Assembly: GCA_016699465.1 (NCBI GenBank) | Contig: CP064977.1 | Location: 685,739-743,115 of the forward strand | DNA from: Candidatus Campbellbacteria bacterium | GTDB taxonomy: Bacteria; Patescibacteriota; Minisyncoccia; Phycocordibacterales; EsbW-18 | Length of the DNA stretch: 57,377 nucleotides | Direction of reading: 5' to 3' | Notes under the pieces: generated by a model | Database searches by the model: none | Seen by the model: the letters and a program-made list of their open reading frames with translations, nothing else | Told to the model about the DNA's origin: nothing | Translations under genes and position numbers: made by a program | Shown here: piece by piece, positions 1 through 57,377 of the stretch | Layout of the letters: each line of letters begins with the position of its first letter | How positions within the stretch are numbered: position 1 is the first letter of the stretch

Positions 1-245
1 AAATTTCAAAAGGAGAGCCGACAGTTAATCACGATCATACATGTTATTTTAATAGCAAAACTCTTAAGCAGCTTTTGGAAAAAAATGGCTGGGAAGTGGT
101 GTCTGTTGGATATATCTATTCGCTAGATGTAGAGTATGTTGAAAGTTTGAAAAAAAAATTACTTAATATGTTGTATTGGATTTTAAGTACATTTACGGAT
201 GTGTATATGGAGACACTTGTTGTTATTGCGCAAAAAAAGATATGA
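1..245 (+). CDS. Class I SAM-dependent methyltransferase, C-terminal fragment (5' end outside window)
   Basis: Frame 3 is open from the window edge to TGA 243-245. The tail ...HDHTCYFNSKTLKQLLEKNGWEVVSVGYIY... resembles methyltransferase C-termini. The stop overlaps the next ATG (ATGA). Confidence 0.5.
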   Translation, partial: ISKGEPTVNHDHTCYFNSKTLKQLLEKNGWEVVSVGYIYSLDVEYVESLKKKLLNMLYWILSTFTDVYMETLVVIAQKKI

Positions 246-877
246 ATGTTATACAAATTATCAAGGGCATCATTCGTGGTCAAAGTCTTGTCCGTATACT
301 AATGAATGAAAGTCTTTCTGAAGTAATAATTGATGGAAAAGTGTTAGATGTTGGCGGTGCGCGAAGTCCAGATTATTTCAACTTTTTGAAGAAAAAAGGA
401 GATGTGGATATAGATGTGGTCGATGGTTCTATTCAAGAAATAAATTTTGAAAAAGATCCTTTACCGTATATTTCAGAAGCATACAAGACGATTATTGTAT
501 GTAATGTGTTGGAGCATGTTTTTAACCACGAATTTCTTACACGAGAAATGTTTCGTGTTTTAAAAAAGGAAGGAAGTCTTGTGGGATTTGTTCCTTTTTT
601 TGTACAGTATCACCCTGATCCACATGATTATTTTCGATATACAAAAGAATCTCTTATTAAAATATTGGGAAATGTGGGTTTTGTGGGTGTGTGCGTCAGA
701 GAAATTGGAGGGGGTCCATTTTTTGTAAGTTTTAATACGGTTATGCTTTCAATTCCGAGGGTTTTCCGGGCGCTTATATTTCCTGTTTTTCTCTTTCTTG
801 ATCGTATATTTTTATGGTTTAGGCCATGTGCACGCGAACGATTTCCACTCGGGTATCTTTTTCTTGCAAAAAAATAA
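242..877 (+). CDS. SAM-dependent methyltransferase (type 11-like)
   Basis: ORF 176..877, start trimmed to ATG 242 (MNVIQIIK), which overlaps the upstream stop. Motifs VLDVGGARSPDYF and IVCNVLEHVFNHEFLTREMFRVLKKEGSL. Confidence 0.8.
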   Translation: MNVIQIIKGIIRGQSLVRILMNESLSEVIIDGKVLDVGGARSPDYFNFLKKKGDVDIDVVDGSIQEINFEKDPLPYISEAYKTIIVCNVLEHVFNHEFLTREMFRVLKKEGSLVGFVPFFVQYHPDPHDYFRYTKESLIKILGNVGFVGVCVREIGGGPFFVSFNTVMLSIPRVFRALIFPVFLFLDRIFLWFRPCARERFPLGYLFLAKK

Positions 878-879
878 GC

Positions 880-1932
880 ATGTTGAAACTTTTTATTGGT
901 CCAGAAAAAGACGGTGTTGGAATCATACGATTACTTGCAAAGTATAGGGGTATAAATAAAACAAGCTCCCAATTATTTCAACCAGTGAATGTTCCTGTTG
1001 AAGATATTTTTTGTATCGTCAATTCAATTAGTGATGCGGATGCAATTTTGTTCCCACACGACTATGCTTCGGTTAAGAATGATGATGATTTTATTGCGAC
1101 GTATGAAAAATTGTCTGAAGTGTACAATAAAAAAATAATTGTGTTTTCGGTTTCTGATAGGGATATTTTTGTATTATTTAAAAACGCGATTATTCTCAGG
1201 ACCTCGGCATATCGTTATAAACTTCGTTCCAATGAAATTATAGTTGCTCCATTTATTGAGGACATGGGGTTATTGTATGGAGTTTCTGTGCGACATAAAA
1301 CCAATGCGTCACCAATCGTTGGTTTCGCAGGGCTTGCACAATGGTGGACGATATATGCGCGAGTGAAGGCATATGTAAAACAGTTCTTGCTTTCTTGTCG
1401 GGTTTTATATACAGGAAGGGAAGAAATACGTGCTCATACACAGGGTATTTTTATACGACGACAAGCCCTCAGGGCTCTGGGTATGTTTCAAGGTGTCCGT
1501 CTCTGTGTGATTATTAGAAATTCATTTTCAGGATTGGCTCGGACAATTAATGTACCTCAAAAACAATTACGTGATGAATACGTAGAAATAATGCAGCAAA
1601 GTGATTTTTGTCTTGCCCCAAAAGGAGACGGAAATTATTCGTTACGTTTTTTTGAAACACTTGCATTGGGAAGGATTCCAGTTCTTGTTGATACTGAGAT
1701 GGTGTTGCCTTTTGAAGATAAAATTAATTATGACAATGTCATTATCCGTGTGCCACTGCGTGATATTAAGAGTATTGGAAATATAATTGCGAATACGTAT
1801 ATGAATATGACAGACGAAGATTTTGTACAACGGCAACACTATGCGCGAAAAATTTTTGAAGATTTTTTAAGACCAGAGAAATTTTACGCGATCCTTTTTA
1901 GTGAGCTTGCAACTCAATTTCATTCAGGATAG
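880..1932 (+). CDS. Exostosin-family (GT47-like) glycosyltransferase
   Basis: ORF 826..1932, start trimmed to ATG 880 (MLKLFIGPEK), just after the upstream stop. Motif DFCLAPKGDGNYSLRFFETLALGRIPVLV is typical of exostosin-like proteins. Confidence 0.7.
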   Translation: MLKLFIGPEKDGVGIIRLLAKYRGINKTSSQLFQPVNVPVEDIFCIVNSISDADAILFPHDYASVKNDDDFIATYEKLSEVYNKKIIVFSVSDRDIFVLFKNAIILRTSAYRYKLRSNEIIVAPFIEDMGLLYGVSVRHKTNASPIVGFAGLAQWWTIYARVKAYVKQFLLSCRVLYTGREEIRAHTQGIFIRRQALRALGMFQGVRLCVIIRNSFSGLARTINVPQKQLRDEYVEIMQQSDFCLAPKGDGNYSLRFFETLALGRIPVLVDTEMVLPFEDKINYDNVIIRVPLRDIKSIGNIIANTYMNMTDEDFVQRQHYARKIFEDFLRPEKFYAILFSELATQFHSG

Positions 1933-1941
1933 TGTGTTGGT

Positions 1942-2742
1942 ATGAAAGAAATTTCAGGTGATATACCTCTTTCCTGGGATGCAAAGATTTGGTATTTGGC
2001 ATACAACACTGTCAGGAATCTATGTGAATTGCGCTATCCGCTCCGCATGTTGTTTTGGCATGCAACTTTTTCAGATGAAACAAGCGATTCTCCAATGCGT
2101 TCGTATCTCGACGCGTTTATGCGTACTGAACTTCCACGGCTAGTACCACCTCATCCGCTCTCTGTTTTTGATATTGGTTGTGGAACTGCGTATATGCGAT
2201 CGGTGTTGGTGCAGGGTGGATACAGTGGTTTTTATACGGGGGTTGATGTTGTGCGCGAACCAAGGTTTGATGCACACGCATATCCAGAATTTCAAACAAC
2301 ATTTTTAAATCAAGACGTCACTGCGTGTAGTACGGAGAAGAAATTCGATCTTGTTATTTCAAATACATCACTTGAACATGTTGTGAATGATACGGCAGTG
2401 GTGGGTATTGCAAGAGCGGTAACGGCGAAGGGTGGTATTGAAGTGCACATTGTTCCATCATTGTGGTCATTACCACTCTATTTGTGGCATGGATATCGGC
2501 AATATACACCAGCTCGAATTCGACGTTTATTTAAGGGGACACGATATATGACATATAGAATGGGGGGATTGGCATCATTTTTTTTGCATCTTTTTTCCAT
2601 TACACTACTCGAACGAATTTTTGGATACTATGGCTTCAGAAAAAAACCTATGTATGTACACTTGAAAAAAATAGCACGAAGAGGGGACGCGTTTCTTCCA
2701 TGGTGCTCAGTATTATATGCGGTTATCGTCTTTCATGAATAA
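1942..2742 (+). CDS. Class I SAM-dependent methyltransferase
   Basis: VFDIGCGTAYM (motif I) and DLVISNTSLEHVVND. Confidence 0.75.
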   Translation: MKEISGDIPLSWDAKIWYLAYNTVRNLCELRYPLRMLFWHATFSDETSDSPMRSYLDAFMRTELPRLVPPHPLSVFDIGCGTAYMRSVLVQGGYSGFYTGVDVVREPRFDAHAYPEFQTTFLNQDVTACSTEKKFDLVISNTSLEHVVNDTAVVGIARAVTAKGGIEVHIVPSLWSLPLYLWHGYRQYTPARIRRLFKGTRYMTYRMGGLASFFLHLFSITLLERIFGYYGFRKKPMYVHLKKIARRGDAFLPWCSVLYAVIVFHE

Positions 2743-3868
2743 CAATACTACAAAGAAAAAAATACATGTAGTTTTTGTGCTTCCGAGTTTGCTGTCGGGA
2801 GGGGGTATTGAAATGCACACACTAAAACTTCTCAGGCACTTTAATCGAGAACATTTTCACTTTTCCCTCATAACATTATTTGAGCGGCCATCATTGCCAT
2901 CTTTGTATAATACAGTTCCGCACGATGTCGAGGTGTATCGCTTGCATTTTTCAGGTCCATATAATGGTGGACAGTGGAAAGCATTGTGTGTCATTTTGAA
3001 GCGCATTTGTCCTGACGTGGTGGTGAGTAGTATGTTTTCAGCGAATGCAATTGTTCGTCTTTTAAAACCATTTTTTTCATACAAAGTGATTACCCGAGAA
3101 CATAATACATATGAAGAAAAGAAATTGTACCACCGCTTAATTGATTGCGTTTTAGCATTTTTTTCTGAAATAATTCTAGCGGTTTCGTCGACGGTTGCTG
3201 ATTTCATTTCAAAACAGGCTTGGATTAAGAGGGAAAAAATTATTGTGGTACACAATGGTGTTGATTGTGAGGCAATACACATGTTTTTAAAAGAAAAAGG
3301 GGAGGGTGAGGTGTATCGTGTGCGAAACGAGATAGCTTTAAATGATAACGAAAAAATTATTCTCAACGTCGCTCGCTTGAAGCCGCAAAAAAATCACACA
3401 CTTCTCATAGATGCTTTTGAGCTGTTTGTGCAAACCCACCCACTGCATCATCTTGTTATTGTTGGAAATGGAATAGAAAGAGACGCGCTTACTGCGTACA
3501 TTCAAAAAAGGGGATTACAGCGGAAGGTACATTTACTCGGATATCGAGACGATGTATTTGCGTGGTATGCGGCAAGTGATTTTTTTGTTCTTACATCAAA
3601 ACGTGAGGGATTTCCGAATGTGGGCGTTGAGGCATTGGCATTTGGTCTTCCTATGATTTCAACTCGAGTACCTGGCGTTGATGAGTTTCTTGTGGATGAT
3701 AAAAATGGGTTTATTGTCGCATCTAATGTTCTGGATCTAGCCAATAAAATGAACAGTATTGCTGAAGATCCTAAAAAATATGAAGAAAATTGTAAGAAGA
3801 CCGCACAGCTGTTTGATATTAGAAAAATTGCAAAAGCGTATGAAACTCTTTTTTATAGTACGGTATGA
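2735..3868 (+). CDS. Glycosyltransferase family 4
   Basis: ORF 2717..3868; ATG 2735 (MNNNTTKKKIHVVFVLPS) overlaps the upstream stop by 8 nt. C-terminal signature KREGFPNVGVEALAFGLPMISTRVPGVDEFLVDDKNGFIV. Confidence 0.85.
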   Translation: MNNNTTKKKIHVVFVLPSLLSGGGIEMHTLKLLRHFNREHFHFSLITLFERPSLPSLYNTVPHDVEVYRLHFSGPYNGGQWKALCVILKRICPDVVVSSMFSANAIVRLLKPFFSYKVITREHNTYEEKKLYHRLIDCVLAFFSEIILAVSSTVADFISKQAWIKREKIIVVHNGVDCEAIHMFLKEKGEGEVYRVRNEIALNDNEKIILNVARLKPQKNHTLLIDAFELFVQTHPLHHLVIVGNGIERDALTAYIQKRGLQRKVHLLGYRDDVFAWYAASDFFVLTSKREGFPNVGVEALAFGLPMISTRVPGVDEFLVDDKNGFIVASNVLDLANKMNSIAEDPKKYEENCKKTAQLFDIRKIAKAYETLFYSTV

Positions 3869-4761
3869 AAGTTAGTATTATCATAACAACGTACAATCGG
3901 GCTCTAACACTCCACAAGGCACTCGAGAGTGTTTTGAAACAAACATACTCTGATATTGAGGTGTTGGTTGTTGATGATGGTTCGACCGATGGTACTGGTG
4001 AGTTCATGAGGACAATGACGGATTTTCGGGTGCGATATATCAGACTTTCAACAAATAGTGGGGCGTCAGTAGCTCGTAACCGGGGTATTCAAGAAGCGAG
4101 TGGTGGGTATATTCTTGTGTGGGATAGTGATGATGTTCTTTATTTGCACGCTCTCGAAAAAATCATTTCTGTTTTTGACCGACATTCCGAAATATCAATT
4201 GTGTCTGCTCCTGCACGAGTACTTGTGGCTGGAAAAGAGCAAAAGTATCTCCATTTTCCAACAGGAGAAGTTGAGCTTTCCGACGTTTTGTGTAAAAAAA
4301 TTCCAAGTAATGAAAAAGTTCGAGTTACTCGTTCAGATGTGATGAAGCGTGTGTCATACAAATCAAGGAATATAGATTTTTTGGTGAATGTTGAGCTTAT
4401 TGAAAAAGGAAAATGGTACCATCTTGATGAGGTTCTTGGTGATGTACACAATGATCCTAATTCTGGTTCATTAACAGCATCGAGAAAAAAGAAAAATGCT
4501 CAGTATGCAATTGAGCGCGCACCATATCTCGTTGCCTTTCTACAAAAGCATGGAGATATATTAAAAAATGTATGCCTGGGACGGTACGCGGCGTATTGCT
4601 ACGGCGCAAGCGTGGGATTACTACTCTCGGGAGATGTGCTTTTGGCGCGCTCATTTTCTCGCGAGGCGTGTAGATACGACAATGTAAATCTTAAGTATTG
4701 GGGGTTCCTATTTCTAGCACATATTCCAGGTGGTTCGTGTTTGCTACGAATATTCTATTAA
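3865..4761 (+). CDS. Glycosyltransferase family 2
   Basis: KVSIIITTYNRALTLHKALESVLKQTYSDIEVLVVDDGSTDGT and a WDSDD motif. ATGA overlap with the GT4 stop. Confidence 0.85.
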   Translation: MKVSIIITTYNRALTLHKALESVLKQTYSDIEVLVVDDGSTDGTGEFMRTMTDFRVRYIRLSTNSGASVARNRGIQEASGGYILVWDSDDVLYLHALEKIISVFDRHSEISIVSAPARVLVAGKEQKYLHFPTGEVELSDVLCKKIPSNEKVRVTRSDVMKRVSYKSRNIDFLVNVELIEKGKWYHLDEVLGDVHNDPNSGSLTASRKKKNAQYAIERAPYLVAFLQKHGDILKNVCLGRYAAYCYGASVGLLLSGDVLLARSFSREACRYDNVNLKYWGFLFLAHIPGGSCLLRIFY

Positions 4762-4791
4762 GAACATTTTTTGCGTGTAATCTCTTTTTAA

Positions 4792-6087
4792 TTAGTTTTC
4801 TATAGTGGGTGTGTTATAGCTTATTTTTTGAGCGTCTTTAGAGAGTTTAAAAAATATACTTACAATAATAATAAGGCGAACAAATTCCATGGTGATGATG
4901 GAAATGAGAGCGCCCCAGATACCGTATACAGGAAGGAGAATGAAAAGGAGTAGTATCTTTGTTGCGGGGACAATAGTTTGGAGTATATAGAGCCATTTTT
5001 GTTGCATTTGTCCAACAAGAAATTGTTGAAATAAAACTGCCGGGAAAAAAAGTATTACAAGTGAAAATACTTGGGAATAACGAATTGCTTCAATGTAGTT
5101 TGGAAAAAAGAATGTAAAAAACCATGGGGCTATAGCAATATAAAAAAGTACAATACTAAGAGCTCCACAAAATACAAGCAATGCCTTTCGGGGAAGTGTT
5201 TTGTATAGCGGTAACGGATCAGCGGCACTAAACTTAGGCAATGATATTGTTGCAAGCAGTTTACTTCCAAATCGTAATTGTTGTGGTGCCGCAAGTGCAA
5301 TGGTATACAGTGCCATTTGAACAGCTCCTAGGTAGTGAAAAACCAGGAGGCGATCTAGTTGCATTGAGATAGAACCAAGTACATTTATAACACTTAAATG
5401 TTTTCCATAGGTTAGCATTTTTGATTCGGTTTTTTGTGGTGGATTGTATCGTGTAAGCGTGATCTTATAAAAAATCATTCCAGTGAGAGCGCTTATTCCA
5501 AAAAATGCCATCACAAGAAAAGGTGTTGCAGCTGTAAAGAGTGAAACAATTCCAGTCGCGAGTAGTGGGGTAATGGTGTATACCACACCAAAAATAGTTT
5601 CTGTTTTGAATTCCTTTTTTCCGATAAGGAAAGGACTAAAAAAACTACCCGCTTGAGAAAAGGGAATAGTGATACCGATAATCACTAGCGACCACCCAAG
5701 AGCGACGTTTCCTTGTATAAAATAATATACAGCCGAACCCCACGCTACAACAGTCATCAATACACTCCACGAGAGAAACGTTTTGAATCCTTGGCGAACA
5801 ACGCCGTCATTTCCGCGTGCTACGGATTGAATAATGGCAGTTCCCATTCCTGTTAACGAGAATGCGGTTATAATTCCTGCAAACGATTGGATAAATTTAT
5901 AATTACCGAGAGCTTCTTTTGAAATAGTGTTTGCAAGTAGCAGTGTAAGTAAGAATCCAGAGCCAGCACCCATTATTCGTCCGAATGTTATCCAAAAACC
6001 ACCCTTTGCTAGATAGAGCATGTCTGTTTTTGTGTATCGTTCGCTCCAGCGAAGTGCAGCAACCATCTTTTTTTTGAGCTCGTCCAT
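4792..6087 (-). CDS. Polysaccharide/oligosaccharide flippase (Wzx-like, MOP superfamily)
   Basis: 431 aa, hydrophobic throughout with about 12 predicted TM segments. The N-terminus ...YLAKGGFWITFGRIMG.. and its glycan-locus context fit Wzx-type exporters. Confidence 0.7.
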   Translation of the reverse strand: MDELKKKMVAALRWSERYTKTDMLYLAKGGFWITFGRIMGAGSGFLLTLLLANTISKEALGNYKFIQSFAGIITAFSLTGMGTAIIQSVARGNDGVVRQGFKTFLSWSVLMTVVAWGSAVYYFIQGNVALGWSLVIIGITIPFSQAGSFFSPFLIGKKEFKTETIFGVVYTITPLLATGIVSLFTAATPFLVMAFFGISALTGMIFYKITLTRYNPPQKTESKMLTYGKHLSVINVLGSISMQLDRLLVFHYLGAVQMALYTIALAAPQQLRFGSKLLATISLPKFSAADPLPLYKTLPRKALLVFCGALSIVLFYIAIAPWFFTFFFPNYIEAIRYSQVFSLVILFFPAVLFQQFLVGQMQQKWLYILQTIVPATKILLLFILLPVYGIWGALISIITMEFVRLIIIVSIFFKLSKDAQKISYNTPTIEN

Positions 6088-6232
6088 GTGTGGTAGTGTA
6101 CCCCGTTAGAAACAGGAAACCAAATGGTTTTTTAGTTCGTATACAATCACGGGTTCTGCTTGGTGTGTGTTCATATATACCACCGACCGAAGAGTCGACC
6201 ATCCTTTTTTAAGGTGCTATAGTATCTCGCAT

Positions 6233-8464
6233 ATGCAACGTATTCTTGAAAAATGTAGTATTGCAGGTTTGTTACTTATCCCGTTTGTGCCGTTTGTGGT
6301 GACGGGATCGATGTTTTTTCCATTTATCACAGGTAAGGCGTTTGTCTTCCGTGGTATTGTCGGTATTGTAGTGGCTTTGTGGTGTGCTCTTATGGTGTAT
6401 GACACATCATATATTCCAAGAAAGAACCCAATACTTTTTGCGGTCCTTGGTTTTTTTGGAATTGTCGCACTTGCAGATATTTTTGGCGTACACTTTGTGC
6501 GAAGTATGTGGAGCAACTTTGAGCGCATGGAGGGGTTGGTTACCTTTGTATATCTCTGCGCATTTTTTGTAGTGAGTTCAACAATACTTACACGTACCAA
6601 TATGTGGAAGGCGTTTTGGAATACATCGATTGTCGCCAGTTGTATGGTTGGGGTATATGCGCTTTTTCAGGTCGCAGGAAGTATTGCAATTTCACAGGGA
6701 GGAGCGCGTGTTGACGCAACGCTCGGCAATTCCATTTACTTAGCAGTCTACATGCTCTTTCATATTTTTGTGACGTTGTGGTTTTTGTACCAAAATCGCT
6801 TGTCACGAGCACGTTCTGTTGTGTATGCACTGGCCATCCTCATACAGTTCATCGCGCTTTTTTACACGGGAACTCGAGGTACAATGCTCGGTCTTTTTGC
6901 AGGATTAGGACTTACTGCACTTCTTATTGCGTGGCGTGGGAAAGAACATCCTCGTCTACGCAGGTTGTCTCTCGGTTTTATTGTGGTCGTTCTTGTGTTA
7001 GTTGGAGGTTTTGTTATTGTTCGCAAATCATCTTTTGTACAAGGGAATGAAATGCTACAACGTTTCGCGAATGTTTCTTTTGTTGACGGAACAGTCCAGT
7101 CACGTCTTGTGTTGTGGAGTGGTATTGCAAAAGATGGATTTCTCGAGCGACCGGTACTGGGGTGGGGGCAAGATAACTTTATTGTGGTATTTGGAAAATA
7201 CTATGATCCACGAATGTATCAACAAGAGCCGTGGTTTGATCGTGCCCACAGTGTGTTCTTTGATTGGCTTATCTCGGCGGGTGTTCTAGGACTTTTGTCA
7301 TACCTCTCGTTGTTTGGTGTAACGGTGTTTCTTCTTTGGCGTCCAACAACAGATCTCTCGATTCCAGAACGAGCTCTTTTTACGGGCTTACTCGCGGGGT
7401 ATTTCGTACATAATATTTTTGTGTTCGATAATCTCATTAGTTACATTTTCTTTTTCCTTTTTATTGGTTTTGTTGAATCATTTTCTTTTGCTTATCAACG
7501 CAACGGTATACAAGAAAAAAGTATTCGTGAGGGCGCGCTCATTCAAGATGTGTTTCTCCGTAAGGGTACAGCAGTGCTTGGCGCGGGAGTAGTTTTGTTT
7601 CTTGTGTACACAACAACTGTTCCGCATATTGTTGCATCACAGTCGCTCATCAAGGGACTTATTGCTATTGGAAACGGCGAAGATCCTGCAGTTGCGTTTC
7701 CATTGTTTGAGCGAGCATTACAAGATCCTGTAGGAAGAGATGAAACGCGGTTGCAGTTGAGTCGCGTCGCGTTTACTGTTGCCCAAAGTTCCGCTTCTGA
7801 GGATAGTAAGCAAAAGTATCTTGCTCGTGCATATGCAGAGGCACAAAAGGCGGTGCAGGAAGATCCACTGAATACTCGACCAAAATATTTCCTTGCTACG
7901 TTTGAAGCGCGTCTTGGAAATTTTGATGCGGCCATTCGTCTTTTTGAAGAGTTGTTGGCCATTAATCCTGATAGACAAATGTTTTTGAGTGAGTATGGAA
8001 CAATACTTCAATTAAAAGGTGAGGGTATGCGAGCGCGAGATGTGTTTCAAACATTAGTACGACTTGCTCCGACCGATCAGGGGTATGCAGTTCGGTATAT
8101 TGTTTCTTTATTCAACCTGAAAAACCCTTCGGATGCATTACTTTTTGCACGAGAAACATTTGGCACAACAACGGAAAAACTTATTTCAGAAGAATACTAT
8201 CGTGGAAAAGTAACAAGCTATAACGATGCGGTGGAGAGTATTGGTTTTCAAGTTACTCGTGGTGAGCTTCTCAAGAATAAAAATACGGATGAGTATATTT
8301 CAAAAATGAATGAATTAACGAGTGCACATCGAACGGCTGAGGCAGTGCAACTTCTCGATGATGCTATTCGTGTAGACGTAACGATCGCACGTAATGCTCA
8401 AGTAATACGAGAAGCGCTTCAAAAAGGAAACGAGGTATCGATGTCGGCAACAACTACACACTAA
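6233..8464 (+). CDS. O-antigen ligase/polymerase-like (Wzy_C-type) polytopic membrane protein with C-terminal TPR region
   Basis: ORF 6167..8464, start trimmed to ATG 6233, which lies 9 nt after an extended -10 (TGcTATAGT, 6215-6223). Multi-TM N-terminal half with a YTGTRGTMLGLFAGLGL loop typical of Wzy_C/O-antigen-ligase proteins. The soluble C-terminal ~270 aa carries TPR-like repeats (AIRLFEELLAINPDRQ..., ARDVFQTLVRLAPTDQ...). Confidence 0.65.
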   Translation: MQRILEKCSIAGLLLIPFVPFVVTGSMFFPFITGKAFVFRGIVGIVVALWCALMVYDTSYIPRKNPILFAVLGFFGIVALADIFGVHFVRSMWSNFERMEGLVTFVYLCAFFVVSSTILTRTNMWKAFWNTSIVASCMVGVYALFQVAGSIAISQGGARVDATLGNSIYLAVYMLFHIFVTLWFLYQNRLSRARSVVYALAILIQFIALFYTGTRGTMLGLFAGLGLTALLIAWRGKEHPRLRRLSLGFIVVVLVLVGGFVIVRKSSFVQGNEMLQRFANVSFVDGTVQSRLVLWSGIAKDGFLERPVLGWGQDNFIVVFGKYYDPRMYQQEPWFDRAHSVFFDWLISAGVLGLLSYLSLFGVTVFLLWRPTTDLSIPERALFTGLLAGYFVHNIFVFDNLISYIFFFLFIGFVESFSFAYQRNGIQEKSIREGALIQDVFLRKGTAVLGAGVVLFLVYTTTVPHIVASQSLIKGLIAIGNGEDPAVAFPLFERALQDPVGRDETRLQLSRVAFTVAQSSASEDSKQKYLARAYAEAQKAVQEDPLNTRPKYFLATFEARLGNFDAAIRLFEELLAINPDRQMFLSEYGTILQLKGEGMRARDVFQTLVRLAPTDQGYAVRYIVSLFNLKNPSDALLFARETFGTTTEKLISEEYYRGKVTSYNDAVESIGFQVTRGELLKNKNTDEYISKMNELTSAHRTAEAVQLLDDAIRVDVTIARNAQVIREALQKGNEVSMSATTTH

Positions 8465-8470
8465 GAACGC

Positions 8471-8499
8471 TTGCATTTTCTTAGTGTGTATGCTATACT
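8471..8499 (+). promoter_or_regulatory. Sigma70-like promoter (TTGCAT-17 nt-TATACT)
   Basis: TTGCAT 8471-8476, 17-nt spacer, TATACT 8494-8499, directly after the upstream stop codon. Confidence 0.4.
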
Positions 8500-8552
8500 A
8501 CTTTCGTGAGTGCGGTAGCGTGTTAAGCTACTCCACAGATGTTCTGCGAAAG

Positions 8553-8580
8553 CTCCGCCCTTTGGGCGGGGTTTTCGTTC
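8553..8580 (+). terminator. Rho-independent terminator
   Basis: CTCCGCCC-TTT-GGGCGGGG stem followed by TTTTCGTT. Confidence 0.7.
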
Positions 8581-8683
8581 ACGGACAGAAACATATTTGT
8601 ACATAATTTGACATATTGATACAGATTTTAGAAAAAATATAGAGAAAAATTTCATTTTTTTATGATTTTATTACGAAATATGT

Positions 8684-8717
8684 GTCCACGATGTCCACGA
8701 TCGTGAGTATCGTGGAC
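8684..8717. promoter_or_regulatory. Operator-like cluster: GTCCACGAT x2 (direct) plus inverted ATCGTGGAC
   Basis: GTCCACGAT at 8684-8692 and 8693-8701; its reverse complement at 8709-8717. Lies about 120 nt upstream of the giant-protein ATG. Confidence 0.4.
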
Positions 8718-8835
8718 AGGTGGTGTGGTGTGCTTACAAATGAGAAATGGGAGTTGTCCACATTTTCATTAAAAACCTTTTTAAATAAGGGTATATCAGG
8801 ATACAATGTACCTGTTGGAAGGTTTAAATCACGAA

Positions 8836-11800
8836 ATGAAAAACCCGACTTTTTTGCGTTATGTTACAACAGTAGTGCTCGCTCTTTTTCTTGTATGCGG
8901 AACGCTTTTTGCGCATTCAGCACACGCCTTTTCTCTTGATTCTTTTTTGAATACGTCGTCACCACGTTTTGTTCATACAAAGGAAGTCGCAGCATCTTGG
9001 TGGAATGCGTATGCCTACACAGCAAATGCAACTACTGGTCTTGTTGTTGAAGGATTCTTAGCGGTATGTACAGAATCACCAGCTATCCTCGCGTCTCTAC
9101 ACACGACTATTTCAGATATTCTCACAGACGGCGCTGAAGGTGTAATCACAACACTTGTGTATGATACGGTTCCGTTTATTCAAACTGTACAGGATATCAA
9201 TACAACCGTTGCCAATATCTACATCACGGGCGCGCAAGAAACATTTGCATTAGTTGGTGTATATGGTCGCACCGTGTATGAAGCAAATGCATTCGCATCA
9301 AGCATTCTTACAAACGGAGCAGAAGGTGTTATTACACTACTTGCAAACAACGCCACAACATTCGCACGAACACTTTTTGACATCAATACAACCGTTGCCA
9401 ATATCTACATCACGGGCGCACAGGAAACATTTGCATCGATTGCAACGTACGTTGTCAATGTGCGTGATGCAAATATGGCGGTGTCCGCTCTTTTGCTTGC
9501 AGGAGCAAATGATGTTGTGACGACAACTGAAAATAGTATGCATGCTCTTGCGCGCGCACTTCACCAAACGGCGCGTAGTATGCGTGTGGAAGGGCACACT
9601 ACATTTGCCGCAGTATACTCAAGTCTCGTACCGCCACAAGCAACATCAACACAAACACCAGCACCAACACTCTTCCAGAGAGCGCGAACCGCCCTCCGTT
9701 CATGGCTTGGTATCACCACAACGGTCATCACACTACCATCACTTCCAACACCACCAGCACCCGTTCAGCAAGTAACACAGACAACCATCCAAGGACCAGA
9801 ACGCATCATCGAAACACATACGTTCACCAACAACGTTCTCGGTCTTTCACAAGCAGATCTCACGAATGCAATTGCAGGACTTCGTCTCGAGTTGTTGCCA
9901 AAGATTAAACAGGCAATGGGTTCACCAACATACAACCCTCCCGACACCGCATACCTCGAACTCTCAGGTGGCACGCTCACTGGAAATCTTGCAGGCACCT
10001 CACTCACACTCACCAATAATCTTTCTGTTGCAGGTACTTTTGCTGATAGCAGTGGTGATGTGGGAACGGATGGCTACATTCTTCAAACAACAGGCACGAG
10101 TACCAACTGGGTTCCTGCAGCATCATTGAGTGTGACAGGAGATGGTACCTTCTCCACCACATCCGCTGACTACTTCATCACAAGTTCTTCAACCATCGCC
10201 CATGCATCAGGTGTTGCACTCGGCAACGTACTCCAGTGGGACGGAAGTGCCTGGGTTTCAGCCGCGACATCAACGCTTGGCATTGGTACATCGCAGTGGG
10301 TAACAAATAGTTCGGATATTTACTACTCAACAGGCAACGTCGGCATCGGTACTACGTCCCCGTATGCAAAACTTTCTGTCGTTGGTCCGGTTGTGGCTGA
10401 ATCATTTAATGCAACATCAACAACGGCGACGAGTACGTTTGCGGGTGTTTTGTATACTGCGGGTTCTTTTGCGGATAGTACGGGGAGTAAGGGGGTAAAT
10501 GGCATGGTTCTTCAATCAACAAACACTGGTGTGCAGTGGGTGGCCACATCATCACTCGGCATCTCGGGCATCACCGACCACGGACTACTCACCGGACTTT
10601 CTGACGATGACCACACACAATACGCGTTACTTGCCGGACGTTCTGGTGGGCAGACGCTTGTTGGAGGAACGGGGGCAACAGACGATCTCGTTCTTGATGG
10701 TTCTGCCGCAACGGCGGGAAGCGTGACCGTGAGCGAAGACGGAGATATCAATGTGGGTGGATTATTGAGTGTTCGACATAGTAATGTTTCTGCCCCGTAC
10801 TATTCTCTTGCGACGTTTGGATCTGCAAGTACTGGCTATTTGAGTATTTCGCAAGGGGATTCGGTCGGTAGGATTCTCAACTTTTTTTACGGATCTGATA
10901 TGGGGCTTTCGAATGGAAGTAGCCTCTTGTGGTCAGACAGTACAGACGGAGCATTGGGAACAGTAGATACCGGCCTCTCCCGTATCTCTGCCGGAATCCT
11001 CGGTGTTACAAACGGTTCTTCTGGTGGTGGTGCGCTGTATGCAAATTATTTTAACGCAACATCCACAACTGCGACGAGTACGTTTGGGGGACGCATCATC
11101 TCTCCAGGTATCGTTGGGGGAATAACTGGATCTGGGATACTGACACTTGATGGAGACCAGACGGTGGCTGGAAGTGCGTCGGTTGCTGCTAACGGAGTGA
11201 TTTCGTATAATGCGACGCAAAACACTGGGTCAATATCGATCGGGCCTATGAACTACGAGAACCTAGGTAGTGTTGCCTATACCATTGGCGCAGATGCTCG
11301 GTCTGGTCAGCAGGGGATGTTTCTTGCTACTGGTGGGTCGCTGGCGAATCTGGCGATAAGGAACCTGTTCCTTGGTACGGGGAGTACAGATTGGGGTGGA
11401 ACGTTTGTCGCCTTGATTGCTGATGGTGCGAATGCTCTTGCACAACGCAACAGCACGAACGCTCAGAATTTCCGTTTGTATGGCACGTACACTGACACAA
11501 ATAACTATGAACGCTTCACCGCTTCAACAACACAAGGAACCGGTGTTGTGCTCGGCATGGAAACCGCGGGAACAGGTGCGGATAATCTGCATATCATTCT
11601 TTCCCCGGCAGGAACAGGCAACGTCGGCATCGGTACTACGTCCCCGTATGCAAAACTTTCTGTCGTTGGTCCGGTTGTGGCTGAATCATTTAATGCAACA
11701 TCAACAACGGCGACGAGTACGTTTGCGGGTGTTTTGTATACTGCGGGTTCTTTTGCGGACAGTACGGGGAGTAAGGGGGTAAATGGCATGGTTCTTCAAT

Positions 11801-14697
11801 CAACAAACACTGGTGTGCAGTGGGTGGCCACATCATCACTCGGCATCTCGGGCATCACCGACCACGGACTACTCACCGGACTTTCTGATGATGACCACAC
11901 ACAATACGCGTTACTTGCCGGACGTTCTGGTGGACAGACGCTTGTTGGAGGAACGGGGGCAAGCGATACGTTGACTCTTGATGGAAGTCTTGGAACATCG
12001 GGCGCTCTTGTTGTGGGTGCATCGGGAGCATTGCTTGCTCCCGATGGAAATGCTACAACACCTGCGTATTCGTTTGCGAATGCGACGGGAATCGGAATAT
12101 ATAACGGTGGTGGAAACGAGTTGTCGTTTGATGGTGGATCACATCTGTTTACTATCAATGGCTCTAATCTTCTCAACCTTGTTTCAAACAAGGTGAATTT
12201 GGGTAGTGCTGTTGGTCTCAACTGGGGCACGATAGGCGGCTCTATGGATATCGGCCTCTCCCGTATCTCTGCCGGAATCCTCGGTGTTACAAACGGTTCT
12301 TCTGGTGGTGGTGCGCTTATGGCGGACTATCTCTCTGCAACATCAACAACGGCGACGAGTACGTTTGCGGGTGTTTTGTATACTGCGGGTTCTTTTGCGG
12401 ACAGTACGGGGAGTAAGGGGGTAAATGGCATGGTTCTTCGGTCAACAGGCACTGGTGTACAGTGGGCGGCAACGTCAACACTCGGGATTTCGGGCGGGCT
12501 TGGTACGGGGGGGCCGTCGTTTTCGGTCAATAAAAATACTACGAATCAAACCGTGACGGCAAACGTTGCAACGCTTCTAACGTGGAGCACAGAAGTGTTT
12601 GACACAAACAATAACTTTAGTACATCAACAGGAAAGTTCACCCCGACAGTTGCTGGAAAATATATCATCAGTGGTACTGTATATTGCCCCGGGGCGACAA
12701 ACTGTTATGTGTATATCTACAAGAACGGTTCTCTATACTTGCAGGGTGGAGAGGGTAGTGCCTCGAGCGTTGTTGCGAATATCTCGGCGGTTGTCGACAT
12801 GAATGGTTCAACCGACTACGTTGAGCTCTACGGACTCACCGGGGCAACGACCATTTCGGGTGCCGTTGATTCTACCCAATTTTCAGGTGCACTCTTGGCA
12901 CCAATCGATGCCGACGGTGGTGGATGGACGACAAATGGGTCGTACACCTATTTGACCAATGCCACAAATCTGGTTGGTGTTGGGTCAACATCTCCTTCTG
13001 CAAGATTTATCGTCAAAGGGAGCGGAACTGCTACAAACGCCTTTCAGGTTGTTTCGTCAGCAGATGTAAATATTCTTACTGTGTCGGATCTTGGATTTGT
13101 TGGTATCGGCACCACATCTCCCTATGCGAAGCTTTCCGTGGTCGGTGATGTCGCCATCGCAAGTGGCGGTCTCTATGACAACAACGCTTCACGAGGATCG
13201 AGTGGTATGGTGCTCCGGTCGACCGGCACTGGCTTGCAGTGGGTCGCAACATCGACACTCGGGATTTCGAGTGGTTCATCGCAGTGGACGACGAGCGGAT
13301 CGAATATTTATTACAGCACCGGAAATGTCGGCGTCGGCGTAACATCGCCAACATCTGCGGCGCTTGAGATCCAAGGGACGAATGGTACCGGAGCCGTTGC
13401 TCCGTTTGCACTATTTGCACAAGGAGGCAACGGCGGATCAGATGCCACGAACGGGTATAAGGGAGGGGGCTTCTCATTTATCGGAGGGGATGGTGGAGGA
13501 GCTTCTGATGGAACTGACAGCTTCGATATTTCTGGAGGTGATGGTGCTGACTTCGTTGTAACGGGCGGTGCTGGTGGTAGTGCGGATGGTGGGACAACTT
13601 CTACTGGAGGCGCCGGTGGAAGCGTCATCATTAATCCCGGCGCTGGAGGGGTTGCAACTGGCAGTAATCCACAAAACGGCGCTACGGGCAATGTCCTTCT
13701 TTCATATGATCGCGGCAACGTGGGTATAGGAAGCATCAGTAATTCGTCCGCAATGTTGTATTTCTATGATTCGAACCAGGGCATTAAACAATCGAGCGGG
13801 TCGCTTCAGTTCCTCACCGGAGGGAGCCCGCGTTTCTATGTCGCATCGGGTGGAAACGTCGGCGTTGCAACATCGTCTCCGTGGCGGACATTCGCGGTGA
13901 CCGGCACTGTTGGTTTTTCGAGCACGCTCTCTGCTGAAGCTGGGAGTGACAACTATCTTTGTATCGACCCGGTGACGTATGAAGTAACGAATGGCGGGGC
14001 AAACTGTGGTGCGTCGTCGGAGCGTTTCAAAGAGAACATCGTCGATCTTGCCTATGGGCTTGATGAAGTAAAGGCACTGCGCCCCGTCAATTTCACCTAT
14101 AAGAGAGAGATTACGCCGGACGGTTCCACACATATCGGACTTATTGCCGAAGAGGTCGCTCAGATTGTTCCGGAGGTTGTTGAATTTGATGAGGACGGAA
14201 AGCCCGAATCGGTGTCGTACGACAACCTCGTTGCGCTTCTCATTAAGGCGGTGCAGGAGCTCTCTGATAAGGTTGATGTGCTCCTCGCGTCGGCGGGACA
14301 ATCAATTTCTGGTGGTGTGGCACGCTTTGTTGATGCGGTTGTTGACCGACTTACCGTGGGAAGTGCTGAGGAACCATCGGGGATCACGCTTTTTGATGAT
14401 GTAACGGGCGAACCGTATTGTTTGTCGGTGCACAACGGTGCCACGGTGACCCAGGCGGGTGCGTGTGACACGCAACCTTTGGATGAACCAAACGGTGACG
14501 GCTCGGGTGCTGTTTCGGCTTCTGGATCTACCACAAGTGATCCTGTTGTTGACGAACCGACTACCGATGAACCAGGTGGTGATGAACCGGTCGTCGATGC
14601 CACGACGCCAGAGAATCCTCCCGCCGAGGAAGCCCCGGCGGTCGTTGAGCCTTCCAACGAGACTCCTGCCGAGAGTGTTGGAGATGTGGCCCCGTAG
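8836..14697 (+). CDS. Giant secreted Ser/Thr/Gly-rich fibre protein with C-terminal peptidase-S74 intramolecular-chaperone (tail-fibre/endosialidase type) domain
   Basis: ORF 8806..14697, start trimmed to ATG 8836 (MKNPTFLRYVTTVVLALFLVCGTLFAHSAHA, signal-peptide-like). Internal protein repeats, a Gly-rich block (GGNGGSDATNGYKGGGFSFIGGDGGG...). S74-type motif SSERFKENIVDLAYGLDEVKALRPVNFTYK...GLIAEEVAQIVPEVV...SVSYDNLVALLIKAVQEL. Confidence 0.85.
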   Translation: MKNPTFLRYVTTVVLALFLVCGTLFAHSAHAFSLDSFLNTSSPRFVHTKEVAASWWNAYAYTANATTGLVVEGFLAVCTESPAILASLHTTISDILTDGAEGVITTLVYDTVPFIQTVQDINTTVANIYITGAQETFALVGVYGRTVYEANAFASSILTNGAEGVITLLANNATTFARTLFDINTTVANIYITGAQETFASIATYVVNVRDANMAVSALLLAGANDVVTTTENSMHALARALHQTARSMRVEGHTTFAAVYSSLVPPQATSTQTPAPTLFQRARTALRSWLGITTTVITLPSLPTPPAPVQQVTQTTIQGPERIIETHTFTNNVLGLSQADLTNAIAGLRLELLPKIKQAMGSPTYNPPDTAYLELSGGTLTGNLAGTSLTLTNNLSVAGTFADSSGDVGTDGYILQTTGTSTNWVPAASLSVTGDGTFSTTSADYFITSSSTIAHASGVALGNVLQWDGSAWVSAATSTLGIGTSQWVTNSSDIYYSTGNVGIGTTSPYAKLSVVGPVVAESFNATSTTATSTFAGVLYTAGSFADSTGSKGVNGMVLQSTNTGVQWVATSSLGISGITDHGLLTGLSDDDHTQYALLAGRSGGQTLVGGTGATDDLVLDGSAATAGSVTVSEDGDINVGGLLSVRHSNVSAPYYSLATFGSASTGYLSISQGDSVGRILNFFYGSDMGLSNGSSLLWSDSTDGALGTVDTGLSRISAGILGVTNGSSGGGALYANYFNATSTTATSTFGGRIISPGIVGGITGSGILTLDGDQTVAGSASVAANGVISYNATQNTGSISIGPMNYENLGSVAYTIGADARSGQQGMFLATGGSLANLAIRNLFLGTGSTDWGGTFVALIADGANALAQRNSTNAQNFRLYGTYTDTNNYERFTASTTQGTGVVLGMETAGTGADNLHIILSPAGTGNVGIGTTSPYAKLSVVGPVVAESFNATSTTATSTFAGVLYTAGSFADSTGSKGVNGMVLQSTNTGVQWVATSSLGISGITDHGLLTGLSDDDHTQYALLAGRSGGQTLVGGTGASDTLTLDGSLGTSGALVVGASGALLAPDGNATTPAYSFANATGIGIYNGGGNELSFDGGSHLFTINGSNLLNLVSNKVNLGSAVGLNWGTIGGSMDIGLSRISAGILGVTNGSSGGGALMADYLSATSTTATSTFAGVLYTAGSFADSTGSKGVNGMVLRSTGTGVQWAATSTLGISGGLGTGGPSFSVNKNTTNQTVTANVATLLTWSTEVFDTNNNFSTSTGKFTPTVAGKYIISGTVYCPGATNCYVYIYKNGSLYLQGGEGSASSVVANISAVVDMNGSTDYVELYGLTGATTISGAVDSTQFSGALLAPIDADGGGWTTNGSYTYLTNATNLVGVGSTSPSARFIVKGSGTATNAFQVVSSADVNILTVSDLGFVGIGTTSPYAKLSVVGDVAIASGGLYDNNASRGSSGMVLRSTGTGLQWVATSTLGISSGSSQWTTSGSNIYYSTGNVGVGVTSPTSAALEIQGTNGTGAVAPFALFAQGGNGGSDATNGYKGGGFSFIGGDGGGASDGTDSFDISGGDGADFVVTGGAGGSADGGTTSTGGAGGSVIINPGAGGVATGSNPQNGATGNVLLSYDRGNVGIGSISNSSAMLYFYDSNQGIKQSSGSLQFLTGGSPRFYVASGGNVGVATSSPWRTFAVTGTVGFSSTLSAEAGSDNYLCIDPVTYEVTNGGANCGASSERFKENIVDLAYGLDEVKALRPVNFTYKREITPDGSTHIGLIAEEVAQIVPEVVEFDEDGKPESVSYDNLVALLIKAVQELSDKVDVLLASAGQSISGGVARFVDAVVDRLTVGSAEEPSGITLFDDVTGEPYCLSVHNGATVTQAGACDTQPLDEPNGDGSGAVSASGSTTSDPVVDEPTTDEPGGDEPVVDATTPENPPAEEAPAVVEPSNETPAESVGDVAP
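10329..10678 (+). repeat. 350-bp intragenic repeat, copy A
   Basis: Matches 11613-11962 except for the 3 mismatches I found (T/C, C/T, G/A), all synonymous. Confidence 0.9.
11613..11962 (+). repeat. 350-bp intragenic repeat, copy B
   Basis: See copy A. A third partial copy starts near 12337. A further 66-bp identical pair lies at 10971-11036 and 12252-12317. Confidence 0.9.
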
Positions 14698-14856
14698 GAA
14701 CCTGCGAATGTCTCAACAGGAACAACGGGTTGATGATTATTTCTATACAATTGTATACACCATGAAAATGTTTTCTTGAGAGAGGGGTGGTGTATACTAT
14801 GTGTCGTCGTAGATGTGTGTTGTATATTTAAAATATTAAAAAATAATATATTCAGT

Positions 14857-15357
14857 ATGAAGAAAATAACAGTAACTTCTATTATCGCCATGGTTCTTCT
14901 TGGGGGACTTTTTGGTGGTTGGGCATGGTACACGTATAACACGTTTCTTGGTCCAGATAGTGCCCTCATGGGCAACTCAACATATGTTGCCGTTTTTTTG
15001 ACAACAAATCAGGTTTTCTTTGGAAAAATTGAGTCCATGAATTACCGAGACGTTGTTTTGACAGATACATTCTATTTACAACAAGGAGGAACGACTGCAA
15101 ATCCAGAATTTATTTTGCAAAAAAGTGGTAGTGAACTTCACGCACCAGAGGATACGATGTTTATTAATCGAGACCACATTTTGATTATTCAACCTCTCAA
15201 GCCCTCGTCTCAAGTGATTACATCTATCAAGCAATATAAAGAATCGTTGACGAAGTCGGCTACACAAGAAACGGCAGGTAAAAAAGCAGCTGCGCCAGAG
15301 CCGGCTGTACCTGCTTCACAAGATGACACAACAGCAGAACCGCAGGTTCTTGAATAA
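14857..15357 (+). CDS. Membrane-anchored hypothetical protein
   Basis: ORF 14776..15357, start trimmed to ATG 14857 (MKKITVTSIIAMVLLGGLFGGWAWY, an N-terminal TM). Low-complexity Ala/Pro/acidic tail. No family recognised. Confidence 0.6.
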   Translation: MKKITVTSIIAMVLLGGLFGGWAWYTYNTFLGPDSALMGNSTYVAVFLTTNQVFFGKIESMNYRDVVLTDTFYLQQGGTTANPEFILQKSGSELHAPEDTMFINRDHILIIQPLKPSSQVITSIKQYKESLTKSATQETAGKKAAAPEPAVPASQDDTTAEPQVLE

Positions 15358-15378
15358 GAATTTGAGATAGGTACTTTT

Positions 15379-15415
15379 GAACCGTCCTCTATTCGTGTAG
15401 AATAGAGGACGGTTC
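15379..15415 (+). terminator. 16-bp perfect hairpin (terminator-like)
   Basis: GAACCGTCCTCTATTC-GTGTA-GAATAGAGGACGGTTC. No clear T-tract follows, so its function as a terminator is uncertain. Confidence 0.45.
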
Positions 15416-15424
15416 TGCATATGC

Positions 15425-16594
15425 ATGACCGGCGGCTGCACTCACATAGAACAATACATGGAGCTTGTCACCCGCCGGTCATGCATGGATGGAACTCGTC
15501 GCGCACACGTATATGCACAAAACGTGCCACTTGCGCCGTATACAACACTACGTATTGGTGGACCTGCGCGTTATTTTTTTTCTGTAACCAACGATACAGA
15601 ACTTCGGGAAGCGGTTTTGTATGCGCACACACAGCAAGTGCCGTTTGTTGTGTTGGGTGGAGGCTCAAACACACTCTTTGCAGATGGGGAATATGAAGGA
15701 GTCGTTATACATATGTGCATGAAAGGAGTTGTCTATGAAGAAAGGGACGATACAACAGTGCTCTGTATATGTGCAGGCGGGGAAGTGTGGGACGATGTTG
15801 TTGCAGATACTGTTACGCGTGGATTGTCTGGTTTGGAAAATCTTTCAGGTATTCCAGGGAGTGTTGGAGCGTCACCGGTACAAAATATAGGTGCATATGG
15901 TGTTGAGGTCGGAGATCATATTGAGTACGTTGAAGTATTTGATACGCGCACATTTAAAAAGAAAAAACTTTCTCGAGAAGAGTGTTGTTTTGGATATCGC
16001 GATAGTATTTTTAAATCACACGAAGGGCGCGCATACATTGTTACGCGTGTTGCATTCAGACTTTTATACAGACCGCATGGGAATGTCGGTACCATTTACA
16101 AAGACAATCGTTTTAATATTGGTGATCTTATTCGCAGGCGCACAGAAACACCAACACTAAAAGATGTGCGTGATGTGATTATTGAAGTACGAGATAAAAA
16201 AGGGATGTGTATAAAAAAGGATGGAACGTCTTTTGCTTCGGCTGGGTCTTTTTTCGGCAATCCTATAGTGTCACGTGCAAAGTTTGAGTATATTCTGAAG
16301 GTGGCAGAATACACTGACAAAGAAAAAGAGAGTAGATTGCGCCCGTGGTTTTGGGACCAATCAGATGGCTCTATAAAAGTGGCTGCCGCATTTCTTCTTG
16401 AATTCACAACATTTTTAAAGGGGTATACGCGCGGAAGAGTTGGCGTATCACCGTATCATTCGTTGTCTCTCATTAATCTTGGTAATGCAACAGCACGTGA
16501 AATATCTGACTTGGCACGTGATATGCAAGACGCCGTTGAAAAACTTTTTAATGTGCGTCTTGTTTCTGAAGTTGAGCACGTTGGTACTTTTTAA
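15425..16594 (+). CDS. murB: UDP-N-acetylenolpyruvoylglucosamine reductase
   Basis: LAPYTTLRIGGPARYFF, VVLGGGSNTLF, GLENLSGIPGSVGASPVQNIGAYGVEV. The start is uncertain: ATG 15485 lies just after a 13-bp inverted repeat and is an alternative. Confidence 0.85.
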   Translation: MTGGCTHIEQYMELVTRRSCMDGTRRAHVYAQNVPLAPYTTLRIGGPARYFFSVTNDTELREAVLYAHTQQVPFVVLGGGSNTLFADGEYEGVVIHMCMKGVVYEERDDTTVLCICAGGEVWDDVVADTVTRGLSGLENLSGIPGSVGASPVQNIGAYGVEVGDHIEYVEVFDTRTFKKKKLSREECCFGYRDSIFKSHEGRAYIVTRVAFRLLYRPHGNVGTIYKDNRFNIGDLIRRRTETPTLKDVRDVIIEVRDKKGMCIKKDGTSFASAGSFFGNPIVSRAKFEYILKVAEYTDKEKESRLRPWFWDQSDGSIKVAAAFLLEFTTFLKGYTRGRVGVSPYHSLSLINLGNATAREISDLARDMQDAVEKLFNVRLVSEVEHVGTF

Positions 16595-16822
16595 TTACAC
16601 GTTGTTTAGTAGTAAATTATTTTTTTGCAATTTATTTTTTGTAAAAATTTTTCTCCACGTATTGTTTTAAAAATTTTTTAAAACAATGAATGCAAAGTTA
16701 TCCACACTTATGCATAAAACATGTTGTGTTGTGCACGATTATGAACGATAATTTTATGTAGTAAACATATGTGCACGCTAATGTGTACATTCGTGTTGGT
16801 CGACGTTTACCAAACCCTTATC

Positions 16823-16840
16823 AATCGTGGTACCACGATT
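16823..16840. promoter_or_regulatory. 18-bp perfect palindrome AATCGTGGTACCACGATT
   Basis: Perfect palindrome 7 nt upstream of ATG 16848. It shares the CCACGAT/ATCGTGG half-site with the 8684-8717 cluster. Confidence 0.35.
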
Positions 16841-16847
16841 CAAAATT

Positions 16848-16937
16848 ATGGCAGCAAAAAAGAAAGCAAAGAAAGTTGCAAAAAAGAAAGTTGCAAAGCG
16901 TGCTCCAAAGCGCAAAGCAGCAAAGCGCCGAGCGTAA
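16848..16937 (+). CDS. 29-aa Lys/Ala-rich basic micro-protein (histone-H1-tail-like composition)
   Basis: ATG 16848 ... TAA 16935-16937 encodes MAAKKKAKKVAKKKVAKRAPKRKAAKRRA. Followed immediately by intrinsic terminators. Too short for the ORF track. Confidence 0.4.
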   Translation: MAAKKKAKKVAKKKVAKRAPKRKAAKRRA

Positions 16938-16966
16938 GCTAACGCTTTGTCCCACATACAAAAAAT

Positions 16967-17090
16967 CGCCCTCGGGCGATTTTTTGTATACAAACACTTT
17001 ATTCGTGATTGTTTCATACAATCACTTGCGCCCTCGGGCGATTTTTTGTATACAAACACTTTATTCGTGATTGTTTGTAACAATCACTCG
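16967..17090 (+). repeat. Tandem 62-bp duplication, each unit containing a terminator hairpin
   Basis: Units 16967-17028 and 17029-17090; the first 48 nt are identical. Each unit has CGCCC-TCG-GGCG plus T6, the palindrome TTGTATACAA, and a second hairpin GTGATTGT..ACAATCAC. Confidence 0.8.
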
Positions 17091-17160
17091 CATCATACGA
17101 CGTTTTTTGTATGCAACCTCTATTTGTTTTTGTGTTATAATGCGTTTTCATACCTTATAT

Positions 17161-19698
17161 ATGGAGTTTTTAAGTAAATTATTCGGAAGTGATGCATCAC
17201 GGACCCTTTCGGCACTTCAGCCGATTGTTGCCCAAATCAACGGTTTTGAGCCAGCTATTGAGGCACTGTCTGATGAAGCACTTCGAGCAAAAACAACTGA
17301 ATTTAAAGAACGTTTGGCACATGGGCTCTCTCTCGAAGATATTCTTCCTGAAGCATTTGCAGTCGTACGTGAAGCTGCGCGACGAACACTCAAACAACGG
17401 CACTATGATGTTCAGCTTATTGGAGGCATCATGCTTCACCGTGGTGCAATTGCGGAAATGCGAACCGGAGAAGGAAAAACGCTCGTTGAAACACTTCCTG
17501 CATACCTCAACGCACTTACGGGAAAAGGGGTGCACATTGTGACGGTGAATGATTACCTTGCTCGGCGTGACGCGGTGTGGATGGGCCAAGTGTTTGCGTT
17601 CCTCGGCCTCTCGGTTGGTGTAGTCAACAGTCAACGACAATCATTTCTCTATGATCCTGCGCATATGGATGCTGATCCAAAGCGTGATGAGGTGGGTTCA
17701 TTTAAAGTTGTGTACGAATTTTTGCGTCCGTGTGAAAAACGAGATGCGTATGCTGCTGATATTACGTATGGTACAAACAGTGAGTTTGGTTTTGACTACT
17801 TACGTGACAATACGGTCTACCGAAAAGAAGATTTGTCTCAGCGTATGCCCCAAGATGGTGGACACCACTTTGCTATTGTGGATGAAATTGACTCTATATT
17901 GATAGATGAAGCGCGTACACCGCTTATTATTTCTATTACAACAAATGAGTCTGAGAAGTTGTACTCAACGTTTGCTGATATAGCCCAACGTCTTACAGAA
18001 GAAGAAGATTATGAGGTTGATGAAAAGAAACATGCCGTGTTACTCACTGAGGCGGGTATTGAAAAGGCGGAAAAAATACTCGGACTTGAGAATATTTACA
18101 CTGACGCAGGTGTTCGGTACGTGCATCACTTGGAATCTGCAATAAAAGCAAAAGCACTCTACAAAAAAGACAAGGAGTACGTTGTGCGTGACGGGGAAGT
18201 TATTATTGTGGATGAGTTTACCGGACGATTACAACCAGGGCGTCGATGGTCGGAAGGGTTACATCAGGCAATTGAGGCAAAAGAAGGTGCTCGTATTCAG
18301 GAAGAATCGCGTACACTTGCTTCAATTACCTATCAAAACTATTTCCGCATGTACAAAAAGCTTGCGGGTATGACCGGAACTGCGTTCTCAAGCTCAGAAG
18401 AGTTTTTCAAAGTGTATGGACTTGATGTTGTTCCTATTCCAACCAATCGTGTGAGTGCGCGAAATGACCACAACGATTATATTTATCAAACAGAAAAAGG
18501 AAAGTTTGAAGCAATCGCAAAACGGGTGAAAGAGGCACATGATAAGGGGCAACCGGTACTTATTGGTACGGTATCGATTGAGAAAAATGAATTGCTTTCA
18601 ATGCATTTGACGAATGAAGGTATCCCACACACGGTCCTCAATGCAAAAATGCACGAACAGGAAGGAGAAGTAATTGCGCAAGCTGGACGCAAGGGATCAG
18701 TGACGGTTGCCACAAACATGGCAGGGCGTGGAGTTGATATTAAACTCGGTGGAGCTCTTGCAACACCTGAAGAACACGAAGAGGTGAAAGCGCTTGGCGG
18801 ATTGTTTGTGCTTGGAACGGAGCGTCACGAGGCGCGACGTATTGACGATCAGTTGCGTGGACGTTCGGGACGTCAGGGTGATCCAGGAGAAACACAGTTC
18901 TTCGTGTCTCTTGAAGATTCGTTGATGCGTGTGTTTGCGTCTGACGCCGTCAAGCGCATGATGGGTCGTTTTGGTATTCCCGAAGATGTACCAATTGAAA
19001 ATCGTCTTATTAATCGGTCGCTTGAAGCGGCTCAGAAAAAAATTGAAGGACTCAACTTTGATGTACGAAAGCACGTGCTTGAATTTGACGATGTGATGAA
19101 CACCCAACGAAAAACTATCTACGACCGTCGGAAGGCTCTTGTTCTTGGTGAGCACGCAGATATTGAGCGAATTCTTTTTGAAATGATAGGAGGTGATGAA
19201 GATATTGTTCGTAGTGCCCAAGAGAAAAAGAAAGAGCTTGGAGACGTTCCTTTTTTGGAAGCGGCGCGTCGACTCATGCTTCAAGCGATTGATGTTTTTT
19301 GGATTGACCACCTCGAATTGATGGACTTTACGCGTAGTAGTGTAAACCTTCGTGCGTACGGGCAACGCGATCCGCTCGTAGAGTATCAAAAAGAAGGTTT
19401 GATGGCGTTCCGAAGAATGGAAGCTTCAATTGAAGGACACGTCATGAGTATGGTGCCTCAAATTGGCGCTGGTGCATTTAGTAAAGAAGAAGAGCAGTTG
19501 CGACGCGAGCGCGCACGCTTACAAATGATTGCAAATGATTCATCTGATGCAGCCCCTGTGCAAGCAAAAAGTATGGAGCACTTTGGACGTAATGATATGG
19601 TGACTATAACAAACGGAACACTTACGCAAGAGATGAAATACAAAAAAGCAGAACCTCTTATTCAAAGTGGTGAGTGGAAAGTTGTTGAACAAAAATAA
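17161..19698 (+). CDS. secA: Preprotein translocase ATPase SecA
   Basis: ORF 17071..19698, start trimmed to ATG 17161 (MEFLSKLFGS...), downstream of the extended -10 TGtTATAAT (17133-17141). Motifs MRTGEGKTLV, TNMAGRGVDI, LRGRSGRQGDPG. Confidence 0.95.
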   Translation: MEFLSKLFGSDASRTLSALQPIVAQINGFEPAIEALSDEALRAKTTEFKERLAHGLSLEDILPEAFAVVREAARRTLKQRHYDVQLIGGIMLHRGAIAEMRTGEGKTLVETLPAYLNALTGKGVHIVTVNDYLARRDAVWMGQVFAFLGLSVGVVNSQRQSFLYDPAHMDADPKRDEVGSFKVVYEFLRPCEKRDAYAADITYGTNSEFGFDYLRDNTVYRKEDLSQRMPQDGGHHFAIVDEIDSILIDEARTPLIISITTNESEKLYSTFADIAQRLTEEEDYEVDEKKHAVLLTEAGIEKAEKILGLENIYTDAGVRYVHHLESAIKAKALYKKDKEYVVRDGEVIIVDEFTGRLQPGRRWSEGLHQAIEAKEGARIQEESRTLASITYQNYFRMYKKLAGMTGTAFSSSEEFFKVYGLDVVPIPTNRVSARNDHNDYIYQTEKGKFEAIAKRVKEAHDKGQPVLIGTVSIEKNELLSMHLTNEGIPHTVLNAKMHEQEGEVIAQAGRKGSVTVATNMAGRGVDIKLGGALATPEEHEEVKALGGLFVLGTERHEARRIDDQLRGRSGRQGDPGETQFFVSLEDSLMRVFASDAVKRMMGRFGIPEDVPIENRLINRSLEAAQKKIEGLNFDVRKHVLEFDDVMNTQRKTIYDRRKALVLGEHADIERILFEMIGGDEDIVRSAQEKKKELGDVPFLEAARRLMLQAIDVFWIDHLELMDFTRSSVNLRAYGQRDPLVEYQKEGLMAFRRMEASIEGHVMSMVPQIGAGAFSKEEEQLRRERARLQMIANDSSDAAPVQAKSMEHFGRNDMVTITNGTLTQEMKYKKAEPLIQSGEWKVVEQK

Positions 19699-19702
19699 AT
19701 CT

Positions 19703-20377
19703 ATGCTTGGGGACCTCATTCTTTTTGCACAGTCGCTTTTCTTGTCCATCGGTCCATGGGGTGTGTTTGTTCTTGGTTTTTTACAAGAAGTTATTCCGCC
19801 GATTCCTTCGACACTTGTAACAGTGTCAGCAGGGTTCTTTTTTCTTGAGGGAGCACCATTTTCGTGGGCGGCATTTCTCAGACTCTTTTTGTACATTGGA
19901 CTACCTATTGCTGTCGGTCTTTCTCTTGGTTCACTCATTATCTATGGCATTGTGTACTGGGGAGGAAAACCAATCGTATTAAAGTACGGTGTATATATGG
20001 GAATATCGTGGGACGAAGTCGAAAAAATGCGTGTCTATATGGAAGGGCACACATGGGATGATGTGCTTTTGTTTGCAGCGCGTTCGTTTCCGCTCATGCC
20101 AAGCATTGCCATTAACGTGTTTTGCGGTCTTGTCCGTTGGCGACCTGTACCGTTTTTTTTGCACACCTTTTTTGGTACCATCATTCGCTCAATGTGGTCA
20201 GGATTTATTGGGTGGCAATTTGGTAATTTCTATCTCAAGTACTCGACGATGGTGGAAGGTGCACAAAATAGTATTCTCGTCATCGGCGTTCTTGTGTGTG
20301 GCGCATTTCTTTATTACCACAAGAAAAAGAAGAATATGACGAGAAATGTTGCTCCGTCTGAAGAAGTGGTAGAATAG
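19703..20377 (+). CDS. DedA/VTT-domain membrane protein
   Basis: ORF 19667..20377, start trimmed to ATG 19703. Multi-TM with an ...IPPIPSTLVTVSAGFFF... segment typical of DedA/SNARE-associated proteins. Confidence 0.6.
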   Translation: MLGDLILFAQSLFLSIGPWGVFVLGFLQEVIPPIPSTLVTVSAGFFFLEGAPFSWAAFLRLFLYIGLPIAVGLSLGSLIIYGIVYWGGKPIVLKYGVYMGISWDEVEKMRVYMEGHTWDDVLLFAARSFPLMPSIAINVFCGLVRWRPVPFFLHTFFGTIIRSMWSGFIGWQFGNFYLKYSTMVEGAQNSILVIGVLVCGAFLYYHKKKKNMTRNVAPSEEVVE

Positions 20378-20414
20378 AAGTGTTTATAGGTTTACCCATA
20401 CATAACACTATAAT

Positions 20415-20759
20415 ATGAATATTCTTTTTAAAATCGTTCTGGCAGCACTCGCTGTTCTCGGGGCTTCGTATTTGGTACCTGGTATTTTTGTTGAAAGTTT
20501 TTATGTAGCGCTTATTGTCGCCGTTGTGCTTGCGGTACTTAATCTTATTGTGAAGCCAATTATTGTTGTCTTAACACTTCCGATTAACATTGTGACCCTT
20601 GGGCTTTTTACACTCGTCATTAATGCTGGGCTTTTCTGGATTGCTGCGTATTTTGTTGACGGTTTCGCCGTTCAAAGATTTCTCGACGCGTTTATCGGTG
20701 CACTTCTCGTTTCAGTTGTGGTGTGGGTAGGGCACAAATTTCTTCCTGACAATGACTAA
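20415..20759 (+). CDS. Small 4-TM membrane protein (phage-holin-4_2 / DUF360-like)
   Basis: 114 aa, four hydrophobic helices, LNLIVKPIIVVLTLPINIVTLGLFTLVINA pattern. Confidence 0.6.
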   Translation: MNILFKIVLAALAVLGASYLVPGIFVESFYVALIVAVVLAVLNLIVKPIIVVLTLPINIVTLGLFTLVINAGLFWIAAYFVDGFAVQRFLDAFIGALLVSVVVWVGHKFLPDND

Positions 20760-21645
20760 GATTCGCATTGTTACCCATAGTGGAGGGTTTCATGCCGATG
20801 ATGTTTTTGGTGTGGCAACACTGCAACTACTTCTTGCAGGTAATGAGATTGAGGTTATTCGTACTCGAGACCCAGAAATTATTCGATCAGGTGACTACGT
20901 GTTGGATGTTGGGGGGGTATACGACCCAGCAACATGTCGTTTTGATCACCACCAAGCAGGCGGGGCAGGAAAGCGTGAAAATGGTATTCCATATGCATCC
21001 ATTGGTTTAATTTGGAAAGCGTTTGGAGCACAGGTGTGTTTGTCTCAGGAGGTAGCAGATGATATTGAAACTCGGCTTATACAAACAATCGACGCCTTTG
21101 ACAACGGAATAGATACATATACCGCAACGACACCCGGCGTGTATCCATACATTATTTCAACTGCCATGTTTGCATTTACCTCATTGGGGGTTGAGGTGGA
21201 AAATTTTGATAATCGTTTTTCTGAAGCGGTTGCTTGGGTGACGGTGCTTTTAAAAAAGGAGATACTGTCTGCCACAAACAGGGTTGCTGTATTTGTTAGT
21301 GCACATAAATCCTATGAAGAGGCGTCTGATAAATCGCTTGTCGTATGTGAAGGAAAATTGAGTCGAGAAGTACTCATGGAAGCGTTTCAAAAGTACCAAG
21401 ATGTTATCTATTTTATAAAACAGCACGCAGATGGAACGTGGCAGGTGGTGTGTGGGGTTGATGATGTGCACGTATACAAGAATAGAAAAGACTTACCAGC
21501 ATCGTGGGCGGGGAAACAGGGCTCTGAGCTTGCTGATATAACAGGTGTACCTGATGCTGTATTCTGTCACAACGGACGTTTTATGGCGATTACAAAAACA
21601 AAAGAAGGTGCAATAAAACTAGCTGAATTGGCTCTTTCCGCGTAA
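20752..21645 (+). CDS. MYG1/UPF0160-family metal-dependent hydrolase
   Basis: IVTHSGGFHADDVFGVATL and DVGGVYDPATCRFDHHQ motifs. Confidence 0.8.
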   Translation: MTKIRIVTHSGGFHADDVFGVATLQLLLAGNEIEVIRTRDPEIIRSGDYVLDVGGVYDPATCRFDHHQAGGAGKRENGIPYASIGLIWKAFGAQVCLSQEVADDIETRLIQTIDAFDNGIDTYTATTPGVYPYIISTAMFAFTSLGVEVENFDNRFSEAVAWVTVLLKKEILSATNRVAVFVSAHKSYEEASDKSLVVCEGKLSREVLMEAFQKYQDVIYFIKQHADGTWQVVCGVDDVHVYKNRKDLPASWAGKQGSELADITGVPDAVFCHNGRFMAITKTKEGAIKLAELALSA

Positions 21646-21656
21646 TATACTCTCCT

Positions 21657-22640
21657 ATGCCATTTATTGACGAATTACATCTACATTTGGCCGCAGGTCG
21701 CGGAGGCGACGGTGTTGTACGCTGGCTGCACCTTAAAGGAAAAGATTTATCTGGTGCTGCTGGAGGAAACGGTGGTCGTGGGGGTGATGTTGTTGTTACG
21801 GCAATTCGTGATATTACCGTACTCCTTCGTTATAACGATCAAAAAAGTTATGAAGCAGAAGACGGTGCGCCTGGAGGAAGTCAAAGCAAGGAGGGAAGAG
21901 ATGGTAAAGAACTTCTATTTGAATTTCCTGTGGGGACTGTGATTACCAATGTGCAGACAGGACAGCGTTTTGAACTTCTCACTGAAGGGCAGAGAGAAAT
22001 TATTCTCCAAGGTGGCAATGGTGGATATGGCAATGAGCACTTCAAAGGTTCACGAAACGTTACACCGCGACAATCAACAAAAGGAAAACCCGGTGAAGAG
22101 GCCGATTTTGAAATTGAACTACAGTTGGTTGTTGATGCGGGTTTGATTGGTCTACCAAATGCTGGTAAGTCGAGTGTCCTTAATGCGCTTACAGGTGCAC
22201 ATGCAAAAGTTGGTGACTATGCGTTTACCACACTCAACCCAAACCTCGGTGCGCTGTATGGATTCGTACTTGCGGACATTCCAGGATTGATTGAAGGCGC
22301 AGCAGAAGGACGGGGTCTTGGACATACATTTCTTCGTCATATTAAACGAACCAAAACACTCATTCACTGCATTTCATGTGAACATGAAAATCCCATTGAG
22401 GCATTTACCACTATCCGTACAGAACTTTCAAAGTATTCTAATGATTTGGCAGAAAAGCCAGAACTCATTTTGTTTACAAAACGGGATCTTCTTGATGAAA
22501 AAACACTTGCCCTTCGTGTCAAAGATTTTGCTAAAGCAACAAAGATTCCCGCAAAGAGTATTGTTACCGTTTCTGTGTATGATGATGCCTCTCTCAAGGA
22601 GCTCGGAGACACTATTGTTAAGGCCTTAAGAAAAAAATAA
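21657..22640 (+). CDS. obg: GTPase Obg/CgtA
   Basis: Gly-rich Obg fold (GRGGDGVVRW..., GGNGGRGGDV), G1 motif GLPNAGKSS, and DIPGLIEGA. Confidence 0.9.
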   Translation: MPFIDELHLHLAAGRGGDGVVRWLHLKGKDLSGAAGGNGGRGGDVVVTAIRDITVLLRYNDQKSYEAEDGAPGGSQSKEGRDGKELLFEFPVGTVITNVQTGQRFELLTEGQREIILQGGNGGYGNEHFKGSRNVTPRQSTKGKPGEEADFEIELQLVVDAGLIGLPNAGKSSVLNALTGAHAKVGDYAFTTLNPNLGALYGFVLADIPGLIEGAAEGRGLGHTFLRHIKRTKTLIHCISCEHENPIEAFTTIRTELSKYSNDLAEKPELILFTKRDLLDEKTLALRVKDFAKATKIPAKSIVTVSVYDDASLKELGDTIVKALRKK

Positions 22641-22661
22641 AAAATCTCGTATACTAGAGTT

Positions 22662-24068
22662 ATGCCAGAGTACATACCAACAATTGGGTTAGAGATTCAC
22701 GTTGAGCTCAAGACGCAGACGAAGATGTTCTGCGACTCCAAGAACGATCCCGACGAAAAACGGCCCAACCAGAACGTCTGTCCCGTCTGTATGGGTCACC
22801 CTGGCACCTTGCCAACCATCAACAAAGAGGCGGTCAAACATGTGCTCCGCGTTGGTATGGCGGTCGGTGGTACGCTCGCTGATTTCACCGAATTCGATCG
22901 CAAGAACTATTTTTATCCTGACATTCCAAAGGGATATCAGATTAGCCAATATGCGTATCCGTTGGTCAAAGGTGGCGAGCTTCACGGTGTGGCACTTACA
23001 CGAATTCATCTTGAGGAAGATACTGCGCGTAGTCAGCATGAAGGAGATCATTCACTTGTCGATTTTAATCGTGCAGGTGTTCCGCTCATGGAGCTTGTTA
23101 CCGAACCGGTGATTCACTCTGCAAAAGAGGCAGGTGATTTCGGTCGTGAATTTCAATTACTCCTCCGAACGCTCGGCGTGTCGGATGCAGACATGGAAAA
23201 AGGTCACCTTCGTATGGAAGTGAATCTCTCAGTCTCGAAAGATCCGAATACGCTCGGTACGAAGACCGAAGTGAAGAATATCAATTCGTTCAGTTATGCT
23301 GAGAAAGCAATCGAATACGAGATTGAACGACAGATTGCCGTGCTTGAAGCGGGCGAAGAGGTTATTCAGGAGACTCGTGGGTGGGATTCCGTAAAAAATC
23401 AGACCTACTCGCAGCGAAAGAAAGAATCATCACACGATTATCGATACTTCCCAGAACCAGATTTACCAAAACTAAAAATTTCAGAAATCCCTGAGTTTTC
23501 TCATGATGCCCTTAGAGCAAGCCTCCCCGAATTGCCTTGGGTACGACGTGCGCGCTACCTTGCGCTTGGTTTGAAACAGCAAGATGCCGACATGTTTGTA
23601 CAAGATTCTATGTACGGAGACTTTTTTGAAGCGGTTTCAAAATGTTTGAACAGCAATGCACAAAACATAATTCTCGCGACTAACTATATTGCAGCTGACC
23701 TAGCAGGAATTCTTAAAGGTGCGCCTATTTCAATTACACCAGAGAACTTTGCAGAACTCATTGAAATGCTCTCCGGTGGTCTCGTTTCTTCTCGTGGTGG
23801 AAAAGATATTTTGGCACACATGGTTGCTACAGGTGGTTCTCCAAAAGAAATTGCAGAACGTGAGGGATTACTACAGCAGAGTGATGAAGGTGCACTTTTA
23901 AAAATTGTTGAGCAGGTGATTGCTGAGAATCCAACCGTTGTTGCCGAATACAAAACAGGGAAGGAGGCACTACTTCAATTTTTTGTCGGTCAAGGAATGA
24001 AGCTTTCAAAGGGTGCTGGAAACCCAAAAATGTTTCAGGAGCTTTTCAAGAGGAGTTTAAGCTCTTAA
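22662..24068 (+). CDS. gatB: Asp/Glu-tRNA amidotransferase subunit B
   Basis: IGLEIHVELKTQTKMFC, CPVCMGHPGTLP, NRAGVPLMELVTEP. TATACT (22650-22655) lies 6 nt before the ATG. Confidence 0.95.
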   Translation: MPEYIPTIGLEIHVELKTQTKMFCDSKNDPDEKRPNQNVCPVCMGHPGTLPTINKEAVKHVLRVGMAVGGTLADFTEFDRKNYFYPDIPKGYQISQYAYPLVKGGELHGVALTRIHLEEDTARSQHEGDHSLVDFNRAGVPLMELVTEPVIHSAKEAGDFGREFQLLLRTLGVSDADMEKGHLRMEVNLSVSKDPNTLGTKTEVKNINSFSYAEKAIEYEIERQIAVLEAGEEVIQETRGWDSVKNQTYSQRKKESSHDYRYFPEPDLPKLKISEIPEFSHDALRASLPELPWVRRARYLALGLKQQDADMFVQDSMYGDFFEAVSKCLNSNAQNIILATNYIAADLAGILKGAPISITPENFAELIEMLSGGLVSSRGGKDILAHMVATGGSPKEIAEREGLLQQSDEGALLKIVEQVIAENPTVVAEYKTGKEALLQFFVGQGMKLSKGAGNPKMFQELFKRSLSS

Positions 24069-24091
24069 CCTTTTCTCTCTATAAACAATCT

Positions 24092-24119
24092 GCCGCCGTC
24101 GGATTGCTCCAACGGCGGC
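24092..24119. terminator. Hairpin between convergent genes
   Basis: GCCGCCGT-12 nt-ACGGCGGC. Confidence 0.5.
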
Positions 24120-24134
24120 GTCTGCGTTTGTGGC

Positions 24135-24416
24135 CTAGGAAAGGCCTGAGTTAATGGCTTCTTCGTCGAGCTGTCGGTCGGCCTCGATCATGGCCTCCAG
24201 CTCTTCGAATAGTGGTCCCGACCTGTCTCCGAGAACAGTGTCGTCGGGGATGGTCGGTCCCATCGAGAGGGGAAGCCCGTTCTCCTCGCAGATGGCGACG
24301 CCAATCTCTCGGAGTTTTTCTCTGATGGCAACTTGGAAGTCCTCCTCACCCCCAAAGAGCCTCAAAGAGAGAACCGCCTCAGAGCCCACTTTGCGTACAT
24401 CGCGGAATGTCTTCAC
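24135..24416 (-). CDS. Hypothetical acidic 93-aa protein (orphan cassette 1)
   Basis: GTG start preceded by AAAGGAGG with an 8-nt spacer. Visibly G+C-richer than its flanks. The opposite-strand ORF 24154..24423 is Ser-rich junk. No family recognised. Confidence 0.6.
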   Translation of the reverse strand: MKTFRDVRKVGSEAVLSLRLFGGEEDFQVAIREKLREIGVAICEENGLPLSMGPTIPDDTVLGDRSGPLFEELEAMIEADRQLDEEAINSGLS

Positions 24417-24570
24417 GTACTAAGCCTCCTTTCATGAGGTTTCCGATAAGGCAATGTACTAGATACAACATTTTGTCAATTGTTTATGGTGGTGTATTCG
24501 TACTGCAAAACGACGTGGTATACTTTTTGTATATCAATTATTCCTAGTATCCAGTATCTAATCTCTATTT

Positions 24571-25593
24571 ATGTCACGCATCGCAATCAATGGTTTTGGT
24601 AGAATCGGACGTTCGTTTCTTAAACTTGCACTCAAATATCCTGAGATTGATATCGTTGCCATCAACGACCTTGGCGACGCGCAGAACCTTGCCTACCTAC
24701 TTACGTATGACAGTGCATATGGGCGCTCTGACCTTGATGTGCAAGCTCACGACGGGGGAATTACTGTGAATGGAAAAGATATCCCGTTTCTTCAAGAGAA
24801 AGATCCTATTAATTTGCCGTGGAAAAAACTTGATGTAGATATCGTTATTGAATCAAGTGGCTTTTTCACAAATTATACAGATGCAAAAAAACATCTCGAC
24901 GCTGGCGCAAAACGGGTGGTGATTACTGCCCCTGCAAAAGGTGATGCTGTGGACGGTATTGAAACTGCGACCGTGTTGATGGGTGTGAATGAAGACAAAT
25001 TAAAGACGTGTGATATTACCTCAAATGGTTCGTGTACCACAAATGCAGTGAGTCCGGTTATTCAGATTTTGCACGAAACACTCGGCGTGGAAAAAGCAGT
25101 GCTCAATACAGTACACGGCTACACGCAGTCACAAAATTTGCAGGATGGTCCAAATAAAAAAGATTGGCGCGAAGGACGTGCCGCTGCGTACAACATTGTG
25201 CCAACATCAACAGGTGCCGCAGTCGCTGTAACAAAAGCGATTACTGATTTGGAAGGAAAGTTTGATGGTATAGCAATACGAGTTCCAGTGATAGTTGGTT
25301 CTATTGCTGATGTCACACTTATTACGAAACGAAACACAACAGTTGAAGAGGTAAATGATATTTTACGAAAAGCATCCGAGGATGCTCGCTGGCAAGGAAT
25401 TTTGAAAGTGAGTGATGATGAATTGGTTTCTGCAGATATTGTTGGTGAACTGTATGGTGCAATTGTTGATAGCAAACTCACACGTGTTGTTGATGGAAAC
25501 TTGGTGAAAGTGCTTTCGTGGTATGACAATGAGATGGGCTACACCGCAATGCTTGTACAACATGTCCGCAAGATGTCAGCTAGTTTGTCATAA
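24571..25593 (+). CDS. gap: Glyceraldehyde-3-phosphate dehydrogenase (type I)
   Basis: INGFGRIGR, SNGSCTTN active-site region, WYDNEMGY. Confidence 0.95.
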   Translation: MSRIAINGFGRIGRSFLKLALKYPEIDIVAINDLGDAQNLAYLLTYDSAYGRSDLDVQAHDGGITVNGKDIPFLQEKDPINLPWKKLDVDIVIESSGFFTNYTDAKKHLDAGAKRVVITAPAKGDAVDGIETATVLMGVNEDKLKTCDITSNGSCTTNAVSPVIQILHETLGVEKAVLNTVHGYTQSQNLQDGPNKKDWREGRAAAYNIVPTSTGAAVAVTKAITDLEGKFDGIAIRVPVIVGSIADVTLITKRNTTVEEVNDILRKASEDARWQGILKVSDDELVSADIVGELYGAIVDSKLTRVVDGNLVKVLSWYDNEMGYTAMLVQHVRKMSASLS

Positions 25594-25611
25594 TCATAAT
25601 TATCTAACGAG

Positions 25612-26094
25612 ATGAAAATTGCACTTGGAGCAGATCACGCAGGATTTAAACTCAAAGAATACGTGAGAGATTTTCTTGTTTCTCAAGATCATGAGGTGAT
25701 GGATAAAGGTGCGTTTTCATTTGATGCTGATGACGATTATCCAGACTTTGTATTTTCCGTAGCACATGCAGTTGCTGAGGGAGAAGTGGAGCGAGGAATT
25801 GTTATCGGGAGTTCAGGGCAAGGGGAGGGGGTTGCCGCAAATCGTGTTAAAGGTATTCGTGCACTTGTGTATTACGGAGCACACGAATCTCTTGGGCAAA
25901 CATCGAAAGTTGGTGAACAAAAAGGAATTATCGAATCGAGTCGTGAAGATAATGATTCAAATATTCTTTCACTCGGCGCATCTTTTGTAACACATGAGGA
26001 AGCCAAGGAAGTTATTGAGAAGTGGTTGAATACTCCGTTTACAAATGAGGAACGTCACGTTCGTAGAATTCAAAAACTAGACTCTACTTTCTAG
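25612..26094 (+). CDS. rpiB: Ribose-5-phosphate isomerase B
   Basis: MKIALGADHAGFKLKEYV, GIVIGSSGQGEGVAANR. Confidence 0.9.
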   Translation: MKIALGADHAGFKLKEYVRDFLVSQDHEVMDKGAFSFDADDDYPDFVFSVAHAVAEGEVERGIVIGSSGQGEGVAANRVKGIRALVYYGAHESLGQTSKVGEQKGIIESSREDNDSNILSLGASFVTHEEAKEVIEKWLNTPFTNEERHVRRIQKLDSTF

Positions 26095-26151
26095 TTTTTA
26101 TATTTTTTCTACATTTTATTTCATACACACTATCTACCACATACTATTTTT

Positions 26152-26820
26152 ATGATACAAGTTGTTCCAACGATTATTCCAGAAAATTACACTGACATTC
26201 TGGGCGATGTTGCACGTGTCAAAGGTATTGTTTCGCGTGTACAGATTGATGTTGCCGATGGTACGTATGCGCCATCAAAAACATGGCCATACAATGGGGA
26301 TGAGTCGCACCTCAAAGAAATTCTTGCACAAACAGAAGGACTTCCATATTGGGACGAAATGGACTATGAAGTTGACTTACTCATCAATGAACCAGAACGT
26401 GCGATTGATACATGGATACAAGTAGGTATTGCCGCTGCGATTGTGCATATTGAAAGTACACAAAAACTTGATGAAATAATTCAGAAATTAAAAGATGTTG
26501 ACTGTGAAATTGGTCTTGGTATTAAACCGAGTACGCCAAATGAAGAATTGTACCGATATATCGGTACAATTGATTTTGTGCAGTGCATGGGAAGTGACAG
26601 TATTGGATATCATGGTGTTGCGTTGGATGAACGAGTGTATGACAAAATACAATCTCTCCGTGCACAGTTTCCTGAGCTTCCTATTGCTGTTGATATTGGA
26701 GTTGATGATGAGACGGCGCCGCTTCTTGTTGAGGCAGGAGCGACAAAACTTGCATCGGGCTCTCTCATTTTTGGAAGTGAGGATATACGCGACACAGTGA
26801 CCTATCTTCAAAATCTCTAA
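26152..26820 (+). CDS. rpe: Ribulose-phosphate 3-epimerase-like
   Basis: TIM-barrel pattern VQIDVADGTYAP, GLGIKPSTP, VQCMGSDSIGYHG, and pentose-phosphate neighbours. A divergent sequence. Confidence 0.7.
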   Translation: MIQVVPTIIPENYTDILGDVARVKGIVSRVQIDVADGTYAPSKTWPYNGDESHLKEILAQTEGLPYWDEMDYEVDLLINEPERAIDTWIQVGIAAAIVHIESTQKLDEIIQKLKDVDCEIGLGIKPSTPNEELYRYIGTIDFVQCMGSDSIGYHGVALDERVYDKIQSLRAQFPELPIAVDIGVDDETAPLLVEAGATKLASGSLIFGSEDIRDTVTYLQNL

Positions 26821-26858
26821 AGAAATGTGTGGACGTTTTTTTCGGTGGCACGCATGAT

Positions 26859-27737
26859 ATGATACATACAGTCATGACGCACCTTTCTGATGAAAAAATT
26901 AAGGAACTAGAACTGAAAGCGAACGACATTCGTATGTCGGTTATCGACATGCTTGAAGATGCGGGAAGTGGACACACGGCTGGTCCGCTTGATATGGCAG
27001 ATATTTTTACTGCATTCTATTTTCATATTCTTAACCATGACCCAAAGAATCCAGAGTGGGAAGAACGTGATCGCCTTGTACTTTCAAACGGTCATATTGT
27101 ACCGATTCGATACGCAACAATGGCGCACGCAGGATACTTTCCGATGAGCGAACTCAAAACTCTGCGTAAATTTGGGAGTCGTCTGCAAGGACATCCAGAA
27201 CGAGAGAGATTGCCAGGACTAGAAACAACATCAGGACCTCTTGGTTCGGGGCTTTCTCAATCTGCAGGTATTGCGTATGGTGCTCGAATGGATGGAAAGA
27301 AGTGGCGCACGTACTGTTTGATGTCTGACGGCGAGCTACAAGCAGGAAATACGTGGGAAGGTGCCATGTTTGCTGGGAAAAATAAACTTTCAAATCTGAC
27401 TGCGGTTATTGACCGCAATAACATTCAAATAAATGGTATGACGGAAGATGTGATGCCGTTGGAACCACTCGCAGATAAGTGGCGTGCATTTAATTGGCAC
27501 GTGATTGAGGTTGATGGGCACAATATGATGGCATTTGTTGATGCAATTGATGAAGCAAAAGCAATCGTGGAAAAACCAACAATGATTATTGCGCATACGA
27601 TTGCCGGAAAGGGAATCAAAGAGATTGAATACGATTTTCACTGGCATGGAAAACCGCCAACAAAGGAAGAAGAACAAAAGTTTTTGAAAGAGCTACGAAC
27701 ATTAAAGGGAACAATTGAAGCAAGTCACAATGATTAA
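26859..27737 (+). CDS. Transketolase, N-terminal (TPP-binding) subunit
   Basis: ORF 26829 (GTG)..27737; ATG 26859 or 26874 is the more likely start. GSGHTAGPLDMADIF, GHP..., SDGELQAGNTWEG. Confidence 0.9.
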   Translation: MIHTVMTHLSDEKIKELELKANDIRMSVIDMLEDAGSGHTAGPLDMADIFTAFYFHILNHDPKNPEWEERDRLVLSNGHIVPIRYATMAHAGYFPMSELKTLRKFGSRLQGHPERERLPGLETTSGPLGSGLSQSAGIAYGARMDGKKWRTYCLMSDGELQAGNTWEGAMFAGKNKLSNLTAVIDRNNIQINGMTEDVMPLEPLADKWRAFNWHVIEVDGHNMMAFVDAIDEAKAIVEKPTMIIAHTIAGKGIKEIEYDFHWHGKPPTKEEEQKFLKELRTLKGTIEASHND

Positions 27738-28731
27738 ATCAGAGCAAAAACTAGCGGGGAATATTTTTGATACAGACATCAAAAAAGTACCAACGAGAGA
27801 TGGTTTTGGTCATGGATTAGTAGAAGCGGGGAAGGCGGACGAACGCGTTGTGGTGTTGTGTGCCGATCTGGAAGAATCAACGCGTGCAGAGTGGTTTCAT
27901 AAAGAATTTCCTAAGAGATACATTGAAATAGGTGTAGCCGAGCAAAATCTGGTAACTATTGGAGCCGGATTAGCTGCGGTGGGAAAAATTCCATTCATCA
28001 CATCGTACGCAACATTTTCTCCCGGACGAAACAATGAACAAATTCGAACAACGATTGCACTCAACAACGTGCCAGTAAAAATTGTGGGTTCACACGCCGG
28101 TATTTCGGTTGGTCCTGATGGTGCAACACATCAAGCGCTTGAAGATATTGGCCTCATGCGTATGTTGCCTAATATGACTGTTATTGTTCCTTGTGACACT
28201 GTTGAGGCCCAAAAAGCAACAACTGCATGTGCCCAAACACCTTTTCCGACGTACCTTCGTCTTGGAAGGTCGGCAACTCCCGTTGTTACAACACTTGAGA
28301 GTCCTTTTGAAATTGGTCGTGCGGAAATACTTTGGGAAAGTGACAGTTCAACTTCTTTGCCGCAGGTTGCTCTTGTTGCGTGTGGTTCATTGGTACACAA
28401 CGCACTTCTTTCTGCAAAAAAACTACAAGATGAGGGTATTGGTTCAATTGTAGTAAATAATCACACAGTGAAACCAATGGATGAGAAAACAATCACAGAA
28501 GTTGCTTCTAGGTGCGAAGCGGTAGTTACCATTGAAGAACATCAAATTGCTGGAGGTATGGGTTCTGCGGTTGCTGAGATACTCGCACAACAAAAGCCGG
28601 TGCCTATTGAGTTTATTGGCGTGTATAATCAATTTGGTCAATCGGGAACTCCCGACGAACTTATCAAGCACTACAGAATGGATGTGGATTCTATTATTGA
28701 AGCGGTGAAGAAAGTTATTTCAAGAAAATAA
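27730..28731 (+). CDS. Transketolase, C-terminal (pyrimidine-binding) subunit
   Basis: ORF 27715 (TTG)..28731; ATG 27730 overlaps the upstream stop. RDGFGHGLVEAG, EIGVAEQNLV, GPDGATHQALEDI. Confidence 0.9.
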   Translation: MIKSEQKLAGNIFDTDIKKVPTRDGFGHGLVEAGKADERVVVLCADLEESTRAEWFHKEFPKRYIEIGVAEQNLVTIGAGLAAVGKIPFITSYATFSPGRNNEQIRTTIALNNVPVKIVGSHAGISVGPDGATHQALEDIGLMRMLPNMTVIVPCDTVEAQKATTACAQTPFPTYLRLGRSATPVVTTLESPFEIGRAEILWESDSSTSLPQVALVACGSLVHNALLSAKKLQDEGIGSIVVNNHTVKPMDEKTITEVASRCEAVVTIEEHQIAGGMGSAVAEILAQQKPVPIEFIGVYNQFGQSGTPDELIKHYRMDVDSIIEAVKKVISRK

Positions 28732-28732
28732 T

Positions 28733-28951
28733 ATGGTAACACCTGGAACATACAAACATTCAAAAACAGGAAATCTCTACCGTGTGATTGGTATTGCAAA
28801 GCACTCTGAAACACTGGAAGATGTAGTTGTGTATGAAGCGTTGTACGACAATCCAAAATCAAAACTCTGGGTACGGCCACTTTCTATGTTTGAAGAAGAG
28901 GTGGAAATTGGAGAGCAAAAGCGAAAAAGATTTGAGCGAGTAGGTGAATAG
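28733..28951 (+). CDS. DUF1653-family small protein
   Basis: GTYKHSKTGNLYRVIGIAKHSETLEDVVVYEALYDNPKSKLWVRPLSMF. Confidence 0.7.
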   Translation: MVTPGTYKHSKTGNLYRVIGIAKHSETLEDVVVYEALYDNPKSKLWVRPLSMFEEEVEIGEQKRKRFERVGE

Positions 28952-28952
28952 T

Positions 28953-28980
28953 AAAAAAACTCTCTTACGAGAGTTTTTTT
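28953..28980. terminator. Bidirectional intrinsic terminator
   Basis: AAAAAAACTCTC-TTAC-GAGAGTTTTTTT between convergent genes. Confidence 0.8.
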
Positions 28981-29975
28981 ACTTGGTAGTTCGCAGGAGC
29001 TTCTACAAGGTGTTTTTCAAGTTGTTCGCGGGAGAGAAGTCCTTTCTGTGCTCCGATGTATTGCACAACTGACATGGAATTAATTGGTCCCCACGCAAGT
29101 GCTTCTGAAAGTGGCTTGCCGAGCGCAAGTGCTGCAATGACCGTCGAAGAAAAAGCGTCTCCTGCACCCGTGCGATCTACCGGCGGCTTTGGATCTGGAT
29201 ACATGGTGACTGAAAACGTTTCGTTGTTGTGTGCATCGTATGCATATGCACCTTTTGGACCGTCGGTAATAATGACAATCTTTGGACCAAGTTTAGAAAT
29301 ACCTTCAAGAAGTATTTTGATATCACTGATATCTGATGTTTCTAAAATTCTTCCCGCTTCCTCGCGGTTGCAGAAGAAGGTGTGCGTATGAGCATAGACG
29401 TCAGATAATTCTTTTGCACCGAGTTGTATCTGGAATGTCCCTGGTTGAAAGGCGAGTTTAATAGAAGGGTGTGCTTCGAGGTAACGAGCAATTTCGTGGT
29501 GGTATTCAAGTGAGTGGTTGGCAAGTGATGAGAGGTAGAGCCATGTGGGTTCCCCAATATCAGGAAGTGCGTATGGGTATGGTTGGTGTTTAATCAAGAT
29601 AGTTCGCTCTGGTCCGTACTGTAGAACGTAGTGGTGGTTACTGAGCATGTCCTCATGAATTCGAATGAAAGATGTTGAAACATTGTGCCCAGTGAGGGTT
29701 TCAAGAATTTTTGTTCCAAGTTCATCATCTCCAACATCACTTACAAATGCCGTCTTGAGACCAAGTCGTGTTGCCGCAACGGCCGCGTTTGCCGAATTAC
29801 CTACCGCATGAATAACGGTAAGATTTTTGTATGACACCTTGTCTCCAAAGCGAAAACAAATCTCGTCGTACCCTTTGTCTTCTGGGTCACGCTTTGTGTC
29901 GATACGTACGTCTTCTAATTCAATAAATTCGTCGGTGACGGTGTCGCCAATGGCGATGAAATCATATGTATTCAT
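28965..29975 (-). CDS. PfkB-family carbohydrate/nucleoside kinase
   Basis: The DRTGAGDAFSS signature and an N-terminal GD..D fold pattern. Substrate not assignable. Confidence 0.8.
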   Translation of the reverse strand: MNTYDFIAIGDTVTDEFIELEDVRIDTKRDPEDKGYDEICFRFGDKVSYKNLTVIHAVGNSANAAVAATRLGLKTAFVSDVGDDELGTKILETLTGHNVSTSFIRIHEDMLSNHHYVLQYGPERTILIKHQPYPYALPDIGEPTWLYLSSLANHSLEYHHEIARYLEAHPSIKLAFQPGTFQIQLGAKELSDVYAHTHTFFCNREEAGRILETSDISDIKILLEGISKLGPKIVIITDGPKGAYAYDAHNNETFSVTMYPDPKPPVDRTGAGDAFSSTVIAALALGKPLSEALAWGPINSMSVVQYIGAQKGLLSREQLEKHLVEAPANYQVKKLS

Positions 29976-30013
29976 ATGTCGTCTAGTATACCATGTGCAT
30001 TTTTTCTTTTACT

Positions 30014-30042
30014 AAAAAACACAGGAGGCGCTGCCTCCCGTG
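30014..30042 (-). terminator. Intrinsic terminator of orphan cassette 2
   Basis: Minus strand reads CACGGGAGGC-AGC-GCCTCCTGTG followed by TTTTTT. Confidence 0.75.
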
Positions 30043-30060
30043 TGGTGTAATAGTGAACAT

Positions 30061-30330
30061 CTATCGTGCCCATTCAAAGAAATCTGAAGAGAAGTGATTG
30101 ACTCCCGAAACCTCAACCTCAATTTTGGGCTCAGCTGTGGCGAGCGAGAGAACGAAGCACCCGCCCTTTTCGCGATTCTCATCCGGGACTTGCTGTACCG
30201 AAGTTACCACGAGTTCCCCGGGGTATTTTTCTCGGAAGGTCTCTGGGGCGTTTTTGGAGAATTTTACAACATCTCCAATGTGTACATCCTCGGTGTTGTG
30301 CGGCAGGGCACTGTTGCACAACAGACACAT
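30061..30330 (-). CDS. Hypothetical 89-aa protein (orphan cassette 2)
   Basis: ORF 30061..30486, start trimmed to ATG 30328-30330 (MCLLCNSALPH...), preceded by AAGGAGG with a 6-nt spacer. The longer N-terminus would be translated from promoter repeats. No family recognised. Confidence 0.55.
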   Translation of the reverse strand: MCLLCNSALPHNTEDVHIGDVVKFSKNAPETFREKYPGELVVTSVQQVPDENREKGGCFVLSLATAEPKIEVEVSGVNHFSSDFFEWAR

Positions 30331-30410
30331 GGTGTTGCCTCCTTTCTTTGGTGGACTTGTCTGGTGCAATTTAAGCATATGTGGGTGTGTATGTAAACTG
30401 GTGGAACATG

Positions 30411-30490
30411 GGGCATGTAACACAAGGCATGTAACACAAAGCATGCAACGTGTAACACGTAGCACAAAGCACAAAGTATGTAACATGTAG
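30411..30490. repeat. Array of short direct repeats (GGCATGTAACACAA x2 plus degenerate TGTAAC/TGCAAC copies; AGCACAA x2)
   Basis: TGTAAC or TGCAAC cores at 30417, 30431, 30444, 30451 and 30479. Located upstream of the minus-strand gene at 30061-30330. Confidence 0.6.
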
Positions 30491-30548
30491 TAATACCTTT
30501 TGTTGCTCGCTACACACTACATGTTTTGTGATAGAATTATAGTATGAA

Positions 30549-30670
30549 TCCCGTTAGAGATATGTCGTTTTGTTTTTTTACACCGCACTTTAATATTATG
30601 ATATGGTGAAAAGGCACACATTAATAATGATAACTACGGAAATGCAAGGTATTTCCTATCTCTAACGGGA
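30549..30670 (+). mobile_element. MITE-like inverted-repeat element, copy 1 (122 bp) on the fba start codon
   Basis: TCCCGTTAGAGAT ... ATCTCTAACGGGA. The perfect inverted repeat extends to 15 bp (30548-30562 vs 30657-30671) and is flanked by a direct TGAA (30545-30548 and 30671-30674). Confidence 0.5.
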
Positions 30671-31536
30671 TGAAAACTTTACGTGAAGCAGTACAAGAGG
30701 CACAACAACAGAAACGGGCCATTGGACATTTCAATGTTGCTAGCGTGGAAATGATACAGGCGGTTGTTGGTGCGGGTAAAGATACTGAACTCCCAGTCAT
30801 TGTGGGCGTGTCAGAAGGTGAACGTGATGTGTTTGGAACTACGGCGCTTGTTGCACTACTTCATACGATTCGTGAAAAAACTGGTCGTGAGATATATCTC
30901 AATGCTGATCACACATACAGTGTTGAACGAGTGAAGGAGGCAATTGATGCGGGATTTGACTCAGTAATTTTTGATGGAGCAGAACTTTCTTTTGAGGAAA
31001 ACATTGTGAAAACGAAAGAGTGTGTTGCATACGCGCGCGCATCAGGAAGAGATGTTTTAGTTGAAGGTGAACTTGGATTTATTGGTATTGGTTCAAAAAT
31101 GTTGGATGCATTGCCAGAAGGTGTTGCCGTGACCGATGAAACAATGACGACCGTTGCGGATGCACTTCGTTTTGTACAAGAAACAGGAGTAGATATGCTT
31201 GCCCCAGCTGTTGGAAATGTACACGGTATGCTTAAAGGTGGGCACAATCCACAACTTAATCCAGAGCGTGTTGCCGAGATTGCTCAGGCGGTGGAAATTC
31301 CACTCGTGCTTCATGGTGGGTCGGGTATTACCGACGAAGATTTTACGGCGGCTATTAGTAAGGGGATTTCGATTGTGCATATTAGTACTGAATTGCGTGT
31401 GGCCTATCGACAATCACTCCAACTTTCTCTCCAAGAGAGCCCAGAAGAACTTGCTCCCTACAAATTTATGAAACCTGTTATTTCGGCAGTGCGCGATGTT
31501 GCCGTGCGTCGTCTTAAGCTCTTTGCAGGCTTGTAA
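30670..31536 (+). CDS. fba: Class II fructose/tagatose-bisphosphate aldolase
   Basis: AIGHFNV, LNADHT, LHGGSG motifs. Confidence 0.9.
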   Translation: MKTLREAVQEAQQQKRAIGHFNVASVEMIQAVVGAGKDTELPVIVGVSEGERDVFGTTALVALLHTIREKTGREIYLNADHTYSVERVKEAIDAGFDSVIFDGAELSFEENIVKTKECVAYARASGRDVLVEGELGFIGIGSKMLDALPEGVAVTDETMTTVADALRFVQETGVDMLAPAVGNVHGMLKGGHNPQLNPERVAEIAQAVEIPLVLHGGSGITDEDFTAAISKGISIVHISTELRVAYRQSLQLSLQESPEELAPYKFMKPVISAVRDVAVRRLKLFAGL

Positions 31537-31630
31537 TCTGCTTTCCTTCACTAACCTCAATTCCTCACCCCTTAACCCAAATTACTTTAGGGTTGCATTT
31601 TGAGCGTCTGTATGCGATTATTGGTGTCCT

Positions 31631-32290
31631 ATGACAGTAGTACACATCGAAAAACGAGAGGGGGGCAACCCAGATACACTCCGCGCAAAGGGGCGTATTC
31701 CTGGTGTCATCTATGGTCCAAAAGAGGCTTCTCAGGCTATTTCTGTTGATCAAAAGGTATTTGAGAAGCTTTGGAAAGAGGCAGGTGAATCAACCATCAT
31801 TACACTTGAAGGTGTTGGTGAACCAAAAGATGCGCTCATCCATGAAGTTGATTTCAATCCAGTCACGGACGTTGCTCGTCACGTTGATTTTTACGTAATC
31901 GAAAAAGGAAAGAAAGTTGAGACAGAAGTTCCGCTCGTATTTGTTGGTGAGGCACCAGCAGTTAAGAATCTCGGAGGAACGCTCATGAAAGTTATGCACG
32001 AAGTGAAAGTTGAGGCATTTCCAAAAGACCTTCCACATGAGATACTAATAGACGTATCGACACTCGAAACTTTTGAGAGTCGTATTGCAATTAAAGATAT
32101 ACCAGTACCCGCGGGTGTGACTATTTTGGAGGAATTGGATGAAACAGTTATTTCTGTGTCACAACCGAAAGAAGAAGAGGAAACGCCAGTTGCTGAGATA
32201 GACATGGAATCTATCGAAGTTGAAAAGAAGGGTAAGAAAGAGGAAGAAGGAGAGGCCACGGAAGACACCGCAGAAAAATCTCAGGCGTAA
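31631..32290 (+). CDS. rplY: Ribosomal protein bL25 (Ctc form)
   Basis: LRAKGRIPGVIYG, two-domain Ctc length, acidic tail. Confidence 0.85.
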   Translation: MTVVHIEKREGGNPDTLRAKGRIPGVIYGPKEASQAISVDQKVFEKLWKEAGESTIITLEGVGEPKDALIHEVDFNPVTDVARHVDFYVIEKGKKVETEVPLVFVGEAPAVKNLGGTLMKVMHEVKVEAFPKDLPHEILIDVSTLETFESRIAIKDIPVPAGVTILEELDETVISVSQPKEEEETPVAEIDMESIEVEKKGKKEEEGEATEDTAEKSQA

Positions 32291-32320
32291 TCCACTATAA
32301 TCGGGTGTCTGGCCAATTTT

Positions 32321-33682
32321 ATGCGCCATTCACGTTCCGTACTCATTTTGTTCATATGTGTTCTTTCAGTGGGATTTTGTTCCACGGTTTTTGCGCAAAC
32401 TGCCACATCAGATGCGGTGACGGCGCGTCAAAAGGAGCTTGAAGCACAGCTCAAGCAGGTAGAAAAAGAAATAGGGCTTCAGCAGGTTTTTCTTGATGAA
32501 AAACGAAATGAACGTGTGTCGCTTGAGCGAGACGTTTCGTTGCTTAACGGTGAAATAAAAAAATCACAACTGGGCATTCAGGCGCGCACCTATTCGATTC
32601 AAAAAATTGGCGGAGAGATTGGTGATAAGCTAGAAACGATAGAGCAACTCACGGCTCGTATGACGCGCGAAAAAGCATCACTTGCGCAACTTATACGAGA
32701 AACCGACCGCCTCGACAACTATTCACTTGTTGAAATTGCACTCGCAAAAGAAGATATCTCTGAATTTTTTGAGGATTTAGATTCATTTGATTCTATTACG
32801 GTTGCATTACAGGGATCATTTAGAAAAATTGAAGATACTAAAGAAGAAACACACAAAGAAAAACTAACACTTGAAGAACGGCAAGCTGATGAGTTGGAGT
32901 TGAAAAAACTGCAAGAGTTAGAGAAAAAGAAAATTGAAATTCAAGAAGCTCAGAAAAAAGAGGTGCTTAAGGTGACCAAGGGACAAGAGACGGTATACCA
33001 AACAATCATTGCGCAAAAACAGCAAACGGCTGCACAAATTCGCGCGGAGCTCTTTAAACTTCGTGGTTCAACGGCTATTTCTCTCGGTGAGGCTATTGAT
33101 TTTGCACAGACGGTTGAACGACTTACCGGTGTTCGTGCCGCTCTGATTCTTGGAACACTTCAAGAAGAAACAAAATTGGGAGAGAACCTCGGAACAGGAA
33201 ATTGGCAAACTGATTCACACCCAGAACGAGATAGATACATTTTTGCGGCTCTTATGAAAGATTTGGGACTCAATCCAGATAGTATGCCTGTGTCGGCAAA
33301 ACCATGGTACGGGTGGGGTGGCGCGATGGGGCCAGCGCAGTTCATTCCTTCAACGTGGGCTTTGTACGCAGGATATTCGTGTGATAAGACAACGCAGACG
33401 TGCGCACCGTACGATAAGAGCAAGGATCGTATTGGAGCAGTGTCTGGGCATTTTCCGCCAAATCCATACAATCCCCTCGACGCCTTTACTGCCGCTGGAA
33501 TTCTCCTTGGAGACAACGGTGCGCCTGCGGGAACGCGTGCAGCAGAACGTCTTGCATCTCTTCGGTATTTTGCTGGATGGGGAAATGCGTCAAAACCATC
33601 GTACGCCTTTTACGGCGATGAGGTGATGGCACTTACTGATGGCTATCAGGCACAGATTGATATTTTGAAGGGAGGAAAATAG
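32321..33682 (+). CDS. Secreted coiled-coil protein with C-terminal lytic-transglycosylase (SLT_2/MltB-like) domain
   Basis: Signal peptide MRHSRSVLILFICVLSVGFCSTVFA, about 200 aa of heptad-rich coiled coil, then LQEETKLGENLG (Glu position) and GGAMGPAQFIPSTWALYA. Confidence 0.75.
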   Translation: MRHSRSVLILFICVLSVGFCSTVFAQTATSDAVTARQKELEAQLKQVEKEIGLQQVFLDEKRNERVSLERDVSLLNGEIKKSQLGIQARTYSIQKIGGEIGDKLETIEQLTARMTREKASLAQLIRETDRLDNYSLVEIALAKEDISEFFEDLDSFDSITVALQGSFRKIEDTKEETHKEKLTLEERQADELELKKLQELEKKKIEIQEAQKKEVLKVTKGQETVYQTIIAQKQQTAAQIRAELFKLRGSTAISLGEAIDFAQTVERLTGVRAALILGTLQEETKLGENLGTGNWQTDSHPERDRYIFAALMKDLGLNPDSMPVSAKPWYGWGGAMGPAQFIPSTWALYAGYSCDKTTQTCAPYDKSKDRIGAVSGHFPPNPYNPLDAFTAAGILLGDNGAPAGTRAAERLASLRYFAGWGNASKPSYAFYGDEVMALTDGYQAQIDILKGGK

Positions 33683-33774
33683 AAGGAGGTAGAATGTGGT
33701 GTTTGGAGTGTGGGGGAATTCAATAGCAAATATCTAATAGCAAAGAAGTAGAGAGCAGTGTGTCCCGCTAGAGG
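33681..33774 (+). repeat. 3'-flank repeat element, copy A
   Basis: AGAAGGAGGTAGAATGTGGTGTTTGGAGTGTG ... AGTGTGTCCCGCTAGAGG. Related to 36744-36806. Confidence 0.6.
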
Positions 33775-33792
33775 CGGGGGAAGTAGAAAGTA

Positions 33793-33830
33793 AAAAGCCC
33801 TGCTTCTCCAGACGGAGAAGCGGGGCTTTT
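33793..33830 (+). terminator. Intrinsic terminator
   Basis: AAAAGCCCTGCTTCTCC-AGAC-GGAGAAGCGGGGCTTTT. Confidence 0.8.
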
Positions 33831-33913
33831 GTGTGCGTACTATTGAATGTGTACAAAAATAAAAACTGTTATACTGAAAGGGTGTTATTTTTTTAATCGG
33901 TCTCGCATATGAA

Positions 33914-33976
33914 TCCCGTTAGAGGTTTATTATATTCACGAAAATACTTTTTTTGTACATAACCTATGTAGTATTA
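33914..33976 (+). mobile_element. MITE-like element, truncated copy 2 (left arm only)
   Basis: ATGAA|TCCCGTTAGAGG... with internal similarity to copy 3 (TTATT..TATTCACGAA). The right arm is missing. The next gene starts at ATGAAA 33976. Confidence 0.4.
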
Positions 33977-36738
33977 TGAAATACCCTTTTAAAAAAAACA
34001 CACTTTCTAACCGGATGAAACTGTTTTCACGTATCTGTATCTTTGTTGGCGCACTTCTTGCGGTGGTTCCATTCGTGTCACAGGCCGCTACAGCTTTGGA
34101 TTCTGTGCCTGACGCGGTAAAGAGCAAGTACGCGTTTGATGGTCCTGTTTATGCTGTTGTTAGTGACGGAGCCACGTTGTATGTGGGGGGGTCTTTTACC
34201 GCGGTAACACCGAGACAAATTGATCCACCCTCTTTCTTGAGAAATAATCTCGCAGCAATTGATCTTTCGACGTATACCCTAACATCATTTGCACCGAGTG
34301 TGGGTGGTGGTGTTGACGCCCTCGCTCTTTCGGCGGACGGTGAAACGCTGTATGTGGGTGGTAGTTTTAGTTGTGTCGGAGCGCTGGATGAATTTGATGT
34401 GTGCACAGGTGTTACACAAAATAAAATTGCCGCCTTCGATACTGCGGGTTCCGGAACACTACTTCCATTTAACCCCGACATCTCCGGGGGAGACGTTGCC
34501 ACACTCACACTTTCATCGGGGGCTACCCCAACACTCTATGTGGGAGGCGATTTTTCGCAGGTTGGAGCCACAACACGCAACACTATGGCTGCGTTTGATA
34601 TGACTGACAACGTGGGCACGCTTTTATCGTTTAATCCTGATATAAGTACCGACGTCAATGATAGTGTTCTTTCCCAAGACGAATCAACAATATACGTCAC
34701 GGGCACTTTCTCAACCGTTAATGGGGGCATGCCACAGGAGTATCTTGCTGCTCTCGATGCTGTTTCTGGAGAAAACCAAGACTGGGGGGTTTCTTTGGAT
34801 GGTGGTGGTAATGTTCTTAAAATTTCTTCTGATGGAAATACGCTCTATGTGGGAGGAAGTTTTTCTTCTTTCATGAGACAGTCGGGCGAAGGAGTTCCGT
34901 TTGATGAAGATACAAATGAGGCTCTCGCGACGTTTCCGATAGTTCGAACCAATCAGGGTGGGGGCGGGGGCGGGGATTCCACTATATATGCTGTGATTCC
35001 CGATGGTGATGGTGGGTGGTATATCGGCGGAAGCTTTACGCATGTGGGGACGACGTCTCAGGGGCGTCTTGCGCACATCACATCAGGAGGGCTCTTCGAC
35101 GATACTTTTACACCAGATGTTAATGGGACAGTCTATGCTCTCGAACTCTCTCCGGATGGATCAACACTGTATATCGGTGGAAACTTTGACACCGTTGATG
35201 GAGAAAGTCGAGATTATTTTGCTGCCCTTGATACAAGTGATGGCTCGGTAACTGTGCTCAATCTCTTTTTCGACGGTATTGTACGAGACTTGAAATTTTC
35301 TTCGGATGGGAGTGAATTGTATGTTGCCGGAGGATTTTCAGAAGTTGCCGCATCTTCGCGACGAGGTGTCGCCGCTCTTGATATGTTGGACGAAGGGTCA
35401 CTTCTTCCTTTTGATGCCGATTTGTATGGGTCTGGATATGCATATGCACTCGAGCTTTCACCAGATGATTCTGTGCTCTATGTTGGTGGTGATTTTTCGG
35501 CTGTAAAATATGGAGCGGGACCCGGAACCTTGAGAAACAATAGTGCTGCCTTTACTACCGCGGATGATGGTGCGGTGACAGCATTTAATCCAAATGCCGA
35601 TGGTATTCTTCGTACGCTGGCTCTCTCGGGGGGTGGTGACACGCTCTACGCCGGAGGAGAGTTTCTTACCATAGGAGGAGAAGCTCGGCATGAATTTGCA
35701 GAGCTCGACATGACGACGGGTAGTTCAACGGGTCTCCTTGATGCCAATATTGTGGGCGAAGTCGGAACAGTGCAATCCATTGCGGTGTCTGGTGATGGTG
35801 CAAGTGTGTACATCGGTGGTGCGAATTTTTCCGAAATCGGTGGTGCGTCGCGCGCGTATTTTGGAGAGATTGATGCAAACACGGGGCTTGCAACGAATTT
35901 CAACCCGTCATTCAACGATGAGGTTAGAGCTATCGCGGTTGATTCTGTTGGGGGTACCGTATACGTTGGTGGTAGTTTTACAAAACATGATCCTGAATCG
36001 TCTCCGTATCTTCTTGCAATAAACCTGGCAGATAACTCACACGTAACGTCTTTTGCCCCGATTCTTGATGCCGATGTTTACGCTCTCGCGCTTTCTTCGG
36101 ACGATACAGTCCTCTATGCGGCGGGATATGCGGTTGATGGAGATGGTGCGATCGTGCCAGCTTTTCTCAAAGGTATTGATACGAGCGATGGAGATGCCAC
36201 CGCCTTTGCACCGGATGACATGAAAAGCATCTACGCGATGGCACTTAGGTCGGATGACTCTGAGCTCTTTGTCCCAAATTTTGATCAAAATGTGACCAAC
36301 AATACCAACGTACTTGTCTTTGATGCGGACGGAGATGTGTCACTTGACGTTACTGCACCCGTTATCACACTTCTTGGTAGTTCAGATATTGAACTTACTG
36401 TTGGTAGTACATACACGGATGCCGGTGCTACTGCTGAGGATAATGTGGATGGTGATATTACTGCGGACATTGAAGTTGGTGGAGATGTCGTTAATCCATC
36501 TGTTGTTGGTATCTATGTTATTACGTACAACGTCCAGGATAGTGAAGGTAATTCTGCGACGGAGGTGACGCGAACAGTTACTATAGTGAGTCAAGAAGAG
36601 GGTTCTGGTGGTAGCTTGACGGGAAGAAGTGGAGCGGTTGGTAGTGGATCTGGAAAAGATCTTCGGTTTCTTCTTGAAAAATTAACTGAAGTGTTACGAC
36701 AATACCTCATGTTGTTGCTTGCAGAAAAACAACAATAG
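33976..36738 (+). CDS. Secreted delta-60-repeat/beta-propeller protein with C-terminal Ig-like (DUF5011-type) domain
   Basis: N-terminal TM/signal segment. At least 12 repeats of the type TLYVGGSF..V.G..R..LAA.D...G....FNP. Then PVITLLGSSDIELTVGSTYTDAGATAEDNVDGDIT...VGIYVITYNVQDSEGNSA. Confidence 0.75.
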   Translation: MKYPFKKNTLSNRMKLFSRICIFVGALLAVVPFVSQAATALDSVPDAVKSKYAFDGPVYAVVSDGATLYVGGSFTAVTPRQIDPPSFLRNNLAAIDLSTYTLTSFAPSVGGGVDALALSADGETLYVGGSFSCVGALDEFDVCTGVTQNKIAAFDTAGSGTLLPFNPDISGGDVATLTLSSGATPTLYVGGDFSQVGATTRNTMAAFDMTDNVGTLLSFNPDISTDVNDSVLSQDESTIYVTGTFSTVNGGMPQEYLAALDAVSGENQDWGVSLDGGGNVLKISSDGNTLYVGGSFSSFMRQSGEGVPFDEDTNEALATFPIVRTNQGGGGGGDSTIYAVIPDGDGGWYIGGSFTHVGTTSQGRLAHITSGGLFDDTFTPDVNGTVYALELSPDGSTLYIGGNFDTVDGESRDYFAALDTSDGSVTVLNLFFDGIVRDLKFSSDGSELYVAGGFSEVAASSRRGVAALDMLDEGSLLPFDADLYGSGYAYALELSPDDSVLYVGGDFSAVKYGAGPGTLRNNSAAFTTADDGAVTAFNPNADGILRTLALSGGGDTLYAGGEFLTIGGEARHEFAELDMTTGSSTGLLDANIVGEVGTVQSIAVSGDGASVYIGGANFSEIGGASRAYFGEIDANTGLATNFNPSFNDEVRAIAVDSVGGTVYVGGSFTKHDPESSPYLLAINLADNSHVTSFAPILDADVYALALSSDDTVLYAAGYAVDGDGAIVPAFLKGIDTSDGDATAFAPDDMKSIYAMALRSDDSELFVPNFDQNVTNNTNVLVFDADGDVSLDVTAPVITLLGSSDIELTVGSTYTDAGATAEDNVDGDITADIEVGGDVVNPSVVGIYVITYNVQDSEGNSATEVTRTVTIVSQEEGSGGSLTGRSGAVGSGSGKDLRFLLEKLTEVLRQYLMLLLAEKQQ

Positions 36739-36743
36739 TAGAA

Positions 36744-36806
36744 TAGAAGGTAGAATATGGTATCTGGAATGTGCTATGTAGAACGTAGTGTGTGTCCCGC
36801 TAGTGG
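36744..36806 (+). repeat. 3'-flank repeat element, copy B
   Basis: AGAAGGTAGAATATGGTATCTGGAATGTG ... AGTGTGTGTCCCGCTAGTGG. Related to 33681-33774. Confidence 0.6.
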
Positions 36807-36918
36807 TTAGGTGTGGGAAAAAAGTGGAATCCAATGTCAAATTTTAAATAGCGAAGATTTTTGCATTTTGATGGTTTTGTGGTACTATTGGGGTGTATTA
36901 GTCACTAATAATAAATAC

Positions 36919-37104
36919 ATGGTAGAACTCAAAGCACTCTGCATGAAATGTAGAGACGCAAACAACAAACCAACAATGCAGGTCATGAATGACCCGGTTG
37001 TGTCAGAAAAAAACAATCGCTACTCAGCTAAAGGAAAGTGCGCACAGTGTGGAGGAAACATGTTTAAGTTTCTTTCCAAAGATGATGCAGAGAAGCTCAA
37101 ATAA
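36919..37104 (+). CDS. DUF5679-like zinc-ribbon protein (61 aa)
   Basis: ORF 36811..37104, start trimmed to ATG 36919. CMKC ... GKCAQCGGNMFKF pattern. Confidence 0.65.
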   Translation: MVELKALCMKCRDANNKPTMQVMNDPVVSEKNNRYSAKGKCAQCGGNMFKFLSKDDAEKLK

Positions 37105-37106
37105 TA

Positions 37107-37145
37107 AAACAAAAACAACCCCGATATCGGGGTTGTTTTTGTTTT
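37107..37145 (+). terminator. Intrinsic terminator
   Basis: AAAACAAAAACAACCCCGA-T-ATCGGGGTTGTTTTTGTTTT. Confidence 0.85.
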
Positions 37146-37172
37146 GACATAGTAAAGTAACAAGTGTATAGT
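37144..37172 (+). promoter_or_regulatory. Sigma70-like promoter (TTGACA-17 nt-TATAGT) upstream of typA
   Basis: TTGACA 37144-37149, TATAGT 37167-37172. Confidence 0.5.
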
Positions 37173-37227
37173 ATTCGTGTACCCGCCGGGCGGGATTTTT
37201 TTATCCCGCTAAAAATCTTATAGTTAT

Positions 37228-39018
37228 ATGGAAATCAGAAACATTGCCATCATTGCACACGTGGACCACGGAAAAACGACCTTGACCGACGCACTCATGC
37301 GTCAGACAGGCGCTACAAAAGAAGGTGTCTCCATGGACTCAAATACGCTTGAGCAAGAGCGTGGTATTACTATTTATGCAAAAAATGCGTCGCTTATGTT
37401 CAAAGGTACAAAGGTGAACATTGTAGATACTCCTGGACACGCCGACTTTGGTTCTGAAGTTGAGCGTGTGTTGCGATCAATTGATTGTGTGCTCCTTGTT
37501 GTTGACGCACAGGAAGGACCGATGCCACAAACGCGTTTTGTACTAAAAAAATCTCTTGAGCTCGGACTTAAGCCGATTGTGGTTATCAACAAAATTGATA
37601 AACCAGCGGCAGACCCTGCTCGATGTCACGATGAAGTGTTGGAGCTGTTTATTGAACTTGGTGCAACGGAAGAGCAACTCAATTTTCCTGTTGTGTATGC
37701 GATTGGACGAACAGGTATTGCAAAAAAACAGCTTGCGGATGATTCACAAGACCTTATGCCACTTCTTGATGTGATTCTTGAACACGTGTCTCCTGCATCG
37801 TCACAAGAAAAAAGAGAGAAACCTCTTCGTCTGCAGTCATTTAACCTTGCGTACGACAATTTTCTTGGCCGTATGGCAGTTGCGCGCATCTATGATGGAG
37901 AAATTATTCCAGGAACACCTGTGTTTGTAAAAAAACCAGATGGCACAACACGTTCGGGGAAGGTCACTGCAATTTTTACATTTGAAGGTCTTGCTCGAGT
38001 TGAAGCAAAAAGTGCTAGTGCTGGTGACATTGTCATTATTGCAGGTCTTCCCGATATCGACATTGGAGAGACCATTACGTCAGATACAAATTCAGAACCA
38101 CTTCCAGCAATTGCCGTGGATGAACCGACTATTGTATTGCAATTTTTGGTGAACAATTCACCGTTTGCAGGGCGTGATGGTCAGTACGTAACGTCACGAC
38201 AGATACGTGAATATTTGGAACGAGAAATTGAAGTGAACGTTGGTTTGAAAATAGATTTTTCTGAAAATGATAGTTTCAAGGTGTATGGTCGTGGTGAGCT
38301 ACACATTGCCATTCTTCTTGAAAACATGCGCCGTGCAGGATATGAAGTACAAGTATCTCAACCACACGTTATTATTCGTGAAGAAGATGGTGTAAAGACA
38401 GAACCGTTTGAAGAAGTGGTTATTGATGTGCCGGCTGAGTTCCAAGGAAACGTTATTGAACGATTAAGTAACCGAGGTTTTATTCTTAAAGGAATTCATC
38501 AGGAACACGGCGGTACGACGGCACGACTTATTTTTGAAGGACCAACGCGTGGACTGTTGGGTTATCGAAACCAATTTGTTATTGATACAAAGGGAGAAGG
38601 GATTCTTGCTTCGCATGTTCTTGGCTTTAAACCATACGCTGGCGAAATAAAACGAAAGGCGGTTGGTTCAATGATCTCCATGGTTTCTGGAAAATCAGTC
38701 GCGTTCTCACTCTGGGGTTTGCAAGATCGTGGCGTGCTCTACATTGGTCCGGGAGTTGAGGTGTACGAAGGCATGGTGGTAGGGAATACCTCAAAGGGTG
38801 AGGAGATGCCAGTGAATCCAACAAAAGGAAAACAGCTTACCAACATGCGTGCATCGGGTTCTGATGAAGCAATTGTACTGTTTCCAGCCCTTGAGGTGAG
38901 TATCGAGCGTGGTTTGGAAATCATAAACGAAGATGAGTATCTTGAAATTACGCCAAAGAATGTTCGTATTCGCAAACAGTATCTTTCTGAGCTTGATCGA
39001 GCAAAAGCCCGTCGATAA
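37228..39018 (+). CDS. typA: Translational GTPase TypA/BipA
   Basis: [30 protein letters not shown], and EF-G-like C-terminal domains. Confidence 0.95.
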
Positions 39019-39047
39019 TTGACAAGTGCTCGTATATAGTATATAGT
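39019..39047 (+). promoter_or_regulatory. Sigma70-like promoter (TTGACA-17 nt-TATAGT)
   Basis: TTGACA 39019-39024, TATAGT 39042-39047. About 115-nt leader before the helicase ATG. Confidence 0.5.
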
Positions 39048-39165
39048 TGTTCTAGGTAACTATTCTCATTAGTTTTGTGTACGGCATTGTCCGACACGCG
39101 AGGTGTCACTATTTTTATTACAGACCTCATAAAGAACTGGCGAGACACTGGTCATCGCAATCTTT

Positions 39166-40626
39166 ATGTTTCAAAAAAACTCAAGCAATTCTTTGCGTCC
39201 AAGCGGTCGTCGCTTCGCGCGTCCTGCAGGATTTAAAAAAGGCGGAAATACTTCACGATCAGGTGGAGCTTCTTCGGTGCGTTCGTCAGGACCACGTCCT
39301 CATAATTACGCGCCACGTCCACATGGCGTAACGTCGGGAGCTCACTCACAAGAACCACGTCCACGTGGTGATCGTCCGTTTGCATCTCATGCACATGGTC
39401 CACGTCCACAAGGATATGCGGCACATACCGGAGATCGTACACCATCACATGTGTCGTATGGGCGACCCCCACAGCGTGGAGGGTTTCGTCGCGGTCCACA
39501 GGTAAGAGGACGCGGGCGAGGTGAACGAATTGATTTCAACCGATTCATCAACAAGGCGGTTATTACTGAAAAAGTGGAACACTTTGTTCCTGAACACCGC
39601 TTCGCTGATTTCAAAATTTCTGATGCACTAAAAAATGCTATTACTGCAAAAGGGTACGAATTTCCAACACCTATTCAAGATAAAATTATTCCGCACATTC
39701 TCACAGGAGTGGACGTTGTGGGTATCGCAAATACTGGAACAGGGAAGACTGCAGCGTTCCTCATTCCTCTTATTGAAAAAATAAGTACACGACCAACCGA
39801 AAAGATTCTTGTTATGGTACCAACGCGAGAACTTGCACTTCAAATTGATGAAGAATTCAAAGGATTTGCGCGAGGAATGCGTTTGTTTTCAGTCTGTTGT
39901 GTTGGTGGAATGAGCATTGGCAAACAAATTTCTGATTTACGACGTCAGTACAATATTGTTATTGGTACTCCGGGTCGTTTGAAGGATCTCATTGCGCGTA
40001 AAAATATTAATCCTGCGAATTTTGCGACTGTAGTACTCGACGAAGCAGATCGCATGCTTGATATGGGTTTCATCAATGACATGAAATTCATCATGGGGAA
40101 AATGCCCCCACCACGTCATACGCTCTTTTTCTCAGCAACACTCTCTGCGGACATTCAAAAACTCATCAAAGATTTTCTTGTGGAACCTGTATCTATTTCA
40201 GTAAAAACACAAGAAACAGCACGCAGTGTTGATCAAGATATTGTCCGCGTTGCTCCAGGTGCAGACAAGTTGGACATCCTTCACGACCTTCTTAATAAAG
40301 AAGGGTTCAGTAAGGTACTTATTTTTGGTCGCACAAAACACGGTGTTGAAAAGTTGTCACAAAAACTCATTGAACGCGGATTCAAGGCGGAATCAATTCA
40401 TGGTGATAAAAATCACGCACGACGTCAACGAGCACTCCGCTCATTCAAAGAAAATCATGTACAAGTACTTGTTGCGACTGACGTTGCTGCACGTGGACTT
40501 GATATCGCCGACATTACACACGTGATTAACTACGATTTACCACAAACGTACGACGATTACATTCACCGCATTGGACGAACGGGCCGGGGAAGTAAAACAG
40601 GGAAGGCGCTCACCTTTATCGAATAA
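39166..40626 (+). CDS. DEAD-box ATP-dependent RNA helicase with N-terminal Arg/Gly/Pro-rich extension
   Basis: F..F Q-motif region, ANTGTGKTAAF, DEAD (VLDEADRML), SAT, HRIGRTGRG. The first ~125 aa are low-complexity (GPRPH, PRPHG, PRPRG, GPRPQG, RGRGRG). Confidence 0.9.
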   Translation: MFQKNSSNSLRPSGRRFARPAGFKKGGNTSRSGGASSVRSSGPRPHNYAPRPHGVTSGAHSQEPRPRGDRPFASHAHGPRPQGYAAHTGDRTPSHVSYGRPPQRGGFRRGPQVRGRGRGERIDFNRFINKAVITEKVEHFVPEHRFADFKISDALKNAITAKGYEFPTPIQDKIIPHILTGVDVVGIANTGTGKTAAFLIPLIEKISTRPTEKILVMVPTRELALQIDEEFKGFARGMRLFSVCCVGGMSIGKQISDLRRQYNIVIGTPGRLKDLIARKNINPANFATVVLDEADRMLDMGFINDMKFIMGKMPPPRHTLFFSATLSADIQKLIKDFLVEPVSISVKTQETARSVDQDIVRVAPGADKLDILHDLLNKEGFSKVLIFGRTKHGVEKLSQKLIERGFKAESIHGDKNHARRQRALRSFKENHVQVLVATDVAARGLDIADITHVINYDLPQTYDDYIHRIGRTGRGSKTGKALTFIE

Positions 40627-40688
40627 AAAAGTGCAAACGCCGGAAGAAGGGCTTGAAATAAGGGTATATTGACGAGTTTGATTACATG

Positions 40689-40717
40689 TTGCAAAGAGTT
40701 TGCACGTGTAGTATACT
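40689..40717 (+). promoter_or_regulatory. Sigma70-like promoter (TTGCAA-17 nt-TATACT) upstream of csp
   Basis: TTGCAA 40689-40694, TATACT 40712-40717. Confidence 0.5.
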
Positions 40718-40787
40718 AGTATCGTGCGAGTTGCAGAAAATAAAGTCGAGTTTCTCGCTATTGAGTAATCTTAAAATACAAATCAGT

Positions 40788-40988
40788 ATGTCAACAGGAA
40801 CAATCAAGACTCTTACAGACCGTGGATTTGGATTCATTTCTCGCGAAGGCGAAGCAAAGGATCTTTTCTTCCACTCAAAGGAGTTGAATGGTGTTACGTT
40901 TGAAGAATTGAAAGTAGGCGATGTTGTCTCTTTCGAAGTTGTAGATGGTGAAAAAGGACCAGCAGCAACAAACGTATCACGCGCGTAA
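40788..40988 (+). CDS. Cold-shock domain protein
   Basis: ORF 40686..40988, start trimmed to ATG 40788. GTIKTLTDRGFGFISREG...DLFFHSKEL (RNP1/RNP2-like). Confidence 0.9.
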   Translation: MSTGTIKTLTDRGFGFISREGEAKDLFFHSKELNGVTFEELKVGDVVSFEVVDGEKGPAATNVSRA

Positions 40989-41000
40989 GCGTCGTGAAGA

Positions 41001-41036
41001 AAAATCACCCCGCCTCTGGTGGGGTGATTTTTCGTT
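41001..41036 (+). terminator. Intrinsic terminator
   Basis: AAAATCACCCC-9 nt-GGGGTGATTTT followed by TCGTT. Confidence 0.8.
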
Positions 41037-41113
41037 ATGACACACATATGAGTTCGTGGTCTTTTCGTGTCTCACTTGGTACACTAGGGGTATACCTAGT
41101 AGGTTTTTTTGCT

Positions 41114-42394
41114 ATGAAAATAAAGAATTTTAAGGAGCTAGCTATTTCTACCAAGCGAACTGATGCGCTTTCAATTATACACGCAGGACTTGTGGCGGTT
41201 GATACTCGTGTTGCAATTCAAAAATCTGTGGAGTGTGATGGAAAAACACTGCGTATCGCAGACACAGTATATACACTTTCTGCATACGATCGTGTACGCG
41301 TTGTCGCCGTTGGCAAGTGTTCTGTTGAAGCGGTGTATGCGCTCGAAGAACTTCTTGGTGACGTACTCACTGACGGAATTGCACTTGATGTCGTCCAGGG
41401 TGTTTCAAAAACAGGCACTGTTACTTTTTTGACGGGTACACATCCACTTCCAACACAAATGAATGTGGATGCGACTAAATGCATTCTTGATTTTTTGGAT
41501 TCATCCACAGAACGCGATCTTGTTATTATGAGTATTTCCGGCGGAGGTTCAACACTGGCATCGCAACCACTCAATGGTCTGTCTGTTGATGAAGAATCTC
41601 GAGCAATTGCAGCATTGATGAATGCAGGTGCGCCCATCCAAGACATGAACACCATCCGAAAACATCTTTCACGCGCGCGTGGTGGTGGGTTGGCACAATG
41701 CGCATATCCAGCAACAGTTGCCTCACTTATTTTTTCTGATGTTCCAGGAGATGACATTTCATATATCGCTTCGGGGCCAACCGTTTGTGATACAACAACG
41801 ATTTCAGATGCGCAAGCACTTCTTGTATCGTATGGTCTTGAGGCGATTGGACCGTACCTTATCGAAACACCAAAAGGAACAGAGTTATTTGAAAAGGTGA
41901 CAAATACCATCATTGTTTCGAACAGTATTGCGCTCGAGGCAATGAAAAAAGAATCAATTGTTCGTGGGTATACGGCGGAGATTGTGACCTCAACGCTCAC
42001 CGGAGAAGCACGCAGTGTCGCACACGACATTGTTGAGCGCATACATTCTGCTCCAGAAAAGACGGTCTTGTTATTCGGCGGAGAAACAACCGTTACTTCA
42101 GAAGGTCCTCACGGAATTGGTGGACGTAATCAGGAAGTTGCTCTTGCGGGATTGCGTACGATTGCTGATGGTGAGGTGCTTATTGCATGTGCGTCTGATG
42201 GACGTGATAATACAGATGTTGCAGGTGCAGTGTGTGATACGATAACGATGCACGCCGCGCAAGAAAAAGGTCTTTCAGTTGAAGAGTGCCTTGCATCACA
42301 CAGTTCCTTTCTCTTTTTTGAAAAAAGTGCCAGTCATATTGTGACAGGTGCTACTGGTTCTAATGTGTCGGATCTTATTATTGCGTTAAAATGA
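41114..42394 (+). CDS. Glycerate 2-kinase (DUF4147/MOFRL family)
   Basis: ORF 40994..42394, start trimmed to ATG 41114 because the longer form runs through the csp terminator. GKCSVEAV, GGGSTL, LLFGGETTV, GGRNQE. Confidence 0.8.
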   Translation: MKIKNFKELAISTKRTDALSIIHAGLVAVDTRVAIQKSVECDGKTLRIADTVYTLSAYDRVRVVAVGKCSVEAVYALEELLGDVLTDGIALDVVQGVSKTGTVTFLTGTHPLPTQMNVDATKCILDFLDSSTERDLVIMSISGGGSTLASQPLNGLSVDEESRAIAALMNAGAPIQDMNTIRKHLSRARGGGLAQCAYPATVASLIFSDVPGDDISYIASGPTVCDTTTISDAQALLVSYGLEAIGPYLIETPKGTELFEKVTNTIIVSNSIALEAMKKESIVRGYTAEIVTSTLTGEARSVAHDIVERIHSAPEKTVLLFGGETTVTSEGPHGIGGRNQEVALAGLRTIADGEVLIACASDGRDNTDVAGAVCDTITMHAAQEKGLSVEECLASHSSFLFFEKSASHIVTGATGSNVSDLIIALK

Positions 42395-44838
42395 TATTTT
42401 GTATGAATTCACCATTTATTTTATTGCTCGACGAAGTTACTCTTGCGGATGTATCGCGTGTAGGTGGTAAAAACGCGTCTTTGGGAGAAATGCTCAAAGA
42501 ATTGGGGAGCAAGGGAATCATGGTGCCGTCTGGTTTTGTAACGACAGCCGAAGCGTATCGATTTTTTATGAAGGAAACGGGCATGGATGCGTTTGTTGTT
42601 TCGGTTCTTAAAGGACTTGATACTCACAATATTAAAGATCTCGCGAAGCGCGGAGAAACTATTCGTAAGGCGATTGTAAAAGCACAGATGCCAAAAGAAT
42701 TACGGGCGGACATTGCAACTGCGTACGCAAATATGGAAAAGAAGTATGGAAAAGGAGTGAGTGTCGCCGTGCGCTCAAGTGCAACCGCTGAAGATCTTCC
42801 TGGTGCGTCGTTTGCTGGAGAGCACGAAACATACCTTGGTATTGTGGGTGTTGACCGTGTGGTGCTAGCAGTGCAGTCGGCAATGGCGTCACTCTTTACC
42901 GATCGTGCAATTTCATACCGCGTTGATAAAGGATTTGATCAATCAACAATTGCACTTTCTGTAGGTATTCAAAAAATGGTTCGTTCTGATGTTGGCGCAT
43001 CGGGCGTGATGTTCACCATTGATACGGAAACGGGTTTTAAGAATGCGGTGGTGATTAATGCTGCGTGGGGACTTGGAGAAATGGTTGTGCAAGGAAAGGT
43101 GACTCCTGATGAGTACGTGGTGTACAAGGAAGCGCGAGCAAGGGGAAAACTTCCCATCATCAACAAAACACTCGGTTCAAAACTTTCAAAGATGATATAT
43201 GGAAAAATGGGGAAGGGGGTAAAGCAAACAAAAGTTATTGCGACGAAAGAACGTGAGCGAGATACGTGGGTGCTTTCTGAAACAGAAATTCGCACGTTGG
43301 CGCAGTGGGGTATTGAAATTGAGAAACACTACACAGCACGCGCTGGAGCATGGACTCCAATGGATATTGAGTGGGCAAAAGATGGACGCGATGGAAAGTT
43401 ATATATTGTGCAGGCACGACCAGAAACGGTTCAAGCGCTTCGTGACAGGGCCGTTATTGTTGAGTACACACGCCACGGAAATGGTCCTGTCTTGTGTGAG
43501 GGGATGTCTGTTGGAAGTAAAATTGCAACAGGAAAAGCACGCGTTATCCTTTCACCGAAGCAAGCACACACATTTAAAAAAGGTGAAATACTTGTAACTG
43601 ATATGACGGATCCTGATTGGGAGCCGATTATGAAAATTGCATCAGCAATCGTGACCGATAAAGGAGGGCGAACATCGCATGCGGCAATTGTGTCTCGTGA
43701 GTTGGGTATTCCTGCAATCGTTGGTTCAGAAAACGCGACGCGAAAAATAAAAACAGGAATGGATATTACCGTTGATACCACAGGAACAAAAGGTGTTGTC
43801 TTTAAGGGCACATTGCAGTTTTCTACAGTGCAACACAACATCGCACATCTTCCTAAACCAAAGACGAGCGTTATGGTAAACGTTGCGTCTCCAGAACACG
43901 CATTTGAGGCATCGTTTTTACCAGTATCAGGTGTTGGTCTTGCGCGCGAGGAATTTATTATTGCGTCTGTTGGAGTGCATCCATCCGCACTGTTGGAGTA
44001 CAAAAAACTTTCGCCAGCGTTACGAAAACAAATTGATGTAAAAACACGGGGGTGGGATGATAAGGTTGCGTTTTATGTTGATCGACTCTCGTACGGTATT
44101 GCTACTATTGCTGCTGCGTTTTATCCACGTCCAGTGATTGTGCGATTTTCTGATTTCAAAACAAATGAGTACCGCACACTTCTTGGCGGTGAGGCGTATG
44201 AACCACAAGAAGAGAACCCAATGATTGGGTGGCGAGGCGCATCTCGGTATTCTGATGCTCGTTTTGCACCAGCGTTTGCGTTGGAGTGTAAGGCAATAAA
44301 ACGTGTGCGAGACGACATGGGATTTGATAACGTCATTCCCATGGTGCCGTTTTGTCGAACACTCAAAGAAGGTGAACAGACACTGATGATCATGGCACAC
44401 GAAGGACTTGCATCTGAATTTGCACAATTACAAGGACACCGACGTTCAGAAAAAGCAGTTCCTGTGTACATGATGTGTGAAATCCCATCGAATGTTATTT
44501 TGGCAGAAAAATTCTTGGATATGTTTGACGGTATGTCGATTGGGTCAAATGATTTGACGCAATTAACACTCGGACTTGATAGAGATGCAGGGGCGCTTTC
44601 GTACATTGGCAATGAAAATAACGACGCAGTAAAAGAGCTTATTTCAAAAGCTATTACCGCATGTAAGCGTCGCGGAAAATACATTGGTATTTGTGGGCAA
44701 GGTCCTTCGGATATTCCTGAATTTGCACGATTCCTTGTGCAAGAAGGAATCCAAAGTATGTCACTCAATCCCGATGTGGTTATTAAGACAATAGATGCAA
44801 TTTACAAGACAGAGCAGTCGCTCTCTAGAAAAGTCTAA
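42391..44838 (+). CDS. ppsA: Phosphoenolpyruvate synthase (pyruvate, water dikinase)
   Basis: VGGKNASLGEM, phospho-His region GGRTSHAAIVSRELGIPA, C-terminal PEP-utilising TIM barrel. ATGA overlap with the upstream stop; ATG 42403 is an alternative start. Confidence 0.9.
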   Translation: MIFCMNSPFILLLDEVTLADVSRVGGKNASLGEMLKELGSKGIMVPSGFVTTAEAYRFFMKETGMDAFVVSVLKGLDTHNIKDLAKRGETIRKAIVKAQMPKELRADIATAYANMEKKYGKGVSVAVRSSATAEDLPGASFAGEHETYLGIVGVDRVVLAVQSAMASLFTDRAISYRVDKGFDQSTIALSVGIQKMVRSDVGASGVMFTIDTETGFKNAVVINAAWGLGEMVVQGKVTPDEYVVYKEARARGKLPIINKTLGSKLSKMIYGKMGKGVKQTKVIATKERERDTWVLSETEIRTLAQWGIEIEKHYTARAGAWTPMDIEWAKDGRDGKLYIVQARPETVQALRDRAVIVEYTRHGNGPVLCEGMSVGSKIATGKARVILSPKQAHTFKKGEILVTDMTDPDWEPIMKIASAIVTDKGGRTSHAAIVSRELGIPAIVGSENATRKIKTGMDITVDTTGTKGVVFKGTLQFSTVQHNIAHLPKPKTSVMVNVASPEHAFEASFLPVSGVGLAREEFIIASVGVHPSALLEYKKLSPALRKQIDVKTRGWDDKVAFYVDRLSYGIATIAAAFYPRPVIVRFSDFKTNEYRTLLGGEAYEPQEENPMIGWRGASRYSDARFAPAFALECKAIKRVRDDMGFDNVIPMVPFCRTLKEGEQTLMIMAHEGLASEFAQLQGHRRSEKAVPVYMMCEIPSNVILAEKFLDMFDGMSIGSNDLTQLTLGLDRDAGALSYIGNENNDAVKELISKAITACKRRGKYIGICGQGPSDIPEFARFLVQEGIQSMSLNPDVVIKTIDAIYKTEQSLSRKV

Positions 44839-44840
44839 AT

Positions 44841-45863
44841 ATGAAAGCAGTATTTTTTGGATGCTCGGCTGAGCATGAAGCGTACCTTACACGACGAATG
44901 ACTGAGCGCGCGCTTGGTGTTGATGCGGTGTATCTTCCTGAGCACATTTCAACGGACACGTTACATCACGCGGATGATGCACAGATTGTTTCTGTGTTTA
45001 GTTCGTTTCCAATTACCGAAACAGAATTTCAGCAATTGCCACACATGAAGTATCTCACGACGCGTTCAACGGGATATGATCACATAGATCTTGTTGCGGC
45101 AGGACAGCATGGAGTGGTGGTTTCAAATGTTCCTTCGTATGGAGAAAATACTGTTGCCGAACACGCGTTTGGACTCCTTCTCTCGCTCTCAAAGAAAATT
45201 TATGAAGGGTACACCCAAATTCGTGAGAAGGGAGATTTTAATTTCAGTGCACTCCAAGGGTTTGATTTGAAAGGCAAGACGCTCGGCGTGATTGGTGTAG
45301 GTCGTATTGGATGCCACAGTATTGCTATTGCAAAAGGCTTTGGTATGAACGTGTTGGCGTATGATGTTGTTCCCAACCTCGAACGGGCAACACAACTCGG
45401 TTTTTCGTACGTGTCTCTCGACGAGCTCTTGGCGCAGAGTGATGTTATTACACTGCATGTTGCACACACACCAGAGACAAACCATCTAATAAATGAAGAA
45501 ACAATTGGAAAAATGAAACGCGGTGTTGTCCTCATTAATACGAGCCGCGGGGCTGTTGTGGATACAGAGGCGCTTATTAAGGGCCTAACGACAGGGCAAA
45601 TTGGGGGTGCCGGTCTTGATGTGCTTGAGGAAGAAGGGGTGATTCGCGATGAAATGCAATTTGTTCTTTCGGGAAAAGGTGAAGGGCACGATTTGCGAAC
45701 AGCTCTTGCAAATCACGTACTTATCGATATGCCAAACGTTATCGTGACTCCACACATTGCGTTCAACACACAAGAAGCGGTTGAACGTATTTTGGAAACA
45801 ACAATTGACAACATCGAGGCGTTTATGAAAGGAGCTCCACATAACGTTGTGACACAGGTATGA
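44841..45863 (+). CDS. D-isomer-specific 2-hydroxyacid dehydrogenase
   Basis: GKTLGVIGVGRIGCHSIAIAKGFGMNV, TLHVAHTPETNHLIN, PHIAF. Confidence 0.85.
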   Translation: MKAVFFGCSAEHEAYLTRRMTERALGVDAVYLPEHISTDTLHHADDAQIVSVFSSFPITETEFQQLPHMKYLTTRSTGYDHIDLVAAGQHGVVVSNVPSYGENTVAEHAFGLLLSLSKKIYEGYTQIREKGDFNFSALQGFDLKGKTLGVIGVGRIGCHSIAIAKGFGMNVLAYDVVPNLERATQLGFSYVSLDELLAQSDVITLHVAHTPETNHLINEETIGKMKRGVVLINTSRGAVVDTEALIKGLTTGQIGGAGLDVLEEEGVIRDEMQFVLSGKGEGHDLRTALANHVLIDMPNVIVTPHIAFNTQEAVERILETTIDNIEAFMKGAPHNVVTQV

Positions 45864-47008
45864 GTCGGATTTCAAACATACGCGCGGATGTCATGCAAGA
45901 TTCTCGCGGAGAGGACACTATTTCGTGCACAGTGACACTTGAGAGTGGTGTTGCAGTGAGTGCATCTGTACCGCAGGGAAAGAGTACTGGATCGCATGAG
46001 GCAATTTCAGTGTCAGCACACACTGCAGTTGCACATATACAGGCACTAACACCGCAACTCATTGGACGTGAGAGTGGTACTCAAAAAGATATTGACGCAC
46101 TGCTGTGTGAACGTGCGGGTGAACAAAAAAAAGAACTTGGAGGAAATACAACACTCGTCATTTCGATTGCGGTAGCGCGTGCACACGCACAAGAGATCGG
46201 TATTCCATTGTGGAGATATCTTCGTGAGCAGGCGCATATAGAAACATTTCCAAGTCCGTTTCCACGACCCTTTGTCAATATCATTAATGGCGGAGCACAC
46301 ACTGGAAATACAAGACTCTTTCAAGAATACATTGTTGTTCCTCAGGAAGATTCAATAGATGCGTGTCTTTCATTGGCAGAACAGATATTGGACACTATTG
46401 GAAAAAAAATTGACACACTGTACCCAGGAACACCGCGAGGAGATGAGGGTGGATATGCACTCCAGACACGTGATCCACTTGAACCCTTTTCGTTGATTCA
46501 TGCTGTAGGAGGGAATGTTGTGTTTGCACTTGATGCAGCGGCAACGGAAAGTGCGTATTCAGACGATGAACGAACGCGACTTTTTGGTGAGATACAGTCG
46601 GCATTTCCGTTGCGTTTTTTGGAAGATCCGTACGGTGAGGAGTCATTTACATTATTTGCACAGTTACAAAAAACATTTCCACAGGTGGTTATTGTTGGAG
46701 ATGATTTGACGACAACGAATAGCATCCGTATCAAAAGGGCACATGAGGAAAAAAGTATTACTGGTGTGATTATTAAACCAAATCAAATTGGTACGGTGAG
46801 TGAATCGCTAGAAGCGGTGCGAAATGCGCGTGGAAATGGTTGGACGGTTATTGCGTCACATCGTTCAGGGGAAACAGACGATGCCTTTATTGCTGATTTT
46901 GCGTATGGAGTAGGTGCAGATGGAATAAAAATTGGAGCACCTGTCCAGCATGAAAGAAAGGCAAAATATGATAGACTACGTGCCATTGGAAGAGAGATAA
47001 CAACATAA
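45860..47008 (+). CDS. eno: Enolase (short form, 382 aa)
   Basis: DSRGEDTISCTV, SVPQGKSTGSHEA, IKPNQIGTVSE, SHRSGETDDAFIADFA. Confidence 0.85.
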   Translation: MSRISNIRADVMQDSRGEDTISCTVTLESGVAVSASVPQGKSTGSHEAISVSAHTAVAHIQALTPQLIGRESGTQKDIDALLCERAGEQKKELGGNTTLVISIAVARAHAQEIGIPLWRYLREQAHIETFPSPFPRPFVNIINGGAHTGNTRLFQEYIVVPQEDSIDACLSLAEQILDTIGKKIDTLYPGTPRGDEGGYALQTRDPLEPFSLIHAVGGNVVFALDAAATESAYSDDERTRLFGEIQSAFPLRFLEDPYGEESFTLFAQLQKTFPQVVIVGDDLTTTNSIRIKRAHEEKSITGVIIKPNQIGTVSESLEAVRNARGNGWTVIASHRSGETDDAFIADFAYGVGADGIKIGAPVQHERKAKYDRLRAIGREITT

Positions 47009-47011
47009 CGT

Positions 47012-47488
47012 ATGCACACAAAAAATATTATCGTTGGAATTATTATTGTAGTAGCACTTATTGCACTCGTTCTGTGGGGTACAAAGGCCCAAGCTCCTGT
47101 TGTGCAGGAGGAGATGGCGTCAACAACACAGCAAGCGGGTACCACACGAACTATGACACCAGTACAAGGATTGACCGTTGAAGTTATACAGGAGGGAACA
47201 GGGCAAGAGGCAAAGGCGGGGGATATGGTTTCGGTACACTACACGGGTACACTTACCGATGGAACAAAATTTGATTCAAGCGTTGATCGGGGTACACCAT
47301 TTGAATTTCAACTTGGTGTTGGGCAAGTAATTGCAGGTTGGGATGCTGGCGTTGCCGGAATGAAGGTTGGAGAAAAAAGAAAATTAACGATTGCTCCAGA
47401 ATTGGGGTACGGAGCTCGGGGTGCAGGTGGCGTTATCCCTCCAAACGCAACACTTCTTTTTGACGTTGAGCTTCTTGGAATTAAATAA
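47012..47488 (+). CDS. FKBP-type peptidyl-prolyl isomerase, membrane-anchored
   Basis: N-terminal TM segment; [42 protein letters not shown]. Confidence 0.9.
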
Positions 47489-47512
47489 CATTACGTAGAA
47501 AGTGAATTCGAC

Positions 47513-47543
47513 AAAACCGCGCGGATACACTCCGTGCGGTTTT
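47513..47543 (+). terminator. Intrinsic terminator
   Basis: AAAACCGCGCGGA-TACAC-TCCGTGCGGTTTT. Confidence 0.8.
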
Positions 47544-47649
47544 GATATGTACCGTCTTTGTCAGATACCATATACCACATACCATGTTCTGCATACCATT
47601 TTCCAGCTCTCTTGATTATTTCTGCCCTTTTTGGTACAGTACACCAGCT

Positions 47650-47934
47650 ATGAAAGCAGATATACACCCAACATATTTTCCAAAGGCGGCTGTTAAGTGC
47701 GCTTGCGGAAACACATTCACTATTGGTTCAACAAAGGAAAAAATAGATGTTGAAGTGTGTTCGGCATGCCATCCTTTTTACGTAGGTGATGAGAGTAAGA
47801 AGATTCTCGCAGGACGTATGGAGAAATTCAAAACTCGTCAATCTACAACTGCTGCAAAACGTGAGGAGGCAAAGAAGCATGCAAGTGCAAAAAAGGCACA
47901 AACAACAGCTTCTGACGTTGCAACAGAAAACTAA
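47650..47934 (+). CDS. rpmE: Ribosomal protein bL31 with Lys/Ala-rich tail
   Basis: ORF 47542..47934, start trimmed to ATG 47650. MKADIHPTY...CACGNTF...CSACHPFY. Confidence 0.9.
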
Positions 47935-47953
47935 CCTTGCAGATATTTTCACG

Positions 47954-47986
47954 ACAGTTGTGTCCTTTTAGGGTACAGCTGTTTTG
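47954..47986 (+). terminator. Intrinsic terminator
   Basis: ACAGTTGTGTCC-TTTTA-GGGTACAGCTGT (includes G-U pairs) followed by TTTTG. Confidence 0.6.
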
Positions 47987-48091
47987 ATATACTGAATGAT
48001 ACCGGTGAAGCATAAAACTCAAAGCACAAAATCCAAAAAATAGTAAGTCTAAATTTTTTTTGAACTTTGATATTTGAACTTGGTTATACAT

Positions 48092-49057
48092 ATGGATCTC
48101 GACAAACTAAAACAAAATCATAAAACCGCCTTTTTGGCATATGAGTTAGAGCGTCTCGCAAAAGAACGAAAAGATGTACTCATGACCATTGAGGTTGACC
48201 CATCCTTGGCAGATTTGGCGAAGGATGATTTGGCGCAGATTGACGCATCAGAACAAGGTATTCTTGAACAAATTGCAGGAATGGAAAAAGAAGAAAAGGG
48301 AACTGAAGAATCGCCAAATGAAATTATTCTCGAAGTGCGTGCTGGTGCAGGTGGTGAAGAAGCAGCTCTTTTTGCTGAACTGCTTGCGCTCATGTATCAA
48401 CACTATGCAGAGCGAAAAGGGTGGCACGTTTCTATACTAGATGAATCACGTGCGACGATGGGTGGCTACAAAGATGCGTCATTCGAATTCTCTGGAAAAG
48501 GGGTGTTCAATGAACTTCGCTTTGAAACGGGAGTGCATCGTATTCAACGTATTCCCGCAACAGAAAAATCAGGACGCATTCACACATCAACCGCGTCGGT
48601 GGCGATTTTGCCGATTCGTAAAAAACACACACTTGAAATAAATCCAGCAGATATTGAAATGGAATTTTCACGTGCAGGTGGCGCCGGTGGACAAAACGTA
48701 AACAAAGTTGAGACCGCTGTTCGTATTGTGCACAAGCCAACAGGTCTTGCGGTGCGTTCTCAAGCGGAACGCAGTCAACAGAGAAATCGAGATAAGGCAA
48801 TGGAAATGCTTTTGGCAAAACTTGAGGCGCTCGAATCAGAAAAGGCCATGAAAGATTTATCAGCTGAGACGAAGGCACAAATCGGTACGGGGGATCGTTC
48901 AGAGAAAATCCGCACGTACAATTTTCCGCAGGATCGTGTTACGGATCATCGCATCAAGGAAAGCTGGTCAAATATCCCTGGGATCCTCGCTGGCGACATT
49001 TCGCGTATTATTGAGGCTCTCGCAGCAGCCTCGGATAACCCTCAGAAAGAGGCTTGA
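48092..49057 (+). CDS. prfA: Peptide chain release factor 1
   Basis: ORF 48074..49057, start trimmed to ATG 48092. [14 protein letters not shown] (PxT-type tripeptide), the GGQ motif ([10 protein letters not shown]), and [10 protein letters not shown]. Confidence 0.9.
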
Positions 49058-49123
49058 TTATAGTGTCCATCTCTGGTATTCTTTGACATGTTGCCCTACG
49101 GGGCTCTTTTCATCAACACAATT

Positions 49124-49915
49124 ATGACCACAGGAACTGACATCCAAACAGTCGTTAAAGACCTTTTTGCAGCAGGGGCTCATTATGGGTACCCAAAGTC
49201 ACGCCGACACCCAACAACAAAAAAGTACATTTTTGGCGTTAAAAATAACGTTGAAATTTTTGATTTAGAAAAAACAGCAGAAGCGCTCAACGAAGTATGT
49301 GATTTTGTTGAAAATCTTGCGGCAACAGGAAAGAAAGTTCTTTTTGTTGGTGGTAAGCGTGAAGCACAGTCAGCAATTCGTAGTGTGGCATCTGCCGCTG
49401 ACGCGCCATTTGTCGCAGGACGATGGGTTGGAGGAACACTTTCTAATTTTGATATCATTCGAAAACGAGTTGAAAAGCTTTTGACACTTTCCGACGAACG
49501 AGAAAAAGGAACACTCACCAAGTACACAAAGAAGGAGCGATTGATGATTGATCGACAAATTAAGCGCCTCGATGAAATGTTTGGTGGTATTCGAACACTC
49601 ACACAACTTCCAGGAGCTGTTGTGGTTGTTGACCCACGATTTGAAAAGATTGCTCGTGCAGAAGCGCTCATGCTCAAAATTCCTCTTATTGCGCTCGCAA
49701 ACTCAGACTGTGACATTCGAGATATCAAATATGTTGTTCCATGTAACGACGCAAGTATTGCAACTATTACCCATGTTGTTGGTCGTATCGCAAAGGCATA
49801 CAGCACAGGTACACAACGTGCTCCAAAAAAAGTTGTTACTCCTGAACGAAAACCTTTCACTGCAGAAGATCGTCCGCTCCGACGCCCAGTACGCGTTGCT
49901 CCTGCTCGCAAGTAA
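49124..49915 (+). CDS. rpsB: Ribosomal protein uS2
   Basis: ORF 49088..49915, start trimmed to ATG 49124. LFAAGAHYGY, IFGVKNNVEIFDLEKT, VVDPRFEKIARAEA. Confidence 0.9.
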   Translation: MTTGTDIQTVVKDLFAAGAHYGYPKSRRHPTTKKYIFGVKNNVEIFDLEKTAEALNEVCDFVENLAATGKKVLFVGGKREAQSAIRSVASAADAPFVAGRWVGGTLSNFDIIRKRVEKLLTLSDEREKGTLTKYTKKERLMIDRQIKRLDEMFGGIRTLTQLPGAVVVVDPRFEKIARAEALMLKIPLIALANSDCDIRDIKYVVPCNDASIATITHVVGRIAKAYSTGTQRAPKKVVTPERKPFTAEDRPLRRPVRVAPARK

Positions 49916-49936
49916 TTCTTAATATTTTCTGAGTAT

Positions 49937-50833
49937 ATGTCAGACCGCATTGCGTCTAACCCTTGGTATGTGTACGGAGGTGCTTTTGGTGCACTCGTTT
50001 TTCTTGTATGCAGTGTACTTGTGTTTAAAGTGCCGTCAAAAGATTTTTTTGTGACTCGTGTAGGTGATATAAAAACATATACGGATACGAGATATGGATT
50101 TCGTTTTAGCTATCCTGCGTCGTTTGTACTTTTTCCGCCTGCGTCGTCTGAAAAAAGCTACACGGCCATAGAGAGGTGCTATACGAAATCCTCTAATGAA
50201 GAGTGTGAAGCGTTATTCGCAAAATTTTCTGAAAAAGATAACGATGTCTTTCAAGAAATAAATAAGGACGCAATACGAGAATATACGGAACAACAAAATG
50301 CCTTATTAGAAGATATCTCTGGTGCATCTGATTCAATATATATTCCCAGAAAAGATATTCGGGTTACACTCATAGGTCTTGATGAGTTTCGAACAAAGGA
50401 CGAGATACCTGTTTTGTGCCAAAAAGCACAACCTGTCAGCCCGGATCTTCTCCCTGACGAAATATGTCGACTTGAATCGGCATCACGTGAACTAATGGAG
50501 CAGGAAAAGGATGCCATTTTAAATGGGCCTATTGGGTCGATTGTTCCACGTTTATATTTCGATGTCATGCCTGGGGGAATAGTCGTGGAAAGTAAGAATA
50601 TTAGAGGAATACGTGGATTGTGGATTTCTACAAATACCGATTATTACAACAGCTCTTTCACCACGTATACTAAAGACGGAAGCCGCCTGAATATTACCTT
50701 AGAATTAGTAGGCCTTTCTGGTTCTGGAATCATCAGGTCCTCGTATACTCCAGAACAGCAACAGCAAGCAGAAAATGACCCACGAAACAAAGTGTTAGAT
50801 GAGATTATTTCAAGTTTTGAATTTTTAGAGTAA
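49937..50833 (+). CDS. Membrane-anchored hypothetical protein
   Basis: An N-terminal TM segment (WYVYGGAFGALVFLVCSVLVF), then a ~260-aa soluble part. No family recognised. Confidence 0.6.
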   Translation: MSDRIASNPWYVYGGAFGALVFLVCSVLVFKVPSKDFFVTRVGDIKTYTDTRYGFRFSYPASFVLFPPASSEKSYTAIERCYTKSSNEECEALFAKFSEKDNDVFQEINKDAIREYTEQQNALLEDISGASDSIYIPRKDIRVTLIGLDEFRTKDEIPVLCQKAQPVSPDLLPDEICRLESASRELMEQEKDAILNGPIGSIVPRLYFDVMPGGIVVESKNIRGIRGLWISTNTDYYNSSFTTYTKDGSRLNITLELVGLSGSGIIRSSYTPEQQQQAENDPRNKVLDEIISSFEFLE

Positions 50834-50844
50834 TATATATACAT

Positions 50845-51309
50845 ATGACAATCACCGTTGAAGACGTAAAACAATTACGCGACCGCACAGGTTTACCACT
50901 TAATCAATGTAAGGATGCGCTTGAAGGTGCAGGGGGAGATATTGAAAAAGCCCTTGAGTTACTCCGCGAAAAAGGAGCGATTATTGCAGCAAAAAAATCA
51001 GACCGCGCACTTGGTTCCGGTTCTATTCAGGCATACATTCACAATAATGGAAGTATCGGCGCACTTGCTGAGTTGCAGTGCGAAACAGATTTCGTAGCAC
51101 GAAATCCTGAATTTCAAGCACTTGCAAAAGATTTTGCAATGCAGATTGCTGCTACGGACGATACTATTTTAGAGGCAGGAGCTGAAGAGATTTTGAAGCA
51201 ACCGTTCTTTAAGAATCCAGATATGACACTGGGGGGTCTTATCGATGGTGCGGTTCAAAAATTCGGTGAACGAACGCAACTCGGTCGTTTCTGTAAGTAC
51301 ACGGTGTAG
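50845..51309 (+). CDS. tsf: Elongation factor Ts (minimal 154-aa form)
   Basis: UBA-like N-terminus VKQLRDRTGLPLNQCKDALEGAGGDIEKALELLREKG, and core CETDFVARNPEFQ. Confidence 0.85.
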   Translation: MTITVEDVKQLRDRTGLPLNQCKDALEGAGGDIEKALELLREKGAIIAAKKSDRALGSGSIQAYIHNNGSIGALAELQCETDFVARNPEFQALAKDFAMQIAATDDTILEAGAEEILKQPFFKNPDMTLGGLIDGAVQKFGERTQLGRFCKYTV

Positions 51310-51335
51310 CGTCTGATGTCGAGGACATCCTCACT

Positions 51336-51749
51336 ATGACAATACTCATACCTATATTTGCCAGCTCGCTCTTTCTTCTCGCACTCTTTTTTGCGTTTAA
51401 GGAATGGGAGATACGGCGTGATACCACAACGACACTTACGCGCTTTTTGCAGAAGCATTCTCCTGCTGCACGTGCATATTTTGTGCGTGGTGTTAGCCGC
51501 GTCATTGTTTTTCTTGTAGCTTTTCTCCGCAATGTTCGAGGTCTTGTGGTGTATGTGCTTCACCAGCTTCTGACGTGGGGACGTACGGCGGTGGTGGTGC
51601 TTGCAGCACACATGATTCGTGCTGCGCGCGGTGAAAAGCTTGTGGCACAAGGGAAGGTTTCGTCTGAATATTTTAAACACCTTCACGACCACAAGAAAAA
51701 AATACAAAAAATACAGGCTGGAAATTCTCAGGAAAATATTGTAGACTAG
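51336..51749 (+). CDS. Hypothetical membrane protein
   Basis: 137 aa, 2-3 hydrophobic helices, basic tail. No family recognised. Confidence 0.5.
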   Translation: MTILIPIFASSLFLLALFFAFKEWEIRRDTTTTLTRFLQKHSPAARAYFVRGVSRVIVFLVAFLRNVRGLVVYVLHQLLTWGRTAVVVLAAHMIRAARGEKLVAQGKVSSEYFKHLHDHKKKIQKIQAGNSQENIVD

Positions 51750-51776
51750 TGGTTCGTGCTTCCCGTTGGAGCATGT

Positions 51777-51852
51777 GCCGCCTTAGCTCAGTCGGTAGAG
51801 CAACACTTTTGTAAAGTGAAGGTCCCCAGTTCGAATCTGGGAGGCGGCTCCA
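51777..51852 (+). tRNA. tRNA-Thr (anticodon UGU), CCA encoded
   Basis: Hand-folded cloverleaf. Acceptor GCCGCCT/AGGCGGC, D arm GCTC..GAGC, anticodon loop TT-TGT-AA, T arm CCCAG-TTCGAAT-CTGGG, discriminator T plus CCA. 76 nt. Confidence 0.9.
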
Positions 51853-51870
51853 AAATATGACGGTTTGTGG

Positions 51871-51905
51871 AGAGTCGAGGTGCAAAAGCGCGTCGACTCT
51901 TTTGT
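51871..51905 (+). terminator. Hairpin terminator after the tRNA
   Basis: AGAGTCGA...TCGACTCT followed by TTTTG. Confidence 0.6.
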
Positions 51906-51909
51906 TAGT

Positions 51910-51948
51910 GAGGTACCAGCTCTCGTCTCCGAGGTGGCTCCAAAAAAT
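51910..51948 (+). repeat. Degenerate duplicate of the tRNA-Thr 3' end
   Basis: GGTACCAGCTCTCGTCTCCGAGGTGGCTCCAAAAAA vs the tRNA sequence GGTCCCCAGTTCGAATCTGGGAGGCGGCTCCAAAA. The last 15 nt differ at one position. Confidence 0.5.
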
Positions 51949-52003
51949 AGAATCTAGATATTAGAGACTAGAGATTGGAAAATATTTAGTCATTCAACAA
52001 AGA

Positions 52004-52031
52004 AGCCCGTTCGACTGGTGTCGAACGGGCT
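52004..52031 (-). terminator. Intrinsic terminator of orphan cassette 3
   Basis: AGCCCGTTCGA-6 nt-TCGAACGGGCT. On the minus strand it is followed by TTCTTTGTTG. Confidence 0.65.
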
Positions 52032-52055
52032 GTTGTGGCGCGCTTCTACTGAGGA

Positions 52056-52301
52056 CTAGAACCAGTAAAAGTCGTTTTTCCCAGCATTCTGGTAGTCGAG
52101 ACCGTCGGCACCGTGGTGGGTCGTACGGCCACTGATGGTGCCGGTAAAGTTCACATCAGCCATCTTCAGAAGTTCTTCTTGTGACGCAAGGGGATAGCTT
52201 GTTGCAAGACGCTCAACAGCTAGGCGCGCCTCCGATGCTTCTGAAGCGGAAAGATGGCCACCGCTTTCCAATTCGTTGATACGAGAAGTGGCTTCGCTCA
52301 T
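52056..52301 (-). CDS. Hypothetical 81-aa protein (orphan cassette 3)
   Basis: ATG preceded by GAGGAGG with an 8-nt spacer. G+C-richer than its flanks. MSEATSRINELESGGHLSASEASEARLAVERL...NDFYWF. No family recognised. Confidence 0.6.
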   Translation of the reverse strand: MSEATSRINELESGGHLSASEASEARLAVERLATSYPLASQEELLKMADVNFTGTISGRTTHHGADGLDYQNAGKNDFYWF

Positions 52302-52424
52302 GTTGTGTTCCTCCTCTGGTTTGGTCAGTTCTGTTTGTATACTATACCCACCATTTTAAGTACGCAAATCTTTGTTACGAAGATGTTTTATTTTAGGTCA
52401 AATCAAAGGTATAATCAGCACATC

Positions 52425-53144
52425 ATGGAACAAAAAGGATTTTACCACCCACTGACTGCCGCTATTCGTGATTTTGAACGTATCTTCCGTGGCATGGGTT
52501 TTTCTGTGGCTACAGGGCCAGAAATTGAAGACGAGTGGCACAACTTCACAGCACTCAATGTTCCCAAGGACCACCCGGCACGTGATATGCAGGACACATT
52601 CTGGCTTCCAGACGGACGCGTCATGCGTACGCACACATCTCCCGTGCAAGTACGCTATATGGAGACACACAAGCCACCTATTCGTATTATTGTGCCCGGA
52701 AAGGTATATCGTAACGAGGCGACTGACATGACGCATGAAGCGCAGTTCTATCAACTCGAAGGGCTGGTTGTTTCAGAAGATACAACACTCGCACACTTGA
52801 AAGGTGTACTTGAAACTTTTTTCAGAGAATTTTTTGGTGGTAGTGTTGAAGTTCGACTTCGTCCCAGCTTCTTTGGATTTACTGAACCGTCAGTTGAAGT
52901 TGATATGCGACTTACCGGCGAACATGTGTCTCCAAAACTTCGCGACCGTTGGATTGAAGTGATGGGAGCAGGTATGGTGCATCCAAATGTGCTCAATAAT
53001 GCAGGTATTGATCCGAAACGTTACCAAGGGTTTGCTTTTGGTGGAGGTGTGGAGCGTCTCTGTATGCTCAAGTGGGGAATTGATGACGTGCGATTGTTCC
53101 ACACCGGGGATTTACGCCTAACCATGCAGTTTCCTACAGAATAA
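52425..53144 (+). CDS. pheS: Phenylalanyl-tRNA synthetase alpha subunit (minimal 239-aa form)
   Basis: ORF 52254..53144, start trimmed to ATG 52425 (9 nt after TATAAT 52410-52415); the longer form overlaps the divergent gene. HPARDMQDTFW, FRPSFFGFTEPS, GAGMVHPNVL, GFAFGGGVERL. Confidence 0.9.
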   Translation: MEQKGFYHPLTAAIRDFERIFRGMGFSVATGPEIEDEWHNFTALNVPKDHPARDMQDTFWLPDGRVMRTHTSPVQVRYMETHKPPIRIIVPGKVYRNEATDMTHEAQFYQLEGLVVSEDTTLAHLKGVLETFFREFFGGSVEVRLRPSFFGFTEPSVEVDMRLTGEHVSPKLRDRWIEVMGAGMVHPNVLNNAGIDPKRYQGFAFGGGVERLCMLKWGIDDVRLFHTGDLRLTMQFPTE

Positions 53145-53150
53145 TATGAA

Positions 53151-53273
53151 TCCCGTTAGAAATCACTCATGTATGTTCGTGCCCAATATTCAAAAAACGT
53201 CGATATATTATTCGTATACTCACGAAGGTGTGATAACAATGGAAACGCACCACGTTTCTAATTTCTAACGGGA
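53151..53273 (+). mobile_element. MITE-like inverted-repeat element, copy 3 (123 bp) between pheS and pheT
   Basis: TCCCGTTAGAAAT ... ATTTCTAACGGGA. The 14-bp perfect inverted repeat (53150-53163 vs 53261-53274) is flanked by a direct TGAA (53147-53150 and 53274-53277). Confidence 0.5.
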
Positions 53274-55696
53274 TGAAAGTTTCACGTGCATGGCTTCAAA
53301 CATTTTTTGAAAAACCACTTCCCGAAGTGAGTGAGCTTGAACATGTTCTCACATTCGGTGCATTTGAAATTGAGGGAACAGAAAAAGTTGGAGAAGATAC
53401 CGTGCTAGATGTGAAAGTGTTACCTAATCGTGCACACGATTGTTTGTGCCATCGGGGTATTGCAAAAGAATTCTCTGTTTTGTGCTCCATACCGTTATCG
53501 CACGATCCGCTGTCGGGTCCGGTTCCTTCGTTTGAAAAAAATGGAGTTCTACACGTTTCTGTTGAAAAAGAAAATGCGTGTCCTATATACCAAGCAGCTC
53601 TTGTGAAGGGTATTACCGTTGGCCCATCTCCGAAGTGGCTCTCAGAGCGACTCGAAACACTTGGTCAACGTTCAATAAACAATGTTGTTGATGCGACAAA
53701 CTTTGTCATGCTCGAACTCGGACAACCACTCCATGCATTTGATGCACAAAAGTTGGGAGATGCGGATGGCGCAAAATCAATTCGTGTGCGTATGGCACGT
53801 GCGGGGGAGAGTATCACTGTTCTTGGGGGCACAACGTACGAACTAGATGAAACTATTCAACTCATTACTGATGCATCAGGAGATACACCACTCGCAATTG
53901 CGGGTATTAAAGGTGGAAGTCAGGCAGAAGTGGATACAACAACGGTAGACATTGTTTTGGAATCAGCGAAGTTTCATCCAACACTCACGCGCAAGGCGTC
54001 GCAAAAATTAAAATTGCGCACTGATGCGTCACATCGTTTCGAAAATGAGATTCCCGATGAATTACCACTGTACGCACTTCAAGCTCTTGTTGCGCTTATT
54101 GTCGATGTGGCAGGAGGGCGCGTTAGTGGATATGGAGGTTTTGAGAGGGCTCGTGCGGCACTTCCATACAAGATCGGCATTTCATCACGTGAGGCAAATA
54201 AACTTCTTGGAACAGCTCTGTCAGACACCGAGCTCTCACAGATTTTTGATCGGTTTTCATTCTCGTATACAAAAATAGAAAATCCACGAGAGGTGATTGT
54301 GCAAAAAGCTCGAAGTGTCATTGGTGCTCCGTATAAGCGTATGGCACGAATTCGATATGATACCCCAGAGAGTTTCAACTGCTCGTCCTTGACTGCATGG
54401 TGTGCTATTGAGGCGGGATTTTCACTTGGTGTTGCGCGTATTGCAATTGATCAATATGCGTATCTCGATGAAATTACTGAGAGTGAACTCCAGCCGGGCG
54501 ATTTTGTATTTACTAACACAGAAGTGGTGCGTACTATTGACGGAGAAAATTATTCCACAGCCTTGGACAGAATGGTCAAAGACGAAGCAATACGGACACA
54601 TACACTTGAATATGTCCCAGGAACTGACGTGGGGCACGGTGTTGATCATATGGGTATCTATGTCGGTGATGGAAAAGTTGTTCACGCGTCATCCGATCTC
54701 GGTGGAGTTGTTGAAGAAGACCTTGCAACAAGTGCTATTTTTGCAAAAGAAAAATGGTATCGCCGACTAGTGTCTGATACGACGCCAAGATTCTCGGTTA
54801 CGGTGCCATTTGAGCGTATGGATATGCGTTTTAGCGCTGACGTGTGTGAAGAAATTGGACGAGTGTATGGCTACGAACATGTTCGCGCGCAAGACTTACC
54901 TACTGCGTCACACCGTGTTGAAGTAAATCCTATTTTCGTCGCTCAAGAAGTTGTACGTAAGGTTCTCGGTGAATGTGGATTTTTTGAAGTATATTCGTAC
55001 TCATTGTGTGAAAAAGGTGATATACAACTTGCAAATGCACTCGCAAGTGATAAGGCTTTTGTGAGAAGCTCGCTTGCATTGGGTATTGGTGAATCGCTCG
55101 CAAAGAATGAATACTATGCGCCGCTCCTCGGTCTTTCGGATGTAAAGATTTTTGAGATTGGAAACGTATACAATGCAACAGGAGAACATTTGCGCGTGTG
55201 TCTAGGTGTGCGTCCTCTTACTCAAGCAAAAAAATCTGAGAAGACAAACGCAATGCTTCTTGAGGCTAAAGAAAAACTCGAGTCGGCATTTGGCGTTGAT
55301 GTGAACGAATATATTTCTGAAGAGACGCTCGAGTTTGATCTTGGTGTTATTGCACAAACACATATCCTCACACAGCCGGAGTTTGCACCCGTTGCACAGG
55401 CTACTCAGTTTGTACCGATGTCATCGTATCCGTTTGTGTTGCGTGATATTGCAGTGTGGATTCCTGATGGTACAGGAAAGGGAGAAGATATTGTGGCTCT
55501 AGTAAAAGAGAAAGGTGGCACACTTTTTGTTCGTGCTGATTTATTTGATACGTTTACCAAAGATGGTCGCACATCGTACGCGTACCACCTTGTATTTCAG
55601 TCACGTGAAAAAACACTTTCAGATGAAGATATTAATAGCATTATGAATGCGGTCACGGAAGCATTGAATGCGCGTGATGGTTGGGTAGTACGATAG
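53273..55696 (+). CDS. pheT: Phenylalanyl-tRNA synthetase beta subunit carrying an inserted NlpC/P60-like domain
   Basis: B1 (MKVSRAWLQTFF...), B3_4 (NVVDATNFVMLELGQPLHAFD), a B5-like segment, core (FSADVCEEIGRVYGYEHV), and FDX-ACB C-terminus (FVLRDIAVWIP). The insert at aa 337-505 has GAPYKRM, FNCSSL, PGDFVF, HMGIYVGDGKVVHASS. Confidence 0.9.
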   Translation: MKVSRAWLQTFFEKPLPEVSELEHVLTFGAFEIEGTEKVGEDTVLDVKVLPNRAHDCLCHRGIAKEFSVLCSIPLSHDPLSGPVPSFEKNGVLHVSVEKENACPIYQAALVKGITVGPSPKWLSERLETLGQRSINNVVDATNFVMLELGQPLHAFDAQKLGDADGAKSIRVRMARAGESITVLGGTTYELDETIQLITDASGDTPLAIAGIKGGSQAEVDTTTVDIVLESAKFHPTLTRKASQKLKLRTDASHRFENEIPDELPLYALQALVALIVDVAGGRVSGYGGFERARAALPYKIGISSREANKLLGTALSDTELSQIFDRFSFSYTKIENPREVIVQKARSVIGAPYKRMARIRYDTPESFNCSSLTAWCAIEAGFSLGVARIAIDQYAYLDEITESELQPGDFVFTNTEVVRTIDGENYSTALDRMVKDEAIRTHTLEYVPGTDVGHGVDHMGIYVGDGKVVHASSDLGGVVEEDLATSAIFAKEKWYRRLVSDTTPRFSVTVPFERMDMRFSADVCEEIGRVYGYEHVRAQDLPTASHRVEVNPIFVAQEVVRKVLGECGFFEVYSYSLCEKGDIQLANALASDKAFVRSSLALGIGESLAKNEYYAPLLGLSDVKIFEIGNVYNATGEHLRVCLGVRPLTQAKKSEKTNAMLLEAKEKLESAFGVDVNEYISEETLEFDLGVIAQTHILTQPEFAPVAQATQFVPMSSYPFVLRDIAVWIPDGTGKGEDIVALVKEKGGTLFVRADLFDTFTKDGRTSYAYHLVFQSREKTLSDEDINSIMNAVTEALNARDGWVVR

Positions 55697-55697
55697 T

Positions 55698-56201
55698 ATG
55701 CGTTTAGATATTCCCTTTATTTCTCAGTACGATGCACGTGTTCCAGAAAGCTGGCGTCCACGTGCGTGTAGTGTGACAAATCTCTACATGGTTCTTTCGT
55801 TTTTTAATACTACGGAAAATGTAACCACTACGTCGCTCATTCAAGAAGGGGAGTCAATAGGTGCGTACGGTCCGCGTGGGTGGACACATGAAGGTATTGT
55901 TCGTCTTGCACGCAATCATGGAATACGTGCATATGCACAGGAATTTCGAAGCTCGAATACCACATGTGAGGAAAAGCTTACTACAGAAGGAATAGAAAAA
56001 ATCAAAGAAGTGCTTGCAAGCGGGTGTCCGACCATTGTATCTGTTCAAAAGGAAAACGGGTCGTACCACACGATTACTGTTGTGGGAGAGTCTGATGTGG
56101 GATTTCTCTGTCATGATCCTGAGATTGGTGAATATCAAGAAGTATCCTTAGAAACATTTCTCAAACGATGGAGAAAATTAGCCATTTTCTTTGAGGTATA
56201 A
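55698..56201 (+). CDS. Peptidase C39-like (C39_2/BtrH-type papain-fold) protein
   Basis: LDIPFISQ...RACSVTNLYMVLSFF (Cys region) and SYHTITVVGESDVGFLCHDP (His region). No signal peptide. Confidence 0.65.
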   Translation: MRLDIPFISQYDARVPESWRPRACSVTNLYMVLSFFNTTENVTTTSLIQEGESIGAYGPRGWTHEGIVRLARNHGIRAYAQEFRSSNTTCEEKLTTEGIEKIKEVLASGCPTIVSVQKENGSYHTITVVGESDVGFLCHDPEIGEYQEVSLETFLKRWRKLAIFFEV

Positions 56202-56269
56202 GCATACTAAAACCCTTTATTTTTGGACCGTTTTTTGCTATACTGAACAAGTCAAAGTTATCATTTTTC

Positions 56270-57377
56270 ATGCCTAAAAAGACCGAACCAAAAATAAAAG
56301 AATCGTCGTATACAGCATCAGACATCACTGTTCTCGAGGGTCTTGATCCAGTACGAAAGCGTCCGGGTATGTACATCGGTACGACTGGTCCTGATGGATT
56401 ACACCACCTTATCACTGAGGTGTTTGATAACTCACGCGATGAAGCGATGGGTGGATATGCAAATGATATTGAGATTGTACTTCTTCCAGGAAAACGTGTT
56501 CGTGTGACGGACAACGGTCGTGGTATTCCCGTCGACAAGCATAAACAGACAGGTGTTTCTGCCCTTCAAACCATCATGACGGTTCTCCACGCGGGAGGAA
56601 AATTTGGTGGTGAAGGATATAAAGTTTCGGGAGGATTGCACGGGGTGGGAGTATCTGTGGTGAACGCACTCTCAAGTTACATGCGCACTGACGTCTATCG
56701 CGACGGAGGGCACTACATGCAGGAATATCATCAAGGTAAGCCAAAAGGCAGTACGAAAAAACTGGAGAGTTCTAATTTGCGTGGAACGACACAGACGTTC
56801 GAGGCAGATCCAGAAATTTTTCCAGAAATTGTGTACAACTGGGACAAGATTGTTAACCACATGCGCCAACAGGCGTACTTGGTGCGCGGATTGCGTATTG
56901 CAGTGATAGACGCACGAGAAGCGGGTGACACGGTAGATTTTAATGAAACAATGTACACACGAGATCTCGGGCTCGATGTGCCATCAATGACGTTTTACTT
57001 TGAAGGTGGGCTTATTTCATTCATTCGACACCAAAATGAATTTCAGAAATCATTGCACAAAACTATTTTCTTTGTTGAAAAAGAACAAGAGGGTGTTGAT
57101 GTTGAAGTTGCATTGCAATACGTTGATGATGTTACGAATCACATTTTTGCGTTTGCAAACAATACGTACAACAGTGAAGGGGGAACACACATCACTGGAT
57201 TTAAGACTGCACTAACTCGAACCCTCAACATATACGCAAAGAAAACAAATATTTTAAAGGAATCAGACGGCCCGTTTTCTGGAGATGATGTGCTCGAGGG
57301 GCTCTCTGCTGTCGTGTCTGTAAAACTTCGAGAGATTCAATTCGAAGGTCAAACAAAAGCAAAACTGGGAAGTGTTG
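56270..57377 (+). CDS. gyrB: DNA gyrase subunit B (3' end outside window)
   Basis: Frame open from ATG 56270 to the window edge. YTASDITVLEGLDPVRKRPGMYIGTTG, GLHHLITEVFDNSRDEA, DNGRGIPVD, GGLHGVGVSVVNALS. Preceded by the extended -10 TGcTATACT. Confidence 0.95.
   Translation, partial: MPKKTEPKIKESSYTASDITVLEGLDPVRKRPGMYIGTTGPDGLHHLITEVFDNSRDEAMGGYANDIEIVLLPGKRVRVTDNGRGIPVDKHKQTGVSALQTIMTVLHAGGKFGGEGYKVSGGLHGVGVSVVNALSSYMRTDVYRDGGHYMQEYHQGKPKGSTKKLESSNLRGTTQTFEADPEIFPEIVYNWDKIVNHMRQQAYLVRGLRIAVIDAREAGDTVDFNETMYTRDLGLDVPSMTFYFEGGLISFIRHQNEFQKSLHKTIFFVEKEQEGVDVEVALQYVDDVTNHIFAFANNTYNSEGGTHITGFKTALTRTLNIYAKKTNILKESDGPFSGDDVLEGLSAVVSVKLREIQFEGQTKAKLGSV

What the first reader, a model, noticed from the sequence alone, without database searches (positions are those of the whole stretch)
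8836..14697. 1953-aa cellular tail-fibre-like surface protein with S74 intramolecular chaperone
The protein has a signal-peptide-like N-terminus and a helical repeat region (two ~62-aa units, ...DINTTVANIYITGAQETFA...). Long Ser/Thr/Gly-rich beta-type repeats include GLSDDDHTQYALLAGRSGGQTLVGGTGA. A Gly-rich block follows, then a clear peptidase-S74 self-cleaving chaperone module (SSERFKENIVDL...LIAEEVAQIVPEVV...DNLVALLIKAVQEL). That module is known from phage tail fibres, tail spikes and endosialidases. No other phage genes are nearby. In an ultra-small, probably episymbiotic cell this is a candidate trimeric host-attachment fibre.
Basis: partly seen in the sequence, partly recalled or inferred. 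Interest (0 to 1): 0.62.

Follow-up and report, generated by a model that had tools for sequence, protein, structure and literature searches.

The report
Phage-like surface fibre of a CPR bacterium
An ultra-small (Patescibacteria/CPR) bacterium carries a chromosomal gene for a 1953-residue exported fibre built from phage-tail-fibre parts; it resembles the prey-recognition fibres of the predator Bdellovibrio, so it is a plausible, untested candidate for how these tiny bacteria recognise other cells.

Summary
ORF 8836-14697 (+) encodes 1953 aa with one N-terminal signal/anchor helix. It also has two 62-aa repeats, a duplicated 117-aa module, a Gly-rich block and a C-terminal Peptidase_S74 chaperone (PF13884, E 7e-13). 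The catalytic pair S1727/K1732 is invariant in relatives. I also found an internal gC1q domain and a conserved 46-aa Cys-stapled mini-domain after S74.

All other genes in the 57-kb window look cellular. The gene sits between a Wzy_C-TPR gene and murB-secA, as in four related MAGs. The nearest relatives lack it there, so it is an accessory insertion. Its distal modules have raised GC3, and public metagenomes show differently joined cassettes.

A profile of its stalk plus S74 matches crystal structures of Bdellovibrio "mosaic adhesive trimer" (MAT) fibres: Bd2133 at E 5e-14 and a second MAT entry, probably Bd3182, at 3e-9. It lacks the MAT N-terminal domain.

Hundreds of Patescibacteria proteins share the architecture and are annotated "tail fiber domain-containing". 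I found no paper describing them.

Verdict: a MAT-like, S74-matured cell-surface fibre, a new variant of a known kind. Trimerisation, cleavage, surface retention and host binding are inferred, not shown.

The parts
8780..8807 (+). Promoter-like site TTTAAA-16-TACAAT, just upstream of ATG 8836.
   Evidence: Consensus scan only, so weak. It would favour ATG 8836 over ATG 8806 as the start, in agreement with the start on record for the identical protein.
8836..14697 (+). Fibre gene, 1953 aa plus stop codon.
   Evidence: An identical protein is on record.
8836..8928 (+). Signal peptide or signal anchor, aa 1-31, with an AHA|F site.
   Evidence: Read from the sequence. It is the only hydrophobic segment above the TM threshold (Kyte-Doolittle 1.97). 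There is no lipobox.
8929..9705 (+). N-terminal ectodomain, aa 32-290. It is Thr/Ala/Val-rich and contains the two 62-aa-spaced repeats (nt 9193-9288 and 9379-9474). It is the presumed envelope-proximal module.
   Evidence: Repeats. Only P0005 and P0007 share the domain. The AF2 model is helical but at pLDDT 35, so the fold is unresolved. GC3 is 0.35, like the host genes.
9706..9930 (+). Pro/Thr linker and conserved 'neck', aa 291-365 (GPERIIE...GLSQADLTNAIAGLRLELLPKI).
   Evidence: Nearly invariant in alignment A3. The motif recurs in distant family members (sequences). Helix 339-360 appears in the low-confidence model.
9931..12519 (+). Beta-rich shaft, aa 366-1228. It carries recurring modules: NVGIGTTSPYAKL capping-loop-like motifs, ATSTTATSTF, G..G.VL.S.G.G..W, DDDHTQY and GLSRISAGILGVTNG.
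   Evidence: Motif map. The modules are shared with phage contigs, a Pseudobdellovibrionaceae MAG and other bacteria.
10329..10678 (+). Copy 1 of the 350-nt near-identical intragenic repeat (aa 499-615).
11613..11962 (+). Copy 2 of the repeat (aa 927-1043). The three differences are all at third codon positions.
   Evidence: The differences are not specific to adenines, so this is not a DGR template/variable pair.
12520..12897 (+). Internal gC1q/TNF-like jelly-roll domain, aa 1229-1354.
   Evidence: PF00386 scores 28.9 bits against a cut-off of 23.7 on the isolated domain. The family profile hits 21 distinct PDB sequences, nearly all named C1q-family molecules (C1q, adiponectin, C1QL, collagen VIII/X NC1, cerebellin), E down to 2e-10.
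12898..14013 (+). Distal shaft, aa 1355-1726. It includes the Gly-rich block (about aa 1525-1610, nt 13408-13665) and the conserved Cys-stapled tip ...LCIDPVTYEVTNGGANCGA.
   Evidence: Alignment A1. The profile of this stalk matches Bdellovibrio MAT crystal structures 8ond, 8ojn, 8oml and 8ol4.
14014..14349 (+). Peptidase_S74 intramolecular chaperone, aa 1727 to about 1838. Predicted self-cleavage lies before S1727, with K1732 as the base. A long helix follows.
   Evidence: AF2 core pLDDT is 90-95. Foldseek matches 7dc3 (E 2e-4, TM 0.65) and 3gw6.
14338..14475 (+). 46-aa mini-domain, aa 1835-1880 (LTVGSxEEPSGITLFDDVTGEPYCLSVHNGATVTQAGAC), with an invariant Cys pair.
   Evidence: Invariant columns. 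Three strands at pLDDT about 80. 1438 cluster representatives match at E<=1e-3 and 686 at E<=1e-10. No Pfam model covers it.
14476..14694 (+). Acidic, Pro-rich, disordered tail, aa 1881-1953 (net charge -18, no Lys or Arg).
   Evidence: Low-complexity tails or DUF5011 Ig domains occupy this place in relatives.
6167..8464 (+). Upstream neighbour, a Wzy_C plus TPR polytopic protein. It is the flank of the insertion site, not shown to act on the fibre.
   Evidence: The same gene lies directly before murB-secA in relatives that lack the fibre.

Best explanation
The gene encodes a cell-surface fibre of a Patescibacteria (Paceibacteria-type) cell, built like the mosaic adhesive trimer (MAT) fibres of Bdellovibrio.

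Inferred sequence of events:
1. The N-terminal signal/anchor helix takes the chain through Sec.
2. Outside the cell, the C-terminal S74 domains of three chains associate and nucleate folding of the intertwined beta-helical shaft from the C-terminal end.
3. S1727, activated by K1732, then cuts the chain before S1727. This releases a 227-aa fragment made of the chaperone, the mini-domain and the acidic tail.
4. A mature fibre of about 1,695 aa per chain remains. Its N-terminal module stays at the envelope and its distal shaft points outwards. Scaling from Bd3182 gives very roughly 100 nm.

The gC1q knob and the beta-helical modules are the likely ligand-binding parts. The most probable role is recognition of, or adhesion to, the surface of another cell, the presumed host.

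Shown here: domain content, catalytic residues, predicted fold of the chaperone, cellular context, family distribution, mosaicism, and profile homology to MAT structures. Inferred: export, trimer formation, cleavage, surface retention and the ligand.
For: - S74: PF13884 E 7e-13. SSERFK aligns with SDERLK of a solved tail fibre. S1727 and K1732 are invariant in 16 relatives. The AF2 core has pLDDT above 90 and matches the MyRF ICA domain and the endosialidase chaperone.
- MAT homology: the stalk+S74 profile hits 8ond, labelled bd2133 (E 4.8e-14). It also hits four entries labelled 'Cell wall surface anchor family protein': 8ojn/8onb/8onc (3.3e-9), 8oml, 8ol4/8onf and 8on4. The MAT paper ties 8onf to Bd2439; I take 8ojn to be Bd3182, which the tool did not label. 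In that paper MAT fibres are on the predator surface, S74 self-cleavage is shown for Bd3182, TNF-like tips exist, and one MAT binds prey glycans (PMC10769870).
- gC1q domain.
- Export signal: a single N-terminal helix with an AxA site. Phage fibres have no signal peptide (established knowledge).
- Cellular locus: the same flanks occur in four related MAGs, and the window has no phage genes.
- Family: 426 homologues, and nearly all those that carry a name are Patescibacteria MAGs with a C-terminal S74.
- Signature typical of a receptor-binding protein: accessory presence, raised GC3 in distal modules, and cassette joints in public metagenomes.
Against: - There is no experimental or expression evidence. 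No RNA run holds the gene.
- The conserved ~130-aa N-terminal domain shared by all 21 Bdellovibrio MATs is absent (hhalign probability 0.3%).
- The N-terminal domain could not be modelled (pLDDT 35). If the signal peptide is cleaved, nothing shown here holds the fibre on the cell.
- The gC1q domain is internal, not at the tip. The residues just before the cleavage site are conserved rather than variable. Where specificity lies is therefore unclear.
- The conserved mini-domain on the fragment predicted to be discarded has no explanation.
- The host organism and its lifestyle are inferred only from its lineage.
Confidence: 0.65

Rival explanations
1. It is a surface fibre whose role is not host recognition. 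It could be an envelope coat or spacer, an adhesin for biofilm matrix or abiotic surfaces, or a decoy or shield against the bacterium's own phages.
For: The anatomy fits as well as for the best explanation. The residues at the mature tip are conserved across the family rather than variable. An unchecked note of this scan reports another surface-filament cassette (cohesin-dockerin) 12 kb beyond the window, so attachment need not depend on this fibre. The modules are shared with phage fibres, which would suit mimicry.
Against: The characterised homologues (Bdellovibrio MATs) act in prey recognition and handling (PMC10769870). Accessory distribution, cassette exchange and a lectin-type gC1q knob are more typical of specificity determinants than of a structural coat.
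Confidence: 0.2
2. It is a released (secreted) trimeric lectin-like fibre that is not retained on the producer. The signal peptide is cleaved and the product diffuses or binds other cells.
For: There is a canonical AxA signal-peptidase site. There is no LPXTG motif, lipobox, second TM segment or known wall-binding domain.
Against: P0007 shares this N-terminal ectodomain (41% identity) and has a true TM helix preceded by a cytoplasmic HTH, so this module sits at the membrane in a relative. MAT fibres are found on the predator surface (PMC10769870).
Confidence: 0.08
3. It is a phage tail-fibre gene, either a prophage remnant or a moron, that functions in virions.
For: PHROG tail-fibre families match the C-terminus. 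Individual modules occur in many viral contigs at 35-80% identity over short stretches. The distal GC3 is raised. Unchecked notes of this scan report prophages elsewhere in the genome.
Against: It has a Sec signal sequence. The 57-kb window has no phage structural, packaging, lysis or integration genes. The chromosomal position is fixed between Wzy_C-TPR and murB in four related MAGs. No cultured-phage record covers more than 9% of the protein. The N-terminus is unrelated to virion-attachment domains.
Confidence: 0.04
4. It is an assembly artefact. The repeats were collapsed, expanded or chimerically joined, so the 1953-aa frame does not exist as such.
For: There is a 350-nt repeat at 99% identity within the gene. 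Related MAGs break or carry N-runs inside their copy. Logan contigs break at the repeat borders.
Against: The frame is open and co-linear with full-length relatives of 1380-2070 aa. Contigs from an independent run span the junctions from unique sequence into repeat copy 2 and out of repeat copy 1 (X1 records 2-4). The contig is 811 kb long.
Confidence: 0.03

Closest known systems
Bdellovibrio bacteriovorus MAT (mosaic adhesive trimer) fibres, S74 subgroup, e.g. Bd3182 (Caulton et al., Nat Microbiol 2024, PMC10769870)
   Same: Both are chromosomal, signal-peptide-bearing, long mosaic fibres of a bacterium that lives on other bacteria. Both have a beta-helical stalk with NVGIGTxxP...L-type capping-loop motifs, and both end in an S74 chaperone with the S-x-x-x-x-K dyad. 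TNF/C1q-like domains occur in both families. The family profile matches MAT crystal structures by sequence (8ond at 4.8e-14, 8ojn at 3.3e-9).
   Different: The conserved ~130-aa beta-rich MAT N-terminal domain is absent here, although other Patescibacteria family members have it. This protein has a different N-terminal module. It is about twice as long, its gC1q knob is internal, and S74 is followed by a 46-aa Cys mini-domain and an acidic tail. The host lineage is Patescibacteria, which is not in the paper's list of MAT-bearing organisms.
Phage tail fibres and tailspikes with a C-terminal intramolecular chaperone: K1F endosialidase (3GW6), T5 pb1 (4UW8), S16 gp37 (6F45), and tail fibre 8JOV
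   Same: The S74 fold and catalytic dyad are shared, as is the logic of C-terminal nucleation of a triple beta-helix followed by self-cleavage. The shaft modules are shared too (DDDHTQY, gC1q, capping loops).
   Different: This protein has a signal peptide. It has no virion-attachment N-terminus and no phage gene neighbourhood. In the family sample the distance from the catalytic Ser to the C-terminus is mostly 200-400 aa, with a few as short as 100-125 aa. In phage chaperones the domain is about 150 aa by my recollection, which I did not check here.
Myelin regulatory factor (MyRF) ICA domain (7DC3)
   Same: It is the best structural match of the predicted chaperone core (Foldseek E 2e-4, TM 0.65). 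It is another cellular, non-viral use of S74. Some relatives of the window protein also combine an HTH domain, a TM helix and S74.
   Different: In MyRF, S74 lies between the DNA-binding domain and the membrane anchor, and cleavage frees the transcription factor. Here S74 is at the far extracellular end, and this particular protein has no DNA-binding domain.
gC1q/TNF-superfamily heads, e.g. C1q, adiponectin, collagen VIII/X NC1 and Bacillus BclA
   Same: Both are trimeric jelly-roll domains carried on a fibrous stalk. The sequence-profile match is significant.
   Different: Here the domain is embedded mid-fibre between beta-helical segments rather than terminal on a collagen stalk.

Membership tests
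Peptidase_S74 / C-terminal intramolecular chaperone domain | Profile match above the curated threshold. | tested here: met
   PF13884, aa 1727-1782, 49 bits against a cut-off of 22, E 7.3e-13.
Peptidase_S74 / C-terminal intramolecular chaperone domain | Catalytic Ser with Lys at +5 (SDxxxK-type dyad). | tested here: met
   S1727-S-E-R-F-K1732 aligns with SDERLK of PDB 8jov. Both residues are invariant in 16 family members.
Peptidase_S74 / C-terminal intramolecular chaperone domain | Chaperone fold. | tested here: met
   AF2 core pLDDT 90-95. The top Foldseek hits are 7dc3 (MyRF ICA) and 3gw6 (endosialidase chaperone). This is a monomer model only.
Peptidase_S74 / C-terminal intramolecular chaperone domain | Autoproteolytic release after trimer folding. 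| not testable with these tools
   This needs expression of wild type against S1727A.
MAT (mosaic adhesive trimer) superfamily | N-terminal signal peptide. | tested here: met
   n-h-c organisation with AHA|F, and a single hydrophobic segment. No dedicated predictor was available.
MAT (mosaic adhesive trimer) superfamily | Conserved beta-rich domain of about 130 aa right after the signal peptide. | tested here: not met
   The profile of this domain was built from Bdellovibrionales loci and Patescibacteria members (A2). Against aa 1-420 hhalign gives probability 0.3%.
MAT (mosaic adhesive trimer) superfamily | Intertwined beta-helix/prism shaft with capping loops. | tested here: met
   The sequence profile of the pre-S74 stalk matches MAT structures 8ond, 8ojn, 8oml and 8ol4. 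NVGIGTTSPYAKL-type motifs occur at aa 500, 928, 1496 and 1673, with a further copy visible by eye at aa 1420. The trimeric state itself was not modelled.
MAT (mosaic adhesive trimer) superfamily | S74 or an alternative adhesive tip at the C-terminus. | tested here: met
MAT (mosaic adhesive trimer) superfamily | Location on the cell surface and binding to a target-cell epitope. | not testable with these tools
   No culture, proteome or transcriptome of this organism is available, and no RNA run holds the gene.
Phage tail fibre (virion component) | Encoded within a phage structural gene module. | tested here: not met
   The 57-kb window contains only genes that look cellular. The chromosomal synteny is conserved in relatives.
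C1q domain family (PF00386) | Profile match above the curated threshold. | tested here: met
   The match is 22.9 bits within the whole protein but 28.9 bits against a cut-off of 23.7 for the isolated domain. The family profile hits 21 distinct PDB sequences, nearly all C1q-family molecules.
Trimeric autotransporter adhesins | C-terminal YadA-type beta-barrel membrane anchor. | tested here: not met
   No such Pfam hit. The C-terminus consists of S74, the mini-domain and a disordered acidic tail.

The most novel reading that the evidence does not exclude
These S74 fibres may be the Patescibacteria counterpart of phage receptor-binding proteins. On this reading they form an accessory, cassette-swapping family that draws modules from a pool shared with phages and predatory bacteria, and that sets which host cells an epibiont can attach to. 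The conserved C-terminal cassette (S74, coiled coil, Cys mini-domain) would be a lineage-specific maturation module. The relatives that carry a cytoplasmic HTH_17 domain and a TM helix at the N-terminus would couple fibre engagement outside the cell to gene regulation inside it.
Probability: 0.15. Interest if true: 0.85.

Novelty: new variant of a known kind. Interest (0 to 1): 0.55.

Why it matters
How Patescibacteria recognise and hold on to their hosts is an acknowledged open question. A 2024 review names type IV pili and unnamed predicted adhesins as the known candidates (PMC11665869).

This protein belongs to a large Patescibacteria family that databases label only as 'tail fiber domain-containing'. 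I found no description of it in the open literature. Here it is tied by profile homology to the Bdellovibrio MAT fibres, which have been tested experimentally.

That link gives concrete hypotheses that can be tested: S1727-dependent maturation, trimeric fibre formation, and gC1q or beta-helix ligand binding. It also gives a marker for host-range comparisons across MAGs.

The work also exposes two uncharacterised features of the family. One is a widespread 46-aa C-terminal mini-domain. The other is the HTH-TM-fibre architecture of some relatives.

Tried and rejected
1. N-terminal domain fold. The AF2 model from a 3-sequence alignment had pLDDT 35, so only 'mostly helical' can be said, and weakly. 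A region-restricted homologue search found just one relative.

2. The adjacency to Wzy_C-TPR is conserved in four related MAGs. But the same Wzy_C-TPR gene sits directly before murB-secA in relatives that have no fibre (L133, L136, L139-L141). Synteny therefore gives no support. The idea is not excluded.

3. DGR target. The three repeat differences are T/C, C/T and G/A at third codon positions, not adenine-specific, and the window has no reverse transcriptase. Rejected.

4. Trimeric autotransporter or LPXTG/lipoprotein anchoring. No barrel domain, sortase motif or lipobox was found.

5. Expression. No RNA run holds the gene.

6. Copy count of fibre genes in the same genome. The genome search and the fetch from genomes were shut, so I could not count paralogues or inspect the reported prophages myself.

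7. Whether the mini-domain is strictly tied to S74. Pfam found no S74 in 7 of 8 tested carriers. By eye, most of the carriers I printed have a degenerate S74-like segment plus a coiled coil before the mini-domain. The question is unresolved.

8. Literature. Seven full-text searches gave no paper that links S74/PF13884 or tail-fibre-like proteins with Patescibacteria. Subscription journals are not covered.
Full report
**Observation.** The + strand has an open frame from 8806. The start on record, which is also the conserved one, is ATG 8836, and the stop is at 14695-14697, giving 1953 aa.
- The N-terminus (MKNPTFLRYVTTVVLALFLVCGTLFAHSAHA|FS) has the n-h-c layout of a Sec signal with an AxA site. 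It is the only segment of TM-grade hydrophobicity.
- The GLSDDDHTQY... module occurs twice. It lies inside a 350-nt duplication (10329-10678 = 11613-11962) whose copies differ at three third-codon positions.
- Pfam gives Peptidase_S74 at aa 1727-1782 (E 7.3e-13, 49 bits against a cut-off of 22). PHROG tail-fibre C-termini match as well.

**Context.** Upstream lie a GT47-like gene, a methyltransferase, GT4, GT2, a flippase on the opposite strand, and a Wzy_C-TPR protein. Downstream lie a small TM protein, then murB, secA, a VTT-domain gene, a PF04020 gene, MYG1, obg, gatB and gap. Pentose-phosphate genes with a split transketolase, ribosomal proteins, and pheS and pheT follow. I saw no phage structural, packaging or integration gene.
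- SecA is 79% identical to that of a Campbellbacteria MAG, and its other close matches are Paceibacteria-type MAGs. The identical protein sits on an 811-kb contig. An ultra-small CPR host is therefore well supported.
- Unchecked notes of this scan place prophages about 288 kb before the window and more than 42 kb beyond its end. Both are far from this gene.

- *gC1q domain.* Residues 1229-1354 form a gC1q/TNF-like domain. The isolated domain scores 28.9 bits against PF00386 (cut-off 23.7). A profile of 15 family copies hits 21 distinct PDB sequences, nearly all C1q-family molecules, at E values down to 2e-10.
- *Catalytic dyad.* In SSERFK, S1727 and K1732 align with the SDERLK dyad of a solved tail fibre. 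Both are invariant in a 16-sequence alignment.
- *Chaperone fold.* An AF2 model of aa 1640-1953 gives the chaperone core at pLDDT 90-95. A long helix follows, then a three-stranded mini-domain at pLDDT about 80 and a disordered acidic tail. Foldseek ranks the MyRF ICA domain (7dc3, E 2e-4, TM 0.65) and the endosialidase chaperone (3gw6) first.
- *Mini-domain.* The 46-aa mini-domain (LTVGSxEKPxGITLFDExTGEPYC...GxC) is a family of its own. It has 1438 cluster representatives at E<=1e-3 among 1.84 billion proteins. In the best 150 it lies typically 100-350 aa from the C-terminus, in records from short fragments up to 7453 aa.
- *Mini-domain and S74.* Pfam sees no S74 in 7 of 8 tested carriers. 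By eye, most of the carriers I printed have a degenerate S74-like segment and a coiled coil before the mini-domain.

**Family.** The whole-protein search returned 426 homologues. Nearly all those with a name are Patescibacteria MAGs of 1100-3300 aa with a C-terminal PF13884 domain.
- The interiors are mosaic: C1q, right-handed beta-helix, DUF5011 Ig, LVIVD, SGNH and Kelch domains. NCBI names them 'tail fiber domain-containing protein'.
- The N-termini come in at least three kinds:
  - a signal peptide plus the module seen here, shared only with P0005 and P0007;
  - a signal peptide plus an INYQGRL... beta-rich domain that I also find in Bdellovibrionales fibres;
  - a cytoplasmic HTH_17 domain plus a TM helix.
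- A conserved 'neck' (GPERxxE...LxxAIxGLRxELxP) joins these N-termini to the shaft.

**Link to known biology.** A profile of the pre-S74 stalk plus S74 hits the Bdellovibrio MAT crystal structures by sequence. It matches 8ond, labelled bd2133, at 4.8e-14. It also matches entries labelled 'Cell wall surface anchor family protein': 8ojn/8onb/8onc (3.3e-9), 8oml, 8ol4/8onf and 8on4. The MAT paper assigns 8onf to Bd2439. I take 8ojn to be Bd3182, but no output labelled it.
- Caulton et al. (PMC10769870) describe 21 MAT fibres in strain HD100, 13 of them ending in S74 with SDxxxK.
- All 21 have a signal peptide and a conserved N-terminal domain of about 130 aa.
- The paper shows S74 self-cleavage for Bd3182, surface localisation, TNF-like and lectin tips, and glycan binding by one member.
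- Its table of MAT proteins from other organisms lists no Patescibacteria.
- The window protein fails one MAT feature, the N-terminal domain (hhalign probability 0.3%). I therefore file it as a MAT-like variant rather than a plain member.

**Evolutionary behaviour.** The gene lies between Wzy_C-TPR and murB in four related MAGs: L050, L052, L002 and L134.
- The nearest SecA relative (L133) and several others have Wzy_C-TPR directly before murB-secA with no fibre. The gene is thus an accessory insertion, and its adjacency to the glycan locus says nothing about function.
- P0005 and P0007, which share the window's N-terminal module, sit at a different conserved site, after rpsL-rpsG-fusA.
- L002 combines a different N-terminal domain with internal segments almost identical to the window's.
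- GC3 rises from 0.35 in the N-terminal 300 codons, which is host-like, to 0.45-0.51 in the distal modules. Nine neighbouring genes lie at 0.33-0.42.
- Wastewater, river and sludge metagenomes hold pieces at 95-99% identity. The 3' cassette 13903-14706 is joined there to different upstream sequences and to a different downstream flank. These are short-read contigs, so chimeric joints are possible.
- Single modules recur in many viral contigs, but no cultured-phage record covers more than 9% of the protein.

**Mechanism (inferred).**
1. Sec exports the chain.
2. S74-driven trimerisation proceeds from the C-terminus.
3. Cleavage before S1727 releases a 227-aa fragment.
4. The mature fibre stays on the cell through its N-terminal module and presents the gC1q knob and beta-helical modules to a ligand on another cell.

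Three points remain unexplained: how the N-terminus is held if the signal peptide is cut, why a conserved mini-domain rides on the released fragment, and where specificity lies given the conserved tip.

**Verdict.** It is a new variant of a known kind, apparently undescribed for Patescibacteria in the literature I could search. It is a useful lead for the open question of host recognition.

Noticed in passing
Relatives P0007, P0013, P0024, P0038, P0045, P0112, P0006, P0102 (N-terminal ~100 aa): Many family members begin with a cytoplasmic HTH_17 (PF12728) domain, scoring 14-31 bits with two above the cut-off. A single TM helix follows, then the same neck, fibre and S74. This is a membrane-tethered DNA-binding-type domain fused to an extracellular fibre. 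The window protein lacks it.
   Followed up: partly
window 14338-14475 (aa 1835-1880): A 46-aa Cys-stapled mini-domain (GITLFDExTGEPYC...GxC) defines a family without a Pfam model. It has 1438 cluster representatives at E<=1e-3. It lies near the C-terminus of large surface proteins and is often followed by DUF5011 Ig domains or low-complexity tails.
   Followed up: partly
window 6167-8464, with L133, L136, L139, L140, L141: The Wzy_C+TPR gene directly upstream of murB-secA is a widely conserved arrangement in Paceibacteria-type genomes. The fibre gene is inserted into this junction in only a subclade.
   Followed up: partly
window 53273-55696 (pheT): The PheT beta subunit shows an NlpC/P60 Pfam hit (37.5 bits) at aa 364-416, between the B3_4 and B5 domains. 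This could be an inserted peptidase-like segment.
   Followed up: no
window 33976-36738: A second large putative surface protein of 920 aa, with Rax2/DUF5122 beta-propeller repeats and a DUF5011 Ig-like domain. The same Ig domain follows the mini-domain in many fibre relatives.
   Followed up: no
window 14857-15357: A small protein with an N-terminal TM helix (MKKITVTSIIAMVLLGG...) lies between the fibre gene and murB. A 125-aa gene occupies the same place in L052 and none does in L050. It has no family hit above threshold.
   Followed up: no
window 12373-13903 and 13121-13903 (runs X1, X5, X7): Public metagenome contigs join the 3' S74 cassette (13903-14706, 97-99% identical) to different upstream sequences. 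They all diverge from the window 9 nt after the stop codon. This suggests the cassette circulates among differently built fibre genes.
   Followed up: partly
L006, L019, L021, L022, L025-L034, L036, L042 (one Pseudobdellovibrionaceae MAG): At least 15 loci in a single predatory-lineage MAG carry the DDDHTQY shaft module at 45-55% identity to the window protein. This fits a large MAT repertoire that shares modules with Patescibacteria fibres.
   Followed up: partly

Follow-up and report, generated by a model that had tools for sequence, protein, structure and literature searches.

Short inverted-repeat elements on start codons of Patescibacteria and a candidate GIY-YIG nuclease-encoding parent

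Introduction

The Correia/NEMIS elements of Neisseria, ERIC, and RUP are bacterial MITEs that are transcribed together with neighbouring genes. Selfish inserts are also tolerated in essential genes, as illustrated by Rickettsia palindromic elements, inteins, introns, phage T4 gene 60, and mitochondrial bypass elements. A 4-bp target duplication is the classical signature of a DDE transposase.

The closest known system to the elements discussed here is Ssn/NTS, exemplified by SsnA of Neisseria meningitidis (Chenal et al., Nat Commun 2025, PMC11893778). Small single-domain GIY-YIG proteins found beside amplified hairpin repeats are site-specific nucleases of single-stranded DNA, and the authors noted the IS-like repeat-gene-repeat layout of these units and a parallel with REP/RAYT (PMC11893778). 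CPR bacteria are absent from the main text of that paper (PMC11893778).

Here, we focus on extra DNA ahead of fba in a Candidatus Campbellbacteria bacterium. The window, that is, the whole stretch of DNA analysed, comprises 57,377 nucleotides of contig CP064977.1. The extra DNA is a real mobile-DNA insertion located exactly on the start codon, which was rebuilt. The copies in the window probably derive, with loss of the ORF, from a GIY-YIG cassette that targets start codons, and the host gene would be translated by termination and reinitiation.

The insertion at the fba start codon

The sequence between 30544 and 30674 reads ATGAA-TCCCGTTAGAGAT…ATCTCTAACGGG-ATGAA and places 126 extra bases ahead of fba (Table 1). 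The 15-bp perfect inverted repeat of the original prediction (30548-30562 and 30657-30671), flanked by TGAA, is present as described. The element entered between the A and the TG of the start codon, TGAA was duplicated, and the ATG was rebuilt by the element's own terminal A. This parse had been proposed before, and it is favoured because the rare copies that do not lie on an ATG carry 4-bp duplications (CTTA, TTTA, and CTGA).

In the closest relatives, whose Fba proteins are 81-90% identical, the site reads …GATAGAATTATGGT-ATGAAAAC… without the 126 bp. It is empty in L001-L004; in L001 and L002 a single ATGAA is found, and the empty site that had been predicted for fba occurs there naturally as ttttgtgatagaattatggtATGAAAACTCT. 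The arrangement GATAGAAT-N6-ATG is retained at the empty sites of L001, L002, and L003. A third locus, ahead of a surface protein, is plain ATGAAA in L001 and L003, and the element is missing from about 74 of 77 pheS-pheT junctions, where relatives read TAA-T-ATGAAA. The mobile interpretation had been staked on relatives carrying no conserved leader at these loci, and none is seen in them.

Beyond the target-site duplication and the empty sites in relatives, the fba copy is short and has no protein-coding capacity, its only ORFs being of 21 and 12 codons. These are the traits of a MITE. The earlier description of a MITE-like element holds as to mobility; the element is not an orphan MITE, as an ORF-bearing GIY-YIG form exists. 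The body of the fba copy matches the family profile (nhmmer) with 46 bits in the sense direction and 26 bits in the antisense direction, and its 13 left-arm bases are shared by L214, L224, and L229. The right arm includes a TAA at 30663-30665, 4 nt ahead of the fba ATG. As had been claimed, the left ATG opens the uORF MNPVRDMSFCFFTPHFNIMIW; its N-terminus, M-N/D/S-PVRD, also starts the 92-aa variants of the nuclease considered below. The second uORF ends in …SYL-stop, matching the nuclease C-terminus …GASYL-stop.

The copy folds stably, with an RNA fold of -40 kcal/mol (single strand, z = -4.7 against shuffles) and z = -5.0 and -5.5 against shuffles for the DNA folds of the two strands. Searches with Rfam at the gathering threshold gave one tRNA only in the whole window, and at E up to 10 the region 30480-30720 gave noise only (Ysr100, 21 bits against a cutoff of 47). 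An integron attC-like site was rejected by inspection, the GTTAGA/TCTAAC cores standing in reverse order relative to RYYYAAC…GTTRRRY.

Table 1. Features of the fba insertion and other element copies in the window.
Feature	Position	Strand	Remarks
-10-like box TAGAAT of fba	30532-30537	+	6 nt upstream of left ATG; putative promoter, read from the sequence
Left ATGAA copy	30544-30548	+	former fba start codon position, now opens a uORF
uORF1, 21 codons, MNPVRDMSFCFFTPHFNIMIW plus TGA	30544-30609	+	read from the sequence
Element body, 121 bp	30549-30669	+	122 bp including the terminal A at 30670 (giving the 4-bp TGAA duplication)
Left terminal arm TCCCGTTAGAGAT	30549-30561	+	identical to left terminus of ORF-bearing L205 and L225
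uORF2, 12 codons, MITTEMQGISYL	30627-30665	+	predicted; ends at right-arm TAA, 4 nt before fba ATG
Subterminal hairpin GGAAAT-gcaaggt-ATTTCC	30638-30656	+	adjoins right arm; from predicted folds
Right terminal arm (T)ATCTCTAACGGGA	30657-30670	+	final base supplies the A of the fba ATG
fba, class II fructose-bisphosphate aldolase	30670-31536	+	Pfam F_bP_aldolase E=6e-77; its ATGAA is the right duplication copy
Second copy, ATGAA, 122-bp body, ATGAA	53146-53277	+	pheS-stop/pheT-start junction
Third copy, ATGAA, 101-bp body, ATGAA	33909-34019	+	more decayed; ahead of 907-aa surface protein
Half-element remnant (…GGTTTCCTGTTTCTAACGGGG)	6101-6129	-	nhmmer E=0.009, model positions 99-126

Other copies in the window

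Three copies and one remnant are present in 57 kb. The 9-mer CCCGTTAGA, for which the original prediction gave at least six positions, was counted six times in the window, with 0.25 occurrences expected, and six was reached in 0 of 100 shuffles. The copy expected at the pheS/pheT junction was seen, and a 40-codon uORF (53146-53268) spans it, opening at the left ATG and closing at the right-arm TAA. The third copy exists too, but its extent differs from the 33910-33980 first proposed (Table 1), and its right arm, TCTAACCGG, has one mismatch. The 9-mer at 6102 is likewise in place; the site is, however, a half-element remnant rather than a full copy. Read in the direction of the minus-strand gene 4792-6087, it corresponds to the right end, and it lies 13 nt upstream of the start of that gene. 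The arms of different copies differ in the compensatory manner reported earlier (AGAGAT/ATCTCT against AGAAAT/ATTTCT), and arm positions 11-13 covary across the family. No GIY-YIG nuclease gene of the element family was found in the 57-kb window.

Family census and position on start codons

The family was scanned for with the arms alone as the pattern, the flanks being left unspecified. Matches were obtained at no fewer than 120 genome loci, nearly all of them in Patescibacteria, and at least 154 arm pairs lie in 124 loci outside the window; the family is thus large, as the expectation of further copies required. Saccharibacteria are frequent among the arm-scan matches. The termini of the family can be abbreviated by the motif TCCCGTTAGA.

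An ATG adjoins 129 of 140 copies (~92%) and a perfect ATGNN duplication is present in 88 of 126, so that duplication and start-codon position, first noted in the window, extend to the other copies; the left ATG is lost in about 20-30%. Among the non-coding ATGAA sites of the window, ~27% are start codons (8 vs ~22). Against this background, the ATG position of 129/140 copies has a binomial p of ~1e-60, a value that is inflated, like all family p-values given here, because the copies are related by descent and hence not independent. Downstream of 91% of the copies there is an ORF of 60 aa or more. The orientation relative to the gene is 53:6 (p=2e-10): in 53 of the 59 copies that could be classified, the subterminal hairpin is at the end nearer the gene. 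Tandem copies, each with its own ATGAA, occur at L096 and L020.

Sequence information beyond ATGRR is found on neither flank. A longer target was considered, as TTTCACGT lies downstream of all three window copies, but it is present in only 2 of 125 copies family-wide. Targeting of transcription starts was dropped since 45% of copies are operon-internal; 55 of 121 stand directly behind a co-directional upstream ORF, 16 of these at ATGA stop/start overlaps. A reverse-transcription or microhomology model was also set aside, the concordance of the duplicated NN within a genome (12/20 against 0.39 expected) being too weak.

The terminal inverted repeat is at least 13 bp long across the family and reaches 15 bp, perfectly paired, at fba. 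The subterminal stem covaries, with the pairs GGAAA/TTTCC, GGTCGT/ACGACC, GATTG/CAATC, and GCAAAA/TTTTGC. When G:U and A:C pairs in the stems are compared, the sense strand has the greater stability in 71 copies versus 55 (p=0.01), and the counts at arm positions 11-16 are symmetric. This asymmetry weakly suggests constraint on the stems at the RNA level.

The family represents insertion at start codons in hundreds of genes across Patescibacteria, almost always in one orientation. It is widespread in ultra-small (CPR) bacteria and apparently undescribed: no description of such an element family was found in the searchable literature, in line with the initial impression that no start-codon-targeting family had been reported.

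The full-length GIY-YIG form

Between the same termini, TCCCGTTAGAGAT…TTCCTATCTCTAACGGGA, longer versions of ~280 bp hold the gene for an 84-aa single-domain GIY-YIG nuclease; these versions are likewise placed on start codons. They occupy L132 and L112, plus L205, L214, L224, L225, L226, and L229. A full-length copy with these termini had been sought as the source of a transposase; such a copy does exist, but it encodes the nuclease, and no transposase was found between arms in the ~0.96 Mb of CPR DNA scanned. In all 8 ORF-bearing copies, the ORF starts a few nucleotides past the left arm and its stop lies in or just after the right arm. The right-arm TAA of full-length cassettes is the nuclease stop codon, 4 nt ahead of the regenerated host ATG, and at the six loci L205, L214, L224, L225, L226, and L229 the host gene begins 5-6 nt past the nuclease stop. 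L205 and L214 have perfect ATGGA duplications.

The only domain of the nuclease is PF01541 (Pfam GIY-YIG, E=6e-17). Its structure model has a pLDDT of 90.6, with UPF0213 BH0048 and the Slx1 nuclease domain as nearest folds, and by sequence and fold its nearest solved relatives are UPF0213 (1zg2, 1ywl) and Slx1. There are 373 homologues in several CPR lineages, those listed being 80-89% identical, and the residues invariant in the alignment include Y4, Y6, Y17, R27, H31, and E51. Differences by codon position number 86/51/240, and the nuclease is, as judged from its coding sequences, under purifying selection. The 92-aa variants start with M-D/N/S-PVRD, the product of reading from the captured host ATG on through the left arm; most full-length 84-aa ORFs are out of frame with the captured ATG.

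The GIY-YIG cassette is likely the parent of the short copies, as far as sequence comparison can tell. The hairpin at 30638-30656 corresponds to the long-range pairing TACGGAAGCGCC…GGCGCTTCCTA of the full-length cassette. Beyond ~20 terminal bases on each side, the similarity between the window copies and the cassette is not significant, with z ~1.8 for fba and lower values for the others. By analogy, we infer that the nuclease would act in mobilising the elements. GIY-YIG enzymes act on DNA by hydrolysis, and strand transfer is not known for them; as the duplication of 4 bp is DDE-like as well, the nuclease may not be the mobilising enzyme.

Homing endonucleases of the I-TevI/Seg type combine GIY-YIG with a DNA-binding domain, exceed 200 aa, and spread by double-strand-break repair, a process that involves neither inverted repeats nor duplication. 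The nuclease described here is an 84-aa single domain within elements that have inverted repeats and a duplication, and this assignment was rejected. Its match to an NCBIfam group I intron endonuclease was 20 bits against a cutoff of 56.

Translation of the host gene

In most genes of the window a TAnnnT lies 5-8 nt ahead of the ATG, and a Shine-Dalgarno motif is missing. The few bases between the left arm of the cassette and its ORF contain no recognisable promoter or ribosome-binding site. A sense-oriented cassette on a start codon would borrow the initiation signals of the host gene, either a leaderless 5' AUG (fba) or stop-start coupling (pheS/pheT). Ribosomes starting at the left ATG would enter the element and stop at the right-arm TAA or at an ATGA overlap, and re-initiation 4 nt downstream, at the regenerated host ATG, would allow the host protein to be produced still. 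In ORF-less copies, the role of relay may be taken by short leftover ORFs: one uORF of 40 codons at pheT and two at fba, of 21 and then 12 codons. As to movement, the nuclease may, by analogy, recognise the hairpin of the termini in single-stranded DNA, and its cuts could mobilise both full-length and short copies.

Based on the anatomy of the copies and the statistics of their reading frames, we infer translational coupling of uORF and host gene. In 36 of 95 copies, the frame of the left ATG runs through the element without a stop, in comparison with 57/475 for the other frames (p=2e-8). Of these open uORFs, 25 end at the arm TAA and 10 at ATGA. A uORF in frame with the gene is open in 1 of 23 copies and one out of frame in 35 of 72 (p=6e-5). 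Simple stop-start coupling is an incomplete account for the 59 of 95 short copies, the fba copy among them, that have an early uORF stop. The open frames could also be in part relics of the ancestral ORF, rather than selected.

Other routes to the host protein were considered and dropped. An outward promoter in the right arm that restarts a leaderless mRNA lacks a consistent TAnnnT at the proper distance in the three window copies. In-frame translation, as in the Rickettsia palindromic elements, is opposed by the ATG-to-ATG spans of those copies (126, 127, and 106 nt), by stops, and by a single in-frame open case in the family. Bypass of the T4 gene 60 type involves a coding gap within an ORF whose take-off and landing codons match, together with a stop behind the take-off site and a signal from the nascent peptide. 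A matching ATG/ATG pair is present here, but with the gap at codon 1 there is no nascent peptide; moreover, the left ATG is not followed by a stop, and the uORF statistics point to read-in.

Alternative explanations

The 4-bp duplication and perfect terminal inverted repeats are typical of DDE elements, strand transfer by GIY-YIG enzymes is not known to us, and the internal similarity of the short copies to the cassette is weak. An ordinary MITE moved in trans by a conventional DDE-type transposase, with the GIY-YIG gene as a passenger or a second parasite lodged within the hairpin element and the start-codon association reflecting target choice of that transposase plus selection, would account for these points. 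We nevertheless consider it unlikely. In ~0.96 Mb of CPR sequence surrounding 150 or more copies, no arm pair 0.5-3 kb apart encloses a transposase, and none is present in the window either. A passenger nuclease is disfavoured because the ORF fits the termini exactly in the 8 ORF-bearing copies, and a conserved pairing within the nuclease gene is the counterpart of the subterminal hairpin of short copies. It is also improbable, to a somewhat greater degree, that the element has been domesticated to the benefit of the host, with the hairpin as a 5' stabiliser or translational regulator, or with the repeat/nuclease pair controlling recombination or DNA uptake, a role proposed for NTS/SsnA in Neisseria; benefit would then explain its persistence at gene starts. 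The uORF frames look selected, and Neisseria NTS repeats cluster near particular genes while SsnA modulates transformation (PMC11893778). The arms are perfect and the interior near-random (L097 and L117 at pheT agree in 13/13 positions of both arms with 59% internal identity), although arm conservation arises partly by construction, exact arms having been the search pattern. However, occupancy is sporadic (~3/77 pheS-pheT junctions and 0/4 fba relatives) and the host genes are functionally unrelated; thus a parasite fits better than a regulator.

Removal or skipping of the element after transcription, by intron-like excision, by a cut at the hairpin base that yields a leaderless mRNA, or by a hop from the left to the right AUG, would suit a helix that places two identical AUGNN side by side in a leaderless host, where an internal AUG with no Shine-Dalgarno motif needs a special route. 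As a precedent, mobile inserts bypassed in translation are reported for phage T4 gene 60 (bioRxiv 10.1101/2022.08.31.505936). Such an explanation is very improbable, given that no Rfam ribozyme or intron family matches, bulge-helix-bulge geometry is absent, the protein of the full-length form must come from the same RNA, the uORF-frame statistics imply that ribosomes read into the element, and ~20-30% of copies lack the left ATG. The stable fold and covarying stems would also befit a non-mobile, riboswitch- or attenuator-like leader, structured and conserved, that regulates fba, pheT, and other genes in cis. This is hardly credible: the leader is already contradicted by the orthologous sites of close relatives, which are empty and equal the exact target sequence, and there is no Rfam match, a target duplication is present, and the host genes are unrelated.

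Significance

Beyond the derivation of the short copies from a GIY-YIG cassette, we tentatively raise a wider possibility, to which we give somewhat less than even weight: the family may be a new class of prokaryotic mobile element, start-codon-specific, self-expressed from the initiation signals of the host, and restoring host expression through a stop in its terminus. At ~280 bp, with an 84-aa GIY-YIG nuclease as its sole gene, it would be among the smallest self-encoding elements, and the inserts at fba, pheT, and the surface protein would be its ORF-less derivatives.

If true, the nuclease chemistry would be new to bacterial insertion sequences, among which, to our knowledge, GIY-YIG is not represented. 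The target duplications and empty sites would also constitute the first evidence that a small GIY-YIG/hairpin-repeat unit is mobile; for its related units, the 2025 Ssn paper only suggested an IS-like nature. The host genomes are ~87% coding, with almost no neutral DNA. The site of the element is the one position where a 4-bp duplication plus a terminal A spare both the upstream signals and the host ORF, and ribosomes would then be relayed to the host gene, if coupling holds. Hundreds of natural constructs are thereby available in which the AUG of an essential gene lies ~125 nt inside the mRNA, behind a strong hairpin, and they could serve as test cases for leaderless initiation and for re-initiation without Shine-Dalgarno motifs. 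Gene callers will mis-start or extend such genes; for example, the gene at the third window copy was called with 920 aa instead of 907 aa, and nuclease calls are similarly mixed (92-aa vs 84-aa). The ssDNA-cutting toolbox that has been proposed for Ssn enzymes may gain new specificities from this nuclease family.

Comparison with known systems

Ssn and the present family share a very small single-domain GIY-YIG protein (94 aa in Ssn, 84 aa here), a gene bracketed by hairpin-forming repeats that are also amplified as many ORF-less genomic copies, and oriented repeats (PMC11893778). A single-domain GIY-YIG protein of ~90-100 aa, by which Ssn is recognised, has its counterpart in the 84-aa full-length form and not in the window copy. 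In Ssn each flank has its own 20-50-nt hairpin, whereas here the two arms pair across the whole unit; mobility, target duplication, empty sites, start-codon position, and translational coupling are unreported there (PMC11893778). The SRM consensus HGTCWY…RNCYNB matched 0 of 126 elements, 0 of 2 full-length cassettes, and no window site, in contrast to the NTS positive control, which matched. Ssn nucleases belong to CDD family cd10448 and cleave ssDNA alone, beside the hairpin; the nearest solved relatives of the nuclease here are UPF0213 and Slx1.

Correia/NEMIS, ERIC, and RUP resemble the family in their 100-150 bp, terminal inverted repeats, short target duplication, long hairpin formed in the transcript of the neighbouring gene, and origin as internal-deletion derivatives of larger elements. 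They differ in using TA/AT-rich intergenic sites with no fixed relation to start codons and in having DDE-encoding parents, whereas the present family is ~92% on the start codon, in one orientation, and its only candidate parent is GIY-YIG.

We know of no start-codon targeting in REP/RAYT or IS200/IS605. Like the present family, REP/BIME-RAYT and IS200/IS605-PATE have a hairpin-recognising enzyme with many short palindromic derivatives, a short asymmetric target beside the hairpin, and orientation-specific insertion (PMC11893778, in part). Membership in PATE or REP/RAYT was rejected in view of the duplication, the true terminal inverted repeats, and the associated GIY-YIG ORF. IS200/IS605 elements make no target duplication, have subterminal hairpins instead of terminal inverted repeats, and use an HUH Y1 enzyme.

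With the selfish inserts tolerated in essential genes, the family shares the survival of a parasite in a compact genome with host protein synthesis intact. Those inserts are translated in frame, spliced, or skipped; we know of no description of a solution by two coupled cistrons, a parasite ORF or uORF followed by the host gene. In contrast to them, the elements described here are proposed to split the start of one cistron into two coupled cistrons.

Copies of the element in the window

The feature at the fba start is a real mobile insertion. Its family is widespread and relates to start codons in an unusual and very specific way. The original prediction of a MITE-like inverted-repeat cassette that sits on the fba start codon and rebuilds its ATG is supported as a whole and extended here. 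The second ATG of the fba copy, at 30670, opens a 288-aa ORF for class II fructose-bisphosphate aldolase (Pfam E=6e-77). The sequence contains the predicted 15-bp perfect inverted repeat, and the 9-mer noted as recurrent, CCCGTTAGA, is present at 6 window positions where 0.25 would be expected, and 100 shuffles never gave six. Two further copies exist as proposed, but the third had been ended too early and is listed below at its correct length. As single-stranded RNA, the fba copy is far more stable than its shuffles (-40 kcal/mol, z = -4.7), and as single-stranded DNA its z scores are -5.0 and -5.5, one per strand.

An arm-like sequence, TTATCTAACGAG, lies within the 18-nt spacer after gap (GAPDH). 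It is the family right arm with one mismatch, abuts the ATGAA start of an rpiB-like gene, and probably represents what is left of an old copy. We estimate the chance of such a 9-mer (at most one mismatch) before one of ~37 starts at roughly 0.004.

Coordinates of the element copies and neighboring features (window positions unless a contig is named)
Feature	Position	Description
fba copy	30544-30674	ATGAA / TCCCGTTAGAGAT … ATCTCTAACGGG / ATGAA-A, read from sequence
Second full copy	53146-53277	Between pheS stop and pheT start
Third full copy	33909-34019	Precedes surface-protein gene; right arm with one mismatch
Half-element remnant	6101-6129	Upstream of minus-strand gene
Probable stump	25598-25616	…TTATCTAACGAG/ATGAAA
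rpiB-like gene	25612-26094	
pfkB-fba spacer (part)	29976-30543	
Terminator-like hairpin in spacer	near 30022-30050	
141-aa ORF in spacer	30061-30486	Minus strand; without Pfam match
Run of short repeats in spacer	30410-30500	GTAACA/GCACAAAG type
PheT beta chain	53273-55696	Weak NlpC/P60 Pfam match, residues 364-416
Stretch with 1963-aa ORF	8806-14697	G+C 0.51-0.52 vs ~0.44 elsewhere in window
Copies at pheT starts, other contigs	L073 555; L097 5535; L117 6292	
Tandem and nested copies	L096 5472-5711; L020 7673-7800; L112 3870-4170; L113 7264-7575	
Second nuclease/repeat locus	L018 2150-2560	Wolfebacteria contig

Insertion into empty sites

The window comes from a Patescibacteria (CPR) bacterium, with Campbellbacteria/Paceibacterota as its nearest named relatives. 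A structured leader conserved at these loci would be present in relatives, whose contigs were chosen by the closest Fba proteins (90, 83 and 81% identity). Two of these fba loci (L001, L002) are element-free and read ttttgtgatagaattatggtATGAAAACTCT, where the window reads ttttgtgatagaattatagtATGAA[121 bp]ATGAAAACTTT; two more (L003, L004) are also empty. The locus of the third copy is plain ATGAAA in L001 and L003. Related metagenome contigs supplied 77 pheS-pheT junctions; the element is only sporadic there (e.g. L190), and ~74 lack it, typically reading TAA-T-ATGAAA. Rfam has no match for the element. The empty sites thus rule out a conserved leader at fba, pheT and the third locus, and bear out the mobile insertion that had been proposed.

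The pheT start codon is filled in at least six lineages (the window, L073, L097, L117, L132 and L190); L132 departs from the others, its cassette being placed 14 nt ahead of the ATG within the pheS-pheT spacer. Since these lineages carry different subfamilies and most relatives are empty, the junction appears to have been struck recurrently. In L097 and L117, whose PheT proteins are 75% identical, the arms are identical and the interiors ~59% identical. The NlpC/P60 match in the window PheT (E=2.5e-9, no single stretch passing alone) is unexpected for this protein.

The pfkB-fba spacer is 694 nt long in the window; L002 has ~126 nt and L003 34 nt at this place. Of the excess, the MITE accounts for no more than 126 nt, and the minus-strand ORF, hairpin and short repeats listed in the table lie in the remainder.

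The family and its start-codon position

A scan that took a single genome from each species and used the pattern TCCCGTTAGA-N78-108-TCTAACGGGA, flanks purposely unspecified, finds at least 120 loci against ~17-34 by chance (our own estimate). Among the matches listed, nearly all are CPR (Saccharibacteria, many Parcubacteria groups, Levyi- and Kerfeldbacteria), with a few in Omnitrophota or other bins. Together with the window they give 140 copies, in which the 10-base arm invariance is a product of the search pattern. A variant subfamily has the termini CCCCGTTAGA…TCTAACGGGG.

ATG abuts one end in 129 of the 140 copies, and a perfect five-base ATGNN repeat lies on both sides in 88 of 126 oriented copies. 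The duplicated NN is gene-specific (AA 73, GA 20, AG 19, others), and beyond ATGRR the copies hold zero sequence information, upstream or downstream. The few non-ATG copies have a four-base duplication (CTTA, TTTA, CTGA), which favors the original parse of a 4-bp TGNN duplication with the terminal A of the element completing the ATG. An ORF of at least 60 aa follows 91% of copies; 55 of 121 lie directly behind an ORF of the same direction, and in 16 of these the junction is an ATGA stop/start overlap. ATGAA occurs in the window at 8 annotated starts and ~22 other non-coding positions, so that target availability predicts roughly 27% of copies on starts, against ~92% observed. What the insertion sites share is a start of translation rather than of transcription. 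Tandem and nested copies also occur; an ATGAA accompanies each tandem unit, which fits renewed insertion into the regenerated target.

The element is strongly oriented relative to the host gene. In 53 copies a subterminal hairpin of covarying stems, followed by CCTR, stands beside the arm nearer the gene, and in 6 it stands beside the distal arm (p=2e-10; since related copies are non-independent, significance is at most what this and the other family p-values state). Against the family profile, the window copies score 46 bits sense and 26 bits antisense.

A GIY-YIG cassette as likely parent

In L132, a contig met while tabulating pheS-pheT junctions, the arms CCCGTTAGAGAT…ATCTCTAACGGG enclose an 88-aa ORF. 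L112 has the same layout, and both ORFs are GIY-YIG domains (Pfam E ~1e-16 to 1e-17). A protein search gives 373 homologues; among the 120 listed, most are 83-84 aa and 80-89% identical, and hosts are Nomurabacteria, Paceibacterota and Woesebacteria. All six further cassette loci share one anatomy: [host signals] ATGNN / TCCCGTTAGAGAT-(5-6 nt)-ATG … 84 codons … TAT CTC TAA CGGG / ATGNN host gene, the host start always 5-6 nt past the nuclease stop. Two (L205, L214) have perfect ATGGA duplications, and another (L225) occupies a TAG-ATGAAA junction between 6-phosphogluconolactonase and 6-phosphogluconate dehydrogenase. Differences by codon position (86/51/240) indicate purifying selection on the nuclease ORF. 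Its structure model has the GIY-YIG fold (pLDDT 90.6); among solved structures, UPF0213 BH0048 and the Slx1 structure-specific nuclease domain are nearest.

The ~280-bp cassette is plausibly the parent of the ORF-less copies. They share ~20 terminal bases per side, and the subterminal hairpin of the short copies matches a conserved long-range pairing, TACGGAAGCGCC…GGCGCTTCCTA, in the cassette; outside these there is no significant similarity. Nuclease variants of 91-92 aa start M-D/N/S-PVRD, which corresponds to reading from the captured host ATG across the left arm; the window uORF peptide MNPVRD… has the same start.

A likely route of expression

Insertion occurs at A/TGNN with duplication; the ATG is regenerated, and a stop codon is fixed 4 nt before the host ATG. 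The cassette, having no recognizable expression signals of its own, would use those of the host gene. With Shine-Dalgarno motifs absent in the window genome, these would be leaderless starts and stop-start coupling. Ribosomes that enter at the left ATG would reach a stop, either the arm TAA or an ATGA overlap, and then re-initiate at the host ATG. Among all tabulated window gene starts, almost none has a Shine-Dalgarno motif, and in most genes the ATG either follows a TAnnnT box by 5-8 nt or stands at a stop-start junction, which suggests dependence on leaderless initiation and re-initiation.

In 36 of 95 ORF-less copies the left-ATG frame stays open across the entire element, against 12% for other frames (p=2e-8); 25 of these uORFs end at the arm TAA and 10 at ATGA. 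When in frame with the host gene, the uORF is open in 1 of 23 copies, against 35 of 72 otherwise (p=6e-5), as would follow if ribosomes do translate into the element and an N-terminal addition of junk sequence does harm. In the fba copy, a uORF of 21 codons precedes an ORF of 12 codons that stops at the arm TAA. At pheT, the relay would start at the pheS stop, cross a 40-codon uORF and arrive at the right end, TAA-CGGG-ATG. Weak points of this route are the early stops in 59 of 95 copies, a frame that for most 84-aa ORFs differs from that of the captured ATG, and open frames that may partly be ancestral relics.

Comparison with known systems

Classical bacterial MITEs, REP/RAYT, IS200/IS605, homing endonucleases and bypass elements each miss at least one defining feature. 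Neither this family nor any bacterial element that targets start codons is described in the literature searched; among described systems, Ssn/SRM comes closest. Ssn proteins are 94-aa, single-domain GIY-YIG nucleases that cut ssDNA next to the hairpin repeats NTS/SRM, which flank the Ssn gene and are amplified genome-wide; the authors remark on the IS-like layout, report no mobility, and mention neither CPR nor start codons in the main text (PMC11893778). The published SRM consensus matches none of the family's copies. The L018 locus, where a different small GIY-YIG gene lies between direct copies of another hairpin repeat, ATTCCGCAGTAGCTCTCCGCCAGCTGGCGGAGGGAGAGC, resembles Ssn in its repeat-gene-repeat layout; CPR genomes therefore contain more than one nuclease/repeat pair. 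We rate the start-codon family as of IS/MITE type with a hairpin-associated GIY-YIG nuclease, and the probability that it forms a new class of mobile element is substantial.

Follow-up and report, generated by a model that had tools for sequence, protein, structure and literature searches.

A mobile mini-element on the pheT start codon of Candidatus Campbellbacteria shares its ends with small GIY-YIG nuclease elements

Introduction

Bacterial MITEs, such as the Correia elements of Neisseria and the Rickettsia palindromic elements (RPE), are short, non-coding and multi-copy, carry TIRs and TSDs, and form hairpins in transcripts. They can alter host gene expression or co-exist with it, and Correia elements can carry promoters. 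Known MITEs come from insertion sequences with DDE transposases and land in intergenic regions (Correia, with a TA target) or in frame within ORFs (RPE). We know of no MITE that is tied to a start codon and regenerates the ATG, of no earlier mobile element that targets the start codon itself, and of no GIY-YIG nuclease that acts as a transposase. Termination-reinitiation and the unmasking of hairpins by ribosomes have precedents in overlapping ATGA/TAATG junctions, erm leader peptides and MS2 coat-replicase coupling, and mobile elements that are bypassed by ribosomes also exist (the byps of Magnusiomyces and T4 gene 60).

The closest described system is that of the Ssn nucleases with their NTS/SRM hairpin repeats (Chenal et al., 2025, Nat Commun, PMC11893778). 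The Ssn gene between repeats has an architecture called 'identical to' an insertion sequence, and the enzyme cuts ssDNA 5' of the hairpin, at a short and constant distance from it (PMC11893778). The paper mentions neither CPR bacteria nor start codons, and no description of elements occupying start codons was found in the literature searched, in which only the Ssn paper came close. Free-standing GIY-YIG homing endonucleases (T4 seg, I-TevI family) have DNA-binding domains, recognise one long cognate site, spread by break repair and show no inverted ends or duplications (PMC2988022, PMC1564403).

Here we analyse a stretch of 57,377 nt from a Candidatus Campbellbacteria genome (the window; contig CP064977.1, positions 685,739 to 743,115 of the forward strand), in which an element separates pheS from pheT, and compare it with these systems.

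Results

Anatomy of the element between pheS and pheT

The gene pheS truly starts near 52410 (MEQKG...) and stops with TAA at 53142-53144, and a single T (53145) separates this stop from ATG1 (53146-53148), the original start of pheT (Table 1). The element, termed copy 3, has inverted arms (TCCCGTTAGAAAT at 53151-53163 and ATTTCTAACGGGA at 53261-53273), a sub-terminal hairpin (GGAAACGCACCACGTTTC, 53241-53258) and an interior without a nuclease ORF. TGAA is duplicated at 53147-53150 (left) and 53274-53277 (right), and the present pheT ATG (53273-53275) is rebuilt from the terminal A of the element and the TG of the right duplication. An earlier note on this DNA had given the insert, its inverted ends and its TGAA flanks exactly to the base. 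The N-terminus of PheT, MKVSRAWLQTFF, is conserved among relatives, and an exact-protein look-up of the window PheT and aldolase returned no record.

The duplicated old ATG opens a uORF of 40 codons, which ends at the right-arm TAA (53266-53268) with a gap of 4 nt to the pheT ATG (TAA starting at -7), and the sequence agrees with the earlier description in this respect. Among the matches listed, 24 other minis and 11 intact nuclease ORFs share this stop position. In the predicted RNA fold, positions 53150-53163 pair with 53261-53274 (14 bp; -35.8 kcal/mol, z = -2.9), which would place both A and U of the pheT start codon inside the stem, as had been proposed. Folded as DNA, copy 3 reaches -21 kcal/mol (z = -3.6). 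An Rfam scan of window positions 30000-57377 (E <= 1) placed no family on any copy, and elsewhere gave only tRNA and a weak rimP match.

Table 1. Positions of the mini-elements, end fragments and neighbouring genes in the window
Feature	Position	Strand	Basis or remark
Right-end fragment of related element (sub-terminal hairpin + CCTGTTTCTAACGGGG)	6102..6128	-	nhmmer E = 0.013
Probable decayed right end (TTATCTAACGAG/A)	25596..25612	+	one mismatch to TCTAACGGGA
Copy 1	30544..30674	+	element 30549-30670 (122 nt), ATG1 30544-30546
Copy 2	33909..34019	+	element 33914-34015 (102 nt), ATG1 33909-33911
pheS (phenylalanyl-tRNA synthetase alpha)	52410..53144	+	Pfam tRNA-synt_2d, E = 5.8e-93; ORF list
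Left target copy: original pheT ATG (53146-53148) + AA	53146..53150	+	sequence
40-codon uORF of copy 3, MNPVRNHSCMFVPNIQKTSIYYSYTHEGVITMETHHVSNF	53146..53268	+	starts at duplicated ATG; ORF list
Copy 3, non-autonomous mini-element, 123 nt	53151..53273	+	termini match full-length GIY-YIG elements
pheT	53273..55696	+	Pfam B3_4, B5, FDX-ACB

The same junction in relatives

Comparison of the pheS-pheT junction in related genomes, suggested in the earlier note as a check, found both empty sites and nuclease-bearing versions. The junction is empty in L121 (TAA-CCCGT-ATGAAAG), L124 (TAA-ATAT-ATGAAGG) and L128 (TAA-TCT-ATGAAAG), and the tightly coupled ancestral arrangement postulated in that note is thereby borne out as TAA-N3-5-ATG. 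In L121, the CCCGT between pheS stop and pheT ATG might have been left by an excision, which is regarded as unproven because two deletions are needed. A 285-nt version occupies the junction in L122, taact-ATGAA/TCCCGATAGTGT...(94-aa ORF)...ACACTATCGGGA/TGAAAG (slashes, ends of the element); its GIY-YIG ORF opens on the left, duplicated host ATG and closes with a TGA that overlaps the ATG regenerated for pheT. L127 holds a second nuclease-bearing variant at this junction, and the L122 and L127 ORFs match Pfam GIY-YIG (E = 2.6e-13 and 5.5e-18). In L125, a copy at the same site is 89% identical to copy 3 (flanking genes, 67-74%), which may reflect a recent independent insertion and not constraint, and that genome has a second copy of the copy-3 subfamily on the ATG of a different gene. 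Metagenome scans for the window junction and for the copy-3 subfamily found none. A 15-mer interior probe of genome contigs gave mostly random hits among the matches listed, with one informative paralogue, L271. Copy 3 is a mobile insertion into the pheS-pheT junction.

Other copies and fragments in the window

Two more copies with ATGAA/.../TGAA flanks were detected in the window. Copy 1 (TGAA at 30545-30548 and 30671-30674) precedes a class-II fructose-bisphosphate aldolase gene (30670-31536), and its uORF MNPVRDMSFCFFTPHFNIMIW stops at 30607-30609, 60 nt short of the aldolase ATG (30670). Copy 2 (TGAA at 33910-33913 and 34016-34019; right arm TCTAACCGGA with one mismatch) precedes a gene for a secreted beta-propeller/Ig-like surface protein, and its uORF MNPVRGLLYSRKYFFCT stops at 33960-33962, 52 nt short of the host ATG (34015). 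The geometry of a stop close to the ATG is thus confined in the window to copy 3 (4 nt, versus 60 and 52 nt). The uORFs of all three copies begin with MNPVR, as the earlier note had observed, and this is not independent evidence because it arises automatically from the duplication and the conserved arm.

The window copies have the properties of MITEs: they are short (102-123 nt), lack an enzyme of their own, have TIRs (arms of 13-14 nt) and a fixed TSD (TGAA in all three), are multi-copy, and can be compared as filled versus empty sites. A profile search of the window recovered the three copies and one end fragment and nothing more. This fragment precedes the ATG of a minus-strand gene (4792-6087) by 14 nt, and the last A of the probable decayed end is the A of the rpiB ATG (25612). 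The arm motif occurs nine times in the window at no more than two mismatches, against 1.4 expected, and 0 of 100 shuffles reached nine, so these copies are not due to chance. A phmmer search over the whole 57-kb window found no GIY-YIG ORF and no full-length element copy.

A large family of mini-elements on start codons

At least 120 loci with minis were found by scan, and the analysed set contains 139 copies, among the matches listed. Identical ends precede unrelated genes in hundreds of genomes; minis and full-length forms span CPR/Patescibacteria and other phyla, the latter mainly for the full-length form. Among the matches listed, the end of 121 of the 139 minis falls exactly on the ATG of an ORF that is 60 aa or longer, and about 100 of the 139 show ATGNN/.../TGNN flanks with matching TGNN duplications. 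The elements are a large family on gene start codons across ultra-small (CPR) bacteria.

The insertion target is A/TG-purine-purine with a 4-bp duplication, and the logo (91 sites, among the matches listed) consists of ATG and RR only. A longer target, suggested by TTTCACGT downstream of the three window copies, was rejected, since this logo carries no information beyond ATG and RR, and the downstream similarity is regarded as chance. Rare non-ATG duplications (CTGA, CTTA, TTTA, TAAA, CTAA) show that the TSD length is fixed at 4 bp. Reconstruction of the empty loci gave 375 occurrences of ATGRR at gene starts and 1288 in crude 'intergenic' sequence; despite this distribution, about 90% of the elements among the matches listed sit at gene starts. 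Selection or retention, and not active targeting, might explain much of this occupancy of start codons. At arm positions 11-13, compensating variation was seen in at least 10 combinations, which is consistent with hairpin recognition but is no proof of it.

Among the matches listed, about 30 of 121 minis have no left ATG. A same-strand ORF ends within 60 nt upstream in 58 of 114 minis, and about 40 of these 58 ORFs end no more than 8 nt from the left ATG (counts among the matches listed). Half of the minis directly follow an upstream gene in the same operon, and targeting through the promoter bubble of leaderless genes was therefore dropped as a general rule.

The full-length nuclease-bearing form

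The same termini were found on at least 122 full-length elements. In its intact state this putative parent form of about 275-285 bp has one single-domain GIY-YIG ORF of 84-96 aa between 13-nt inverted ends. The nuclease ORFs match only Pfam PF01541, a bare catalytic domain; their nearest PDB matches are the UPF0213 proteins 1ZG2 (E = 1.9e-8) and 1YWL, the match to SLX1 is weak, and no NCBIfam model scored above its cut-off. Among the matches listed, 46 of 54 elements of the T...A type are followed, from the regenerated ATG on, by an ORF of 60 aa or more, and for 27 of 34 nuclease ORFs the duplicated host ATG lies in frame as their start. Intact nuclease ORFs in the same matches stop at a TGA overlapping the host ATG (+1; 37 cases) or at the right-arm TAA (-7; 11 cases), together 48 of 54. 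Distant arm pairs in about 0.9 Mb of loci were examined for a long autonomous element lying between them, and none was found beyond the 275-285-bp GIY-YIG form. Viral contigs had four full-length elements and no minis, so phages are no obvious main reservoir.

Reading frames within the minis

Among the matches listed, the uORF is open as far as the right-arm or host-ATG stops in 33 of 91 minis, compared with 9.4 +/- 2.9 in shuffles (about 3.5-fold), and the remaining five frames are open in 10-20 of 91. After clustering of these matches at 70% identity, the open uORFs number 29 of 71 (null, 10%). All three members of the copy-3 subfamily have an open uORF despite a 1-nt indel. Part of this statistical excess could be inherited from the reading frame of the parent; in 24 of the 33 open uORFs among the matches listed, the combination of start frame and stop frame is unlike the product of a simple in-frame deletion. 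Read-through uORFs were found at 15 of 31 tightly coupled junctions compared with 16 of 54 (among the matches listed), which is a trend only (P-value = 0.10). Of the 22 listed minis for which L mod 3 = 2, none has an opening into the host frame. The uORF peptides are conserved only in the arm-encoded MxPVR and are unrelated to the nuclease.

An early uORF stop was found in 57 of the 91 minis among the matches listed, likewise in window copies 1 and 2, so a relay with the stop beside the host ATG is not generally required. Within the window, the spacing of a relay is seen in copy 3 only, where the pheS TAA lies 1 nt before ATG1 and the uORF TAA 4 nt before the pheT ATG. Because intact nuclease ORFs stop at +1 or -7 in the proportion given above, the relay proposed in the earlier note is best regarded as the native layout of the family, which probably hands ribosomes on to the host gene. 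The stop placement in intact elements and the excess of open uORFs lend the proposal indirect support. Shine-Dalgarno motifs are rare in the window genome (6 of 42 genes), so non-canonical initiation is normal there.

Discussion

Comparison with described systems

Common to the present elements and the Ssn system (PMC11893778) are a protein of about 94 aa that consists of a single GIY-YIG domain and lacks a DNA-binding domain, a gene bracketed by inverted or hairpin-forming repeats, and many repeat copies without the gene. The repeat cores are alike (TCCCG...CGGGA here, ATTCCCGCG...GCGGGAAT in NTS), and a fixed cut 5' of the hairpin would suit the fixed 4-nt stagger of our elements. We infer that the element is mobilised by its nuclease, which might cleave ssDNA hairpins in the manner of the Ssn enzymes. 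In contrast to Ssn genes, which lie between two complete small hairpins, the gene here lies inside one large hairpin of mutually pairing ends and uses the host ATG; the elements also have clear 4-bp TSDs, and sit on start codons and rebuild them. The SRM consensus (regular expression HGTCWY..YYVSBRH..WNVSBRG..RNCYNB) matched 0 of 139 minis and 0 of 122 full-length elements with flanks, among the matches listed.

IS200/IS605 and REP/RAYT systems (discussed in PMC11893778) are likewise minimal elements with a small nuclease that recognises DNA hairpins, insertion beside a specific 4-5-nt target and abundant gene-less hairpin derivatives, whereas they use HUH/Y1 transposases and have neither end-to-end-pairing TIRs nor a TSD, in place of the GIY-YIG fold, end-to-end pairing and 4-bp duplication seen here. 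Like the free-standing homing endonucleases (PMC2988022, PMC1564403), the full-length form is a selfish GIY-YIG gene between host genes, but identity with them was rejected because the present family has a bare catalytic domain, TIRs and TSDs, and stands before hundreds of unrelated genes.

Correia elements and RPE share with the minis their shortness, multiple non-coding copies, TIRs and TSDs, while the putative parent here encodes a GIY-YIG nuclease and not a transposase. As in the coupling precedents, an upstream stop lies a few nt from the downstream AUG, this AUG is paired unless the upstream arm is translated, and there is no Shine-Dalgarno sequence; unlike in them, the coupling ORF comes from a mobile element, is ancestrally the element's own nuclease gene, and has a putative function.

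Alternative explanations

Copy 3 could be a selfish MITE with an incidental uORF, tolerated since the ATG is rebuilt, with pheT starting independently at the second AUG (AUG2) when the stem breathes, without need of a Shine-Dalgarno sequence, and with the stop position a matter of luck, since the arm TAA falls in frame in one length class out of three. Early uORF stops in copies 1 and 2 and in 57 of the 91 listed minis, the loss of the left ATG from others in the list, peptides unconserved past MxPVR and the Shine-Dalgarno-poor host genome all fit this reading. It accounts poorly for the read-through excess among the matches listed, which survives clustering, for the lack of host-frame openings in the 22 minis named above, for a pheT AUG locked in a 13-14-bp stem (predicted fold -36 kcal/mol) and for nuclease stops at the host ATG in 48 of 54 listed intact elements, and we regard it as rather unlikely, though deserving of weight. 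An outward promoter in the element, giving a short-leader or leaderless transcript that begins near AUG2 and making ATG1 and the uORF irrelevant, seems improbable. Many window genes have -10-like boxes (TATACT, TATAGT, TAGAAT) 4-10 nt before their ATG, which suggests leaderless transcripts, TCTAAT lies 10 nt upstream of the pheT ATG in copy 3, and promoter-carrying MITEs such as Correia elements offer a precedent. Yet a consensus promoter scan found no promoter-like site on the gene strand of the three window copies, no -10-like hexamer is suitably spaced in the conserved right end CCTATCTCTAACGGGA, copy interiors are poorly conserved, and about half of the listed minis are inside operons, directly after the upstream gene.

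With no mobile insertion, pheT could be controlled by a cis-regulatory RNA that evolved in place (a thermometer, riboswitch or attenuator hairpin), and the predicted stable hairpin over the start codon, together with 89% conservation of the element between two genomes whose flanking genes are at 67-74%, would suit this reading. This is largely refuted by the empty sites in closer relatives and the direct 4-bp duplications that bracket the hairpin; the same ends before unrelated genes in hundreds of genomes, the nuclease-encoding version, the variable interiors and the lack of an Rfam match add to this, and we give it hardly any credence. Just as implausible is a 'translational intron' from which ribosomes hop at AUG1 over the hairpin to the identical AUGAA. 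A stable hairpin between identical AUGAA sequences is indeed present, and Magnusiomyces byps and T4 gene 60 set the precedent; identity with such programmed bypass was rejected, as AUG1 is followed by neither a stop codon nor a known take-off context, hopping is unnecessary because the second AUG is itself a start codon, and the enrichment of long uORFs among the matches listed indicates that ribosomes read into the element.

Proposed origin and translation of the pheS-pheT junction

The explanation that we favour, and consider reasonably likely, is that copy 3 is a MITE-like derivative of a small GIY-YIG nuclease element, belongs to a family that sits at start codons, and keeps the ancestral relay layout at pheS-pheT. 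Insertion occurs at A/TG-purine-purine with a 4-bp duplication, the last A of the element and the duplicated TG restoring the host start codon. The nuclease ORF of intact elements usually starts on the left, original host ATG and so borrows the translation start of the host, and it ends at the TGA of an ATGA overlap or at the right-arm TAA, so that ribosomes would be delivered to the adjoining, rebuilt host start. At pheS-pheT the nuclease ORF has been lost and the layout retained. Ribosomes ending pheS would restart 1 nt further on, at ATG1; translation of the 40-codon uORF would open the 14-bp stem that masks the pheT AUG; and ribosomes would terminate 4 nt short of this AUG and reinitiate. 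From the sequence we infer that pheT expression may depend on this relay.

Implications

More tentatively, and with somewhat more doubt than confidence, we propose that these elements are an undescribed minimal class of mobile element, a cassette of about 280 bp with an Ssn-like GIY-YIG gene in a hairpin. It would actively target A/TG-purine-purine at translation starts, including operon ATGA overlaps, borrow the start and ribosome loading of the host, and return the ribosome by termination-reinitiation at an ATG rebuilt from its own last base. After nuclease decay, selection would retain an arbitrary read-through uORF, and host genes such as pheT would become dependent on it.

If this is true, a tiny selfish element would fit into gene-dense genomes by using the single site of each gene where it can be both expressed and harmless. 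Mobility would offer the newly described Ssn-type ssDNA nucleases a biological context beyond Neisseria. Thousands of CPR gene annotations would be affected, with the real start lying 100-290 nt downstream of a seemingly good ATG, and such 95-aa ORFs would be wrongly labelled as 'excinuclease ABC subunit C'. Nuclease/hairpin pairs with co-varying arm triplets could widen the ssDNA-cutting toolbox proposed for Ssn enzymes. The family would also represent a repeated natural experiment in coupling and reinitiation among bacteria that use few Shine-Dalgarno sequences.

Structure of the insert and of its relatives in the window

All coordinates of the insert between pheS (identified by Pfam tRNA-synt_2d) and pheT (Pfam B3_4/B5/FDX-ACB) given in the earlier note were borne out by reading the sequence at 52900-53500 and by the ORF list. 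The insert, copy 3, is a mini-element, i.e., it encloses no nuclease ORF. The upstream ORF (uORF) described there was found in the ORF list, opening at the left, duplicated host ATG (ATG1), and the claimed stem holding the A and U of the pheT AUG was reproduced in the predicted RNA fold (-35.8 kcal/mol, z = -2.9). Folded as DNA, copy 3 gave -21 kcal/mol (z = -3.6). The arm motif occurs nine times in the window at two or fewer mismatches (1.4 expected), and three pairs are correctly inverted (copies 1-3). All three copies are flanked by ATGAA and TGAA and terminate on a genuine gene's ATG, and a profile built from relatives retrieved exactly these copies plus one end fragment. Their uORFs all begin with MNPVR, as had been noticed before. 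ORF callers will choose the internal ATG of copy 2, or ATG1, over the true start.

Features of the window, by position
Feature	Position	Remarks
Lone right-end fragment	6102-6128 (minus strand)	AAAACCATTTGGTTTCCTGTTTCTAACGGGG; related element of C...G-terminus type; 14 nt 5' of the ATG of minus-strand gene 4792-6087; no left end found
1963-aa ORF	8806-14697	300-nt internal repeats at 642-/1284-nt spacing, up to 99% identical; GC 0.51-0.52, above window average
Two tandem 62-nt units	16956-17090	94% identical; each a GC-rich hairpin plus T-run (CGCCCTCGGGCGATTTTTT); look like a duplicated terminator module
Possible remnant before rpiB	25596-25612	TTATCTAACGAG/ATG; looks like a decayed right end, last A = rpiB start; similar to the stub at the pheT start of locus L123
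Short repeat array	30405-30495	GTAACAC/GCACAAAG type (catgtaacacaaggcatgtaacacaaagcatgcaacgtgtaacacgtagcacaaagcacaaagtatgtaacatg); divergent region just 5' of copy 1
-10-like box	30527-30537	TGATAGAAT; 6 nt 5' of the copy-1 ATG1
Copy 1	30549-30670	Host gene: class-II aldolase; uORF stop 60 nt before gene ATG
Copy 2	33914-34015	Host gene: secreted beta-propeller/Ig-like protein; uORF stop 52 nt before gene ATG
Internal ATG of copy 2	33976 (region 33976-34015)	In host-gene frame; would prepend MKYPFKKNTLSNR to the signal peptide
pheS stop	53142-53144	TAA, then one T
Left flank of copy 3	53146-53150	ATGAA
uORF of copy 3	53146-53268	40 codons; TAA within right arm, 4 nt 5' of pheT ATG
Predicted stem of copy 3	53150-63 with 53261-74	14 bp
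Copy 3	53151-53273	
Left arm of copy 3	53151-63	TCCCGTTAGAAAT
Right arm of copy 3	53261-73	ATTTCTAACGGGA; TGAAAG directly 3'
pheT ATG	53273-75	Last A of copy 3 plus TG
NlpC/P60-like cysteine-peptidase segment of PheT	54360-54520	Pfam PF00877, E = 2.5e-9; residues ~364-416

The pheS-pheT junction in related genomes

PheT relatives were retrieved with their flanks, and the junction was read in each (L-numbers denote loci retrieved from other genomes). Copy 3 is an insertion, and the tightly coupled junction that the earlier note expected without it is present in three relatives: the closest genome, L121 (78% nucleotide identity in pheT; TAA-CCCGT-ATGAAAGTTTCACG), L124 (TAA-ATAT-ATGAAGG) and L128 (TAA-TCT-ATGAAAG). 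In L125 a 123-nt element occupies the same site, and in L123 just a right-end stub is left at the pheT start. The PheT of L121-L125, like that of the window, has 807 aa owing to the NlpC/P60-like segment inserted in or beside its B5 region; in L126-L131 the protein has ~600 aa and lacks the segment.

At the same junction, the Campbellbacteria MAG L122 carries a longer element (taact-ATGAA/TCCCGATAGTGT...ACACTATCGGGA/TGAAAG), which encloses a 94-aa ORF (MNPDSVKKFYYVYVLKS...RRIKRFLTLSG) starting at the left duplicated ATG and ending in a TGA that overlaps the pheT ATG. The variant in L127 (CCCGTTAGAGAT...ATCTCTAACGGGC) encloses an 86-aa ORF that ends 2 nt before the pheT ATG. Both ORFs encode GIY-YIG domains (Pfam PF01541, E = 2.6e-13 and 5.5e-18); therefore, the MNPVR of the window uORFs is the arm-encoded N-terminus of this nuclease. 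Likewise, its C-terminal end (...LTG-stop) is encoded by the right arm, CTA-ACG-GGA-TGA. The layout of the intact elements, an ORF running from the host's own start to the rebuilt start, is the one proposed in the earlier note for the remnant. No nuclease ORF was found in the 57-kb window. Copy 3 is very probably a mobile-element derivative, and, judged from sequence, there is about an even chance that the GIY-YIG nuclease, the putative mobiliser, moves the element.

Nuclease homologues form more than 3,300 clusters, mostly unnamed or annotated as 'GIY-YIG nuclease family protein' or 'putative endonuclease', and some are mislabelled as 'excinuclease ABC subunit C'. No NCBIfam model scored above cut-off against the nuclease. 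In a sequence comparison with solved structures, 1ZG2 (E = 1.9e-8) and 1YWL, both UPF0213 proteins, came nearest, and SLX1 matched weakly; UPF0213-type proteins are minimal 'Slx1-like' prokaryotic GIY-YIG domains (Dunin-Horkawicz et al., 2006, PMC1564403).

Distribution and target of the family

Scanning one genome per GTDB species for exact TCCCGTTAGA-N80-110-TCTAACGGGA returned at least 120 mini loci, and the same ends 240-270 nt apart returned at least 122 full-length elements. Among the matches listed, minis occur in Saccharibacteria, Paceibacteria/Parcubacteria lineages, Microgenomates, Omnitrophota, Elusimicrobia and others, and full-length elements additionally in Planctomycetota, Nitrospirota, Desulfobacterota, Bacteroidota and DPANN archaea. 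With the window included, the end of the element falls precisely on the ATG of a 60-aa or longer ORF in 121 of 139 mini copies among these matches. Mini flanks among the matches listed are ATGAA/TGAA (53), ATGGA/TGGA (16), ATGAG/TGAG (15) and others, and the target reconstructed from the listed mini copies carries information solely at the ATG and the next two purines. Because a few of the listed matches show non-ATG duplications (CTGA, CTTA, TTTA, TAAA and a nested CTAA), the duplication can be set at 4 bp, with the element running T...A.

Among the listed full-length matches, 54 T...A-type elements have an ORF of 75 aa or more; a host ORF begins at the regenerated ATG in 46, and the nuclease stop coincides with the TGA of ATGA in 37 elements and with the right-arm TAA at -7 in 11. 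The nuclease ORF is in the frame of the host ATG in 27/34 listed full-length matches, and the interior of the listed copies, where callable, is oriented forward relative to the host gene in 53 and reversed in 5. At arm positions 11-13 the copies differ by compensating changes, with 10 or more combinations seen (AAT/ATT, AGC/GCT, GAT/ATC and others), which recognition of the hairpin would select.

Several variant arrangements were also seen. A sister full-length type (L150, L154, L155, L189 and others) has ends C...G (CCCCGTTAGA...TCTAACGGGG) and, at A/TGNN, rebuilds GTG, not ATG. Ten other full-length elements are flanked by TTCA/.../TAAATG, with the nuclease stop TAA directly 5' of the host ATG and no evident duplication. 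Tandem and nested copies (L093 5472-5711, L014 5898-6279, L105 658-758, L109 3860-3890) include two minis head to tail with one TGAA in common (…CGGGATGAATCCCG…), a mini within the right arm of another mini (duplication CTAA) and a solo left end directly 3' of a full-length element. In L143 (1533-2563), two full-length elements 485 nt apart have swapped flanks (TTCA-[B]-TTTA ... TTTA-[A]-TTCA), which resembles a composite or nested structure, or the outcome of inter-copy recombination.

Occupancy of start codons

After removal of the elements from the listed mini loci and crude gene calling, ATGRR was counted at 375 gene starts, at 1288 'intergenic' positions (an overestimate) and at 5442 positions within ORFs. 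Random ATGRR insertion with purging of intragenic hits predicts ~23% of elements at gene starts, while ~90% was observed; therefore, start-codon ATGRRs are tens of times likelier to be occupied. This excess comes either from an insertion machinery that reads more than 5 bp or from preferential persistence of elements at these sites. A deletion at a start codon would destroy the gene unless it were precise, and the nuclease is expressed solely from copies on a translated ATG. Targeting of promoter bubbles of leaderless genes was rejected as a general answer, because half of the minis directly follow a same-strand upstream gene (58/114 listed copies, ~40 of them no more than 8 nt from its stop, and 15 on an ATGA overlap). 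The history of the pheS-pheT site also has two readings. Copy 3 and the L125 copy share 89.4% identity over 123 nt without indels, against 67% in pheT, 74% at the pheS 3' end and 44% at third codon positions. With L121 empty, this reflects either recent independent insertions of one subfamily at the same ATGAAAG, or constrained inheritance with loss in L121. The identity was not counted as evidence of function, because L271, a member of the copy-3 subfamily on a different gene of the L125 genome, shows that the subfamily is mobile. The CCCGT in the empty L121 junction (2612-2630) equals bases 2-6 of the element left arm and could be an excision footprint or a coincidence.

Possible translation of the uORFs

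In the proposed relay, ribosomes would terminate on the uORF near the host ATG and reinitiate. Among 91 listed minis with an intact left ATG, 33 have a uORF that extends uninterrupted to the right-arm stops (24 at -7, 9 at +1), while shuffled interiors gave 9.4 +/- 2.9 (maximum 17) and the other five frames are open in 10-20 each. After clustering at 70% interior identity, 29/71 are open versus a null of 10%; of the 22 listed minis whose length class would produce a fusion of uORF and host protein, none is open. The uORF peptides have nothing in common past MxPVR; selection, if it acts, acts on the uORF being translated, not on its product. All three copy-3 subfamily members (the window copy, L125 and L271) have open uORFs, that of L271 despite a 1-nt indel, having switched to a TGA stop with the ancestral ...RFLSLTG ending. 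At tightly coupled junctions the excess is a trend only (15/31 vs 16/54, p = 0.10).

In the window copies, the gene strand has no predicted promoter-like site. A Shine-Dalgarno-like motif precedes only 6 of 42 long window ORFs in a loose test, and many window gene starts have -10-like boxes (TATACT, TATAGT, TAGAAT) 4-10 nt 5' of the ATG, which together suggest that leaderless or very short-leader mRNAs are widespread.

Early uORF stops (57/91 listed minis, plus copies 1 and 2 of the window) and loss of the left ATG (~30/121 listed minis) count against a general requirement for the relay, as does the excess at tightly coupled junctions being a trend only. Hairpin melting may be the common denominator, with stop-adjacent reinitiation as an extra, because the uORF has at least 6 codons in every listed mini with an intact left ATG, enough to cross the left arm and open the stem. 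That pheT translation depends on the relay is possible, though the sequence places the chances slightly short of even.

Comparison with known systems

The closest described system is Ssn, 94-aa single-domain GIY-YIG enzymes that cut ssDNA only, a short distance 5' of the hairpin repeat NTS/SRM; their genes are bracketed by these repeats in a layout that the authors describe as identical to that of an insertion sequence, and some genomes have hundreds of the repeats (Chenal et al., 2025, PMC11893778). Neither CPR bacteria nor start codons come up in that paper. By analogy, the start-codon elements would work like an Ssn/repeat pair combined with a MITE/parent pair. Membership in Ssn was not assigned: the published SRM consensus has no match among the elements listed here. 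A homing endonuclease was ruled out (no DNA-binding domain, inverted ends and target duplications present, many unrelated targets), as was an IS200/IS605-type element (no HUH enzyme, duplication made).

In the literature searched, which covered few subscription journals, no elements occupying start codons are described, nor was any account found that joins a MITE/parent pair, an Ssn-like nuclease with hairpin repeats and translational coupling, each of a known kind. The observation in the earlier note stands; its interpretation gains partial support and becomes considerably broader. The feature at 53146-53277 is a decayed representative of a family of GIY-YIG elements that is widespread and resides at start codons.

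Follow-up and report, generated by a model that had tools for sequence, protein, structure and literature searches.

The locus occupies part of a 57,377-nucleotide window, the whole stretch of DNA that was analysed, and comprises the genes for the two subunits of the phenylalanyl-tRNA synthetase, PheRS, followed by a gene for a papain-like cysteine peptidase and the 5' part of gyrB. In the beta subunit of this Patescibacteria synthetase, PheT, a complete cysteine hydrolase of the NlpC/P60 family is nested within the B5 domain. The features, with the evidence for each, are as follows.

52425..53144, + strand: pheS, alpha subunit, a short form (about 239 aa) that lacks the N-terminal coiled coil (Pfam, homology)
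53273..55696, + strand: pheT, beta subunit, 807 aa (Pfam, NCBIfam, PDB PheT matches, AlphaFold)
53694..53963, + strand: B3/4 stretch with post-transfer editing residues T142, N143, H154, G211 and E230 (Thermus alignment)
54161..54280, + strand: N-terminal half of B5, aa 297–336, beta1, two helices and beta2 (model secondary structure)
54281..54787, + strand: NlpC/P60 (C40) papain-like cysteine hydrolase domain, aa 337–505 (Pfam, PDB, AlphaFold/Foldseek, insert-less relatives)
54380..54382, + strand: codon of catalytic Cys370, in FNCSS (orthologue conservation, standalone forms, translation)
54533..54589, + strand: lineage-specific 19-aa sub-insert within NlpC/P60, aa 421–439 (in about 40 of 120 orthologues)
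54647..54649, + strand: codon of catalytic His459, in VDHMGIY (conservation; alignment with the catalytic His regions of Acd24020 and others)
54683..54685, + strand: codon of His471, third triad residue, in VVHAS (conservation)
54788..54877, + strand: C-terminal half of B5, aa 506–535, beta3 and helix (Pfam B5 at 501–534; group-specific conservation)
55698..56201, + strand: Peptidase_C39_2-type papain-like cysteine peptidase, 167 aa (Pfam, conserved residues, locus association)
56270..57377, + strand: gyrB, 5' part, running off the window; the conserved downstream border of the locus (typical GyrB N-terminus on translation)

The pheS reading frame as listed opens at 52254, and homology runs from MEQKG (52425) onward, where the translation starts MEQKGFYHPL. 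PheS matches Pfam tRNA-synt_2d with 310.6 bits over residues 59–293 of the reading frame. The short PheS is common to relatives with and without the insert, and equally short in both. pheT lies directly downstream of pheS. A scan for promoters and terminators gave none above background except one promoter-like site just upstream of gyrB.

The domain order of PheT is B1, no B2, B3/4, B5 with the nested NlpC/P60 domain, a B6/7 catalytic-like module and B8/FDX-ACB. Pfam places B3_4 at residues 102–281, tRNA_synthFbeta at 544–670 and FDX-ACB at 717–807, and splits B5 into two stretches, the second at 501–534. The full-length AlphaFold model (pLDDT 93.8, pTM 0.78) is matched structurally by 27 PheT chains at E<=1e-39; its matches to CtdA fall on the B3/4 domain. 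The score against the NCBIfam equivalog TIGR00472, 368.9 bits, is below the cut-off of 402.65, and the match begins only at profile position 157, which means that B2 is absent. A Pfam search likewise found no tRNA_bind/B2 match in PheT, in keeping with the missing OB-fold proposed from the sequence-only reading. Insert-less Paceibacteria PheT proteins align from residue 1 of the B2-less PheT and are of similar length, so that the reduced layout appears to be common to these relatives. The low score and the missing B2 are no argument against PheT as the housekeeping subunit: B3_4, B5, the catalytic-like module and FDX-ACB are present in the order typical of bacterial beta subunits, beside pheS. 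A paralogous 'PheT-related' protein in place of a real beta subunit is unlikely, judged from this locus: pheT follows pheS, at the place occupied by pheT in insert-less relatives, and all core domains are present. Insert-bearing PheT proteins are currently annotated as 'C40 family peptidase', 'PheT-related' or 'hypothetical', labels which can make an essential gene seem missing in metabolic reconstructions.

The identity of the nested domain is far beyond chance. Pfam NLPC_P60 scores 37.5 bits on the whole protein and 43.6 bits on residues 337–505 alone (gathering cut-off 23), and precomputed PF00877 annotation is found on 119 of the 120 listed PheT homologues. NCBIfam and PDB sequence matches of the insert are to peptidoglycan NlpC/P60 hydrolases only (RipC, p60, EntFM, MepS and Acd24020). 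Modelled alone in AlphaFold (pLDDT 94.0, pTM 0.90), the insert adopts a papain-like alpha+beta fold in the non-permuted order, with the Cys on the N-terminal helix and the His on later beta-strands. All 49 Foldseek matches in the PDB at E<=1e-3 are NlpC/P60 proteins, nearly all of them carrying a peptidoglycan-hydrolase annotation; 7cfl ranks first, with a TM of 0.89. The sequence-only reading had claimed a C40 domain inside PheT, and these matches, together with the division of B5 around NLPC_P60 in Pfam, bear out both identity and location. The motifs it quoted are present, and translation confirms Cys370, His459 and His471.

The insertion site of the domain is the tip of the beta2–beta3 hairpin in the B5 winged helix. 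When 63 insert-less relatives are aligned to PheT, the alignment breaks at residues 333–337 and 505–507, and the boundaries first proposed, 337–505, are accurate to within a few residues. Insert-less Paceibacteria and Thermus have about 2–9 residues at the insertion point, where about 12 had been given for E. coli. The 19-aa sub-insert, located after the PGD strand and before the His strand, is the least confident part of the insert model (block means 77–87). An LRAT-type acyltransferase was rejected as an identity for the insert: the LRAT/H-RAS-like suppressor acyltransferase profile (PF04970) scores 18.7–21 bits, below its cut-off of 24.3, and the sub-threshold match is limited to some 20 residues surrounding the His motif. 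A component of a defence system was also rejected, a search of the module and the C39_2 protein with PADLOC defence-protein models being empty at E<=0.01.

Among 119 orthologues of 41–80% identity, Cys370 and His459 are kept in all and His471 in 115, the other four having Tyr in its place. The same 119 proteins, down to 41% identity, also keep the PY, PRxxxDQ and GD-F motifs of the family, and the nested hydrolase is apparently catalytically active. Insert and backbone have diverged to a similar extent (mean pairwise identity 45% and 46%, respectively). The insert is borne by about 300 species-level Paceibacteria genomes, and many close relatives are without it; presence and absence are interleaved on a neighbour-joining backbone tree, which is crude (Kimura distances, no support values) and serves here only for statements on interleaving and on groups that do not form a single clade.

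The nine backbone positions tied most strongly to the insert (G302, R506, E307, Y299, R519, V508, I335, Y532 and S304) all fall in B5, and none in B3/4. G302, for example, is found in 97% of insert-bearing and 6% of insert-less PheT proteins. The insert-specific signature comprises Y299, K300, G302, S304 and E307 in the N-terminal half of B5, and R506, V508, R519 and Y532 in the C-terminal half. These co-varying residues show that B5 and the insert are coupled, and only that. It may be that B5 has been kept for docking to PheRS rather than as a substrate-binding accessory, which would tell against a self-contained enzyme.

A functionless passenger, tolerated in a permissive loop and either decaying or purely structural, would agree with the patchy distribution and with the repeated loss of the insert without visible change in PheT; two insert-less loci (L037 and L053) even retain the B5 signature. 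This explanation is scarcely credible in view of the near-complete retention of the triad, a domain as well conserved as its backbone, the approximately 300 genomes that bear it and its survival as a separate gene after PheT has been dismantled.

The B5::NlpC/P60 unit is independent of the rest of PheT. It also occurs as a standalone protein of 199–233 aa, consisting exactly of Met and a complete B5 with the nested domain; the catalytic triad, with Cys370 invariant, and the B5 signature are kept. In 14 species-level genome loci and in four metagenome contigs (L085–L088), the standalone gene adjoins a monomeric PheS+FDX-ACB synthetase, and there is no pheT. In some bacteria, then, (alpha-beta)2 PheRS has apparently been replaced by a mitochondrial-type monomer. 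Since relatives that have dispensed with the rest of the subunit keep the domain as a separate gene, the domain probably has a job of its own. Standalone forms make up several separate clusters nested among the embedded forms on the same kind of crude tree. The short matches are not fragments of broken PheT genes: eight clusters share the Met-plus-B5 start and the same end, and the contigs have a different upstream gene with C39_2 and gyrB downstream. The unit lies beside the PheRS gene in nearly all loci, even when standalone, and a functional tie to PheRS, not just inherited gene order, is possible; this counts against a unit that works on its own. One locus (L084) departs from the pattern, the unit being flanked there by a glycosyltransferase gene on one side and C39_2-gyrB on the other, and no pheS adjoining it. 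The order module-C39_2-gyrB is seen both there and in L085.

The gene at 55698–56201 was absent from the sequence-only reading, and its link to the insert is new. Its start codon lies one base past the pheT stop, and it matches Pfam PF13529 over the full profile length with 47.7 bits (cut-off 24). Q10, C24 and H124 are conserved in 59–60 of 62 homologues. Of 71 insert-bearing loci, 51 have a C39_2 gene no more than 6 kb downstream (adjacent in 40, within 6 kb in 11), compared with 1 of 55 insert-less loci, these being raw counts that ignore shared ancestry; in the other 20 insert-bearing loci there is none within 6 kb. Two proteins are fusions of the module with C39_2, P0223 and P0249, the C39_2 score of the latter being just below the cut-off. 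The C39_2 gene is thus a probable functional partner of the insert, as judged from gene order and fusion. The gene for the P0223 fusion is surrounded by ftsW-murG-scpAB-Peptidase_S11-mraY, at L081. This neighbourhood speaks for a link to the cell wall, although it is the single case of its kind, a rarity that weighs against murein peptides as the target.

PheT begins MKVSRAWLQTFFEK, which belongs to the B1 domain, while the standalone modules begin M..YK(I/L)G, the beta1 strand of B5; these proteins and C39_2 all start directly with a folded domain. Reading by eye and Pfam found no signal peptide, lipobox, LysM or SH3b in PheT or the standalone modules, and the sequences of PheT, the modules and C39_2 show no signal peptide, transmembrane segment or wall-binding domain. 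PheT and the modules accordingly have neither the export signal nor the wall-targeting module by which an autolysin is recognised. The unit would act in the cytoplasm, because both enzymes are without export signals. The wall hydrolases of the NlpC/P60 and C39_2 families that have been characterised act mostly outside the cytoplasm, which tells against a cytoplasmic pair of this kind.

It is doubtful that the unit instead works outside the cytoplasm, set free when cells lyse or by non-classical export, and there remodels the wall of its own cell or breaks through that of the host bacterium these epibionts attach to. All of its sequence and structure neighbours are wall DL-endopeptidases, C39_2 with NLPC_P60 is an endolysin-type combination, and neither the 57-kb window nor the flanking regions of the first 80 related loci contain another NlpC/P60 gene. 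These regions are small parts of each genome, however, and secreted paralogues may exist elsewhere. The start of every protein concerned speaks against export, and PheRS is a large, essential, cytoplasmic complex in which an exported enzyme would be maladaptively nested. Of the cell-wall function suggested in the sequence-only reading, the type of activity stands, since it fits the family resemblance better than a role in editing, while its site is probably the cytoplasm, a signal peptide being absent.

That reading had also suggested extra editing, deacylase or aminoacyl-transfer activity. T142, N143, H154, G211 and E230 of PheT align with T249, N250, H261, G315 and E334 of Thermus, positions which we take to be the editing-site residues, and they are invariant or at least 90% conserved in 116 orthologues. 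The insert was therefore rejected as a replacement for a degenerate B3/4 site. Compensation for the lost PheS coiled coil or the B2 OB-fold was rejected as well, since insert-less relatives share the short PheS and the apparently B2-less PheT. No similarity of the insert to known editing or trans-editing domains (B3/4-CtdA, AlaX, YbaK/INS, DTD) was found by Pfam, NCBIfam, PDB sequence or Foldseek searches.

A chemistry linked to tRNA would make the NlpC/P60 domain an extra editing site, acting in cis or in trans, or a deacylase or aminoacyl-transferase, with Phe or a near-cognate amino acid moved from tRNA-Phe or the adenylate onto Cys370 and then hydrolysed or passed on. The domain is, after all, physically within an aminoacyl-tRNA synthetase, and the standalone module nearly always adjoins a PheRS gene; the monomeric, mitochondrial-type PheRS beside it has no B3/4 editing domain, which makes a trans-acting factor plausible. 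B5 belongs to the helix-turn-helix, 'DNA binding-like' type of domain (PMC3275996), and the module has conserved basic residues (K300, R497/R498, R506 and R519). Yet full conservation of the B3/4 residues means that nothing is being replaced, and the strongest co-variation with the insert is restricted to B5. The insert is missing from many close relatives whose PheRS has the same minimal form, and B5::NlpC/P60 survives standalone or joined to C39_2, by fusion or adjacency, a peptidase family with no known tRNA role; L084 retains the unit without an adjacent pheS. The pI of the module, 4.9–7.7, is acidic to neutral and atypical of RNA binders, and every family motif is that of a peptide-bond DL-endopeptidase. 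An editing-type role is thus unsupported and a tRNA-linked chemistry of any kind unlikely; the hydrolase domain is probably not part of tRNA charging.

A specific form of this chemistry, and a very improbable one, would make B5::NlpC/P60 a new aminoacyl-tRNA station. The winged helix of B5 would bind tRNA-Phe by its acceptor end, in cis inside PheRS or in trans beside the monomeric synthetase, and Cys370 would take the amino acid as an aminoacyl thioester, which would be proofread or, with C39_2, passed onto a cell-wall or other acceptor. Were this true, the unit would represent a tRNA-dependent transferase or editor with a papain fold that has no relation to any known editing or Fem/L-F-transferase fold, and any action on tRNA would define a new class of editing or transfer enzyme.

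We tentatively favour an autonomous, cytoplasmic two-peptidase unit, housed in PheT, which would probably cleave murein-type (gamma-glutamyl) peptides and is not an additional tRNA-editing site. B5 would have co-evolved with the insert to become its scaffold or accessory domain, and B5::NlpC/P60 would form an enzymatic unit that works with the downstream Peptidase_C39_2 protein. PheRS would be a constitutively expressed carrier and no partner in the chemistry. The likeliest substrates, suggested by family resemblance, would be small murein-type peptides with gamma-D-glutamyl-diamino-acid amide bonds, drawn from cell-wall peptide turnover, salvaged peptides or precursor peptides. NlpC/P60 is envisaged to cut the gamma-Glu bond via a thioester intermediate on Cys370, and the C39_2 enzyme to cut another bond of the same substrate.

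The same pair might alternatively be aimed at cytoplasmic proteins or peptides, in leader removal or the cleavage of isopeptide or other conjugates. C39-type peptidases cut leader peptides, isopeptidases occur among the papain-like relatives of NlpC/P60, and two apparently cytoplasmic enzymes with conserved catalytic residues would suit such a task. In PDB sequence searches the C39_2 profile best matches a putative C39-like peptidase and the peptidase domain of ComA, but with E of about 3e-4 to 8e-4 the similarity to C39 proper is weak. There is no conserved candidate substrate gene beside the unit, and the PRxxxDQ and PY motifs are of the gamma-D-Glu endopeptidase type, not that of the isopeptidase branches, so that a protein target is improbable.

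Aminoacyl-tRNA synthetases collect accessory domains. A full-text search of the literature found no description of NlpC/P60 in PheT, and the architecture is as unusual as was first claimed: a complete papain-like cysteine hydrolase nested within a synthetase domain, absent from the searchable literature, has been conserved across about 300 species-level genomes from a major uncultured lineage. B5::NlpC/P60 and C39_2 behave as one module, nested, split off or fused depending on the relative, and form a testable unit. If the favoured reading of cytoplasmic murein-peptide breakdown is correct, the unit would point to a route for the salvage of amino acids or cell-wall material in highly reduced, host-dependent Patescibacteria. 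It is also a clean natural example of a domain inserted into another, of the host domain then adapting to it, and of a chimera that outlives the dismantled host protein.

Compared with the beta subunits of heterotetrameric PheRS (E. coli 3pco, Thermus 1pys), PheT shares B1, the B3/4 editing residues, B5, the catalytic-like module, FDX-ACB and an upstream pheS; it differs in having no B2 OB-fold, a PheS without the coiled coil and a 169-aa enzyme in the B5 hairpin. The insert shares its Pfam family, the non-permuted fold (TM <=0.89), the Cys-His-His triad and the PY, PRxxxDQ, GD-F and H-x-G-I-Y motifs with the peptidoglycan DL-endopeptidases (Acd24020 7cfl, CwlO, LytE, MepS/Spr, RipC and p60). 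Those enzymes are secreted or lipoproteins, often with LysM, SH3b or coiled-coil regions, whereas the insert has no export signal and is nested in a loop of a synthetase domain or of a free B5, with 'PYKxGAS' in place of 'PYxWGG' and, in some lineages, the 19-aa sub-insert.

Catalogues of endolysin catalytic domains list both C39_2 and NLPC_P60, and single endolysins can contain the two together (PMC13284279, PMC5017753), a point in favour of a cell-wall link. Phage endolysins with both in one polypeptide (PMC13284279) resemble the P0223 and P0249 fusions and the adjacent pair described here; endolysins have lysozyme or wall-binding domains in addition and do their work from outside or at lysis, in contrast to a unit without such domains in a translation-gene locus.

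The YkfC-type gamma-D-glutamyl-L-diamino-acid endopeptidase 3h41, the B. cereus orthologue, is a significant Foldseek match to the insert. In enzymes of the YkfC type an accessory domain packed on the active site sets the substrate range, and they act on free murein peptides, not on the sacculus. They may offer the closest functional analogy for an enzyme that B5 would cap. The accessory domain of YkfC is an SH3b domain, while here it is a winged-helix B5 with the catalytic domain inserted into it rather than following it, and the partner is a C39_2 peptidase in place of a ykfABCD-type gene context. A precedent for a cytoplasmic papain-like enzyme joined to a synthetase is glutathionylspermidine synthetase/amidase, in which a CHAP amidase and an ATP-dependent ligase share one polypeptide. 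CHAP is a different branch of the superfamily from the NlpC/P60 insert, and there the fusion is terminal and both activities act on the same metabolite, whereas in PheT the hydrolase is a nested insertion.

The NlpC/P60 insert (residues 337–505; window 54281–54787) is carried by the PheT subunit of the window's phenylalanyl-tRNA synthetase (PheRS), whose two genes are:

52254–53144: ORF encoding PheS, with homology starting from MEQKG at 52425, giving a protein of ~239 aa without an N-terminal coiled coil
53273–55696, + strand: pheT, 807 aa, directly downstream of pheS

Pfam recognises in PheT a B3_4 domain (102–281), B5 split into two parts (501–534 being the second), NLPC_P60, a catalytic-like module (544–670) and FDX-ACB (717–807). 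The NLPC_P60 profile scores 37.5 bits on the whole protein and 43.6 bits on residues 337–505 alone, against a gathering cut-off of 23, and NCBIfam and PDB sequence searches with the segment returned peptidoglycan NlpC/P60 hydrolases only (RipC, p60, EntFM, MepS and Acd24020). The sequence-only reading, that an NlpC/P60 domain lies inside PheT, is thus borne out; the motifs it quoted and its Cys370 are present, together with His459 and His471. Its boundaries were accurate to within a few residues, since alignments of 63 insert-less PheT proteins break at 333–337 and 505–507.

The full-length AlphaFold model (pLDDT 93.8, pTM 0.78) matched 27 bacterial PheT chains at E ≤ 1e-39 in Foldseek. In this model B5 consists of β1 (300–303), two helices, β2 (331–335), the insert, β3 (506–510) and a helix (521–532). 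As the insert is placed between β2 and β3, the hydrolase is predicted to be nested at the tip of the β2–β3 hairpin of a helix-turn-helix type B5 domain, a domain described elsewhere as ‘DNA binding-like’ (PMC3275996). Modelled alone (pLDDT 94.0, pTM 0.90), the insert gave 49 Foldseek PDB matches at E ≤ 1e-3, all 49 of them NlpC/P60 proteins and nearly all annotated as peptidoglycan hydrolases; the top match was Acd24020 (7cfl, TM 0.89), and CwlO, LytE, MepS, RipB and the YkfC-type 3h41 were also matched. Inside the NlpC/P60 domain, a 19-residue sub-insert (TIDGENYSTALDRMVKDEA, aa 421–439, window 54533–54589) follows the PGD strand and precedes the strand with the catalytic His; roughly a third of the orthologues have it, and the model gives it two additional short strands at lower confidence.

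The synthetase is a minimal one. No Pfam match to the tRNA_bind/B2 domain was found in the 807-residue PheT, and the chain passes from B1 directly to B3/4, without the B2 OB-fold. The short PheS is equally present in insert-less relatives, and their PheT, judged by alignment and length, appears to share the B2-less layout; the idea that the insert compensates for the lost coiled coil or B2 is therefore ruled out. In the Thermus enzyme, the coiled coil has an important part in binding tRNA. In B3/4, residues T142, N143, H154, G211 and E230 align with Thermus T249, N250, H261, G315 and E334, which we take to be editing-site residues, and all five are either invariant across the orthologues or kept in at least 90% of them. 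Against the NCBIfam model pheT_bact the protein scores 368.9, under the equivalog cut-off of 402.65. This is probably why public annotation names insert-bearing PheT proteins inconsistently: ‘C40 family peptidase’, ‘PheT-related protein’ or ‘phenylalanine--tRNA ligase beta subunit-related protein’, and ‘hypothetical’ (for example clusters P0017, P0064, P0025 and P0006). With such names, metabolic reconstructions or completeness estimates made from genomes of these lineages could score pheT as absent.

A protein search returned 119 other clusters, 41–80% identical, from Campbellbacteria, Kaiserbacteria, Yonathbacteria and other Paceibacteria, and PF00877 was matched on all except P0040 (643 aa). 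Among the orthologues Cys370 and His459 are conserved in 119/119 and His471 in 115/119; Y354, R389, D393, Q394, G409-D410 and F413 are conserved as well. Pairwise identities of insert and backbone are correlated (Pearson r 0.51), with means of 45% and 46%; purifying selection acts on the insert as strongly as on the synthetase. A functionless passenger insert is contradicted by these data and is highly improbable. The insert profile recovered 189 clusters (50% identity) at E ≤ 1e-30 among 1.84 billion representatives, and a scan of one genome per species gave 299 module-encoding loci, a module being a B5 domain with its nested hydrolase, whether embedded in PheT or standalone. The insert is frequently lost. 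Among the first 80 PheT loci fetched, 17 have it and 63 do not, and the two kinds are interleaved in a crude tree built by neighbour joining from the backbone with the insert removed. Two insert-less loci (L037 and L053) keep the insert-type B5 signature, and a third (L015) keeps the downstream gene of the Peptidase_C39_2 family (C39_2) described below; these point to secondary losses.

Comparison of 136 insert-bearing with 52 insert-less PheT proteins, uncorrected for phylogeny, placed in B5 all nine of the backbone positions with the strongest link to the insert. These are G302 (97% of insert-bearing against 6% of insert-less proteins), R506 (93% against 8%), E307 (88% against 12%), Y299 (78% against 4%) and R519 (85% against 12%), followed by V508, I335, Y532 and S304. 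In the same comparison no position of B3/4, the catalytic-like module or B8 showed comparable association, the strongest outside B5 being ≤0.45. B5 has therefore adapted to the enzyme it houses, either by forming an interface with it or by contributing to a substrate site; the rest of PheRS gives no comparable signal.

Immediately after pheT, and followed in the window by gyrB, is a second putative hydrolase gene:

55698–56201: Peptidase_C39_2 ORF, 167 aa, starting one base after the pheT stop

The ORF matches the whole Peptidase_C39_2 profile (47.7 bits against a cut-off of 24), and Gln10, Cys24 and His124 are kept in 59–60 of 62 homologues. Of 71 insert-bearing loci with enough flank, 40 have a C39_2 homologue directly downstream of pheT and 11 more within 6 kb, compared with one of 55 insert-less loci; two of the loci are duplicates and the counts ignore shared ancestry. 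C39_2 weakly resembles C39 leader peptidases, which could suggest that the pair processes proteins or peptides in the cytoplasm; we consider this unlikely, there being no conserved candidate substrate gene.

The module also exists outside PheT. Eight clusters of 199–233 aa, among the best matches to the insert profile, consist of a start Met and exactly one complete B5 with nested NlpC/P60, and they conserve the triad and the B5 signature Y-K-x-G...E...R. The contigs encoding them share the window's gene neighbourhood: the order is rpsB-tsf-...-pheS*-module-C39_2-gyrB in L085, pheS* (opposite strand)-module-gyrB in L086 and L087, and glycosyltransferase-module-C39_2-gyrB, with pheS not adjacent, in L084. 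The contig gene order shows these to be real genes, and broken fragments are ruled out. The gene pheS* encodes 375–413 aa with tRNA-synt_2d and FDX-ACB (for example L085 6853–7998, + strand, and L086 6797–7963, − strand) and also occupies the pheST position in L089–L094, L096–L098, L136, L139, L145, L147 and L156. Its top PDB match is human mitochondrial PheRS (3e-60; bacterial alpha subunits, 5e-37), and its NCBIfam scores are just below cut-offs (pheS_mito, 247 against 258; ‘PheS-related mystery ligase SrmL’, 257 against 300). It has the appearance of a monomeric PheRS in bacteria, and as such would have no editing activity. No pheT was found in the pheS*-module loci inspected, and in 14 species-level genomes a standalone module lies beside pheS* at a locus without pheT. 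In a crude tree several standalone clusters are nested among embedded forms, P0148 (locus L083) lying near embedded L138 and L140 at a distance of 0.39–0.41; the module may therefore have split from PheT more than once. Two further proteins have the whole module, B5 included, and a C39_2 domain in one chain:

L081 8001–9194: P0223 fusion, 397 aa, NLPC_P60 (52.1 bits), then C39_2 (29.5 bits)
L082 370–1548: P0249 fusion, 392 aa, NLPC_P60 (40.1), then C39_2 (21.6 bits, just under the cut-off of 24)

The P0223 gene lies away from the pheS locus; its neighbours are ftsW, murG, scpA/B, mraY and genes for a Peptidase_S11 carboxypeptidase and a CAP-domain protein.

Several other genes of these regions were noted. 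Between rpsB and tsf (49937–50833, +, 298 aa) and after tsf (51336–51749, +, 137 aa) the window has ORFs without a Pfam match; the gene after tsf in L085 and two genes between tsf and pheS in L086 likewise have none. Upstream of the translation-gene block (42391–47008, +) are pyruvate phosphate dikinase, D-2-hydroxyacid dehydrogenase and enolase, a central-carbon run compatible with the fermentative metabolism expected of Patescibacteria. An ORF of 1963 aa (8806–14697, +) has a C-terminal Peptidase_S74 domain (49 bits), which serves endosialidase and tail-fibre proteins as an intramolecular chaperone, and also matches a C1q-like domain weakly; the product may be a giant fibre or adhesin such as an epibiont would be expected to display on its surface.

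The hydrolase and its housing B5 thus behave as a unit kept by selection regardless of the remaining PheT, and this unit is tied repeatedly, by adjacency and fusion, to a second papain-like peptidase. Because it is kept without PheT and linked to C39_2, its chemistry arguably lies outside phenylalanylation and B3/4-type editing. A tRNA-linked role (editing, deacylation or aminoacyl transfer) would account for a unit that nearly always adjoins a PheRS gene, in places one for a monomeric enzyme without an editing domain, and whose B5 has a fold of the kind that binds nucleic acids. Such a role is made improbable by the intact B3/4 site, the restriction of co-variation to B5, the frequent loss, the link to C39_2, the module's acidic to neutral pI (4.9–7.7) and its retention in L084 without adjacent pheS. 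PheT, the standalone modules and C39_2 have no signal peptide or wall-binding module, and a folded domain starts each protein, so the unit should act in the cytoplasm; with export signals missing, an exported wall hydrolase is a doubtful alternative.

The insert's neighbours, in sequence as in structure, are all γ-D-Glu-diamino-acid endopeptidases, and the family motifs are kept. On the simplest hypothesis, the cytoplasmic pair would dismantle murein-type peptides, in turnover, salvage or precursor editing. As a whole, the proposal of an autonomous cytoplasmic two-hydrolase unit cutting murein-type peptides is tentative, with somewhat less than an even chance of being correct; the autonomy is much better supported than the substrate, which is drawn from family resemblance. 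The insert domain itself belongs to a well-known family and is unremarkable within it, and automatic annotations already reveal the architecture; full-text literature searches found no description of NlpC/P60 within PheT. The nesting in the B5 hairpin, the co-adaptation of B5, the C39_2 partner and the survival of standalone and fused forms beside monomeric PheRS appear to be new. The arrangement will surprise synthetase specialists, and the function as read here, though inferential, is directly testable. In YkfC-type enzymes the hydrolase is accompanied by SH3b, whose role B5 may take here. The pairing also resembles that in endolysins, whose catalogued catalytic domains include both C39_2 and NLPC_P60, with examples of the two in one polypeptide (PMC13284279, PMC5017753).
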